Source: Andalucia godoyi And28 (taxonomy: Eukaryota > Protista > Jakobida). Taken from it: a DNA stretch of 44,954 bases. Under the pieces are notes generated by a model, which searched no databases, was not told the origin of the DNA, and saw only the letters and a program-made list of their open reading frames with translations. Location of the stretch: assembly GCA_009859145.1 (NCBI GenBank), contig VRVR01000063.1, positions 15,283-60,236 on the forward strand, read 5' to 3'. Position 1 is the first letter of the stretch. Every line of letters starts with the position of its first letter. A program made the position numbers and the translations under genes. This document shows positions 1-44,954 of this stretch, one piece after another.

Positions 1-944
1 TCCCTGACTTCCGTCGACATTATGCAGGTTGAGGATCCCGTATCGAGCAGTGCACGGAATGTTTTCGCACCCAAAAGGCCACGCAGAGTGACGTTGACCC
101 GCGGGACTTGGTCGTCAGAGCCAGGATCATTCTCGACAGCACGTTTCGCATGACCAGCTGAATCGGACGGAATCACAAGGCTGGTTGTGCGTTCTCCAAA
201 ACGCTGCCAACCAGGAACAGACTTGTGAGGGCAGTCGGGGCGAATGTGCCCCTCTCGTCCGCAGCCATGACATTTCTTCGTTGACGTGCCAGGTTCCGGT
301 TTGATGAAGGGTCTCTGATTCGCAGCTGAATGATGGTGGGGCGGGGCTTTGAACTCGCCAGGCTTGAACGAACGCGGCAGCGGCGAAGTTGCAGGCGGAC
401 CATTGGAGTTGTTGATCAAGCTCGCTTCGGCGCTCACTTTCACGAGTTCCTCGGTTTCCTCAATAGCATAGAGCTTTGCTTCAGAGAGGGAAGACGGGTT
501 TCGAAATTCCACCCTCTCAGCGAGGCGGACGGGACGTAAGTTCGAAATAAAAAGTTTGCGCAGAGGTTTGCAAGAATCGACATCAAGCGAACTCGCACAC
601 AGGGATTCCTCGGTCTCGTACTGAAGAATGTACGACAGGACTGCGTCGACAGAAGGGAAACGAGTCGACATGACGACTTTCTTGAAGCGGTCAAAGGCTT
701 CCAACTCCGACTTTGGAGCGAAGAATGCAGAGACGGCTTTGATGAATTCGACGTCCGTAGCCATGGCAACATCTGGGTTTCGGATGTTGACCAGTCTCAG
801 GACTGTTGAGGAGAGTAGCTCTCTGACTGAACGCTTTCCACCACGACTGGTGTACGCCTCGAAGTCAAGAAGAAACTTGGACCATGTCGGAGATGACAAC
901 TTATCCAAGAAGGGGACTGATGCTAGATCAGCGGTGCTTGTCAT
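1..944 (-). CDS. gag-pol: Gag-protease N-terminus of an LTR retrotransposon polyprotein (Ty3/Gypsy-like), running off the left edge
   Basis: Manual translation from ATG 944 is stop-free to position 1, so it is absent from the ORF track. It reads MTSTADLASVPFLDKLSSPTWSKF..., with a CX2CX4HX4C zinc knuckle (CHGCGREGHIRPDC) and an in-frame aspartic protease motif (ALLDTGSS). Confidence 0.92.
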   Translation of the reverse strand, partial: MTSTADLASVPFLDKLSSPTWSKFLLDFEAYTSRGGKRSVRELLSSTVLRLVNIRNPDVAMATDVEFIKAVSAFFAPKSELEAFDRFKKVVMSTRFPSVDAVLSYILQYETEESLCASSLDVDSCKPLRKLFISNLRPVRLAERVEFRNPSSLSEAKLYAIEETEELVKVSAEASLINNSNGPPATSPLPRSFKPGEFKAPPHHHSAANQRPFIKPEPGTSTKKCHGCGREGHIRPDCPHKSVPGWQRFGERTTSLVIPSDSAGHAKRAVENDPGSDDQVPRVNVTLRGLLGAKTFRALLDTGSSTCIMSTEVR

Positions 945-956
945 GAGTATTAATAC

Positions 957-1201
957 TGTGTTGACGGTATAAAATAAAACTAAATATAATAAACAAAGGT
1001 TTATTATACGCACAACGAAAAGAAAACAAAACACAAGAAACGAAGGCAAACAAACAAACAAACAAACAAAGAGAGAGAAAGAAAGAAATGAAGAAGAGGA
1101 AAGAAATGCAGGAGCGAATCTGTGTGTGAACAGGTACAGCCGTTGTCCACAACACCTCGATGACTGCGGGTCGATTCTTTGATTCAACTTCCGCACTCAC
1201 A
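957..1201 (-). mobile_element. Candidate LTR (~245 bp) upstream of gag
   Basis: On the minus strand it starts TGTG directly after a polypurine tract and ends CACA 12 nt before the gag ATG. It contains pyrimidine-rich simple repeats and a 10-bp-stem hairpin (985-1008). An alternative TGTTG...CAACA boundary pair lies at 1154/959. The partner LTR is outside the window. Confidence 0.5.
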
Positions 1202-1213
1202 TCCCCCTCCTCT
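1202..1213 (-). promoter_or_regulatory. Candidate polypurine tract (AGAGGAGGGGGA)
   Basis: A 12-nt pure purine run on the minus strand immediately followed by TG, the usual PPT-LTR junction. Confidence 0.45.
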
Positions 1214-1431
1214 GAACCAAACAGGTGTCGCGAAAGGGAAACGAGATCGCCAAAAACCACGCGTGATGGGGTCGTACCGATAGAAGAATGGTAAGAGGCG
1301 TTGATGATCCGCTGAACCAAGGGAATAACCTCAGACCATGTAGCGTGCACCCGAAAATCCATAACCAGTGAACGCAGATGGCACATCACCTCCGCATTCA
1401 CTCGTTCTACCGTACCATTCGACTGTGGGCG
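1214..1431 (-). pseudogene. Retroviral-type integrase core fragment
   Basis: RPQSNGTVERVNAEV...WSEVIPLVQRIINASYHSSIGTTPSRVVFG matches the PQSNGxVERxN (catalytic Glu at 1405-1407) and W...L..V....N...H.S.G.TP...FG motifs of Ty3/Gypsy integrases. The N-terminal DD part is absent. Confidence 0.85.
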
Positions 1432-1450
1432 GTTGTTGCAGCTGCTGTAG

Positions 1451-2980
1451 TTGCGCCACCCAAATCTGACCGTTTCAAACAGTGCTTCTGTGTTTTATGT
1501 TCTTATGTTCCTGCTCTTAAGTTTTCTGTTATTCTATTTCGTAAAATTTGGACAAACTCTTTATTTTACACTTTCTATATACGGTGCGCCACACAGAGAG
1601 TATCAGACCAATCTAAAGCAATTTCGATTTGGTCTTTCAAGTGTGAATCAAAAAGGAATCTATACTCAGTCCGATGCACTTTCCGGTGTGGTGTCTGCGT
1701 TTCGTGAACGACCGTGCACATCCTTGACCAGCCCTCTTTGCTATCCTGTGGAGAACGTTCTTGTCAGCGCAGATGAAATGTTCACGAACTTTTATCGGTA
1801 GAATGCGACGACGTACACGGTCGGTTTTAGGACTCCTACGTTTGTGACGCAGATGATCAATTGGGACAGCCGCGTGAGTGCGAATTTGGAATGCGCAGCA
1901 AACAGCCTCCAATCCGAGTATTCACAACGATTCTCGGACATGAACTCCCGGGTGTCGATATACTTTGGAATCATCGTCCCGCTGTCTCTTGTTCTGCTTT
2001 TGATCATGATCCTGTTGTCCAACAAGATCCAGGAAGAGTTCCGCCAGGTGCAGCTCCTGATGTTGATGCTTCCTTACAAATGCGTGCAAGACAATCGAGC
2101 TATACATTCTCTGCTCTCTTCGGGACACGTACAGGCATCGGAGGCCGCTGAAGACGACACGAAGCTCGTAGACATGTCGGAGGCTCTGCCAGACGCTCTG
2201 GTGGAAGTTGACAGATCGGAGAAAATCGTCTTGGTGAACCGAGCGGCTGGGATCATGTTTGGATGTTCGCGAGACGTCTTGATTGGACAGTCCATCCGGG
2301 AACTGTTTACCGAAGCGGACGCGTATAAGGTGGGAGAATTCTGCCGGATGCTGAACGAAGCCGAAGTGTCCGGTCATGCATCGTCCGACATAGTTGCCGA
2401 GAAGTTGATGATGGTCCACACGCAGGATGGAAACGTGGAGACATTTCCCGCACAGATGTGCGCATCCGTGCAGCGTGGCTTCCTGATCTTGGTGATCCAC
2501 GACAGGACACAGAGAGTGGAGCAGGATTCGTTGATCAAAGAGGAGCAGACCCGGTCGGAGAAGCTGCTCAAGAATATCTTTCCTGAAGAAGTAGCATCGC
2601 AGCTCAAGAGCCGCATTCGTCCAGATGGTTCGATCGAAGCTACTCGCCCTATTTCGAAACGCTATCCTCAGGTGTCTGTGCTGTTTACGGACATTGCAGG
2701 CTTCACATCGTCCACAAAGGACGCGAGCCCCGATGAGATGGTGCGCGTTCTCAATGACCTTGTCATCCGGTTCGACCGCATTTGCATTTGATTGCTGGCA
2801 TCGACTGTGAACATTGCGAATAAGATGGAGAGTGCTGGGGTTGTTGGCCGAGTTCAGGTGACGAGAGAAACGCTGGCGCTCATTCACGACAAGTACGCGT
2901 ACGAAGAGCGCGAGAAGATCTTTGTTAAAGGTGTCGGCGAAGTCTCCACTGCTCTCATTATCGGAAGGAAGAGCATCTAA
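1451..2980 (+). pseudogene. 5'-truncated membrane PAS-adenylate cyclase pseudogene (TmcB-like family)
   Basis: It is collinear with the paralog at 4151-9215 (RFG, WD, LxxLP, PAS, LFTDIAGFT, FDCW, VNIANKME). Lesions: in-frame TAG at 1799-1801, a ~79-codon deletion at ~2786 that removes the KTIGD catalytic segment, and a 1-nt frameshift at ~2797. It ends in TAA at 2978-2980. Confidence 0.88.
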
Positions 2981-3061
2981 GAGCAGGGGGGCGGTTAGGG
3001 CAAGAGGAGAAACGAGTTGTCACCATTACTATGAAAGTGAATCCTAAAGGTTCTCGTTTAA

Positions 3062-3379
3062 TCAGATACCCGCGAGTTCCACGAACGGGCTCAAGATGGG
3101 CCGTCGGCACAGCGGACACTCGTGACGGGATCGACCAGGGGCAGGCATTCCCAAGAATGACTCCAGGCACACCCTGCAATAAATATGTCCACAGTTGGTT
3201 AGAACGCAAGGATGATTCCCAATGTATGTATCCGAGCATATTGCACAGTTGAACGATTCTTGTTGCTCGCGCAGCTTGGCTTCAGAAGACGCTAGGGACA
3301 ATTTGGACTTTGCGATCTGCGATTCTTGCAATATGATTTTCTCTTGAAGAACAGAAATGTCTGCTCGAAGACTGCGCAA
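3062..3379 (-). pseudogene. Coiled-coil plus C3HC4 RING-finger protein, 5'-truncated
   Basis: CAIC...CVLTNCGHIYCRVC...CPLC follows a coiled-coil. There is no ATG, and the frame closes at TGA 3389-3391 inside the Fanzor fragment. Confidence 0.8.
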
Positions 3380-4065
3380 GCAGTGGTATCATGGCATCGG
3401 AGCATATGCAGAGCGAAAATGGACCGAGCAGCGCAACGGCCGTGTTCGCGAGATTCTGGATGAGTTGTCGGCGCTGCCGCGGATCAATAAAGATGCCGAC
3501 TGGTTTCCGCATCTTCATTTCTACAGGATGCACATCGATGCGCTGTGGAGTCACTTCACCAACCACCAGATGGCGCGCCGCCGATTCCGCGGTCGTGTCA
3601 AGAAGCAGCAGGCGACGGTCAAGCTGCGGGACCGTCTGGCCACCCGCGACCAGGCGGACAGGTTCATCATCGCGTATGGCGACACGTCGTTTGGCCCCAC
3701 TGGTGCGAGAGGTGGGCATGCGGTTCAGGCATGTCGAGCCGATCGACGAGTACTGCACGACGAAGAAGTGCTGTGCTGGCAGAAACGATCTGGTATCACC
3801 TTTATTTCGGTTCCACCAACACCCGAAGAGACTGCGCATGCGGATGCTCGGGGATCCGGCGCTGCATCGTGAGAGCTTCGTGCCCCGGGGGTTGAGACAC
3901 TGTGCCACAGTGAACTGTCCATCTGACCGCCGGTGCGTTGGCCGCGATGCCAACGCTGCGATGAACATTCGTCAGTGCTGGCTCAGCCGACCGCCGTGCT
4001 TGTGTCGGAATCCACGCGGTATTCCCAGTGTAAGCGAGCTAGAGTCTCGCGTAGGGCGCCCCTGA
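3357..4065 (+). mobile_element. Fanzor1: Fanzor1 (eukaryotic TnpB/Cas12-like) nuclease remnant, C-terminal half, frameshifted
   Basis: Frame A (3357-~3722) reads RKQWYHGIG...RRRFRGRVKKQQATVKL...IIAYGDTSF. Frame B (~3718-4065) reads IDEYCTTKKCC, HCATVNC, RDANAAMNI and RPPCLCR. This matches the Fanzor1 RuvC layout: Gly at the canonical RuvC-II position, alternative Glu in DEY (3748-3750), RuvC-III Asp (3946-3948) and a C-terminal RPxxLxR. The RuvC-I DPG motif is absent. Confidence 0.85.
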
Positions 4066-4148
4066 AGATGGGTGTGAGGACTGCGAAGGATGTGCACTGG
4101 ATATGTCTGGTTCTGCCGGACATTTCATTACCTTTCCCCTAAAGGATG
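4021..4148 (+). ncRNA. Candidate omegaRNA scaffold overlapping the Fanzor 3' end
   Basis: Stems found by eye: 4025-4032/4093-4100, enclosing hairpins 4034-4038/4046-4050 and 4056-4061/4070-4075. These are followed by 4103-4110/4116-4123 and 4131-4135/4141-4145. The position matches TnpB/Fanzor guide scaffolds. Confidence 0.5.
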
Positions 4149-4150
4149 GA

Positions 4151-7100
4151 TTACTTCTTGGCAATGATGAGTGCAGTGGAAACTTCGCCAACACCCTTGA
4201 CAAGCACACGCTCTCTTTCCTCGTACGAGTACATCTCACTGAGCAGAGCAAGAGTTGATTTGCTGACTTGGACACGGCCGCACATTCCGGTGCTTTCCAT
4301 GCGACTTGCAATGTTGACGGCAGGAGACCAGCAATCAAAAGCAAACTTGTCTTCGCCAATGACACCACCGACGACGGGCCCACTGTTGATTCCAACGCGC
4401 ACGTTCCATTCTGCCGCCAACGGAGTTCCGAGAGCAAATTCTCGAATGGACGCAATCATTTCCAATCCGCATTCAACAGCATCAACGGCGTGGCAGTCTG
4501 ACCGACTGCTGTCCAATCCAGCTATGGCAAAAAAGGCATCGCCGATCGTTTTGATTTTCTCGACACGGTGCTTCTTGCAAATGCGATCAAAGCGGACGAC
4601 AAGATGATTCAGAACACTGACCACTTCTTCCGGAGAAGCATTCTTGATGGATTCCGTGAAGTCCGCAATGTCGCTGAACAAGATAGACACTTGTGGATAA
4701 CGCTTTGCAATGAGCGCAGGGGCATTAGCGCCGTCCGTGGCGGTTCTCGACAAAGATGTCGTCTGCGAAGCCGCAATGTTCCTGTTCTTCAGCTGGATGG
4801 CTACTTCTTCCGGCAAAATATGGCGTAACAAACCTTCAGACCGGTTCTGCTCCTCCTTGAGTACAGTATCTTGTCGATGCTCGGCCGTCCGATCCTTGAC
4901 AGCAAAACCAAGTATCCACCTTGTAACGAGAGCGTGAGCTTTGCAGGGAATGGGGTGTCCGCAGCATTTTCATGTCGAAGCATATTCAACTGGACTTCCG
5001 TTCGATCGGAGTTTGCAGCCTTCAGAGCATCGAACACGTGGTCCACAGCGACCTTCTCAGCAGAATTAGAAATTGCAAACAACGTACGTGCGGACCGGCC
5101 AAGCAACTGATCTCTTGGACGACCAAACATCACTTCTGCAGCGCGATTCACAAGTCCACTTCTCCGTTCTTGTCGATTTGCACCACCGCATCTGTCAGTG
5201 CTTCCGACAGATTGAGCGACGTTGCGTCCGTTTCCTCCTCCTTTGCCTGGATAATCTCGCCAGTTGAAAGCAGCACAAACAAGCGACCGTTGGAAAAGAC
5301 AGTCTTCTTAGGCAGCAGCGTCAGCAGCAAAAGCACCTGCCGGTTTTCGTTTTCGATGCGAAGCGATACAAGGATCATGATCAGCAGCATCCCGAAAAGA
5401 ATAACCGGCAAGGAAACAGCAAAGTAAACCGTCACACGAGTCTTGACTGCGTTCAGACTGTTGATCTCGTTCTCTGTCATCTTCTTCGAGGTGCTGACGA
5501 TGTTTTCCGACAACCGTTTGTCCCAGTCAGTCAGCTTGATCAGAGTATTTGCATTTGCGTATGTTGCCAACACCGTGGCAATGGGGAGCCTCCCAAGGTC
5601 AGAAAACCAGTTTGCCTGTGCAATTGCAATTTGCTCCGGGGACATGCAGGCAGTTGCAGTGGACGGAATGCAAGCTGATGCTCGGAACGCGTCTTCCAAG
5701 GACGAGTCTGCCATCTCAAATATACCTATCTGGCTTCGACTCGAAACTCCAAAGCGGTAACGGTCAAGCGCACTCGACAAATCCGATGCATACTGCCCAT
5801 GGCCTGCAATGATTGTCGCCAAAATAGCCGCCGGCAGAGGATAGAACAGAGCGACGCACGCCAAATCCGTCCCAGAAGCGTAAATGCGCCAGAATTCCAT
5901 CGGCGCCAGAATTTCATACCCAATTCCTTTTGTGTTGTTGTACAACACATATTGCTCCAAGGAAAACGCCACAACGAGGAGAAGGAGCACAGAAAGCAAG
6001 AGGACAATGCAAAAGAGCGTCCAGTGAAGTAAGTGCGATTGAAATTCAAAGATGATATACTGAGAATCGTCTTCCATGATCATTGAAGAATCTCTGTCCT
6101 GCGCAAACTGTGTTGCCAGGTTGTGCACAGTCTGCGATGCGTCCGCCTTTGGCAGACTCTCGATAATGTCATACAGACACCGCCTCTCCCTCCTGATTCG
6201 GCGAATGGCGGGCACCAGGAAGCAGATCGGAACAAGGAACAAGAGGAACAAAGACACTCCAAGAATTACGGAGTTTGTGACAATCATTTGCGATCGGAAA
6301 ATGTCGCCGAATCTCGATATGTACTCTTCAACGATTTCCCGATACGCGTTGCCAATCGGAGCAGCATTGAGAACTAGGAAAAGATGCGTACTCGACACCA
6401 CACAGCTCAACAAGGAGTAGGAAGGGAACTGCAAATTGCAAACAACTCGGAGTCTTTGCAATTCAATGACGAGTGAATCCCAAGGTGAAAACGGATTCCG
6501 AAGGAAGTCATCTCCAGTGAGAATCACTGTTTCGTCTTTCCACAATCTCATGAGCGTGGGATTGTCAACAGGTGGATTCTTCACAACCAAATCGTCCAAA
6601 AGCGAGGGTGCGAGGTTCAGAAGATTTGCCTGTAGCGCATAAGCCGTGGCGTAGGAGTTGTTCAAGGCGAAATTCGTTTGCGCGAACATCAGCGTTGACC
6701 TCATACTGAAAGTCTGGCCCATTTGATTCAGCTGACTAGCTTCGTACACCTCCGTTACACTAGTGTCCAACTTGGTAATGAGGCTATAAATCAATCCGAA
6801 TGCAATGGACATGATCACGACCAAAATCAGGACAGTTAGAGACATCGCGGTGATCATCAACCACACGGAGCGCGACTGATCCTTATGCACTTTCTCCCGC
6901 AACGACGCGTCCTTTGTTGATGACGCCGCAGAAGAACCACCATGGGATGAACCTTTCTCTGTTTCTTCTTCCACCTGCTGCGAACCGGAAGGAATGTCCG
7001 AGATAATAGAGAGCTTGCCACCTTCTTGAATGGACGGACAGTCCATTTCCAGTGTTGAGAGACGACGACGGCGATTGGAGCCGGGCTGCAGGGGGAAATT

Positions 7101-9215
7101 ACTTGAGAAGCTGCCCTTTTCGGGAATACCGAGAGAGAGCATGGAATTCGATCCCGCGCTGATGTCCCCGCCTGTGCCACATGTGCTCGCGTGTTCCATT
7201 CGCACTCGCCGAACACCATCCGACCTACCCATTTCAGAAGAGGCTGCATCCATTCTCGAAGAGGGAACGGAAGGGACCAAAAGTGCAGTAGAATACATGC
7301 TGTTCAAATCGCCCCCCTTGCAGCCCGAATCCTTATCCTGCCGTGTGTCGTTTTCACTCTCATATTGTTCAGCCATTTCCAACAATCCCTCGGCTCGGAC
7401 AGAATCGCGAAGGATGTTAAGGGTGAACAATGCATACTCTCGCAAGACAGCAGCAGACCGCGGAAATCGTTCTGTCAGTGTTCTGAGCTGCAATCGCAAC
7501 AGCTCAGTTCGATTGGAGATGACGCTGGAAAGACCGATCATGGATTCTGGAGACACCTTATTTTTCGCAATGTCGCGAAAGAATCGCAACACAAGACTCT
7601 CCAGAATGCGTCTTCCCTTTTGCACAACTTTGAGATGCACAGATATTTCACGTGATTCTTCCGAGAATCCCGAAAGCATGGAAATTCTCAAGTCGTAGCG
7701 CGCAGCGTTGAACAACAAGAGGTGCCACCACTTCGACAGGCCTTGTCGTTCAATGTCTGTCATCACATTGAACAGGGATGATCGTTCATGGGGACAGTAG
7801 TTCATCAAGAACAGTGCATAGTGCAGGAACACAGGAGTGGGATAGGTGGATTGCCTCAGTTCGGCTTGCAGTATGTAGCGGCACATGGCATGAACGTATG
7901 GATCCTCCGCAACAGCAAAGCGGCATGCTCGCTCCAATGTAAAGAAATCGTGGAACTTGAGAGCAAACACGCTGACAGCGGTCGGATTTGTTGCTCCACC
8001 ACTGCCACCTGAGAAATTGCTTGCGTCTGCACCAAGAGATGACTGGGTCGAATCAGCTTCGGAAACGTCATCTTCCGCGCTGACCGAGCTAGAGGCACCT
8101 GCAGACGCCATCTTCTCTTCCTCGGGCAAAACGCGGTTCTTGCGGTAGGAGGACCCCGGATTCTTCAGACTGCAGGATTCCAACAGCGTTCGAATGTACT
8201 AATTGTACGAATTCCAAAAGTATGCTGCACCGGCAGGAAAAATGACGATTGACAGTAAGAATCCAAACGCCCAGCTTGTGCGGCTGCTGGACGTAGAAAA
8301 TGCCGAAAACAGAAATGATGTCAGGGAGATACCCCCTGTTGTCCACAACCCGATTGAGTACAAAAGGTTAGCCTTCAGGTGGAGCATGGGAAGCCGCACA
8401 TGAAACAGCTTCCCGAAATAAAAGCAGACCAGGATTTGGAAGAACGACGGCAGCCATGCGGCGGTATCCTTGGGGTACACCGCACAGAACACGTACAACA
8501 CACAGCAGACCAAGCGAGCGGCACAAAAGCCTCCGACAGAAAAGATGTCGTTGCGCGCAAACGGTGCCGTAGTTTCGTTGAACCGGGTTTGGATGAACAA
8601 AAATGAATGGATGATGTCCGTGGCAGTCAACAGGACAAGTGAGAATGCAGAAAATGTCTGGGTCGCAATGGAGAACGAGGATGACCAGCACTCCGTACCG
8701 ACTGCAAAATCCGGTTGGCAGGTAACAGACCGCAAGAACAACATGTAGCCGGGGATTGCAAATACCGTGTGCATGATCCAGGACACCAGATTCAACCATT
8801 TGAGACCAAACACGAGGGATTCGTGGTTTCGCAGGAGCCCGGCGATGTTCCAAACGTAGAAACCGCAAAGAACAGTCAGGAAGAGGCTGCCGACTAGGGT
8901 CCACAGCAGCTGGAGATTTGCAGTGGGAAGAAGCAAGTCTGGCTACACAACCGAAAACATCACGGACAGAGCAGTGTCTGTCGCGGACCCCGCCAGTGCA
9001 GACGAATTCCACAGAGGCTTCATCGCGAGAATGATGAACTGCACGAGCGACCCGCCAATCAAGACACCAGCGGTTGTCCTCGGATGAAAAGGGAATGCAT
9101 GCTTCCCGATGCGGTGGAATACGGTGGCCGAATTCGTGCTGGGTCCTTCGAGACGGTCGTCTTGCAAATCCGTGCCCTGGAAGTCCGACTCGCCATCAGT
9201 GTTATCGGCATTCAT
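4151..9215 (-). CDS. Multi-pass TmcB-like membrane protein with PAS and class III adenylate cyclase domain (~1688 aa reconstructed; interrupted)
   Basis: ORFs 8943-9215, 8199-8936 and 5148-8183 share one frame and are separated only by TAG (8943-8945, 8199-8201). 1-nt deletions at ~5154 and in the A4 run 4904-4907 join the PAS and cyclase parts. The catalytic set is complete (LFSDIADFT, EKIKTIGDAF, FDCW, VNIASRME) with ATP-type Lys/Asp. It ends in TAA. Confidence 0.85.
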
Positions 9216-10094
9216 CCGGTTCTTCGGTCTGCGAGGGTTGCAGTAGGGAAATGGAGGGGTAAAAATAATAAATTACTGCATCAAATGAAATTCATAAAAT
9301 ATGAGAAGCTCCAACCAGTTACTCCTCGAAAAAATTATCGTTTTGGGAGAAATCTTTGAAAGAAGGAACGCATCCTCTGAAACCAATGATACCTTTGTTT
9401 TCGGTTACTGAGCTGAGCACCTGCAGCAGACTGTGAAGAGCAAGAGCAGGAAGGGCAACGAACGTTTTTTCCACGATTCGAAATTCGCCCTTGTCGGACA
9501 ATCCACACAAAAATGCTGCTCAGATGGGCTGAGTGAAAGGGATTGAACGTTGATTGTTTTGGATCTCGGCAGCTGCGACAAGAACTGGGGGAACTGGTTT
9601 TCGCATTTGGTTCGAATTGCACAAAATTGGGAAGATTACCGCCATGTGTGCCTGCACACCGGCAGCAATCTGACAGTTGGTCAGGGCAGATCGGACAAAA
9701 CAAAAATCTCCTCAGAAGCTCAAGATCCCAGCGCACGGCTTGTGGCCGACTGGAATGCGAGATTTCGGAAGATTGTGTGTACCCGTTGTCACGAAGGCGT
9801 GCAAATGCAGGAACGAAAGACCGGGAAGAATGTGCTTCCATGGTATCACTCTTGACAAGTGAACCTCACAAACACAGAAGTCGGCATTGCCTTTTATGGC
9901 ACGTCGCCGCCCGCTTTGCCCAGACGTCCACAAAAAATAGGAAAGCATGAAGATTCCAGATGCACGACGAGCGGGAAATGTTTCGCAGTTTCAAAATTTA
10001 CCTCTTTCTCGACAATCATAAAAGTTGTCTGCCCTTTGGCAGTTTTTCATTCGTTTCTCAATTTTCTGGAGAGCAGGATTAAATGAATTTCATT

Positions 10095-11045
10095 ATGGGA
10101 GCTTGTCAATCCGCAAAGCATGACAATGCGATCGTTCCGACTCCGATGGCTCACCCGGAAAGGCGTACAGTCCCTTCTTGCGAGCCCAATCAGAGGTTCT
10201 CCAGAACAATGCCTCCTCAGAACGAAGTGATGAACATGTTCACGACCTTCGAACCGCCAGTTCACAGCATGCTGTCTGAATCTAATCCAAGTATCAGCCC
10301 ACTGAAAAGTGCAGGAATGAATATCGTGTCCAAGCTGAACTGTGTGACACTACTTGACTGCATTGTGCACAACAATTTGCAATTTCCTGTTCGATTAGTG
10401 ATCCAATATAAGACACAAGCAAACGACGACACCCACGTCCGGGAATTCATGTCGTTTCCGCGGACGAAAAAAATTCTTCGATTCCGAGCAGGAGTTCGTA
10501 TACTAGCGATTGAAGCCAACCAAGGCTGGAGCCGTGCAACTGTTTTCTCTCCGCTTGTCATTTCTGCAAACAGCAGTATTTTGTTGAACTTGATGTACGG
10601 TGACGAAGCGGTTGATGAGATCGAGCACTTCCGAGCAACGTATCCCAAACGCCAAGCGATGGTTGCAGAATCCATTCTTGAGCTCAGTCCTGATTGTTTG
10701 GATGTCGCCTTTTTCGACCCCTTCTCCCATTTCCGGACCTCTTTTTTCCCCGGACAATCTGAAAACGGCGAAGATCCCTTCAGCCGCGTGCTGCCCCATG
10801 CTGATGACGACAACGAAACATGTTACGATACGGATAGCAAGCACTCTTCGAGCAGCCTTGAAAGTTCCGTGCAGGATGCTGGCGACTTTGGTTCCACATG
10901 CAGAGCAACAGCAATTGCAAGTGCCCCATTCTGCATCTGCGGATATTACATTGCAATTTCGCTTGACACCATGGAACGAAGACCAGTTCTCTACGGAGTC
11001 TGTGCGGCAGCTCGCCACTGCGGCAGCAACTCTGATCTGTACTAG
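10095..11045 (+). CDS. Hypothetical protein with predicted N-myristoylation/palmitoylation (MGACQS)
   Basis: 316-aa ORF from ATG 10095 with an MGxCxS start; no family recognised. Confidence 0.5.
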   Translation: MGACQSAKHDNAIVPTPMAHPERRTVPSCEPNQRFSRTMPPQNEVMNMFTTFEPPVHSMLSESNPSISPLKSAGMNIVSKLNCVTLLDCIVHNNLQFPVRLVIQYKTQANDDTHVREFMSFPRTKKILRFRAGVRILAIEANQGWSRATVFSPLVISANSSILLNLMYGDEAVDEIEHFRATYPKRQAMVAESILELSPDCLDVAFFDPFSHFRTSFFPGQSENGEDPFSRVLPHADDDNETCYDTDSKHSSSSLESSVQDAGDFGSTCRATAIASAPFCICGYYIAISLDTMERRPVLYGVCAAARHCGSNSDLY

Positions 11046-11195
11046 CCCGAATGCGAATGATTCAACTCTAGATTCGAATTCTAATAAATTACTTGTGATA
11101 GAATTATGATACATGGTGATAACATTCGACAGCGCTGCGGAACCAGAGTCAATCTCGAACGACCAAACCAGCATTGGCAGTTCAGGTTGAAAGAA

Positions 11196-12098
11196 CTATT
11201 TCCACCGATCATCTTGGCGAATATGAGACTGTGCAGGTGAGCAAAATTCATTTGGTGCTATCAATCCCGGAATCATCCACGGGTTCTGGACACAAGGGGT
11301 CGGCTGCATCTCTGGTGCGCTCCTCTCTCGGTGACGGGCGGCGAACACAGGGCTGCGTACTAATGATCGATCATAGACACTGGTAGGATTACCTACGAAA
11401 TTGTGACCAAAGAATGAAAATTCTGTCGAATCGTCGGCAGAACCGAGGTTGCAAAGCTCGCTGCTGTCGCTTCGCGTCGAAACGAGGTTTGCGTGATGCG
11501 ATATCTCGTGCTGCTCAGTAGGATCACAATAATGGAGAAAGCAGTTCTCCAAACTTTGGTTTTCCGGAGATTGCGGATGGCAAATGTACGGGATCGGCAG
11601 TTTATGCCAACCAGGGACAGGGACAGCATCTGCGGAAAGGGTGCTTTCTGGATGAGTGAATCCTCCGGATCGCAACGCGAGAGGACTCGTCTCATGCGAC
11701 ACCGCGCTTATCTGGTCCGAGTCTCTCGAAACCCCATCTGGTGGGCTCACCGAGGGAGCAGAAATGAACAATTGTCGAGAGCGGAATGGACCATTGCGAC
11801 TCTGTTTCACCGCATGGCCTACACCGAATGTCCCATAATCATCGTTTGTGATGCACTCGTGCTCTTCATGAGCTGCTGCGAAATAGTGATCCAGCACAAT
11901 TTGCGGATCAACAGAACTGCATTCGTGAAGAGTGGAGCCAAGATCGGGTTCACTGATGATGATGATTGCGATTTCACATCCACATAAGAAAGAAAGCTCC
12001 ATCGCTTTTTTGAAAAGACCAGCTTTTCGCTTACGAAACGTGACATGACGTTTCTGCTCGTTTCTCACCAAAGAAATCGTAATCCTTTTTCTGCCCAT
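11196..12098 (-). CDS. MADS-box transcription factor (MEF2-like)
   Basis: MGRKRITISLVRNEQKRHVTFRKRKAGLFKKAMELSFLCGCEIAIIII is a canonical MADS domain starting at ATG 12098, followed by a low-complexity tail and a TAG stop. Confidence 0.92.
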   Translation of the reverse strand: MGRKRITISLVRNEQKRHVTFRKRKAGLFKKAMELSFLCGCEIAIIIISEPDLGSTLHECSSVDPQIVLDHYFAAAHEEHECITNDDYGTFGVGHAVKQSRNGPFRSRQLFISAPSVSPPDGVSRDSDQISAVSHETSPLALRSGGFTHPESTLSADAVPVPGWHKLPIPYICHPQSPENQSLENCFLHYCDPTEQHEISHHANLVSTRSDSSELCNLGSADDSTEFSFFGHNFVGNPTSVYDRSLVRSPVFAARHRERSAPEMQPTPCVQNPWMIPGLIAPNEFCSPAQSHIRQDDRWK

Positions 12099-13560
12099 AG
12101 CGAGAGTAGTTGATTTCTGGATATTCTCAGAAAAAAGCAAGGTGAAAAGAAGCAAAGAGGTGAGGCAAGAGAAACCAGCGGAAAGGATTTGGGATGACGT
12201 CGGAAATGAAACCCAGTGATTTCGGAAATACGAGTTGGTGAAAGCTGTAAAGTTTGGAGTAATTATAAAGATTTGCCCAGGCCAGTTCAAGCGCACTTGT
12301 CCAAACGCCAGCAGTCCAAAACCCCAGGAAACTGGAAGATCTGTTCATCCCTCACGGAATCCGCTGTCACAGCCGGTGCGAGCTGCAACTTGTACCAATG
12401 ACCTCTCCCTCCTAAAAAACTGGGAATCTCCATCGCCAAACAAAGACATGGAGGTTCCCAAACCAAGAATCCTCCCGGAAAAGGTGAAGATCAAAAAACC
12501 ATGGGTTTTAAATTAAACAACAAAACACGAAGTCCAGCATGAAGGAAATTCTTGTGCATCTGCTTGCTGAGCGGAGAAAGTGTTTACGAGAATGACGTAG
12601 AACCTTTATTTCAGAACTGAGCAAACAGCAAGTGAACATCCACGAATCAGAAGAAAGCTTGTTTGGCGGAACAGTGATGAGACGTAGTTGTGGTTTTATT
12701 CTATCACCGGCGGTCGACATCGCTTCCGATCCACGTAGGAGATGTGAAGCACTATTACAAGCCACACAAATGGTGATGTCCGATCCGCCTGGATTCGACC
12801 TTGCCGTGTCATTTGCTTTCTGGAAATTATCAGCACAGTCGTAGCCTTGCGCGTGCGCTGTCATCGAGCCCTTGGTTGCAAAGCGAAGGCCGATGCTGCG
12901 GTACCATCAACACACAGCCACATCACTCACCAATGTTGGCATTATGTTGACCTCTATTTGATTTTGCTGACGGTTTTCAGAAGTACCGATTTCCACTTTG
13001 AATATCTGTATTGTTGAAAGAAGCATAGAAGATATGGCGCGAAGAGTGACAACATCCTGCTAGCGGCCAATTTGGCTTCCTGTGCATGCGGAGATACACC
13101 ATCTGTACGCAAGGATTAGGAAGCAGAATTCGGTCGAGACTGTGTTCAGATCCAGAACAAAGTTGTTCTTGGTGTGGTTTTCCAAGTATGGGCATTCGAT
13201 CACACATTCGAGGACATCAATCGCCTTTCGATGAGGTTGTTGCGCTTAACCTTGTCAAATGCTCGAGTCTGCCTATGTCTCTTGCGCATCACCAATTCAC
13301 CATCAGCTCCGAGATCCGGATGTTTCCCAAAGAAGGCCCGGTGAAGGAAAACATCCTTCTCGTTTTTACCTCCGAGTGTATTTTTCAGAATGAGCTGCGC
13401 CCTGTACATGCGTCTTCCATACGTGATCGTTTGCATCACGCATACCTGGTTCTGACATTACCCCATCCTTTCTTCTTCTTCTTCCTGAAGATTCGGAACC
13501 GAACCAGGTGGGTTTCCTTATTTCCTTTCTAACCAGTCAAAAGTCTATCTTCAAACAAGA

Positions 13561-14184
13561 ATGGAGAATGTCGAGATAGAATTACCAGAAACCATCCAGG
13601 CTGCACCATGCGTAGCATGTCGGAGACTCCGTAAGAAATGTGACCGCCATGGACTTGTTTGCAACCGCTGTTTTCGAACTGGTCGACAGTGTGTGTACAC
13701 AGGAATCACATCTGGGAGACCATGAATATGCTCAGATACTTCCATTTCGCAAGGAACAAGGAATAGTAGCAGCAAAAAGCAGTCCGCCTATGATGTCGTG
13801 CAACCTCTATTGAAGGGCTGCGCACCATTACCGACTCCAGTCCCATTTCCAACGACACCCATGTTCGACGAAACTTCAGCTTGTTCAAACGAATCTTCGT
13901 GCATCGTTCCTTCCTCAGCGAGAACATTCAATCGAGGCATAGAGACAGCGCTCTCAGTCTTCTGGAACCCATCTTTGCTTGATGTAAAAGACAGATGCGT
14001 ATGGAATACCAAAGCAACGGTGTCCGAAGGCCGTTTGTCGGCAGCAATCAAACAAATCAGATGTCGATGCTTGCTCGATGACCACCTACCGACTGGACGT
14101 TCTTCATCCGCCGACGAAGCGCATTGTCAACTTCCAACCTTCCGGATCCTGCAGTGTACATTCCGCAATGCAGGACGGTTGTGA
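13561..14184 (+). pseudogene. Zn(II)2Cys6 transcription factor interrupted by in-frame TGA
   Basis: MENVEIELPETIQAAPCVACRRLRKKCDRHGLVCNRCFRTGRQCVYTGITSGRP* is 54 aa, below the ORF-track cutoff. TGA 13723-13725 sits where the paralog at 28225-29634 has GRPW. The frame continues into ORF 13798-14184. Confidence 0.8.
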
Positions 14185-14806
14185 CGAGCGCTTTTGCATC
14201 TGAAGTCCACCATCTTGCTTGTCCCTCCATACTTGCTATTTCCTTTTTGTAATCCGAATCCGTGTGTGCCAGGCTTCGCTGGCATTTCAAACGGCCCTTG
14301 TCCAAAAATGCAAGATCCAGCTAGCTGCATTCATTTTGAAAACCACATCGTCGAAAGTATTGTGAAGCAGTTGCTCGCATTCGGAACTTCCAAAACTCCT
14401 GTCCATTGTTACAAGTGATCGGCTATCCAGTGCCAAGACACGAAGTGTCATTTTAGACAAGTATGTCCCAAGAACTCCCACTCTTCACACTCGTCGCCCC
14501 GTCCTTTGAAGTCAAGTCCAAAAAGAATGTTCTGTCAACAGGTCCCCGGAATGTTGGACTGCGATGCCGTAGTGAAAGGTGTGAAAACGACTGTCGAAAG
14601 GTCGACACCCTTCAACAGCATTCCGAGGACGGCTCGATCTTCATGCTTTCTCATCAGACACTGGCTCCTTCCCATACACGTCCAGTGAAGAAATTCAGAT
14701 TGGGAGAATCCAGGCTGGGCATCGACCCTGCCGGCACTTCAATGGCTTCACCGGATGGCTTCAAGCTCTCGGACCGTTTCTTGACTGAATTTTGGGACGG
14801 AGATCC

Positions 14807-15469
14807 TCAGTTTTTTCCAGATGCTTTGCTCTGAGCCGTTGCTTGCGCAGTCTGGACGAATCCACTATTGTAGAGTATGAAAATTGTTTTGAGAAAGCGT
14901 GCGAGGCGCATCCAGTCTGAACCTATTGCAGCGTAAATGTGTGGATTTTTTGATTGTTTTTCCTTTCCTTTCTTTTCTAAAACAAAGGATCCTCGCTGAA
15001 CTGATCTGATCACCGCAAGCGACGAAATGCTGTACTCGAAAGATACCTTTCGCGAATTCAGTCGCTGCCTGAAGGAGATGGACACATTATTTTCTGACAA
15101 TTCTGCATAGAACTGTGCCCCGACTGGACCTTCTTCGTCGTCCTGTCTTGAGTTGCGCATCTATATACGACTTCCCGGGCATCCGTCTGAACAATCTGTC
15201 AATCCATATATGAACTTCGGTTGGGAGAAGCAAAAATCATCTGCACACTCCTTGGAACCTGATTTCTTCAAGTTGACCGGGAGTTTGTTCGTACCGACCA
15301 GTTTCAGTAAAATTGCATGCAAGCAGCATTTCTGCCCAAATCGGAATTGATGTTCGCCAAAAGTGGGCACTTGCAGCGTACGAAAGTGTTCTCGGTCATT
15401 CAAGCTGACAGAATCCCCACGTATTGCGAATTTGTGGCTTTTCGTGTTGTTGCCTCCATGACTTTCCAA
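14807..15469 (-). pseudogene. Interrupted ORF with a possible Death-domain-like segment
   Basis: ORFs 15161-15469 and 14807-15160 are in frame across one TAG (15161-15163). IYAAIGSDWMRLARFL resembles the first helices of Death domains (lG.dW..LAR.L). The match is short. Confidence 0.25.
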
Positions 15470-15519
15470 TTGGTTTTCCTGGTGTCAAGCAACAATATCA
15501 AACTCCACAATTCAGACAA

Positions 15520-18453
15520 ATGAGTGATCATTGTCCGCCGTCAGCCTCGCATGGCACAGAGAGCACTGCACACTGCAATGTTCCAAAGAGCAACATGGAG
15601 GTATTCTCACTTGGTCATTCCAAGCTCATTTCCGAATTGCAGGCTTTCCGAGAGCGACTGGCTCAGCTTGAATCGATGGAACGAGCAAGTTTACAAGCAG
15701 CAGAGTTGTTTCGATTAGCCGTAGAAGCAAGTCCAACCGCGTTGCTCATGGTAGAGGGCGGTCCAAACGGGATCATTCGGTTGGCCAACCGTGGCTCCGA
15801 GCTTCTTTTCGGGTATACCAACGAGCAGTTGATCGGCAAGAAGATCGAAATGCTCGTTCCAGATCGAATTGCCAAAGTTCACCCGTCATTTCGTGCCGAG
15901 TTTGCAAAAGATCCCAAAGCAAGGTCTATGGGAACGGGACGCGATCTGTTGGCGAAGCGATCGGACGACACGGAGATCCCTGTCGAAATTGGTCTTAATC
16001 CAATTCAAACGTCAGACGGTCTTTTTGTCCTCGCTAGTATCATAGACATCACGGAACGCAAGATGGCTGAGGAGCGGTTCCGTCTTGCGGTCGAAGCCGC
16101 GCCGAATGCCATGTTTATGGTTGGAAAAGATGGGAAAATCGTCATGGTCAACCAGCAAGCGGAAAGAATGTTTCTCTATTCGAGAGAGGAACTGGTCGGA
16201 CAAGCGATCGAAATACTGGTTCCGGAAAGCGTTCGTGACCAGCATCCACAGTTCCGTAGCACCTTTTTTGGATGCCCCGTTGTTCGGGCGATGGGGAAGG
16301 GGCGCGAGCTCTACGGCCAGCGAAAGGATGGCAGTATTGTTCCAGTCGAGATTGGACTCAATCCCATTGAAACTGCAGAAGGTATGATCGTGCTGGCCTC
16401 CGTAATTGACATTTCGGAAAGGAAACGGATGCAGGAGGAACGGCAGATAGCGCTTGAAGCTGGCCTGCAAGCGGATCTTGCGAAAACGAGAGAGCGCCTT
16501 CGAGCCGAGTTCCTGGCTCGCATGTCGCATGAGTTGCGGACACCGGCGAACGCTATCATCGGAATGACAGATATTCTGATAGACACCGAACTGTCCATGC
16601 AGCAGCGCGACTTTTGCCAGACCATCGCGACGGCGGCACAGACCCTAGTTTCGACTATCAACGACATTCTGGATTTTTCAAAATTGGAAGCTGGCAAGAT
16701 GACGATCGAGCACGTCAGCTTCGACCTGGAAGTCCTTCTTCACGAGTGTTTTGAAATGATCGCTCCCAAGGCGCAGAAAAAGTGTCTTGGACTGTCTCTC
16801 GTCGTTGACGGTCCGATGCCAGTCCTTGTTTGTTCTGATCGGAGTCGTCTTCGACAAGTGGTACTGAATCTGTTGAGCAATGCTGTGAAGTTTACAGATT
16901 CTGGCGGCATCCTTTTAGAACTTCAAAATTCGTTGATGAAAGCGAATGGCACCAGAGATGCCGATTACTGGGACATCTGGATTGTCGTATCGGACACTGG
17001 AATTGGAATTTCCGATGATGCACAACCTCAGTTGTTTCAACCTTTTATGCAAGGAGACTCGAGCACGACTCGCAAGTATGGCGGAACAGGTCTCGGTCTT
17101 GCCATTTCGAAGCGAATCATGGATGCCATGGATGGTACCATCACATTTCAAAGCAACGATGGCCGAGGTTCGCGATTTCAAATCCATCTGCAGATGGAGC
17201 GGTGTATGGATAAAGGATTGCCTCCTTGCGATCCTGCCGTTGCCATGACTAAGAAAAGCGCATTGATCGTGGATTCATGCCAGATTGACAGAGACGCTGT
17301 TATGAAGCAGTGTCATATGTGGGGCATGACGACCGCAAACGCACGGTCGTTCGAGGAGGCAATGGAGATGGCCAAGCGACAAGCGACTCCGTGTGATTTT
17401 CTCATCGTCAGCTTGTGTGGAAACGATGTGGCTCCGGCGGTGGAATTTGTTTCGCGGATGACTAGTATTATGTCTTGCCATGTGTTGTGGTTGCTTTCTC
17501 TGAACACAAGTTCATCTCAAGTCTTCTCGCGGCCTGGACAATTGGCTCTCTCAAAACCGGTGAGTCCGTCGCAGTTGCTGGACTCTCTGCTGTTGTTGTG
17601 TAATGATCGTCTTTCACCTGCCTTGGAAACCCAGTCGACGCCACCTTCTGCGCCTGGACCTTCAAACCGCAGCTTGTCGAATCACCTGTCTTCCTTCTTG
17701 CCTTGCCGGGCGCCGTCACCCGCAACTGTCTACCGAGGAAAGGTGTTGTTGGTGGAGGACAACCCAGTGAATCAGAAAGTCGCGATCTTGCTTCTACAAA
17801 AAATTGGCTACAACGTTGACTGTGCAAATAATGGGCAGGAGGCACTCATGGTTCTTGAACGAGAACCCTACTATCTGGTTCTTATGGATATTCAGATGCC
17901 AATCCTGGATGGATTGGCTGCGACGAGTCGCATTCGCGAGCAAGAGACGGAATTTCAGCACGTTCCCATTATCGCCATGACGGCACATGCGATGGAAGGC
18001 GACAAAGAGAAGTGCCTCGGAGCAGGCATGGATGACTACGTCTCCAAGCCTATTGACAGGATCCATCTCTTGCATACTCTTCGAAAATGGGATACACCGA
18101 TCAACGAAGTTGTTTGGATGAGACTTTTGACCTCTATGGGTGGTGATGAAGACGTTCGAAACCAGGTGGTCGCAGAGTTTTTGACGATTTCTTCGAAGTC
18201 ATTTGACGAGCTGCGTGTTGTTGTTCATGATAAGAGTACCACAGTTGAGAATGTCAAACGTATTGTGCACCGCTTGAAGGGGGCATGTTGTTCCGTGGCG
18301 GCGTGCCGCATGCACAATATTTGCCGTCGCATTCTGATGCTGCCATCTGCAGAAGATGCAAAGGACCGAGTAACTGACTTGTGTGAATGGCTTTTGACAG
18401 AGCTGCCGCTCGTGGAACGTGCATTGCGGGCGAAGATCGGGCTGTCCAGTTGA
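15520..18453 (+). CDS. Hybrid sensor histidine kinase: PAS-PAS-HisKA-HATPase-pseudoREC-REC-HPt (977 aa)
   Basis: Two tandem PAS repeats 123 aa apart (starting 15709 and 16078). H-box RMSHELRTP (His 16528-16530), N-box [10 protein letters not shown]1 DTGIGI and G2 GGTGLGL. The first REC lacks the phospho-Asp; the second has VEDN/MDIQMP/TA/KP. HPt VHRLKG (His 18268-18270). Intronless. Confidence 0.95.
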
Positions 18454-18952
18454 TTCTCTATATCATCATGAACCGTGCTATGACCTGCAATGCAGCAGTA
18501 TGAACGTAGTATCTTCTTCAAATGGCGGCCACGAACAATGCTCCGCGGCTGATGTAAAAAACTGCATTCAAACGATCAATTAACTCGACTGTCAGGGGCA
18601 CAAATTTGTTGACAATGACAGCATCAGTATGGGAACTATCGTACGGAAGCACTATTTGTTTCGACAGTACACGCCCTCGTTCCCTGACATTTCGTTCCGT
18701 CTGCTTGTTTCCCGTTGCAGTGCGATGATGGACACGCCATCCGATTTCTGAATTTGCAATTGTCTCTACCCTTTTTAAAGAAAATGTGCGCTCTTTGCTG
18801 TACGTATTTCAAGCAGCAATCGATTTTGTATGAGGGGTGCTTTTCTTGGTACAAAGGAGAACTCGGGAATAAACCTTCGTCTTTTGATTTTTATAATCTC
18901 CAAAAATAAAGGAAAGATGTGACCCTCTCACGTTGCACATATTCCTTCTATC

Positions 18953-19246
18953 ATGTCGTGCTTTGACAATTTACAGTTCTGGGCGCATCTAATCACTGAG
19001 CATTCTCCGAACAAATACAAGCCGCACGGTTATTTTGAACATACAGATGGACGAAAAGTGCTTCTTAGATTGGAGACGGAATGCACGAATGTATGGTATT
19101 GCATTGTTGTCGAGGGAACCGATTTCAGGATTGAACAGGAATCGAAAAGACTCGCCCACGATGCTGCCGGCGCTGTCTTGACAGGATTCTTGCGCGTTCT
19201 GTTTGCCAAAGGATATCATTTTGTCGGATGGTCGTCCGAATCTTGA
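18953..19246 (+). CDS. Small hypothetical protein
   Basis: 97-aa ATG-initiated ORF with globular-like composition; no family recognised. Confidence 0.25.
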   Translation: MSCFDNLQFWAHLITEHSPNKYKPHGYFEHTDGRKVLLRLETECTNVWYCIVVEGTDFRIEQESKRLAHDAAGAVLTGFLRVLFAKGYHFVGWSSES

Positions 19247-19426
19247 TATTCTGATAACATTTGTAAGTGTTTGAATAAGACTAGGGTCACCCTGCAGTGC
19301 TGAACGGCCGCGATGCAGTAACAGGTTCCGATGTCATCAGGTGTTCGACGCTGCTGCACCTGCGCACAAACAGCGTACCAACAGTCGAGAGTGATGGGAC
19401 AGCACAGATGCGAGAACTGCGAAATT

Positions 19427-20998
19427 CTAGACATCATGTTGCATCGATTCATGGGTAGTACGGATACGAACGATCCCGTAGACAGGGGTATGATCGCAGC
19501 TCTGGATACTCCAGTGAGTGAGCATGCAGCTTCGAAAGCTTCCAGAATTGCACATAATGCGGAAAGGTCCTTCTTCCCGAATCGGCGAAGCTGAAAGAGA
19601 AGACTCAAGAAAGTATCTCAAAACAGAGAAAATATCACTGCATTGAACAAGGTGCATTGGCCCAAGCGCCAGTGCCGTCACTTCGGCGTTTTCCCATCCA
19701 AGTAGGCATTCAAATGCACAGTTCACATACACAATGACCTGGGATGGATGCAGAAGCAAGTTGTGAAGGAAAGCATGGGTCGACGACGATCTGTACATGA
19801 ACATGGGTTCAGAGATAGCGGATAGCGGATTCGATACTAAAGAAGTATCGCACGCATAATGCAGGTTCAAAGCTACCGAAACGGCGTGAAGTTGCAGTCG
19901 CACTCCCCCGGACGGCGAAACGTAATCTGGTTTCCATATCCTGCCAATTTCATTTTCATGCAATGAATCCAGAAATCCAAAGTCCTCAGGTGAAGGCGAC
20001 AATGTATTCTTTCTGAACAGCGATTGCTCCACGAAAGCTGTTCCAAATCTCTGAGAAAACACACGAGCGCGAGTTGATAAAGATCCCTGTAAAACGAGGT
20101 CCGATTGCACCTCTGATAAATGTTCCGCTCTGACAGCGTCAACGAACGAGGACGAAGAATCACTTTCTTCAATGCTACTGCACCTGGCAGACCCTGCAGT
20201 TCTCAAGAGGTCCTTGTGGCCTCGTGCAGGCGTTTGTGAAATACCAAATGATGACGTGAACGGCTTGTTGTAAATTGAAGCCGTAGGACAGGAAGGGTCA
20301 GAAAGACTGCAGCCTTGTACAGGAACGGATACCGCATAATTCGATGAGGTAACAGAACCAGCAGACGACACGTCCTACATCTCACGAGACGAAAAAGAAC
20401 GTCGGGTGGACGACGCAAGCTCAGCGACAGTTCCTGAATTCCCAGAATGAGACGGCGCAGTCAAATTGTCGAGAGACGGCAAATACCGCATGTTGAACGT
20501 ATAGTTTTGCTGGTTCGATTTCCTCTTCCGTTGAGCAATGCCTTTCTCGAAACCATCCTTCTGCTGTTCGTGTCCCGACGCACGATCTCGACCCTGATAA
20601 GTCCAGTCTTCAGCGTTCACCACTGATACGCTTGATGGAACAGATGGTGTGCGCCGTCGCTGCTGATCCCGTTGCTTGGGAACTGGACTGTGCACCACGA
20701 CTTCACAGGAAGAAAGCTCTGCACGATCACGCACGTTTGGAGAGAAATCATTCGTCTCTGATGAAATGCTAAAGAAAACTTTTCGTGAGCAGCGCTTGGC
20801 AGCGGGTGTATCACAGCAAGTATGCGATCTACCGGTAGCGATGCATCGAAGACACGGACGATCTGTGGGGCATTTTTTCCGCAAATTCTGGCACTCTGTA
20901 CAGGCCCGCACCCGTGGCTTCTTGGGAGGTGGAGACGATTCAACAGTATTTGAGAGTGATCGATCCGTTTCCAGGCTTTCGCAGGAATCCGATTCCAT
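19427..20998 (-). CDS. Zn(II)2Cys6 plus C-terminal PAS-like transcription factor (ERT1/RDS2-like architecture), with an internal TAG
   Basis: RACTECQNLRKKCPTDRPCLRCIATGRSHTC forms the zinc cluster. An in-frame TAG at 20375-20377 separates ORFs 20375-21091 and 19427-20371. The C-terminal IVYVNCAFECLLGWENAEV segment is PAS-like. Confidence 0.78.
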
Positions 20999-21588
20999 TC
21001 TCAATAAACCAAGAGCGATGCTCATGAAAAAATGGAAGAGACTGGTCCAGATTTCTTCAGCTTCCTTGTGATACTTTTGGATTGTTCGCAAAACGCAGAG
21101 GCCGAGTTTTACTCAGAAAATGCAAATCCTTGGAGTGCTCTATCGAAAGTCGGCGATCCCGAATTGGAAACTCCTATTTCCACTGTGGTTGCACCGTCGG
21201 GAAAACTCAGAATGACGTCCGCGATCCCGTTTCCAGTACCAGATGCTCTTTAGTTTGAGAAAAGATGGGAACTCCTGTTATAATTGGACGTCATGCAAGC
21301 AGACTCATTGCAAAACTGGATTGTTGTTATCGACAGAATAAAAATTCGACTAGTCATTTTTGTATATGTTTGCAAGACAAGGTATTTTCATAGAGGTGCT
21401 GTGTGCGCAGAATGCGTCTTGTAACACACAACACGGAAGTTCGACTTCCATCTCTGTCTGCCAAGTCTTCGGCAAACCGATCCTCGACCCGCTCTCAAGG
21501 TAATCTGTTTATTGATGTCTTCGGTTTTCGGATGAAACTCACATTTTAACCGAAGTTCTTGATTTATTCGGCTGTATTTCCGTGAAGA

Positions 21589-22959
21589 ATGAGTTCCGAT
21601 ACTTATGTTCTTGACGCTCCGACACTCCATTTGACGCCGGGAAACGAACATGTACCAAATAAGATGCTTGTGGGTCTAGACAATTCGAACGGGAGCAACC
21701 CGCAGCCGGATGTCGGGTGTATGAATGGCCAAGCAGCTGCAAATTATCAGCTGTCGGGTGTTCTTCCAGGAATTATGTCGACTATCAACCAGCGCCGATT
21801 TCACGTAGCAGTAGCATGCGTGGAGTGCAGACGCGCACATACCGCGTGTTGTGTTCGGCGACCATGTACAAGGTGTGTTCTCCGTCACACTGATTGTCTT
21901 GACCACCCACCTCCAGAAGACTCCAAAAAGATACGAAGTCGTCTTATTGGAACGGCATCGTCACTGAATGAGCATCGTAATACCCCGTCTCATACATCAT
22001 CCAGTAATTCTACCAGCTCAAGCCCTTCTCATGAATCAACCATCACGTGGTCGAGCCCTTTCGACAGTCGATCGGTTGCCTCAATCCCAATTTTTCCATC
22101 TCAAGATAAGACGATTCTAACTTCGGAAATCGTCTGCGCATCAAGAATGGTCGAAAGTGATGCAGCTGTGCACCGCGGTGACATTGCCGCAAATGTGCAA
22201 CATTTCATCGATATCATTCCTTATGAGTTGTATCAGATATCGGTTCGTTCTAAACATGCTCAAAAGAGTGAGTACCCTGCAGTACTTCCTTGCCTGTCCA
22301 ATCACGATCAGAACATCGCGAACCGCATGTGCCGAGCTCTTGCGGATCTACTCGTCAAATACAAATCATTTCGAAATGAAAGTTCGGCCCGATCAGACGG
22401 TGTGCAACCTATTTCTCAATCGACCATTTTATCAAATTTGGGAACAGTTCATCCGAATCCTGCACCGGACTGCACGGCGAATGGAATGAACGATGTTTGT
22501 GTTCGGCTCCTGCAATCGCTTGCTTTCCAGTCCCTGCAGGCGCAGGTTGAGAACAACTTTGACGATCATCCAATAAATTTGCATCCGGGACTTGTAGTTG
22601 TGACAGACAGGAATGGATCTGTGCTGTGGACGTCCGAACACGTGGGATATTGGAGTGGGAAATCGATTTCGCAGGTTCTTAAACAGTCAATGCCGCTTGC
22701 ATCGAGCATTCCGGACAAACGACTGGATGATCATTTTTTGTCTTGGTTTAAGTGTCTGGACAGTCCGTTTATGATACTTCACCGGTCAGTGGATAACAGT
22801 TTGCGAGGCGAATTGCTTCACTGTGCCATCCTCTTTCTTCGCGATGAGAATTGGATACCGCAGTTCGCTGTCCTTTGCTACGTTCCTATTCGGGACGTGG
22901 GTGTGTGGAATTCTCATGGAATTGCACGTGTAGAGGATGCCTTTTATGGTGAACCGTGA
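21589..22959 (+). CDS. Zn(II)2Cys6 transcription factor with a possible C-terminal PAS-like domain
   Basis: VACVECRRAHTACCVRRPCTRCVLRHTDC forms the zinc cluster, followed by a Ser-rich linker and a C-terminal VVVTDRNGSVLWTS...SGKSISQVL segment. Intact 456 aa, divergent from the previous gene. Confidence 0.85.
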   Translation: MSSDTYVLDAPTLHLTPGNEHVPNKMLVGLDNSNGSNPQPDVGCMNGQAAANYQLSGVLPGIMSTINQRRFHVAVACVECRRAHTACCVRRPCTRCVLRHTDCLDHPPPEDSKKIRSRLIGTASSLNEHRNTPSHTSSSNSTSSSPSHESTITWSSPFDSRSVASIPIFPSQDKTILTSEIVCASRMVESDAAVHRGDIAANVQHFIDIIPYELYQISVRSKHAQKSEYPAVLPCLSNHDQNIANRMCRALADLLVKYKSFRNESSARSDGVQPISQSTILSNLGTVHPNPAPDCTANGMNDVCVRLLQSLAFQSLQAQVENNFDDHPINLHPGLVVVTDRNGSVLWTSEHVGYWSGKSISQVLKQSMPLASSIPDKRLDDHFLSWFKCLDSPFMILHRSVDNSLRGELLHCAILFLRDENWIPQFAVLCYVPIRDVGVWNSHGIARVEDAFYGEP

Positions 22960-23513
22960 GTTGTGGCCCGTGTTTCTGGAAGTTCCAATTCATCTCATTG
23001 TTGACTTCACCGCAGAGCTTTAAAAACGGGCTGCACGACTGAGCTCTTGCAAATGACTTCGAAGCGAAGGAAACGGCGTGCAAATACTCAATTCTGTATC
23101 TGGTTGCAAACTTCTGTACCTTCGGTTGTCGACGGACTTTCCAAATTTGGAAGTGGAAGCTACGTTTTCCCACCGATCTTTTGGCAACAAGCCAAGTTGA
23201 GTAATCGTGATTTCCAAATAGGGAATGTCGTTACTGTGTTGCTCGGTAGTCCGAAACAAGCAAGTCCAAATTCTGATCTTTCTTTTTTCGTTGCCGATTT
23301 TCTGGTACGTTCTTTCATGGGGATTTCGAAGCATTTTTTGATCATTGCTCTGCTTCCAGCTCCACGAAACTTTTTGTGCTTCCATTTCATCGAGCAAGTC
23401 ATTCTTCAGGACCTGATTGCCTTCTCCTAGGTTCCTTCCGCTCTCTACAGTAGAATCAAGAGAGATATTTAACTGCGTCTTCTCATATATTTTAGAATGT
23501 TGCATCTCCGTTA

Positions 23514-23963
23514 TTGTCTGCGAACTCCCAACCAGCACGCACATCTTCATGTCTTCTCTTCGCAGAGTCCTTAATTCAAGGCGTCTGGTTCACTGGAGAA
23601 ATCCATATAGACTGGGCTCCTGATAGCAGCCGCAAGTCTTTTAAGGAAGATTCATCCAAAGGAACCACATACAAGATACCATGGTCTCCAGAAGAAGAAC
23701 GACTGTTTGAAGAGTGCCTTCGAGTGTGTGGCAGGGGCAAATGGACAGTTATTTCCAAACTAATGAAAACCCGTTCTCCTTGTCAAGTCAAAAATCACGC
23801 ATGGACTTTCTTTAGGAGACTCTCGACCCCCCGATCACGGAGCAAAAGGTTTCCTTGGGAAATAGGAAATGCTGAAAACGCCATTTCAGCAGCGCGTGAA
23901 AAAAATTTGTTGAGCAATGCATCGCAAACGGCAGCTGCGACAAGCCCTCGCAAAGAACACTAA
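23514..23963 (+). CDS. Single-repeat Myb/SANT (SHAQKY-like) DNA-binding protein; start uncertain
   Basis: PWSPEEERLFEECLRVCGRGKWTVISKLMKTRSPCQVKNHAWTFF; no in-frame ATG precedes the domain. Confidence 0.75.
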   Translation: MSANSQPARTSSCLLFAESLIQGVWFTGEIHIDWAPDSSRKSFKEDSSKGTTYKIPWSPEEERLFEECLRVCGRGKWTVISKLMKTRSPCQVKNHAWTFFRRLSTPRSRSKRFPWEIGNAENAISAAREKNLLSNASQTAAATSPRKEH

Positions 23964-25467
23964 CCAGTACTGCGGTTTCTTCAATCGAAACGGACTCTAT
24001 TTCTTTGGTCATTCGTGACCAACTTCAAAGGCCTAAAAAACCCGTCAGCGATACTGGATTTTCCCGTAGTACATTTGATTTGTCGCCCTCTGATCAAGAG
24101 CCATGCATGTTGAAACTCGATTTGCTGGATGTATGCTGTGAGCTCTATTCGCGTACTGCCATTGGTGTTGTTCTCTGACGCGCAACTTCCTCGAGATTTG
24201 GGAGGTAATTATATATTTTTTCACATATTGGTTTTTAAAACAGTGCTCTATTGTTTTATTTGCTGTTCTGGCCTCTAGCTGCGTGTTTAACTATCCTTCG
24301 CCCGTCTTAAGCAGCGCTGCCCATGAAAAGGTGACCAGGCGGTGCAATGAAATTCAGGCCATCAACCCCATCACGGACTTCCGTCAACGTATGAATGGAA
24401 GATAACTAAAGACAATCTCCAAAAAAGAGCATGCAGGAGTCTTGAAGTTTTCCGTCAAATTGTGGTGAAATATGCAGCGTCGACGCCATTTACCGGTTTC
24501 AGCGTGTTGCTACCATCATCCACTTGTTCTTCGTTGTCCGATGTCTGCATTTTGACACTAAGACTCCCTGCGGATCTCGTTCTCAATACGGATCTCATGT
24601 AGACGATCAGTTGTTCCTTGAGCTGTGGAACTACCGCTGCCCCATCTTACTGGTCCATCATTTCTTGTCTAGTGAAAGCACATGGTCTTCACATCTGGAA
24701 AGGTGAATCTCAGTCGAATGTCCATGCCAGGATTGTCGCATGAACAAGTCGCTGCCACTGGCATTCCTTATCTCTGAATCGACGAAGGAAATCAGAAAGG
24801 TGCACTCTCGAGTTTCGACGCTCGCTGTTCCCCGAAGAGCGGGACTACCGTCACTTGGATCCGCAGTGCTATGATTATACCTTCTACGTCATGCGCACAG
24901 AAATTATTCCGCTTGGATACACAGAGGTTGCATCCAATGAACTGATGGCATTTCCGAATAGCAATCAACACAGACTTCGGGAGATCGTGTCCTATCCATC
25001 CAAGAAAGAGCCTTTTCTTGTTGACAGGCCACTGGTTCGACGTTCGGTCATTTTCTTTCTAGTGAATTCCGAGGTACCAATCGTATCGACATCGGATGTG
25101 GAAGTGCTGCCGGAGAAAATTCTGGATTACGATGTAGCATGCGACATGCGTCTGGCAGTTATGTAAGACCGGTCTCTTTTTGAAAAAGGACCTGAATGAG
25201 GAACTGTCGCACAATTTTAACTTTTGCGAGCATTAATCTTCTGGTCTGGTGGTTTTTTCCGTCAGAAAAGCTCACTGACGATGTAGGATAGGAGATTATT
25301 ATCTACCAAACGTCGCAGCTTCCGGCTTTCATCTTTTGAACGTTTTCAAATAATGAGTATAAACACATCTATGACGTTTTGATATTCTGTGTGATTCCGA
25401 CGGAAAAGTAAAAAGTAAATCAATGGTATTCACATTTGATCACTGAGGGAACAGAACCCCACTGGAT

Positions 25468-27498
25468 CTATGTGGATCCTGAATGATTCGGATAAGTCCG
25501 CATGCGGCTAGCGAAGTCAGAGATCATGTCGTAGAAACTATCAAAGAGATCGTCATCGTCCAGCTCCTCCATCCCGCCGTTGCCGGTGGCGGCTCGAAGC
25601 GGTAAGAGATATCCGTGGCAATACACGATGTCAAAGTGCACATGAACACTCATGCGATCCAGGGGCAATGCTTCAACGTTCCCGGCATCGATCTCTTCTT
25701 CCAAACGCTCACGACTCCACGAACTTGCGCCGCTGACTGTGCTTCTCGATGCTTCTTGTGCCTCTCCTTGTTTCCTTCCCCTTCTGAGATTGGTATCCAC
25801 CATTTGATCAAAGGGATAATCGAACTGACGATTCTGCAAGTACAACTTCAATCCTTCCCTGCGCGCAGTGCTCTCTGCTTCGTTAGCGTACCAGCGGTCC
25901 TCATCGTTATCAACATCATGTAGCACCCACGCATCCCAGTCATTGTCTTCGCGAGGATATTCTTCCAGAAACTCAGCGTACTCCTTGAACGCCGCCTTGT
26001 TTTCTTGTTTTGCTTCCACCAAGATTACTTGACCTCCATCGCTGCCTCCCGAGTACATGCCCCAATAACGTAGCGCTGTTGCTCGGGGAAGATCTCGACT
26101 GACTGGTCTGCCTGTGATTTGTGTCGAGACACGAAAAGATGCATAGCCGTCTGGAAACACTGGCAACCCCCGCGAAACCCTCTGCTCTGCCTTTTTGATA
26201 TAGGCCTCTACGAGCTGCGACACTGTGACTGCAGCGCTGCTTGCCTTCGAAGTGGACCTTGTTCGAATTCTACTGGAAGTTGCGGGCTGATCAAATCGTG
26301 TCTCCCACGGGGTATCACGGAAGAGCGCCTCGAAATGACCAAAGATCTTATGAGCATTTGCCTTCCGCTCTTCTTCATTCTGGATGACATCGTCGTTCTG
26401 TCCGTCCGGCAGATGGAGGAATGGTGGAGGAAACCAGATGGAAATTTGCAGGCTCAGGTGATCCAATTGTTCCCATGCAAGACTCATGAAAGCAGCATCA
26501 TCATCCAATGGTCCTGGGACCAATGGGACGTGGTCCACCGAGTACCGCTTATCTCTCCACAATTGTTCTCTTTTGAAATCAAAGCCTACTCTCGTCATTG
26601 CAAAGTGTCGAAACACTGCATTTCGGACGCGGGTTTCAATTCCTTGTGCAGGCCATGCATCTTCCATTTGAGAGGACTGGTTCAGAAGGACCATGTACTG
26701 CGATTCTCCCGCAGTCAGCATCCCATCAGCCCATGCAAAATACTCTTTTAAAGCTTCTTCATTTTGCGCATTTGCCTCTATAACAACCACATTCATAAAG
26801 CATGATGTTGTGCTCGTGACGGAATCCGTAAGGTTCTTGATTCTCAATGGAGTGCTTTCTTTGCTCTCGGAATCTCCATTCATGTCTTCATCGTTTTCAC
26901 CTTCTTCTACAGTAGGATTCCCGCATTCGTGATCCTGAACATAGGATTGCAAGGAACTCATCACTGCCCAGTAACAGATATCATCGGCAGCTGCGGATTG
27001 TCGAGGTTGTCCCAGAAGACGAATCTGCAGTTCAAATTCGTTGGAGTTTATCACATCCACTTCATTTTCTTGATGAACTTCGGAGGCCGACAACACGCTT
27101 CTTGAAATTCCTGAAAGATCGTCATTACCATCTGAGCCTGAGTGTGCTGCTAGCATTTTCATGTTTGAGATCGACGTACTTGCTGTTTCTGCAGGATGTT
27201 CCAAAGCAACATTCCGCTTCTTGCAATCTTCGCTGGAGGATCGCAATCGTCCCATGCCCTGATTTGCGATGTGCTGGATACTCGAAAACAACAAATTGCA
27301 GCGTCGTGTGGTACACAGACTTCGGGAAAAGGAGGACTTTATAGCACGAGTCGATTGCACTAACAGGTACGAGTGACGGCAGGCCGCAAGCATACTGCAC
27401 AGGACAAGAATGCTGATTCCCACAAAACACTCATAAACAAACGTCCAATAGGAAGCTTGGGTTGAAGTGGTGGTCTGAAGAAGAAGATTTGCAATCAA
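25468..27498 (-). CDS. Acidic hypothetical protein with an internal two-fold repeat (true start probably ATG ~27162-27255)
   Basis: Long open frame; two segments align by eye (see findings); no family recognised. Confidence 0.65.
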   Translation of the reverse strand: MIANLLLQTTTSTQASYWTFVYECFVGISILVLCSMLAACRHSYLLVQSTRAIKSSFSRSLCTTRRCNLLFSSIQHIANQGMGRLRSSSEDCKKRNVALEHPAETASTSISNMKMLAAHSGSDGNDDLSGISRSVLSASEVHQENEVDVINSNEFELQIRLLGQPRQSAAADDICYWAVMSSLQSYVQDHECGNPTVEEGENDEDMNGDSESKESTPLRIKNLTDSVTSTTSCFMNVVVIEANAQNEEALKEYFAWADGMLTAGESQYMVLLNQSSQMEDAWPAQGIETRVRNAVFRHFAMTRVGFDFKREQLWRDKRYSVDHVPLVPGPLDDDAAFMSLAWEQLDHLSLQISIWFPPPFLHLPDGQNDDVIQNEEERKANAHKIFGHFEALFRDTPWETRFDQPATSSRIRTRSTSKASSAAVTVSQLVEAYIKKAEQRVSRGLPVFPDGYASFRVSTQITGRPVSRDLPRATALRYWGMYSGGSDGGQVILVEAKQENKAAFKEYAEFLEEYPREDNDWDAWVLHDVDNDEDRWYANEAESTARREGLKLYLQNRQFDYPFDQMVDTNLRRGRKQGEAQEASRSTVSGASSWSRERLEEEIDAGNVEALPLDRMSVHVHFDIVYCHGYLLPLRAATGNGGMEELDDDDLFDSFYDMISDFASRMRTYPNHSGST

Positions 27499-28224
27499 AT
27501 CCCCATGCCTGCATCAAATGATGCAGTGTTCGTCTTTTCGTGAGCCCTGTTGATTCAGTTGAAATTGCAATGTGGTGTCTTGCAGTAACTTTAAATCGAA
27601 TTGCATCTCATTCTCACCGCAACTGTGCCGATTTTTCGCCAATCGAAGAGCAAAAACAACAAGAAGGACGGAGTATGTTTTGCTTTCGTTTCAGATGTTT
27701 ATTCTTCGATCAATAGGCTCTTGTCAGCATCCCACAATGTTTAGGATTCGATGCTGTGGGCAACGTCTTTGACGGTTGACAGTGTCTTCATTCTCCTTTT
27801 GTTCATCCTGACGTTCATTTCGTAGGTGAACCGAGTGTCAGGAGACACAACACCGAAGCTAGTGGATTCCGTACTGTTTTTCGGGGTTGATGGATTACCT
27901 GCCTTGTCGGGCGATAATCCCAATCCCATTATCGGTGATCAGCACCAGTTCCCAGTTTTGCAGCGCTTGTGAACGCCGGGTGCATGCCTACTGCTCACGT
28001 GTCCACGATTGTGGGACACATCTTTCTTTGGACTGCGAAAGACATCTGTGGCATCTATGTGAGATTCCCCGTCAAGATCCTGTGATCATGATGGTGATTT
28101 ATGAAAATTCAATTTTTGGTAAGCGGCATATTTTTTTTAATGCAAATGGTACTCTTTCTCTTCTGCCATTTCTCCCTTTCATTTCCGATCTGGTATTAAT
28201 CACCGATCTTCCGCAATAACGGAA

Positions 28225-29634
28225 TCAGTCTCTCCGTTTGCCGAAGTCACCAATCCTACAATCGCTTTCTGATCCGAGATTCAGTCGATCTTCGATACTT
28301 TCCCCGGAAGCTCTCTTCGCGTTGTTGAATGGTGACGCAGAAGAACCAGACGTTTGGGGCGACTCCCGTGAAGAACTGGCGCATTGAAACGTATCTGGAC
28401 GACGTGGGATCTGGCAAGGGACGGGCACCGATGGCATGTAAACTGGATGCTGCTCCGTACGCGAACTTGGGCGCCGGTGAGGAAGTTCTGCTATCTGGGC
28501 GCAATATTCTCTCAGTCTCTGATCTGGAGAACATGCGGGACTCTGATTGGGATACCAGCAATCACGAGACCCAGGAAGAGCACTGCGAGAATAAACATGC
28601 TGTCCAGAAACTGTACCACCTTGCAGAGGTATGCTTTGCCACAGTAACAGAGGCCCAGAAGGATAGAGAGCAACCGCTGGCATGCGCGCGAACACTTGAT
28701 TCATCCTGTTAAGAGAGGGAAGTGAAACGGATCTGAAAGGATTGGGAATCAACTGTGAATGTGTAGTTGCCGATGAACTGAAAGCATCTTGTAAAGTGAG
28801 AGTTCGGTTAAATTGAACAGCGGCATCATGGACAGTGTCAACGTCACTGCGACTTCTCAAGGAGTGCACGGGCAATGGAGTAGCAGCGTACAAGTTATCC
28901 TCTTGTGGCAGATATCCTGTGGAAAGGTTCTGATGGAGGAATTTGCGCGGGTTTGGATCCAAAATATGATGCTGCGACTGCAACATAGTGCGATATTCCA
29001 GGCTACGTCCTCCAGGAATCGGGCCTGTCAAGACATTCCCGGAAAGTGAAGGAAAAAGGGAAGAGGGAATCGTGGACACGGTATATTCATTTCCTGTGCA
29101 ACGTGACGAACAGGCTTTGGTGTTTGCAGCATGGCCCAATTGCATATATTCATGTGAAGGCGCCAAACTGCGCAAGGCAGATGAAGGTCCGTCGTGGTGC
29201 TGTTCCAAAGTCCTCACAGTTGAATCCACATCCCACGCCTGTGGATTGAAAGGGGATTCTGGATATTCGTTAGACTGGGCATTGCTCGGAATATCAAGAA
29301 ATGCGCTCTGGGAAGGACCAGCAGTGCTAACAGCCCGTGGAATCTCCGGAGACATTCCAACATTTTCCAGAGTACATGGTCGATGGTGATGCCAGATTCG
29401 CTTCCAATTTTCGACGTCGCTTGATTTGTCTTTCATTTCGACAACAGTCCTTTCATGAAAGAGTATTTTAGTTTTCCAAGGTCTACCACGTTTTTTGTCG
29501 GTATACACACACTCATTGCGTGTTTGCACACATCGCCGACAAGGAGGGCCTGACCGATCGCACTTCGTGTGAACGTTTCGGCAAGAAATACAAGAACTTG
29601 GATGAAGATGTGAGCCAGGTTGAAGGTTTTCCAT
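28225..29634 (-). CDS. Zn(II)2Cys6 transcription factor
   Basis: MENLQPGSHLHPSSCISCRNVHTKCDRSGPPCRRCVQTRNECVYTDKKRGRPW, followed by a Ser/Pro-rich disordered tail and a TGA stop. Confidence 0.88.
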   Translation of the reverse strand: MENLQPGSHLHPSSCISCRNVHTKCDRSGPPCRRCVQTRNECVYTDKKRGRPWKTKILFHERTVVEMKDKSSDVENWKRIWHHHRPCTLENVGMSPEIPRAVSTAGPSQSAFLDIPSNAQSNEYPESPFNPQAWDVDSTVRTLEQHHDGPSSALRSLAPSHEYMQLGHAANTKACSSRCTGNEYTVSTIPSSLFPSLSGNVLTGPIPGGRSLEYRTMLQSQHHILDPNPRKFLHQNLSTGYLPQEDNLYAATPLPVHSLRSRSDVDTVHDAAVQFNRTLTLQDAFSSSATTHSQLIPNPFRSVSLPSLNRMNQVFARMPAVALYPSGPLLLWQSIPLQGGTVSGQHVYSRSALPGSRDCWYPNQSPACSPDQRLREYCAQIAELPHRRPSSRTEQHPVYMPSVPVPCQIPRRPDTFQCASSSRESPQTSGSSASPFNNAKRASGESIEDRLNLGSESDCRIGDFGKRRD

Positions 29635-30242
29635 GGTCACGAACTGCTTAAGCAGAAAAACTGAAAACTCCTTAAACAATTGATCTGGAATACAATATGA
29701 AAATATGAGGGTCTGCCATAACGCGTCTCTCATATCTGACCGGACTTCGACGTGAACTGCTTGTTTTTGAAGTTTCGTGAAAGTGTGGCATCTCGGAGGG
29801 ACATGGTTTTACAATCCTGTTGTCACACCAGCCAATTTGCTTGACTACGGAATTTCGGGTATTTCCTAAAAAGGCGGCCTATCGCGGAACATCCGACATT
29901 GACTTCATTATGTAGGAACATGAAAAGAGCAGTACGATGCAATTAAAAAAGACCTCTTAAACACGAAAAGGAGTATCCAGAATGGAGCTAAACATGGCCA
30001 ATGCGTCTTGTTCATCATCCACCGGCAAACATGTCATGCAAAAAGGAATTCAGGTGACTGGTAAAAAAAAAATACAGCCCTTTGGGAATGTAATTTATCT
30101 GCATTCTGGTTTCTGACACGGTTTTTGTTGGGTTGTCTACAATTGCGGATCCAAAAAATTACATGCATCTTTTTTAGTATCGGCACGATCCATTCGCTCG
30201 GAAATACCTTTCTAGGATTCGTGTTGCCTCACTTCTTCAAGA

Positions 30243-31261
30243 TCGCTGAACGTTTGGTTCATTGTTCGATTTGTCGTGTTTCGACGAGTTGAAATGCAGC
30301 GTAAGGAAGCGTTTGCCCTGTTTGATCTTGTCCCGAAATCGACTGTGCGCAATCTTGTTAATTCAGTCACGGAAACCGCTTGTTTGTGGGATGCTCATGG
30401 ATCCGACAGCCTGCCTTCATCCTCCGGATTCACCGGAGTGTCTTCGAACTCGTCTGCGGTCCAGTCCATGACGAAGGCTCCAACGCTGCGGCTGTTGATC
30501 GTGGCAATTGCATGTTTCTTTTTCCTGTATACTGTGGGCATGTTAGGCTTTTTCTTTGTGAATTATTTCATTTACATGCAAGTGCAGTACGATCCTGCGG
30601 AGATTATCTGGTCTGGCCAGCTGTCTGCGCTGTGTTCGCGTGTTCTTACTGTTTCTCGCCAGTGGGATGCGAGCCTCATGTTGCAGCGGGACAACTCAGA
30701 AATGCTGAGTACCCTGCGTTCTCAACTCGATCAACTTTCTTCCGCTTACAAGTCGATTCGTTTCGGAGACACATCCAGACATTTGCCGGGGATCACTGCG
30801 GATCGAACGACATTCATGAGCATCCTCTTTGATCGTACGTGCAATTTGACAGGCTTGCAGTGTGCGGGAATGGATGCGACGCTTCTTGCATTCATTGAGG
30901 AACTGTCGAATTATGCGCAGATGCGAGCCGCCGACATTACCTCAGCTACGTGGCCGGCAGCAGCAGCACGTGTTCAGAATGCCGCTGTCATCTATGAGCG
31001 CTGGCTCCGCTTGCAGCTCGACGGTTTTCGGAATCAAATGACCGTTGAGAATAAGTCCATTCTTGCAGATGCTCTGACCACGCTCATTGCGGTCTACTGT
31101 TCGGCGACGTTGCTGGTGGGGGGCTAGTGTTTATCATTTGCGTGTGGCCGTTGGTTTTGGAGATGAGAGACCAGCGCAAGAGAATGGATGTCTTGCTGCT
31201 CATGCTGCCGACCAAAGTCATATACACCAACGACTCGCTTTGCAGCTATTTGATCGAGTGA
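30243..31261 (+). pseudogene. C-terminal part of a TmcB-like membrane protein lacking PAS and cyclase; 5' part missing
   Basis: Matches the cyclase paralogs (F.LVPK, RFG, C...C, LLLMLPTKVIYTNDSLCSYL). A frameshift in the G6 run at ~31117-31123 restores the last TM segment, and it ends in TGA at 31259-31261. Confidence 0.7.
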
Positions 31262-31714
31262 AAGGACTTGGTTGTAGAAGACTCCACGCTTTGAAATCAC
31301 ATCACCATCACTGTCACCGCCGCCGCTACTTTGGCCACTGCTACTGTTGCTGCTGTTATTGTCGTGATGATGATGACGCTCAGCTCTGAATACCGTCATA
31401 ATTTTTGGAAACGCACGAATGACATGTACGAACCCTTTGTCTGGAGGCTTTTAAAAAGGAAATGAACGGCTGACGGCGAAACATTGGAAAAAGTCTTGAA
31501 TCATCTTCAACGGCAAACTTCGTCTTGAACCAAAGAATGCACACAGTGGTACACTGGAAGTCACACTTTTGTACAAAATGGGGTAGCGAGTTGACCGTGT
31601 GTCACCGCACGGGAAAGTTTTCGCATCTCAACGGTCTGGAAAGTGATTCAGAACCTGTGATGTGCATCGTCTGCTTGCTGACGGCAAGGTCGCAACATCA
31701 GATAGCACAAAAAT

Positions 31715-32390
31715 TTGCTCTGTGGGAAGATGATCATCGTGTGCACGCAACTGGGAAGTTGGTATGTGACAGCGGAGTGGGCAATACATTCGACACCAAA
31801 TGGGCATATGACCACCGTTATTGAAATTTCTTTTTCACCTGATCGCAAGCGCATTGCATCAGCGTCGTGGGACAACACCGTAGCATCTGGGAAGATGGCC
31901 AATGGTGCCAAACACTTGTTGGGCATGCAGAAAGTGTTAATTGTATTGCATTCTCACCGGACGGCAAGTGCATTGTATCTGGTGCGGACGATGGAACAAT
32001 TAAGTTGTGGAGTCTGCAAGATCCGTTGAAGTTCCAAGCGAGGCCTCAGTCCTCCGTCACCGCCATTGCCGTTTCGACAGATCGAATCGGTTTGCTTCTG
32101 TCCATTCTGACGGTACTGTGAATCTCTGGCATCAAGATCAGTGCACGAGCTCTGTTTCTTTGCCATTTGTTGAGTGGATGTCATTTTACACGGACTTCAT
32201 CGTCATGGGTGTGCAGGTAAATGGGAAAGTTTTCGTTATTCAGGTCGGTCATTTGAGATGGAATGACACTGTCAATGATAAGATACTGATAGAATCGACG
32301 CTGCTTCAGATCACGTGCAGTTCTGACGTACAATGTGTTTTTGGCAAAGGCGCGAGCTCGTTGAACGATGAAGAAGCGCGCTTTCGATAG
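31715..32390 (+). pseudogene. WD40-repeat protein fragment with two frameshifts
   Basis: GHMTTVIEISFSPDRKRIASASWDNTV / IWEDG...GHAESVNCIAFSPDGKCIVSGADDGTIKLW / HSDGTVNLW lie across three frames, with shifts at ~31882 and ~32097. Confidence 0.82.
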
Positions 32391-32624
32391 CTGTGCCACG
32401 TAGTAAAATTGTGTCAGCGGAACGGTCTGGTGGAGCTCAATCCAGTTCGCAAGCGTTGATTGCGAATTACAGGCCAAAGACCCTTTTTTAGACACTTTGC
32501 ACTTCTTTTGGCTTAAAGACTGCCGCAAAATCTTGGCTTACTCATCGCGAATAACCATCTCCAGAAGTGTCCTTCACAGTCGATTTTGAATGAGATGAAT
32601 CGTATCTAGGAACTTTACGGGGTT

Positions 32625-35489
32625 CTACTCGGCAGCAGGCTCCGAGGTTGCGGAAGCGACTTCCTCGGCAATTCCCGAGTCTCTCTCCTGGGGTGGCGTA
32701 CAATCATCATTCAACTGCTCTTCACAATTCGAAGGGGCCGACTTTTCGTTCAAACCAGTGTCGGGCACCATTTCCGCCGCACTGATGCTCGTCTCTGGCT
32801 CGGAAATTCGCGACTCTTCACTGGCGACGTCTTCTTTCTCTGGCGCCGCTTCCGTCTCCACGATGACGGTAGAGACGTCAATGCTCGATGACATCTTGCA
32901 TTCTGCAACATGCGATGATGATCCACACTCCGCGTCGTCTGTGCTCATGTCGAGCATGGGGATGGCGGGAGACAAAGGCAGAGCTGCAGACTTGCGCCGT
33001 TTCCAGAACCAGACTCCTCCAACGACAAGGGCGCCGAGGACCACCAGAGGAACCACAACAATTGCAGCAATGTCTCCTGCAGACAGTGAGCCCGATCCGC
33101 TTCCGTCAGACGATGGGGAAGAAGGGCTTCGGAGCGCGTACAAAACCGTCACAGTCGGTTGTGATCCGGAGCTGCGGACAGAGTGCAGAGCAGGTGTAGG
33201 AGACAACGGTGTCGGATTGAACAGACCGACGTACACCGGCCCGCTCGCAAGGATCGACAGTGTTGCCGTTGTCGACTCGATGCGCTGCATGACTTCCCAG
33301 CTGGCCGAAGAGGGCGACGGGTTCGATGTCGACAGATATGCGTCCACCGTGCCTCCGGTCACCGTGACAGTGATTTCGACGGTGCGGGCGCCGGCGGTTG
33401 CGAACGGAGGTGTGGAAACGAATTTTGGCTGGCCGGGAGCAACAGCACCTACCAGCACCTCTGAATTCTCGGCGACAACCTCTGTCTCTGACAGCGCAAT
33501 CCAGGCACTGCCTGCCGCCGATCCACGCATGCACACGAAGCACTTTGCACCTCGCACAAACCACGCGCTCGCCGACGTGAGCGTCGTCACATTCAGCGCC
33601 AGGCTCAGCGACGCTCCTTTGGTGCTTGCAGTCGGCAGCGTTTCAAATGTGCTGACATTGCACGAGGCAAACGATTCCACGGTCACTGCCTGGCGATTCC
33701 ATGTCGCATACACAGCAAGGGAGGCATTCGGCGAGCTCAGCTGGTGCGACGCACACTGCCAGTCTGTCGACAGCAGCGACAGTTCCGTGGGCGATAGTGC
33801 AGTCTCCGAAACATTGTAGACGTTGCACCGCGGAGCTCTGTCCACGCTGGAGACTCCGCTGCTGCAGGCCGTGCAGTATGGTGATGCAGTTGGCGAGTAC
33901 GTTCCTACTGGGCATGCATCGCACGCCCCGCTTGCATAGATGCCCGTGTAGGTTCCTGCAGGACACGGGCCGCATCCAGAGTTTCCTGATCCGGGAGCAA
34001 ACCACCCCGGGTAACACTGCACACAGCTTGCCGATCCGCTTGCGGGATACCATCCAGCAGCGCACGGTGTGCAGACGCTGACATTGTTCGCACCAACGAC
34101 TGACGACGCCTGTCCAAAGGGACAGTAGTAGCAGGAAGGCTGGTCGGGCAGATTCTGCCAGGTGCCTGCTGAGCACTGTGCACAGGTCGTTGCGCTGACG
34201 CGGTACTGGCCGGGAGCGCATGTGCAAGCGCCGCAGGACGTCGATCCGACAGCGGGCGCGCACTGTCCGGTGCTGCAAGCTGTGCAGGTAGCGCTGCCCG
34301 CCGCCGACGAGAACGAGTTCACGGCACATGGAATGCACGATGTTGCATTCGTCGAGCCGTTGCTCGGATTGTACGTGCCCGCGGGACAAAGCAAACAGGA
34401 TGCGTTGGATGTCGAGCTGGTATTCGGATTGTAGGTACCAGTAGGACACGATGTACAGTTAAGGGCTCCGTAGGCAGCAGTGTATGTTCCAGCAGCGCAC
34501 TCCTCGCAGCTTTGACCATTTTTGCCGGCAGAACCCGGCAAACATGTGATAGTCATCACGGTTCCCTTGCTGGCATATACTGCGTCTTGAAAAGCAACAT
34601 ACGGGGCTCCAGAGCTATCGAGTGCAAGATTAACGCCAGTTGCGGCTCCAGCAGAAAAGCCAGCTGATCCGACTGCTGCCCACACACCACTAGTGTACTT
34701 CATTACTGTTGCTTTGTTGGCGTTTCCTGCATCTTGAAAAGCAACGTATGGGACTCCAGAACTATCAAGTGTAAGACTCGTGTAACTTACGGCTCCAGCA
34801 GAAAAGCCAGCTGATCCGACTGCTGCCCACACACCACTAGTGTACTTCATTACTGTTGCCTTGTTGGCGTTTCCTGCATCTTGAAAAGCAACGTACGGGA
34901 CTCCAGAACTGTCGAGCGCAAACCTCATGTAACTTGCGGCTCCAGCAGAAAAGCCAGCTGATCCGACTGCTGTCCACGCACTGCCATTGTACTTCATTAC
35001 TGTCGCCTTGTAAGCATTTCCTGCATCCATAAAAGCAATATATGGTCCTCCGGAGCTGTCGAACGCAAGAGTCGTGTATTGTGCGGATCCAGCAGAAAAG
35101 CCAGCTGATCCGACTGCTGCCCACACACCACTAGTGTACTTCATTACTGTTGCCTTGTTAGAGTTTCCTGTATCTCGAAAGGTAACATACGGGACTCCAG
35201 AACCATCGAGCACAACATTCGTGTAACTTGCGACTGCAGCAGAAAAGCCAGCTGATCCGACTGCTGTCCACGCACTGCCATTGTACTTCATTACTGTCGC
35301 CTTGTAGCCATTTCCTGCATCTTGAAAAGCAACATATGGAACTCCAGAACTATCAAGTGCAAGACTCGTGAAATCAGCACCTCCAGCAGAAAAGCCAGCG
35401 TTCCCAACGCTGACCCAAGCGCTGAGCTGCTGCCCATGAGTCAAACAAACTATCGTGCAGAGGAGAACAACCTGGAGAACCAGTCTCAT
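32625..35489 (-). CDS. Type I surface protein: signal peptide, six 49-aa propeller-like repeats, Cys-rich GCC2/GCC3 (ephrin-receptor-like) repeats, TM helix and acidic tail (954 aa)
   Basis: N-terminal hydrophobic signal; repeats WxAVGSAGFSAG...LDSSGVPYVAFQDAGNxxKATVMKY; multiple CPAGTY..G...C..C units; TM segment IAAIVVVPLVVLGALVVGGVWFW followed by KRRK. Confidence 0.9.
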   Translation of the reverse strand: MRLVLQVVLLCTIVCLTHGQQLSAWVSVGNAGFSAGGADFTSLALDSSGVPYVAFQDAGNGYKATVMKYNGSAWTAVGSAGFSAAVASYTNVVLDGSGVPYVTFRDTGNSNKATVMKYTSGVWAAVGSAGFSAGSAQYTTLAFDSSGGPYIAFMDAGNAYKATVMKYNGSAWTAVGSAGFSAGAASYMRFALDSSGVPYVAFQDAGNANKATVMKYTSGVWAAVGSAGFSAGAVSYTSLTLDSSGVPYVAFQDAGNANKATVMKYTSGVWAAVGSAGFSAGAATGVNLALDSSGAPYVAFQDAVYASKGTVMTITCLPGSAGKNGQSCEECAAGTYTAAYGALNCTSCPTGTYNPNTSSTSNASCLLCPAGTYNPSNGSTNATSCIPCAVNSFSSAAGSATCTACSTGQCAPAVGSTSCGACTCAPGQYRVSATTCAQCSAGTWQNLPDQPSCYYCPFGQASSVVGANNVSVCTPCAAGWYPASGSASCVQCYPGWFAPGSGNSGCGPCPAGTYTGIYASGACDACPVGTYSPTASPYCTACSSGVSSVDRAPRCNVYNVSETALSPTELSLLSTDWQCASHQLSSPNASLAVYATWNRQAVTVESFASCNVSTFETLPTASTKGASLSLALNVTTLTSASAWFVRGAKCFVCMRGSAAGSAWIALSETEVVAENSEVLVGAVAPGQPKFVSTPPFATAGARTVEITVTVTGGTVDAYLSTSNPSPSSASWEVMQRIESTTATLSILASGPVYVGLFNPTPLSPTPALHSVRSSGSQPTVTVLYALRSPSSPSSDGSGSGSLSAGDIAAIVVVPLVVLGALVVGGVWFWKRRKSAALPLSPAIPMLDMSTDDAECGSSSHVAECKMSSSIDVSTVIVETEAAPEKEDVASEESRISEPETSISAAEMVPDTGLNEKSAPSNCEEQLNDDCTPPQERDSGIAEEVASATSEPAAE
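34550..35417 (-). repeat. Six coding tandem repeats of 147 bp
   Basis: The plus-strand motif CCAGCAGAAAAGCCAGCTGATCCGACTGCTG and its variants recur at 147-bp spacing, in frame within the 32625-35489 CDS. Confidence 0.93.
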
Positions 35490-36582
35490 TTTCTTCGTTT
35501 ACTTAAGAACATTTCAATGAAAAAGAAGAAAGAAAATGAGGGAAAAGCGAGTCTTGTTGCAACCCAGGAATTGCCAGAAGACTGGCTGCCATCCCTTTTC
35601 CGCGATTCAGCGATTTCCTCCGCGCCATGCAAGCAGAGCGATCCAGCTGTTCGTTACTCATGTATCTTGTTGAGACCGGAGCACATCATTTGCCGTCGAT
35701 AGATCCGCTGCCGCTCGCTCCAGCTCCGAAAGTATTCCGTTTTTGGATATCCGCTTCAAAGCAAGCCGCACAATTGTCACGTATCAGCATCCATTGTATT
35801 TCGTCTGCTGGTGCTGGACAGCTTTTCCGTCACGTAACAGGATGGTGGATGTTTCATCGGAACAACAACAGATGAACGAAGCAAAAGTAACGACCACTGC
35901 AGCAGACACCGTCAATCAGCCAAGCTGTCGCCACAGATTTGCCATCGGACGACGTGGACAAAGATGATGGCATTTCCATCCCACTGCCATCCTCCGACCA
36001 TTGAGAAAGGGCCTGTATCAGCAAAGAATGACTTCCATTTTTGCAGTCACACGAAAAGGATGGTGATGACGGAAGACACAGCTCTCGCCTGCATCTGAAC
36101 AACAGCGCATCCGTCTTCTTGCCGATCAGGTTGCTTGCTGTTGCTCCAACACATTCTCGCTCCCAGCCATTCCCAACAACACGGACCTGCAAATCGTCTG
36201 AATGTCAAATTCACGAAACCATTTCACGATCATGGACATAGAGTTGGAATCTCAATGTTGTCCACATTCTTGAGTTGCACAATCTTCTAGCTACTTTGAC
36301 CTCTGCTCCGAAGACAAAAAAACGGAAAAGTTGTGCGTTAAAAGGCGATTGCTGTTTACTGCAAGAGAGCTTCCGAAGTTGATCCGGTTTGCTTGACCAA
36401 ACGCACCGCGCCTGAACAATCTCAATTTGAACGTACCCTTCGTCTCGAATGTCTGGTGCTTCTTGTCTTTTTGCAGGTGACCTTCCAGATGGATTGCATG
36501 GCGTTTATGACAAACGTAATACTGTGGAAGTATGTCGAGGCTCTCCTAGACCAAATACTCAGTGCGGCTGATTTCCAAGCAG

Positions 36583-37830
36583 CTATTGCGCCGGGAGTTC
36601 AGCGAACTGACGACCACGCACAGCTGCACAGAACTCTCGTATTCGAACTGCCATCGCATTGTCCGCAATGCTGCGTTCTTCCAATTCAAAAAGTGTCGGA
36701 ACCGTGCTCCTCAGCTGCTGGAAAAACAATCGCAGAGAATCGCGGCCGAACAACACCGGTGTATCAAGCGAGGCATCCAGCAGGTGAGCGATGATTTCTC
36801 TTCGAATCTTGAACAGGTCATCTTTCGTTCGCACGCGCGAATGAGAATCCTGTTGCAGATTCTTCTCATCAAGAACGATGGCCTCCGGCTCTCCCACTCC
36901 ATGCACGGGTCCACGCTGCAGCATCCCGGTTAACTGGAGTTGACGTGACACGGAGAGTGATTCGACAATGGCAGACGATGCAGTGGACACGACAGGCGGA
37001 GCTTCTCCGTCCCAGGAACACAGCGTGTGGGAATCAAATGACAGCAACATGCACAGTGCACGCAAGCCCTGTATGTCCAGAGCAACGGGATTAGTTTGCA
37101 GCAGATCATAGTCCCAGCCGCTGCACGTCTGCAGAATGCGCAGATGCAAGAAGACGATCGAGGTGCGGTTGCACGCAAAACCCCAGTACGAGCGTCGGCG
37201 TATCCCGCACTCTTCGACCAAGTGTGCAAAGCGTTGATACACTTGCTGGACAGCCTCCTTCAACTTCGCATCCGCAACCTCACCGCTCGATGCTTTGAGC
37301 TCTCCCACAAGACACGCTTCGAAATATGTGGCAAGTCGCCTGGCAACACGTCCTCGGCAAAACAGCAAGTCCACACGCTGGATCAGTCCATACAGGCCGC
37401 TTCTCGAAAAGTCGACCACATGCACATCGCCGTGTTTGGAAAGAAACCGAGTGAAAAACAATTGAAATTGATCTTGCAGCGGTGGCTCCGTACAGTCCAA
37501 ACGGAAACTTCCAACTGTGTCATTCCACATTGTCTGGAAATCATCCCAGTGCAAAGGAGCGGGAGCGGCCGCGAAGACTTGTTGGAGAGAGACGTTCGAA
37601 GTGTACAATTTTGTGCCGCGGCTGCGTGATGACGACCCAACGGCCAACAAATCCTGCGACAATTTGGAGAGGAAGTACTTGATATTTGACACCTCCTCTG
37701 CTGCTTGGGACTTCCTCGCTTGTTCTTCGGCAGCAAGTCTTCTTTGATGCTCTGCCTCTTTCTCTAGGCTCAGCTGCTCAATGCGCTTGAGCAGCTCCTG
37801 AACCTTATCATCTGAATCAGACGAACTCAT
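36583..37830 (-). CDS. Coiled-coil plus PD-(D/E)XK (restriction-endonuclease-like) domain protein, Crinkler/FunK1-associated type
   Basis: From ATG 37830: coiled-coil EKEAEHQRRLAAEEQARK, then RVDLLF (Asp 37369-37371)...LVGELK (37294-37302)...EAVQQVYQRF...YWGFACN...IVFL. Confidence 0.6.
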   Translation of the reverse strand: MSSSDSDDKVQELLKRIEQLSLEKEAEHQRRLAAEEQARKSQAAEEVSNIKYFLSKLSQDLLAVGSSSRSRGTKLYTSNVSLQQVFAAAPAPLHWDDFQTMWNDTVGSFRLDCTEPPLQDQFQLFFTRFLSKHGDVHVVDFSRSGLYGLIQRVDLLFCRGRVARRLATYFEACLVGELKASSGEVADAKLKEAVQQVYQRFAHLVEECGIRRRSYWGFACNRTSIVFLHLRILQTCSGWDYDLLQTNPVALDIQGLRALCMLLSFDSHTLCSWDGEAPPVVSTASSAIVESLSVSRQLQLTGMLQRGPVHGVGEPEAIVLDEKNLQQDSHSRVRTKDDLFKIRREIIAHLLDASLDTPVLFGRDSLRLFFQQLRSTVPTLFELEERSIADNAMAVRIREFCAAVRGRQFAELPAQ

Positions 37831-40800
37831 GGTAATCACAGAAAAATAAATGAGCTGACACCAAAGAAAGAAAATCAAATAAATGAAAAAAAAAAAAGAA
37901 AAGGGAAAAAACACGGCAAGCGCGGGGTTTTTCTGACTCCTCCAATGTCATGAGTATTGGTTTTTACAGACTCACATCCCGGAATAGCCCCCGCGGTTCA
38001 CGAATCCAGATGCGGAGGATGCTCCAGCGGACGCAGTTGCATTACAAACCCCGGCGAAACGACCAGCCCAGACGGAGTCGCTGCTTGAATTTCTGGACCG
38101 CAAATTGCAGGCTGGCTCTTCCACAACGCTCGCGAATGCGCTGCAGGAATACGTCAATGAGGAAACGAAGAGAGCACGGAAGCGAGTGCGTCTGTGCTCG
38201 GAACACGCAGAGCTTGTACAAAAGGCTGAAGAAATCGAGAAAGCTGAGAGAGCGGATGCATTCGAGGAGTCGCGGGAAGTATTTCTGGACGCGGAAGCGC
38301 ACATATGGGCGCACCAAACGGGAGGCCCATAAAAGTAGAATGAAGCGACTTTGGTATGAGACTATTTTATCCGATTATTGTCGACATGGTATTTGCTTGG
38401 ATGTCTCGCAGCGTTCAGGGTCACCTTGGATTCTCTTTGTTAATTACGTCTCCATACTCGTGGTTTCTGTTATCAGCAGGCTGCGTCTAAGATTCAATAC
38501 TGATATCGTTGAAGCACATGAGAAAAAAAACAAGTCGATTCATGAACAGAAATGAATACTGTTTCTTATGAAGTGTCTTATGTTGGGTTGGAATCTTCTT
38601 GAGACATAGTAGTTGTGTTTTGCAGAAAGAATATGCTGCGATAGCTCATCACTGGAGAGTCTACCATTCACGACTTCTGGTCTCCAGAAGAGTTGTGTGG
38701 AAATACGAAGACAGCGTTCGGAAATGAGCAAAGCAGAAAATGCAACATTTGGCGAATATTGCGTCACATCCTGTTCTCTTCGTTTGATCCAATGTTATTC
38801 ATCTGACGAACCAAGTTGTAGCGATGATCTTTACACCTTCGTTAATAAAAATTACTGCGGTGAAGGGCGGTTCGCCGAATCTGCTGACCGGTACTGTGCT
38901 GTTCATGACAGAAAAAGATCGTGAATGCAAAACACAAGGATATTCACAATTATTCAATGCGGTGTCTTGGATGGCTATCACGATTTACCCTTCGACGGTT
39001 CGACTTTCGAACAATAATTTGATTCTTCATAATGTGTTTCTGACAATTCCATCTGCTCTAAGACGAGGGTTGTATCCGCTGAATGAATTGAAGCTAATGA
39101 ATGCTGGTTGTTGGCTTGGAGCGTGAACATGCTTGAACCCCCGGACATTCTCGAAGGACCGTCATATACTGCAGGTCCAAACGGTCCTTGGTTCGTTCGA
39201 TAAATCCATTCTGGATTCATATTGTGCCATGTTGCACATTCATTAGCAATGTTTCTTGTGAACATCGAATTGCTGTTTGAATGGGACGAAGAAATAAATT
39301 CGTCACTCAAGTCGACCTGGCAGTTATTGGAACTTGCAAATGCTGTTGCTATAGCTCTGGAGATTAAAGACCGGAAAAGTGAAATGCCGTGGATTGGGAA
39401 AAAGACGATGTAGCATAAAAACAAGTGGATGCACCGGTGGAATTGGATATGATACACGCCGTTTTTCGTCGTTGTTCGACCTCTGGAAACCTGGAGGTAT
39501 GAGCTGGTCCACGTTAGAATGCCGTTCAGCACTCAAAACTGTGTTGGAAATTAAAGGCAAAGTATCGGACTGATTGGTGATCCAGAAGACGGAAGGAACG
39601 AGTGCAAAGGCGAAAAAATGTGGCCGAAGTTCAACAGAATACGCGAGTGTAGTCAAATGTATTTTTGCGAACTCGCGGACAACTATCATGAGCAGTGGAT
39701 ATCCTCGAGAGCAAAAATAGAAAAGAGGCAGGTTTCCAGTCAGCTGACTTGATTTGTCACAACTATCCACGTGAAGAAAATGTTTAGGCAGCTGTCGAAT
39801 CGTTCCTAGAATCACTAATTTGGCTGTAGAAGATGCTTGAACAACCCTTCGGGAAATGCTTTTCTCCCGGAAAGGCACACGAGCAAGGGGAACAAACCGA
39901 AAAGATGGATAGCGCACCCGCATGTGCTCAGACAACCGACTCCAGAAAATCCCCCTTTTCAATTTCGGCACTCTATAGGGTATTTCAATTCTGTTGTTAG
40001 CCTCGTGTATGCAGCCAAAACTCTCTCCGTGAATTTATTGGGCGCCGTGCAACCTGCAAGAAAGGTCTAGTCTTCGTAAAAGGCCTATAGTGCGGTTTGT
40101 TTTCCTTTTGTGGGACGACCGGAAGGGATATAGTGCTGTCACCCCCAATCAGTGCGATGCTTACTTGGCAACGAAGTTCCCGTAAACCATAGGCAACTCC
40201 AACGGGAATGCATCGCGAAAGAAACCAGACCAATGCTAGAGCCCCCAATGATCTGTGATTATGTGAACAAGCACGGCCTGCGCTTTAACATTGCAAAGGC
40301 CATTGTACTACAGCAGCAACATCCAGATGACCAATCAAAAGAGCAGAGCGCGGCCCAAGACAGTAAGCCCCCTCCCCCACGACCACGGGGATATTCATTT
40401 GCGCACGTTCATTGTCCATACTTCTGTAGTCAGCTGGCCGCTTTTCAAAACTGAAAGAGTTAGAAAGGAATTTTCAAAATATCCCGAACAAACGGAATCC
40501 CTCGTGGCTGGCCGTAAGGAGGGCAACAGACGCCAGTATCTTCGTGCGTTTTCGAAGCTTCGGCAAGATCTGGATCGACAGACCATGAAAACAGGAATGG
40601 GGTATGATATTCATTGCCGCGCGTTTCGTCGCTCGCTGTTGTACCGATGTCCCTGTGCATGGTGGTGTTTGGTGAATATCGCCACCGGAGACGGAAAACT
40701 GTTGATTTGAGTCCGAGTCATGCGATCAAGCAGGAAACGTCCCGCAAGTTCAGGGATGCATCAAATGAGGCTGGATGAATGAAAGATGAGGCAAGAAGGT

Positions 40801-40954
40801 TTTTCTGCGACTTCTTGCGCCGCATGTTTCTGAATCCATCCTAAAGAGAGCCAAAAATAGAATCTGTGGTTTTTAACAGCTTTTCAAAATCCAATCTTTT
40901 CTTCACGAAGAAGACCTCCTCTTTTCTTTCTGTTTCATTACTTTCAGAACCATC

Positions 40955-42166
40955 ATGATCGCAAATTTACCTATTCTAATCATTCATCATATCCTTCGAT
41001 TCCTGCTTTTCAAAGACATTCTCTCCATCCGCTTGTCGTCGAAATCTCACCATGATGCCATTGTTTCCTCGCTCGAAACGGGTGCACTGATTTACTTTCC
41101 GGATGAAGCGTGGCCCCTCCAGGTCGTCGAATTTCTGGAAAAGTTTCCCTCCACGATGGCGTGTTTCGACAGTGCCCGTATTGCCAGCGAAGCGGAACGA
41201 CGTGTACATCGCCAATTCAAATCTCGACTGTTCTTTCAAAGCCAGTTTGTGCTTCCCTCAGTTGCAGGTGTATATTCAGGAAATTCTCGGGAAACACGGA
41301 CACTTTTGCCGCATGATCCGATAGACTTTATGGGAGAAGATTTGGAAAACGCTGAAATACCATTTGATGATTACTATGGGAATTTGTGCATTGCACAAGA
41401 AGTATGTGTTGGGGACTTGGAAGACATTGTCCAGCGGTTTCCAAAGTGGGATCTCGCCGTTCGCTTTCTCAACATTGACTTTTCAGAATCACATGAATTG
41501 CGAATCCCCAATGCTCGCTGGATGCGATGCGAAGACGTCCGAATCGATCTTGAATCGCCCGACTGCTCATTTGGAGCTGTTCTTCCGATTTCAAATCGCG
41601 TAGTATGTGTGCCTTCGGAGCATTCAACAGTTTGCGCCTGGAAATGGTTCTTGTCTGTGAGCCATCGCTTCCTGGGAGCCAAGGAACTGACTGTGGTGGT
41701 ATACCAGTCACGGTTGGACCCGGTATTATTGGAGTCGATTTCGAGAATGCCGAGCATACCCAGCTTGCAATACTGGGAGATTGTATGGGTCCCGAAAGAG
41801 CACAATTCAGTTTCCGTTCGATTTTCGCAAGCAGATGCTGTTGTCACCGTAACGATTGACAGAAATTCCCTCTGGCGGTCGGATGGTCTCTCGCCAGTCA
41901 AACTGTTCCCACTGCAGTTTCTCAACCCACTGTTCACAGAGCTGGTTGTGATCATTGCCTTGCCACAGACTTGGCACCAACCGCTCTTGCTGCCCGGATC
42001 GACTGTCATTCAAAGCCTGACTATTTATCAGAAATCGAATTGCACGTGTCCGAGCTTGCAATTCGGCGAATTTCCCAATCTCTTGCATTTTAATATGATC
42101 GGCCCGGTTCCAGGTGAATGGATGAGTTTGTTTCCGGCTGCTTCAAAGCGAATATCTCGTGAATAA
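40955..42166 (+). CDS. F-box-like protein
   Basis: N-terminal NLPILIIHHILRFLLFKDILSIRLSSK fits the F-box consensus; intact 403 aa with a TAA stop. Confidence 0.65.
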   Translation: MIANLPILIIHHILRFLLFKDILSIRLSSKSHHDAIVSSLETGALIYFPDEAWPLQVVEFLEKFPSTMACFDSARIASEAERRVHRQFKSRLFFQSQFVLPSVAGVYSGNSRETRTLLPHDPIDFMGEDLENAEIPFDDYYGNLCIAQEVCVGDLEDIVQRFPKWDLAVRFLNIDFSESHELRIPNARWMRCEDVRIDLESPDCSFGAVLPISNRVVCVPSEHSTVCAWKWFLSVSHRFLGAKELTVVVYQSRLDPVLLESISRMPSIPSLQYWEIVWVPKEHNSVSVRFSQADAVVTVTIDRNSLWRSDGLSPVKLFPLQFLNPLFTELVVIIALPQTWHQPLLLPGSTVIQSLTIYQKSNCTCPSLQFGEFPNLLHFNMIGPVPGEWMSLFPAASKRISRE

Positions 42167-42837
42167 AGATGTTTCCTGCGGTATGACATAAAAGGAACGA
42201 AGCATCGCACAAGAGTTGAAAAATCTTGAAAAGCGATGTCCACAAAAAAAAACCCCCAAAAAATCCACACTAGACTGTCAACGCTGACGATGATGAGCTC
42301 ACGGAAGAATGCGAAACGTATTCGAATTGTTGCGATCTAGCCGTAGTATTCATCAGACAGCCAGATCCCAAATGGCAAAACATGCATTGATTGGCGAAAA
42401 GGGAAACTCTAAACAAATGAAGTCTAGCCAACATGGAAGAACTGTGTTTTACAATCCTTCTTTGCTAACTGAAAACTGCAGCATCATTGAAAATTGTTTG
42501 GAGAATCTTCCAGAGGCGAAAATTGCATTGATAGCATTTTGCTGGAAACGAGGTTTCCTGCCTTTTTCAAGTTTTTGATCGATTTTGTTTTCAAAATGGA
42601 ACAAACAATTGAGTTTTCTTGAGTCGGCGTGGGCAAAGAAAGAGGGTTGCGAGGGGTTACTCCTTTTATTTTTCGTTTTACATTTTTCAAAACGGGCTCA
42701 TTCTTGTACTGCGTTGCAAGCGATTGGTCTCACCTTCGTTCCGTAATCTCAGAAGATGGACAGAACCGAGAAAATTAATAACAGAATTAGACAATTTGTC
42801 CTGCAAGGTACATCGTCAAGCACTGGACAAGCAGAAA

Positions 42838-43779
42838 ATGCTGCCACCGTTTGGATCGTTTCATTTTGCGACATTGCCGCTTGCAGCAACGAGCTGGTCC
42901 CTGTGTCTCGGATGATCCAAGTCTCGCAACCAACTGTGGCCGTTATAGAGCGCTTCACGTCCGTTGGTGGTTGTGTTTACTGGTGGATCGGATGGAATTG
43001 GAAGAGAAATTACACTTGTTCTCTCTCGCATGTCCTCTGATTTGCTTCCTATCTGTATTGTTGTTGCGTCACGGTCTCTCCACCACCCAATTCTTGCAGT
43101 TGCAAAGGAATGCTGCGCTGCTGGCGCGGCTGATGCACATGGATGCGTGGGCAATGTGTCGGATGCTGCTTCATGCAGACAGCTGATTGAGTTTACATTG
43201 GAGCGGTACAGATATCTTGATATCCTGGTGAACAACGGAGGAGTTTCGCAAGTGTGCAAGTTCGAAGATGTCAAAGAGTGTCATTTTGACGACATGGAAC
43301 ATTTGTTCCGCGTCAACACTGTGGGTGCCATGTTTTGCACACATGCTGCTCTTTCCCATCTGAAAAGCATCTCGAGGACTCGTTGTCGCAGTGTCTTCTC
43401 TGCAAGGTTTAAGCGGGTTTCCAAACAGCACTGTCTACTGTACGAGGAAGCATGCGTTGCAGGGATTCTGCGGTGCATTCAGAATGGAACTAATCCGAGC
43501 AACGTCGACGTTCTTGTCGTGTCTCAGGGCCCGATTGCCTCTAATATTCATCAACGAAGACTGATTGCTGACGAGAGAGTGAACGCTCACATTCAACGCG
43601 GTGAGTCAATTTCCGTTCACGAGTGTGCGGCTTTGTCTGTGGAGGCCATGTTTCACAGAGAACGTCAAGTCGTGATGGCGTTTAATGGAAAGCTGCTTCG
43701 GAGGATCCAGCTTGTCGCGCCAGGATGGGCGGACAGGCTGGTCATTCGAGCCGTGGACAAGTTCGACAAGTCGAAGTAA
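42838..43779 (+). pseudogene. Short-chain dehydrogenase/reductase (DHRS7-like), interrupted
   Basis: TGGSDGIG and LDILVNNGG motifs are present. VVAVSSLQG...YCTRKHALQGF lies in a shifted frame between the A4 run at 43363-43366 and ~43495. In-frame TGA 42913-42915 and TAG 42946-42948 precede the Rossmann motif. Confidence 0.85.
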
Positions 43780-44435
43780 ACTCTGGGGCAATTTTAAGAA
43801 GAAGACCGTTTTTCTTGTTAAAAGCAGGACGAAACAAAAAAAATCCTATTCTGCTCAGTAGTGAAACATCAGTGGGTTCCCGATGCCGCAACTGGTTCGG
43901 AGAACTGGGGGACGGCTAATTCTCAGCAAAAGATTCCCAGCCATTTCCAGTTTTTTTTGAAGCATCTGTCGCAGCAGACAACGGTTTTGCAAAACCAGAC
44001 AAATTCCAAAAAGGAATTCTGAATTCCGGTGGGGGTACCAGTAGAGAATGCGATTCGGCCGCAAGGTTCCCCTTTTGCTGCGTCGAAGTCTCTTTGCACA
44101 AGCGGATTCAGATGCGCGCACTTTTTGCCAACACGTATCGCCGCCTTCACGCTACACTGTTTATCGATTTGGAATTTTGGATCGTGAGCGCACGTCCAGA
44201 CGCAGCAACCCAACAAATTTCTGCCTTGACGAACGTTGACGCACAAAATACAAACTGTCTTGCAGCGTTGACATTGCACGACCCACAGGTTGGAGAAAAA
44301 CGAGGCAATTATTTATATGCTTCTTTCCTTCCATTCCCTGCTCATCTACTTTCCCTCTTCATCTTCCTTCTCCTCTCCACAAATCACCACAGCACTCCCC
44401 ACTTTTATCTCCTCCCAGCTCGTAAACGTCGCATC

Positions 44436-44954
44436 ATGTCGTTACATGCTCCCGATGGCGACAACTCCTCCGTTGGAGAGTCGTCCACGCGATCGAGCCT
44501 GACTTCAACCTTTGGAGACAAGGTCTCCAGAGTGAGCCGACAGTTCTGCGAGCGCTCGGCCCCGCTTGCCTCGGAGCTGCGTCGCGAAGCGGCGTCGGGC
44601 GTCTTCATCATCGTGCGCAACATTTCGCTGATTCTGCTGTGCATCCAGCTTCTGTGCATCGCGACGGTGTCGTATGCCAGAATGTCCGGCTCGTCGGCTA
44701 TGCTCTCTCTTGTTTCCGTTGCCGACTCGGTCCTGCTCATGGGCCCGGTTGGCTCGGTGAACGTCAACATCATTTTTCTTATTGCGCTGTGCTCGCTGCA
44801 GTACTTTGTCGTCGTATTCTCCCTTGTACTGCTGAAGGCAATGAGAGGCGGTGCGCGCAAAGTGGACCAAAAACTGACGCAGCTGCTGACCCTGCTGATG
44901 GAACTCATCTCGTTGGGGTTCCTGACATTTGTCCGTCGATGCCTGGTTTTCCTG
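44436..44954 (+). CDS. N-terminus of a multi-pass membrane protein (probably TmcB-like/cyclase family), running off the right edge
   Basis: Manual translation from ATG 44436 is open to the end: MSLHAPDGDNSS...FIIVRNISLILLCIQLLCIATV...FLIALCSLQYFVVVFSLVLLK. The layout resembles the N-terminus of the 4151-9215 gene. Confidence 0.6.
   Translation, partial: MSLHAPDGDNSSVGESSTRSSLTSTFGDKVSRVSRQFCERSAPLASELRREAASGVFIIVRNISLILLCIQLLCIATVSYARMSGSSAMLSLVSVADSVLLMGPVGSVNVNIIFLIALCSLQYFVVVFSLVLLKAMRGGARKVDQKLTQLLTLLMELISLGFLTFVRRCLVFL

Follow-up and report, generated by a model that had tools for sequence, protein, structure and literature searches.

Fanzor1 nucleases are eukaryotic, transposon-borne relatives of the CRISPR-Cas12 nucleases. 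The question raised by this locus is whether such a gene, or what is left of one, lies across two overlapping reading frames in the nuclear DNA of Andalucia godoyi, a jakobid. The window, that is, the whole stretch of DNA analysed here, is 44,954 bases long and belongs to contig VRVR01000063.1 of assembly GCA_009859145.1. Judged by comparison of its translations, positions 3348-4065 on the plus strand very probably hold what is left of a Fanzor1 gene that no longer functions. The remnant is roughly the C-terminal 37% of such a gene, spread over two reading frames, beginning right behind RuvC-I and ending with the stop codon. This is a real but ordinary dead transposon-nuclease pseudogene, and the interest lies in its jakobid host only. 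Table 1 lists the features.

Table 1. Features of the putative Fanzor1 remnant and its surroundings (window coordinates)
Feature	Position	Strand	Basis or remark
Retroelement gag/protease	1-900	-	cyclase pseudogene between retroelement and remnant
RING-finger ORF fragment, without ATG	3062..3391	-	translation; Pfam zf-RING_5 E=4e-10
Fanzor1 remnant part 1	3348..3735	+	frame of ATG 3357; family-profile positions 389 to about 505
Helical insertion of RuvC domain (RKQWYH..., ALWSHFT)	within part 1, 3348..3735	+	MAFFT alignment, profile A2
G+C-rich block coinciding with remnant	3425..4100	.	composition profile
RuvC-II strand IIAYGD, Gly at canonical Glu position	3666-3683	+	part 1 frame, translation
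GARGGHA	3702-3722	+	part 1 frame, translation
RFRHV	3721-3735	+	part 2 frame, translation
Break: +1 frame change and net loss of 10-13 codons	3727..3735	+	frameshift-aware dynamic programming, MAFFT
Fanzor1 remnant part 2	3730..4065	+	frame of 3391; hmmsearch with A2, alignment to relatives
IDEY, alternative catalytic Glu	3742-3753	+	part 2 frame
CCAG, degraded first zinc pair	3769-3780	+	part 2 frame
HCATVNC (CxxxxC), second zinc pair	3898-3918	+	part 2 frame
RuvC-III RDANAAMNI	3943-3969	+	part 2 frame
RPPCLCR, C-terminal	3988-4008	+	part 2 frame
Stop codon of remnant	4063-4065	+	part 2 frame

Family assignment of the joined frames

The translation obtained by fusing the two frames was compared with 1.84 billion (1.84e9) representative proteins using phmmer. 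It matches 89 proteins at E<=1e-3, 11 of them at E<=1e-10. Most of these relatives are 550-750 aa long, mostly with 350-480 residues N-terminal of RuvC-I, and they align in single alignments that span the frame junction. The best match outside the A. godoyi genome is P0004, a protein of 687 aa whose residues 425-655 align with query 6-220 at 41% identity (E=1e-27). PF07282 (Cas12f1-like TNB, or OrfB_Zn_ribbon) is present in eight of the ten top matches that were scanned, and four exceed its gathering score.

A family profile, A2, was built from 40 of the 89 matching proteins. Compared with PDB sequences at E<=0.01, it reaches Fanzor1 alone: PpFz1 (9cf0) at 5.3e-32, SpuFz1 (8gkh) at 1.4e-26 and GtFz1 (9cer) at 8.3e-18. 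The alignment with SpuFz1 covers profile positions 8-596, which includes the N-terminal region, REC and the C-terminus. When a six-frame translation is searched with hmmsearch, the frame of part 1 matches A2 by itself at E=5e-24 (positions 389-513). The frame of part 2 does so at E=1.7e-19 (positions 516-597), collinear with part 1. There is no further plus-strand match to A2 in the window, nor in the 6.6 kb upstream. A word-indexed search with the 40-sequence alignment, for named relatives and for N-terminal fragments in A. godoyi, returned P0004 itself only.

The fold points the same way. An AlphaFold2 model of the fused translation has a mean pLDDT of 82.9, and in a Foldseek search of the PDB the first five ranks are taken by SpuFz and PpFz (E=1e-4 to 2.4e-3, probability 1.00). 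Cas12 chains turn up at E>1 only. The TM-score is low at 0.38, which is expected for a fragment and is by itself not compelling.

The single fused sequence finds no Fanzor when compared with PDB sequences by phmmer; what it does find are chance matches to Cks1-like proteins at E about 0.1. Compared directly with library models, the window translation stays below threshold, both for PF07282 (E=0.0028, 18 bits versus a cut-off of 26.3) and for NCBIfam NF040570, guided_TnpB (E=0.019, 14 bits versus a cut-off of 100). This means that the Fanzor1 assignment rests on transitive profile evidence and on fold evidence, and as predictions from sequence and model these argue strongly for it. The Fanzor1 identity proposed in an earlier note, which saw only the letters, is borne out by the significant family and Fanzor1 profile matches and by the Fanzor1 fold matches. 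That note had named the lack of any significant TnpB or Fanzor profile match as grounds for dropping the idea, and such a match was found, via A2.

The details agree with this. The remnant is collinear with Fanzor1 (SpuFz1 of Spizellomyces punctatus, PDB 8GKH; PpFz1, 9CF0; GtFz1, 9CER) from just after RuvC-I to the C-terminus. Common to both are the helical insertion, the Gly strand [IV]xAYG, the Glu in DE[FY]xT[TS], RDxNAAxNI and, at the very end, RPxxLxR; a zinc ribbon is recognisable too, degraded in its first pair. The intact relatives of the remnant likewise have a Fanzor1-like length and the TDG and DPGR motifs. The nearest of them, P0004, P0006 and P0012, make up a subgroup characterised by CCxC as the first zinc pair, the motif AYGDASF, and a zinc-ribbon insert that is longer than in SpuFz1-like proteins. 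Unlike Fanzor1, the remnant is a partial gene, frameshifted, internally deleted and minus one zinc ligand; no ωRNA, terminal repeats or partner transposase were identified at its locus, and its host is a jakobid.

TnpB proteins are prokaryotic, around 400 aa long with short N-terminal regions, and linked to the TnpA of IS200/605 or IS607. Both canonical TnpB (ISDra2) and the TnpB with a rearranged RuvC-II ('TnpB2', such as TvTnpB of Thermoplasma volcanium) have the same RuvC and zinc-ribbon core as the remnant. The TnpB2 subgroup also has the same swap of Gly or Pro for Glu, with a compensating Glu downstream (PMC10530073). That arrangement had been noticed at this locus too, and the remnant agrees with the published description: Gly sits in IIAYGD and Glu in IDEY. 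Across the 40 aligned family members, neither the Gly of AYG nor the Glu of DEF varies. In P0004 the invariant columns are D406, G533, E569 and D633, and on A2 the motifs map to 364-367 (DPGR), 489 (AYG), 524 (dEF) and 571 (RDxN).

It is very unlikely that the remnant derives from Fanzor2 or from a prokaryote-type, IS607/IS605-like TnpB, perhaps one from a giant virus or a bacterium. The part preserved here, the C-terminal RuvC and zinc ribbon, is indeed common to the Fanzor1, Fanzor2 and TnpB families, and the direct library matches are to generic TnpB models only. Distant relatives, at 25-27% identity, lie on giant-virus MAG contigs, and the A. godoyi genome paper states that 'transposon/viral-like' subtelomeric scaffolds were omitted from the published assembly (PMC7050145). 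However, A2 finds Fanzor1 and nothing else at E<=0.01, despite the presence of Fanzor2, TnpB and Cas12 structures in the PDB. The relatives are also mostly long proteins with an extended region before RuvC-I, unlike TnpB, and A2 follows SpuFz1 nearly from end to end. Neither a length of about 400-500 aa, nor an IS607/IS605 context, nor a best match to a TnpB or Fanzor2 profile was found, and no serine-recombinase TnpA is present near the remnant. A scan of viral contigs yielded relatives at 25-27% identity and a metagenome scan one at 26%; these were rejected as a guide to the element, being too distant.

Extent, damage and further copies

Homology to Fanzor1 sets in at about 3348-3375 (RTEM...RKQWYH), slightly upstream of the ATG at 3357. 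The earlier note had the remnant at 3357-4065; it is indeed there, but the homology starts before that ATG. The annotation has a hypothetical protein of 171 aa here (3357-3872). It consists of the part 1 frame continued into out-of-frame sequence, which makes up its final 50 residues. This annotated protein (P0001) is recorded in NCBI, UniRef and EukProt.

Profile positions 1-388 are missing, which comprise the N-terminus, REC and WED, as well as the DPGR motif of RuvC-I. The match begins at position 389, beyond DPGR (364-367), and RuvC-I with its Asp is therefore absent. The missing DPGR is a truncation of this copy rather than the sign of a different family. The N-terminal WED/REC region that this copy lacks is present in intact relatives, among them P0004, P0008 and P0009. 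The open frame of the RING-finger fragment on the opposite strand stops exactly where the Fanzor homology starts. This fragment marks the 5' truncation point of the remnant and is not necessarily part of the element. A word-based search found no homologue of it.

The second defect is located between the Gly strand of RuvC-II and the alternative Glu. Aligned with P0004, P0006 and P0012 by a frameshift-aware method, the remnant shows the shift at 3727-3735 and a loss of 10-12 codons; MAFFT gives 13 codons lost relative to P0004. Both frames yield plausible residues around this point, which makes the position of the break ambiguous within about 3700-3745. Because of the deletion, the spacing from Gly to Glu is 24 residues, versus 36-37 in P0004 and P0006. 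Around the break, at residues 109-123, the AlphaFold model shows disorder.

The third defect is in the zinc ribbon. The remnant reads CCAG at a site occupied by CCDC, CCEC or CCRC in its closest relatives, so one ligand is gone through a Cys-to-Gly change. The second pair, C-x4-C, is intact. The RuvC-III motif aligns with the invariant R632 and D633 of P0004, and thus its Asp is kept.

These are largely the observations from which the locus had first been called probably dead. Every motif then listed is present at its place. The frames do join close to the suggested 3720, with a short segment lost; RuvC-I is lacking; and CCAG does stand in for CxxC. Given these three defects, 'probably dead' stands, as a reading of the sequence. 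The A. godoyi assembly is 454-based (PMC7050145), and a small indel error at the frameshift is therefore possible. Such an error would restore neither the N-terminal 390 positions nor the 10-13 codons.

The ancestral gene may be pictured from its family. It would have encoded a protein of some 600-700 aa, a transposon-carried, ωRNA-guided double-strand DNA endonuclease. Its single RuvC active site would have been of the rearranged type: RuvC-I contributed the Asp of DPGR and RuvC-III that of RDxNAA, and in RuvC-II a Gly occupied the canonical position, with the catalytic Glu about 35 residues downstream in DE[FY]. A zinc ribbon of the form CxxC...CxxxxC would have been placed between the RuvC-II and RuvC-III parts. 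With WED, REC and RuvC-I missing, the present copy would bind no guide RNA, would have no complete catalytic triad, and presumably has no present-day activity.

The remnant is not alone in the genome. At least four further A. godoyi gene models have RuvC-I (ANDGO_03127, ANDGO_03149, ANDGO_05534 and ANDGO_02339 by their EukProt names). The paralogues P0002, P0093, P0003 and P0007 keep TDG and DPGR, the latter as GIDPGR, and are 74-82% identical to the window copy. The suggestion that intact relatives might exist in this genome holds only in part: there are four DPG-bearing relatives. All of these are short (131-287 aa), have internal gaps, start at profile position 301-341 and are without WED/REC. 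Their coverage of the profile is for example 301-453 plus 553-600, or 311-416. No intact copy was found in the predicted proteome. As these copies are short and gapped as well, the Fanzors of A. godoyi may have been amplified when already damaged, or may have decayed in parallel.

It might also be asked if the locus is still a working gene, cut down to a domesticated C-terminal piece of a Fanzor, maybe spliced around the frameshift, with a function independent of the nuclease, and with the five copies as a small family. The part 1 frame is after all an annotated protein, the four paralogues are likewise annotated as genes with a common start, MSSHPFPQTAKTDGV, and the copies are fairly alike. 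This is nevertheless highly improbable. The gene models skip different internal segments and one ends out of frame, a pattern typical of a gene predictor threading its way through pseudogene frameshifts. The 171-aa model has its out-of-frame tail. The window copy also lacks RuvC-I and has a broken zinc site, and its frameshift falls within the core β-sheet region, at the place where the AlphaFold model is disordered. A chance resemblance of motifs, or an artefact of the two frames, is almost certainly wrong: CxxC and RDxNAA are common short motifs and the ORFs overlap by 482 bases, which gives latitude in the choice of the join, but fused-translation E-values down to 1e-27 over the whole protein library, and separate, collinear matches of each frame to A2, already refute it.

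A probable Fanzor1 pseudogene in a jakobid

Jakobida are a deep and poorly sampled eukaryotic lineage. To our knowledge, Fanzors have not previously been described in jakobids. In the literature searched, no paper names both Fanzor and Andalucia. Those supplements of PMC10711439 that were searched as text contain no mention of Andalucia, jakobids or Discoba.

As far as our knowledge and that literature reach, the remnant adds a jakobid to the hosts in which Fanzor1 is known. It is a data point on how far TnpB-derived nucleases have spread in eukaryotes, and how early. In terms of annotation, the 171-aa 'hypothetical protein' and at least the four ANDGO models named above need relabelling as Fanzor1 pseudogene fragments. 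The understanding of the Fanzor mechanism is unchanged, and the window copy offers no usable nuclease. Practical value, if any, would be found in an intact relative such as P0004.

A more ambitious idea is that Jakobida, or A. godoyi, has its own recently active Fanzor1 lineage. This would form a subclade with the unplaced environmental/Logan-assembly proteins P0004, P0006 and P0012, recognisable by CCxC and the enlarged zinc-ribbon insert. An intact, possibly active copy and its ωRNA would then reside in the omitted subtelomeric scaffolds. The idea is unlikely to hold.

Genomic setting

The G+C content follows the remnant closely. In 150-base windows of the G+C-rich block it is 0.56-0.67, and over 3357-4065 it is 0.60, versus 0.44-0.53 in the flanks and 0.49 in the whole window. 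This suggests an origin of the remnant in a mobile element whose composition differed.

The ends of such an element are another matter. No inverted or direct repeats bracketing 3348-4100 were found, nor is there a transposase among the neighbouring ORFs. Residence in a transposon is not strictly defining, as certain genuine Fanzors have neither inverted repeats nor a transposase (PMC10432273). A mobile-element context of the remnant is presumed from its family. At the DNA level, the remnant with its flanks has just two short coding-region matches to the P0004 locus, and no common ends. Inverted repeats in locus L002 are weak.

From the stop codon of the remnant (4065) to that of the neighbouring gene (4151) there are 85 bp. 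The predicted RNA fold of 3900-4150 has z=-2.0, a weak signal. Searching the whole window against Rfam and for tRNAs gave no match, and no ωRNA was identified.

Spizellomyces punctatus has Fanzor 'ghost' loci, which are standalone units of ωRNA and inverted repeats without an Fz gene (PMC10432273). Like the remnant, they derive from a Fanzor, have no functional nuclease gene and share their genome with several related copies. The remnant is the reverse case, however: coding debris has been kept, without recognisable ωRNA or inverted repeats.

Another stretch, at 1703-1807 of the minus strand, resembles a Fanzor (profile positions 252-290, E=0.0045) but was rejected as a probable chance match. 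It is antisense to the coding sequence of cyclase A, and no collinear TDG or DPGR follows it. On the plus strand, cyclase A is homologous to cyclase B over 1586-2971.

The remnant is situated between these two convergent paralogues of adenylate/guanylate cyclase, one of which is a truncated pseudogene. The retroelement is 2.4 kb from the remnant. The scaffold is small, and debris has accumulated in this part of it.

Family assignment of the remnant

The remnant lies in nuclear DNA of a jakobid whose published assembly is intron-poor and compact; window position 1 is contig position 15283. The open reading frame at 3357-3872 (171 aa) exactly matches a protein annotated on VRVR01000063.1 (GCA_009859145.1). 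A three-frame translation of 3300-4100 recovers every motif that the earlier note had listed, spread over two frames as it had claimed.

As far as sequences go, the decisive evidence for the family is an exhaustive phmmer search with the fused translation, in which both frames are joined. Against 1.84 billion representative proteins, this yields 89 matches at E<=1e-3, with 11 at E<=1e-10. Leaving aside A. godoyi fragments, the matched proteins are mostly 550-750 aa long. Most matches are a single alignment over nearly the whole query, frame junction included, in the C-terminal third of the subject. The best one outside A. godoyi is P0004, a protein of 687 aa: query 6-220 aligns with its residues 425-655 at 41% identity (E=1e-27). 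Pfam PF07282 (Cas12f1-like TNB, formerly OrfB_Zn_ribbon) is found in 8 of the 10 top matches scanned, in 4 above the gathering score.

Curated libraries give only sub-threshold matches to the fused translation itself: E=0.003-0.007 for PF07282 and E=0.019 for NCBIfam NF040570 (RNA-guided endonuclease TnpB). These agree in direction, and the A. godoyi paralogue P0002 reaches E=0.0015 with NF040570. The TnpB/Fanzor profile match that the earlier note had proposed as a check is supplied by A2, a profile of 40 full-length relatives. In a six-frame translation of the window, A2 matches frame 1 with positions 389-513 (E=5e-24) and frame 2 with positions 516-597 (E=1.7e-19), and nothing further on the plus strand.

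Among all PDB sequences, those that A2 matches at E<=0.01 are exclusively Fanzor1: Parasitella parasitica PpFz1 (E=5.3e-32), Spizellomyces punctatus SpuFz1 (E=1.4e-26, profile positions 8-596 aligned) and Guillardia theta GtFz1 (E=8.3e-18). An origin from Fanzor2 or from TnpB, the latter being the family that NF040570 describes, is quite improbable.

Structure prediction serves as an independent check. The AlphaFold2 model of the fused translation has a mean pLDDT of 82.9, with disorder at residues 109-123, exactly the frame junction. Its top five Foldseek matches in the PDB are SpuFz and PpFz structures (E=1e-4 to 2.4e-3, probability 1.00), at TM-scores of 0.38, which is low, as expected of a fragment.

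Features of the window, the A2 profile and the P0004 contig (L002)
Feature	Position	Strand	Remarks
Retroelement (gag-pol)	1-900, running past window start	-	CCHC knuckle and retropepsin-like motif
Cyclase A	about 1586-2980	+	5'-truncated paralogue of neighbouring receptor-type PAS/cyclase gene, with homology over 1586-2971
C3HC4 RING-finger ORF	3062-3391	-	zf-RING_5 E=4e-10; without ATG
IIAYGD	3666-3683	+	frame of ATG 3357
GARGGHA	3702-3722	+	frame of ATG 3357
RFRHV	3721-3735	+	frame of 3391
IDEY	3742-3753	+	frame of 3391
CCAG	3769-3780	+	frame of 3391
HCATVNC	3898-3918	+	frame of 3391
RDANAAMNI	3943-3969	+	frame of 3391
RPPCLCR	3988-4008	+	frame of 3391
Stop codon	4063-4065	+	frame of 3391
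Cyclase B	8183-4151	-	large PAS/class-III cyclase; complete Guanylate_cyc domain, E=3e-53
MADS/SRF-type transcription factor	11196-12296	-	ordinary host gene
Hybrid histidine kinase	15424-18453	+	PAS, HisKA, HATPase, receiver domains; ordinary host gene
502-aa ORF	28225-29733	-	'fungal' Zn(2)-Cys(6) binuclear cluster domain, here in a jakobid; E=7e-7
Protein with ephrin-receptor-like Cys-rich repeat	32625-35489	-	ordinary host gene
TDG	A2 319		end of WED
DPGR	A2 364		RuvC-I
AYG	A2 489		Gly at canonical RuvC-II Glu site
DEF	A2 524		alternative Glu
RDxN	A2 571		RuvC-III
P0004	L002 2173-4236	+	uninterrupted 687-aa Fanzor1 ORF; all catalytic motifs present

Damage and presumed ancestral activity

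The invariant columns of A2 comprise Asp-Pro-Gly in DPGR, Gly in AYG, Glu in DEF and Arg-Asp-x-Asn in RDxNAA. In Fanzors, Gly or Pro replaces the canonical RuvC-II Glu, and a conserved downstream Glu, on which cleavage depends, completes the triad (PMC10530073). The motif order on the profile, with its AYG Gly and DEF Glu, is this 'rearranged' RuvC, as the earlier note had it.

The remnant begins at profile position 389. This means that the N-terminal region, REC, WED and RuvC-I are all absent, or about 63% of the profile. A +1 reading-frame change follows at about 3727-3735, where MAFFT concurs with frameshift-aware alignment to the nearest relatives outside A. godoyi (P0004, P0006 and P0012). 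By both methods 10-13 codons are gone there, and the Gly-to-Glu spacing is 24 residues, versus 36-37 in P0004 and P0006. The exact breakpoint cannot be fixed, because the residues are plausible in both frames over 3700-3745. At the first zinc pair the MAFFT alignment has CCAG, versus CCDC, CCEC or CCRC in the closest relatives; a single base separates the Gly codon GGC from TGC, the Cys codon. Four elements remain intact: the alternative Glu, the second pair of cysteines, RuvC-III and RPxxLCR at the C-terminus. The loss of RuvC-I, the short segment missing between GGHA and RFRHV, the CCAG at an expected CxxC and the verdict 'probably dead' had all been put forward from the sequence, and all hold up.

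The remnant is very probably a pseudogene fragment, and it is non-functional today. The window copy has lost its guide- and target-binding half plus one catalytic residue; it is frameshifted inside the RuvC core, with a probably damaged zinc site. That the locus, with its annotated 171-aa protein, is a domesticated short gene is a slim prospect beside this damage, and a chance resemblance that matches one profile in both frames can be dismissed.

Structures of SpuFz1, PpFz1 and GtFz1 in complex with ωRNA and DNA have been solved. Given membership of this family, the product of the ancestral gene would have been an ωRNA-guided endonuclease. It would have cut double-stranded DNA adjacent to a TAM, with a single RuvC site presumably made up of Asp from DPGR, Glu from DE[FY] and Asp from RDxNAA.

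Relatives in Andalucia and elsewhere

The closest relatives of the remnant are ANDGO_* entries (EukProt) from A. godoyi itself. Protein searches find four more family gene models there: ANDGO_03127 (P0002, 214 aa), ANDGO_03149 (P0093, 287 aa), ANDGO_05534 (P0003, 210 aa) and ANDGO_02339 (P0007, 131 aa). All four retain KTDGV[LS]VSF and LVGIDPGR[AT]NIL, which are the end of WED and RuvC-I, and begin at profile position 301-341. The internal segments they skip differ. P0002 and P0093 are without positions 454-552, RuvC-II included; P0003 and P0007 either lose everything from position 417 or carry two gaps, and P0003 terminates out of frame. The skipped segments are of intron-like size and cover the region frameshifted in the window copy. 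These models are probably the work of a gene predictor threading around pseudogene lesions. Neither protein search found a long A. godoyi copy. The earlier note's expectation of intact relatives in this genome is therefore half right: four copies have the DPG motif, yet the predicted proteome contains no intact one.

Among intact proteins, the nearest are P0004 (Logan SRR12487036) and P0012 (Logan SRR12113392); P0006 (ENA) is a fragment. P0004, at 41% identity the closest intact relative, sits on a contig of 4660 bp, where SPRY-domain genes adjoin it on the opposite strand. The window copy, P0004, P0012 and P0006 have AYGD[AT]SF, CCxC, a long zinc-ribbon insert and GLRHC in common, which suggests a possible Fanzor1 subgroup. 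The relatives found on giant-virus MAG contigs and on a TARA scaffold are all distant (25-27% identity).

Fanzors are widespread among eukaryotes and degenerate copies are common, so the remnant will not surprise a specialist. Its interest is modest, and lies in Jakobida as a host lineage, in five mis-annotated A. godoyi gene models, and in a Fanzor1 subgroup, possibly distinct, to which the intact 687-aa P0004 would belong. The literature searched has no paper that names both Fanzor and Andalucia, and Andalucia, jakobids and Discoba are absent from those supplements of PMC10711439 that were searched as text.

Surroundings of the remnant

At a G+C content of 0.60, versus 0.49 for the window, the remnant forms a G+C-rich block between two convergent class-III cyclase genes, whose stop codons lie 1.17 kb apart. 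Cyclase A is probably a pseudogene, since about 70 aa of its catalytic core are missing and it has an in-frame stop at 2789-2791. Antisense to its coding sequence, a candidate second Fanzor fragment at 1703-1807 (minus strand; REC-region motif LAPI..I..HFITID, E=0.0045) was rejected as probably due to chance. Cyclase B is split across three reading frames (5148-8183, 4801-5151 and 4151-4831); introns, frameshifts or assembly errors are all possible.

The RING ORF, absent as an annotated protein from the protein collection, has a coiled-coil-like stretch before its finger. Like the remnant, it seems to be a truncated piece of a gene. Its open frame stops exactly at the start of Fanzor homology, the 5' break of the remnant, and the two appear to be truncated at one common junction.

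No inverted or direct repeats were found bracketing the remnant, an Rfam scan of the window has no match, and the predicted fold of the remnant's 3' region is only modestly better than that of shuffled sequences (z=-2.0). On these results, neither transposon ends nor an ωRNA can be demonstrated at this locus.

On the minus strand, the retroelement encodes a gag-like CCHC zinc knuckle of sequence KCHGCGREGHIRPDC and, after it, the retropepsin-like motif LLDTGSS; the 299-aa gag-like ORF has no Pfam domain at E<0.01. Assembly gaps adjoin it, as runs of N at 6190-6650 and 3050-4800 of L001, the DNA around the window with its upstream flank. Elsewhere in the window, the G+C content is locally high (0.60 at 33001-34000) where the ephrin-receptor-like gene lies.

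Follow-up and report, generated by a model that had tools for sequence, protein, structure and literature searches.

A decayed Fanzor1-like nuclease gene in Andalucia godoyi and the candidate omegaRNA segment at its 3' end

The remnant and its neighbours

In the window analysed here, which is the whole 44,954-nt stretch of DNA taken from contig VRVR01000063.1 of the Andalucia godoyi assembly GCA_009859145.1, positions 3363-4065 of the plus strand hold a remnant of a Fanzor1-like nuclease gene that is both 5'-truncated and frameshifted (Table 1). Judging by sequence comparison, the adjacent ORF fragments that compose it are those of a TnpB/Fanzor-type nuclease. The copy has an abrupt start downstream of where the lost RuvC-I motif would lie, and its first frame segment is supported by tblastn with the A. 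godoyi paralogues P0002 and P0003 as well as by alignment to P0006, an intact relative described below. Homology is absent upstream of ~3363, which marks the copy as 5'-truncated; RuvC-I, which the paralogues retain as GIDPG, has gone with the lost end. The RuvC-II glutamate is still recognizable in IDEY (E codon at 3748-3750), followed by a degenerate zinc finger that reads CCAG, compared with CCDC or CCEC in relatives, and then HCATVNC. RuvC-III is represented by GRDANAAMNI (D codon at 3946-3948), and the frame closes with a TGA at 4063-4065. The remnant does not contain a complete split RuvC (D...E...D) and a CxxC...CxxC finger in one open frame, and the copy is a pseudogene. It matches Pfam Cas12f1-like_TNB with E = 0.003 and NCBIfam guided_TnpB with E = 0.002, neither of which reaches the threshold, and a direct PDB search returned only unrelated proteins at E >= 0.1.

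On the 5' side, a RING-finger ORF abuts the truncation point. No counterpart of this ORF lies beside the gene of the intact relative, and it is treated as a neighbour whose membership of the element is only putative. A further minus-strand ORF (928-1401) looked integrase-like by eye and was set aside, having no Pfam match at E <= 0.001.

On the 3' side, the remnant converges on a PAS-adenylate/guanylate cyclase gene that reads in three frames (8183-5148, 5151-4801 and 4831-4151) and is therefore frameshifted twice. Its last ORF, 4151-4831, matches Pfam Guanylate_cyc with E = 2.6e-53 and ends in a TAA at 4153-4151. As two closely packed genes converge here, the 3' flank of the remnant is complementary to the terminal part of the cyclase mRNA; this part of the original prediction, which placed a structured omegaRNA candidate at 4021-4170, is plain geometry from the coordinates.

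Table 1. Features of the remnant, the candidate segment and the adjoining genes (positions in the window)
Feature	Position	Strand	Sequence	Basis or remark
RING-finger ORF	3062..3379	-		Pfam zf-RING_5, E = 4e-10
Fanzor1-like remnant, first frame segment	3363..3716	+	RLRKQWYH ... IIAYGDTSFGPTGARGG	Three-frame translation
Fanzor1-like remnant, second frame segment	3717..4065	+		After frameshift near 3715; alignment to P0006
Candidate omegaRNA scaffold, five stems	4021..4145	+		Stems read directly; RNAfold and shuffles
Outer stem	4025-4032 / 4093-4100	+	CCAGTGTA / TGCACTGG	One G.U pair
Stem	4034-4038 / 4046-4050	+	GCGAG / CTCGC	
Stem	4056-4061 / 4070-4075	+	GCGCCC / GGGTGT	Two G.U pairs
Stem	4103-4110 / 4116-4123	+	ATGTCTGG / CCGGACAT	
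Strongest local hairpin	4103..4123	+		8 bp with 5-nt loop, or 9 bp with 3-nt loop; -11.2 kcal/mol
Stem	4131-4135 / 4141-4145	+	CCTTT / AAAGG	
Proposed guide	4146..4165	+	ATGGATTACTTCTTGGCAAT	Complementary to the last four codons of the cyclase, its stop and 5 nt of 3' UTR
PAS-adenylate/guanylate cyclase gene, convergent	4151..8183	-		ORF list and Pfam; frame analysis

Relatives of the remnant and the link to Fanzor1

Close homologues of the remnant were confined to the A. godoyi gene models ANDGO_03127, ANDGO_03149, ANDGO_05534 and ANDGO_02339, from each of which catalytic segments are missing. At least four decayed copies besides that of the window are therefore known in this genome, all of them from gene-model proteins only; a comparison of the concatenated six-frame translation of 3330-4160 with ORF calls did not retrieve other copies. 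Homologue searches and one exhaustive search, which covered the annotated proteins of A. godoyi, found no intact Fanzor of this family and returned fragments of 131-287 aa only. The proposal that an intact Fanzor loads the candidate RNA in trans thus has no partner among these annotated proteins.

In an exhaustive HMMER search, the remnant matched an intact relative of 687 aa, P0006, from the SRA assembly L002 (phmmer E = 1.6e-13), which carries the motifs GVDPG ... AYGDASF ... VDEF..CCDC ... HGLRHCKTANC ... SRDGNAARNI. P0006 in turn matches a 568-aa metagenomic ORF from L006 (E = 7e-12), and the latter, which is above the Pfam threshold, matches the Spizellomyces Fanzor1 (SpuFz1, 8GKH) with E = 6.6e-13. 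A family profile gave E = 9.7e-13 for SpuFz1, 1.3e-10 for the Parasitella Fanzor1 and 0.008 for ISDra2 TnpB. Homology of the remnant to characterized Fanzor/TnpB proteins is accordingly shown by a transitive chain of significant matches, the direct ones being sub-threshold. Used alone in a PDB search, P0006 had the Parasitella Fanzor1 as its sole match (E = 0.6), and its AlphaFold2 model, built without an alignment, had a pLDDT of 38.6. A pattern match in the viral contig L008 was discarded as spurious, the contig being phage-like.

The P0006 gene is followed directly after its stop codon by a single 78-nt hairpin (z = -3.0) whose structure is unlike that of the candidate, and a search for terminal inverted repeats in L002 yielded no convincing ones.

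Structure, conservation and boundaries of the candidate segment

The candidate comprises the last 14 codons and stop of the remnant ORF (45 nt) and a further 80 nt downstream. All five stems that had been claimed within ~125 nt are present where they were placed, and RNAfold gives essentially the same fold. Statistically, however, the fold is not clearly distinctive. Over 4021-4170, the minimum free energy of -45.6 kcal/mol (z = -0.65) was equalled by 49 of 200 shuffles; over 4021-4146, z was -1.55 (p ~0.08 against shuffles), and the part after the stop codon alone, 4066-4146, gave z = -0.53. For 4025-4124, a span trimmed exactly to the stems, z reached -2.7 and the segment ranked in the top 0.56% of 8972 GC-corrected 100-nt windows; windows of a neutral grid over the same region lay only 1.5 to 1.8 sd below the mean (-1.5 to -1.8 sd), or in about the top 3-6%. 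Hairpins at least as stable as the strongest one of the candidate number ~35 per strand in the 45-kb window, or ~1 per 1.3 kb, and five of the ~35 lie inside the Fanzor remnant itself. The plus strand is modestly above background structure, whereas the minus strand is unremarkable (z = -0.41, with positive GC-corrected scores); the strongest hairpin contains two G.U pairs and hence is weaker on the minus strand. Taken as a whole, the stability of the five-stem fold is not clearly above chance.

Comparison with relatives gave no sign of structure conservation. DNA homology to the relatives stops near 4010, ahead of the start of the candidate; L002 and L003, which are the nearest relatives, have no significant sequence in common with it in their 3' regions; and when the relatives and 51.6 kb of A. 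godoyi DNA were searched with a covariance model of the five-stem fold, no match was obtained. Rfam also returned no match for the candidate. A motif that by eye seemed to be shared with L002 (GTA(A)GCGAGC ... GGGCG..CCCCT, ~4313-4345) was at chance level (p = 0.44). Back-translation of the paralogue proteins implied T4031C in two lineages and G4058A with C4060T in one. These changes were dropped as pair-preserving evidence: in each case a transition faces G or U, so that a pair is retained automatically, and they therefore carry no weight. The ANDGO_03127/03149 and ANDGO_05534 lineages, the two from which the outer stem can be deduced, imply a perfect 8-bp outer stem, with C4031 opposite G4094; in ANDGO_05534, position 4058 would also have changed disruptively, with an indel probably following 4063.

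The position and strand of the candidate fit the expected location of an omegaRNA at the 3' end of a nuclease ORF, as originally proposed, but no terminal repeat or drop in identity sets its right end. The window contains neither a terminal inverted repeat nor a second copy from which the right end of the element could be located, and a comparison of the sequences downstream of two cyclase paralogues, which could have told native UTR from element DNA, showed no similarity. With the right end of the element undefined, 4066-4145 could be the 3' UTR of the cyclase itself or plain spacer. The guide proposed at 4146-4165 does span the cyclase stop codon; the boundary between scaffold and guide at 4145/4146, however, is set only by the end of the last small stem. 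This guide matches no site other than its own flank, where a TAM is not defined. Fanzor guides direct DNA cleavage beside a TAM and are not antisense regulators of mRNA. Nothing points to the effect on the cyclase gene about which the prediction had speculated, and that gene itself carries two frame changes.

Origin and significance of the segment

In Fanzor elements, the omegaRNA is encoded in the interval from the ORF 3' end to the right inverted repeat, the guide follows immediately outside, and gene-less 'ghost' copies exist (PMC10432273; PMC10530073). We propose, with a probability of about one half, that 4021-4145 is the 3' tail of a dead Fanzor1-like nuclease gene copy. Most probably it is what remains, decaying and without function, of the element's 3' end, and possibly of a former omegaRNA. 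We favour this reading because the position of the segment matches the one in which Fanzor elements encode the omegaRNA scaffold, namely across the final codons and the stop and into the following ~80 nt. The copy has decayed through loss of its 5' half, the frameshift near 3715 and mutation of the zinc finger. The predicted stems may in part go back to a former omegaRNA fold and in part be due to chance. That the flank is antisense to the cyclase stop codon is a by-product of the convergent packing of the two genes, any function being putative. We infer that 4066-4145 belongs to the element, and it would once have encoded an omegaRNA.

A possible but more doubtful explanation is that the structure as a whole arose by chance, 4021-4065 being the coding tail of a pseudogene and 4066-4150 an unrelated spacer or cyclase 3' UTR, with stems of the kind expected in moderately GC-rich DNA. 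The low scores of the full span and of its post-stop part (z = -0.65 and -0.53), the abundance of equally stable hairpins, in the remnant as elsewhere, and the blank comparisons with relatives and Rfam all point this way; against it, the segment occupies exactly the position of Fanzor omegaRNAs (PMC10432273), its stem-trimmed 100 nt fall in the top 0.6% of windows on the plus strand only, and the paralogue lineages imply the perfect outer stem. It is very unlikely that the hairpins serve instead in the cyclase transcript, on the minus strand, as an element of its 3' UTR or of 3'-end formation. The segment does begin 5 nt past the cyclase stop, and the cyclase 3' UTR must cross it, but the minus-strand fold is at the level of the shuffles, the G.U pairs turn into A.C mismatches on that strand and nothing similar follows a paralogous cyclase gene on the plus strand.

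We give just as little credence to a functional ghost omegaRNA that is still transcribed, loaded in trans by an intact A. godoyi Fanzor and aimed at DNA matching 4146-4165 or acting antisense to the cyclase transcript. The undefined right end, the guide that matches only its own flank, the weak fold statistics, the twice-frameshifted cyclase and the nature of Fanzor as a DNA nuclease, not an mRNA regulator, all argue against it, as do the lack of an intact Fanzor of this family among the annotated A. godoyi proteins and the known A. godoyi copies, every one of them a fragment. On the other side stand the strand asymmetry, with structure favoured on the plus strand, and two precedents: SpuFz1 works with S. 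punctatus ghost loci that have no Fanzor gene of their own (PMC10432273), and Chlamydomonas has ~20 extra fRNA copies (PMC10530073). Slimmer still is the chance that a still-expressed orphan omegaRNA is trans-loaded by an unannotated intact Fanzor, its guide targeting, or lying antisense to, the 3' end of the PAS-cyclase gene.

The candidate shares several features with Fanzor1 omegaRNAs (fRNAs): it lies on the same strand as the Fanzor1-like ORF, starts in the last codons and runs ~80 nt past the stop, is predicted to form several stem-loops and has flanking host DNA as its putative guide. In contrast to them, it has no inverted repeat or defined right end, resembles no characterized or related omegaRNA in sequence or structure, has a fold that is not significant at neutral boundaries and a nuclease gene that is truncated and frameshifted, and is known from sequence alone. 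Like the S. punctatus ghost loci and the solo fRNA of Chlamydomonas reinhardtii, it would be an omegaRNA-like 3' end with no functional nuclease gene adjoining; the ghost loci, however, occur as multiple conserved copies whose ends are intact, in a genome that also encodes an intact Fanzor (PMC10432273, PMC10530073), whereas the candidate has no second copy in 51.6 kb of the A. godoyi genome and no intact Fanzor among the annotated proteins. A similar arrangement is found in the IS200/IS605 element ISDra2, whose TnpB omegaRNA (reRNA) derives from the transposon right end together with the nuclease gene's 3' end and takes its guide from the flank. The RuvC-II, zinc-finger and RuvC-III signature of the remnant also resembles that of ISDra2 TnpB (guided_TnpB E = 0.002; ISDra2 TnpB E = 0.008 with the family profile). 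In contrast to ISDra2, the host is eukaryotic, the protein is far more similar to Fanzor1 than to TnpB, and no TnpA or subterminal hairpins were identified at the remnant.

As first posed, the candidate is of little importance: most probably a dead transposon gene is decaying here at its 3' end, and the antisense relation to the cyclase is incidental. An expressed orphan omegaRNA would, if true, mean that a deep-branching eukaryote has co-opted the guide RNA of a transposon to control a host gene. Among the full texts searched, no paper names Fanzor together with Andalucia, and jakobids and Discoba go unmentioned in the main text of two Fanzor surveys. A. godoyi, a jakobid (Discoba), carries a divergent Fanzor1-like family that falls below the Pfam and NCBIfam thresholds. 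For finding the omegaRNA of this family, the P0006 locus in L002, with its strong 78-nt hairpin after the stop codon, offers a better starting point than the decayed copy.

Identity of the nuclease remnant and its neighbours

The original prediction placed the candidate omegaRNA (4021-4145) at the 3' end of a Fanzor element, and this context was confirmed and extended. The adjoining nuclease remnant scored below threshold against Pfam Cas12f1-like_TNB (E = 0.003) and NCBIfam guided_TnpB (E = 0.002; profile positions 336-388 of 389), and word-indexed searches with it returned matches from A. godoyi proteins only. An exhaustive HMMER scan, in which the translation of 3700-4062 was compared with 1.84 billion representatives, recovered an intact 687-aa relative, P0006 (E = 1.6e-13), a second useful relative, P0007 (a fragment from ENA, locus L003), and one more A. 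godoyi fragment; three other matches were spurious and repetitive. The motif set of P0006 is complete (GVDPG, AYGDASF, VDEF..CCDC, HGLRHCKTANC and SRDGNAARNI). Distant relatives emerged when metagenomes were scanned using the family alignment. The 568-aa ORF of metagenomic locus L006 matches P0006 from RuvC-I through RuvC-III (E = 7e-12), lies above the Pfam threshold and matches the solved SpuFz1 (8GKH) over 400 residues (E = 6.6e-13). A five-sequence family profile matched SpuFz1 (9.7e-13), Parasitella Fanzor1 (1.3e-10) and ISDra2 TnpB (0.008). On the strength of these profile matches and of the chain from P0006 through the L006 ORF to SpuFz1, the remnant belongs, as a dead copy, to a divergent family of Fanzor1-like nucleases.

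The remnant lacks all sequence upstream of RuvC-I; in its paralogues GIDPG stands about 25 residues before the start point of the window copy. Its exact 5' truncation point is adjoined by a RING-finger ORF, of which no counterpart was found beside P0006 on locus L002. The window lies on contig VRVR01000063.1 of GCA_009859145.1, from the jakobid Andalucia godoyi, and its first nucleotide is position 15283 of that record. In the gene-position index, a 171-aa ORF (3357-3872) is the sole gene on record across 20 kb of the contig. The RING-finger ORF and the remnant sit between two convergent PAS-cyclase paralogues, both damaged according to frame analysis. The plus-strand paralogue jumps from RFDRIC to FAFDCW at its core loss, and the last segment of the minus-strand gene (ORF 4151-4831) encodes the adenylate/guanylate cyclase catalytic domain (Pfam E = 2.6e-53). 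These disruptions reflect either genuine pseudogenes or indels introduced in the assembly.

Elsewhere the window holds an SRF/MADS-box protein at 11196-12296 (-), a hybrid PAS histidine kinase with receiver and Hpt domains at 15424-18453 (+), and a Zn(2)-Cys(6) binuclear-cluster ('fungal-type') transcription-factor domain at 28225-29733 (-), slightly unexpected for a jakobid. A 954-aa ORF with ephrin-receptor-like cysteine-rich repeats (32625-35489, -) contains at least five tandem copies of a 147-nt unit (34494-35381; 76-87% identity, with local GC rising to 0.56-0.60).

Coordinates and properties of the features at the candidate locus and of the intact relative
Feature	Position	Strand	Remarks
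Plus-strand cyclase paralogue	1844-2980	+	~75-80 catalytic-core codons lost; stop 2789-2791
RING-finger ORF	3062-3379	-	105 aa; coiled-coil-like N-terminus
Nuclease remnant	3363-3716, 3717-4065	+	one frame, then another
Remnant motif IIAYGDTSF
Remnant motif IDEY	3748-3750	+	RuvC-II glutamate, whose codon position is given
Remnant motif CCAG			first zinc-finger pair, degenerate
Remnant motif HCATVNC
Remnant motif GRDANAAMNI	3946-3948	+	RuvC-III aspartate, whose codon position is given
Remnant stop codon	4063-4065	+
Outer stem	4025-4032 / 4093-4100	+	CCAGTGTA / TGCACTGG; direct reading
Stem	4034-4038 / 4046-4050	+	GCGAG / CTCGC; direct reading
Stem	4056-4061 / 4070-4075	+	GCGCCC / GGGTGT; direct reading
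Stem	4103-4110 / 4116-4123	+	ATGTCTGG / CCGGACAT; direct reading
Stem	4131-4135 / 4141-4145	+	CCTTT / AAAGG; direct reading
Proposed guide	4146-4165	+	ATGGATTACTTCTTGGCAAT; covers minus-strand cyclase stop TAA 4153-4151
Minus-strand cyclase	4151-8183	-	three frames; changes near 5150 and 4860
Fold, predicted span	4021-4170	+	z = -0.65; 49/200 shuffles fold equally well
Fold, predicted span	4021-4170	-	z = -0.41
Fold	4021-4146	+	z = -1.55; p ~0.08
Fold, trimmed to stems	4025-4124	+	z = -2.7; boundaries picked after stems seen
Fold, post-stop part	4066-4146	+	z = -0.53
P0006 gene	L002, 2173-4236		Logan assembly of SRR12487036

Structure of the candidate and its conservation

All five predicted stems are present in the sequence, and RNAfold returned essentially the same fold. 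The observation is real and statistically weak; the fold exceeds chance only marginally. In a GC-corrected scan of 8972 100-nt windows on both strands, the stem-trimmed segment ranked in the top 0.56%, neutral grid windows over the candidate scored between -1.5 and -1.8 sd, or about the top 3-6%, and minus-strand windows there scored positive. The strongest candidate hairpin (4103-4123) reaches -11.2 kcal/mol, and each strand of the window has about 35 hairpins of equal or greater stability; the GC-rich remnant itself accounts for five of those. Rfam gave no match to the candidate at either threshold. Across the full 45 kb, structure is strongest in the 100-nt windows at 43641-43800 (+), 35345-35454 (-) and 12395-12514 (-), which lie at -3.4 to -4.2 sd (GC-corrected) and clearly exceed the candidate in structure.

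Homology of the window DNA to L002 and L003 stops near 4010, just 5' of the candidate. Similarity to their 3' regions was not significant (p = 0.44, 0.09 and 0.21), and a covariance model of the five-stem structure found no match in L002-L007 (best E ~0.7-1.5, on the wrong strands). The A. godoyi paralogues, four gene-model proteins of 131-287 aa (ANDGO_03127, ANDGO_03149, ANDGO_05534 and ANDGO_02339), were compared as proteins, with nucleotide changes deduced by back-translation; ANDGO_03127 and ANDGO_03149 have an identical 214-residue sequence in common. A C at 4031 in two paralogue lineages, which would make the outer stem fully Watson-Crick, and A at 4058 with T at 4060 in ANDGO_03127/03149 carry no evidential weight, because transitions opposite G or U keep pairing by default. 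For ANDGO_05534, back-translation implies that the change at 4058 is disruptive and that an indel apparently follows right after 4063.

Interpretation of the candidate segment

TnpB and Fanzor guides consist of whatever sequence flanks the right end of the element, and they direct DNA cleavage beside a TAM. The geometry proposed for the guide holds, its complementarity to the cyclase 3' end following from the convergent arrangement of the genes. The proposed guide does span the cyclase stop; its boundary at 4145/4146 is defined solely by where the final 5-bp stem stops, and neither a terminal repeat, a target-site duplication nor the paralogue comparison backs this as the element end.

The chief argument for the candidate is its positional fit. 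Other Fanzors have their fRNA in the interval from the ORF 3' end to the IRR, past which the guide follows (PMC10530073); the candidate, comprising the last 14 codons and 80 nt beyond the stop, is similarly placed, so that an omegaRNA reading is plausible by position. We consider that the segment would be a non-functional relic of the element 3' end, possibly once omegaRNA-coding (probability about 0.5). That a pseudogene tail plus spacer happens to form these stems is a sizeable possibility, at somewhat longer than even odds, consistent with the shuffling results and set against the same positional fit. Gene-less 'ghost' loci are functional with the nuclease (PMC10432273), and Chlamydomonas holds about 20 additional fRNA copies (PMC10530073). 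A functional ghost omegaRNA here is nevertheless very improbable: the trans-loading by an intact Fanzor that had been suggested finds no protein able to use the RNA among the annotated proteins of A. godoyi, each paralogue missing catalytic segments. The candidate has no further copy, solo or otherwise, in the 51.6 kb of A. godoyi DNA examined. Equally little credence attaches to a cyclase 3'-UTR element, for which the location speaks and with which the minus-strand scores sit poorly.

A relic of the element 3' end remains our preferred reading of the window segment. In the intact relative P0006, unlike in the five-stem candidate, a 78-nt extended hairpin (L002 4237-4314; -30.9 kcal/mol, z = -3.0) immediately follows the stop, and as a candidate for the omegaRNA of the family this hairpin surpasses the window segment.
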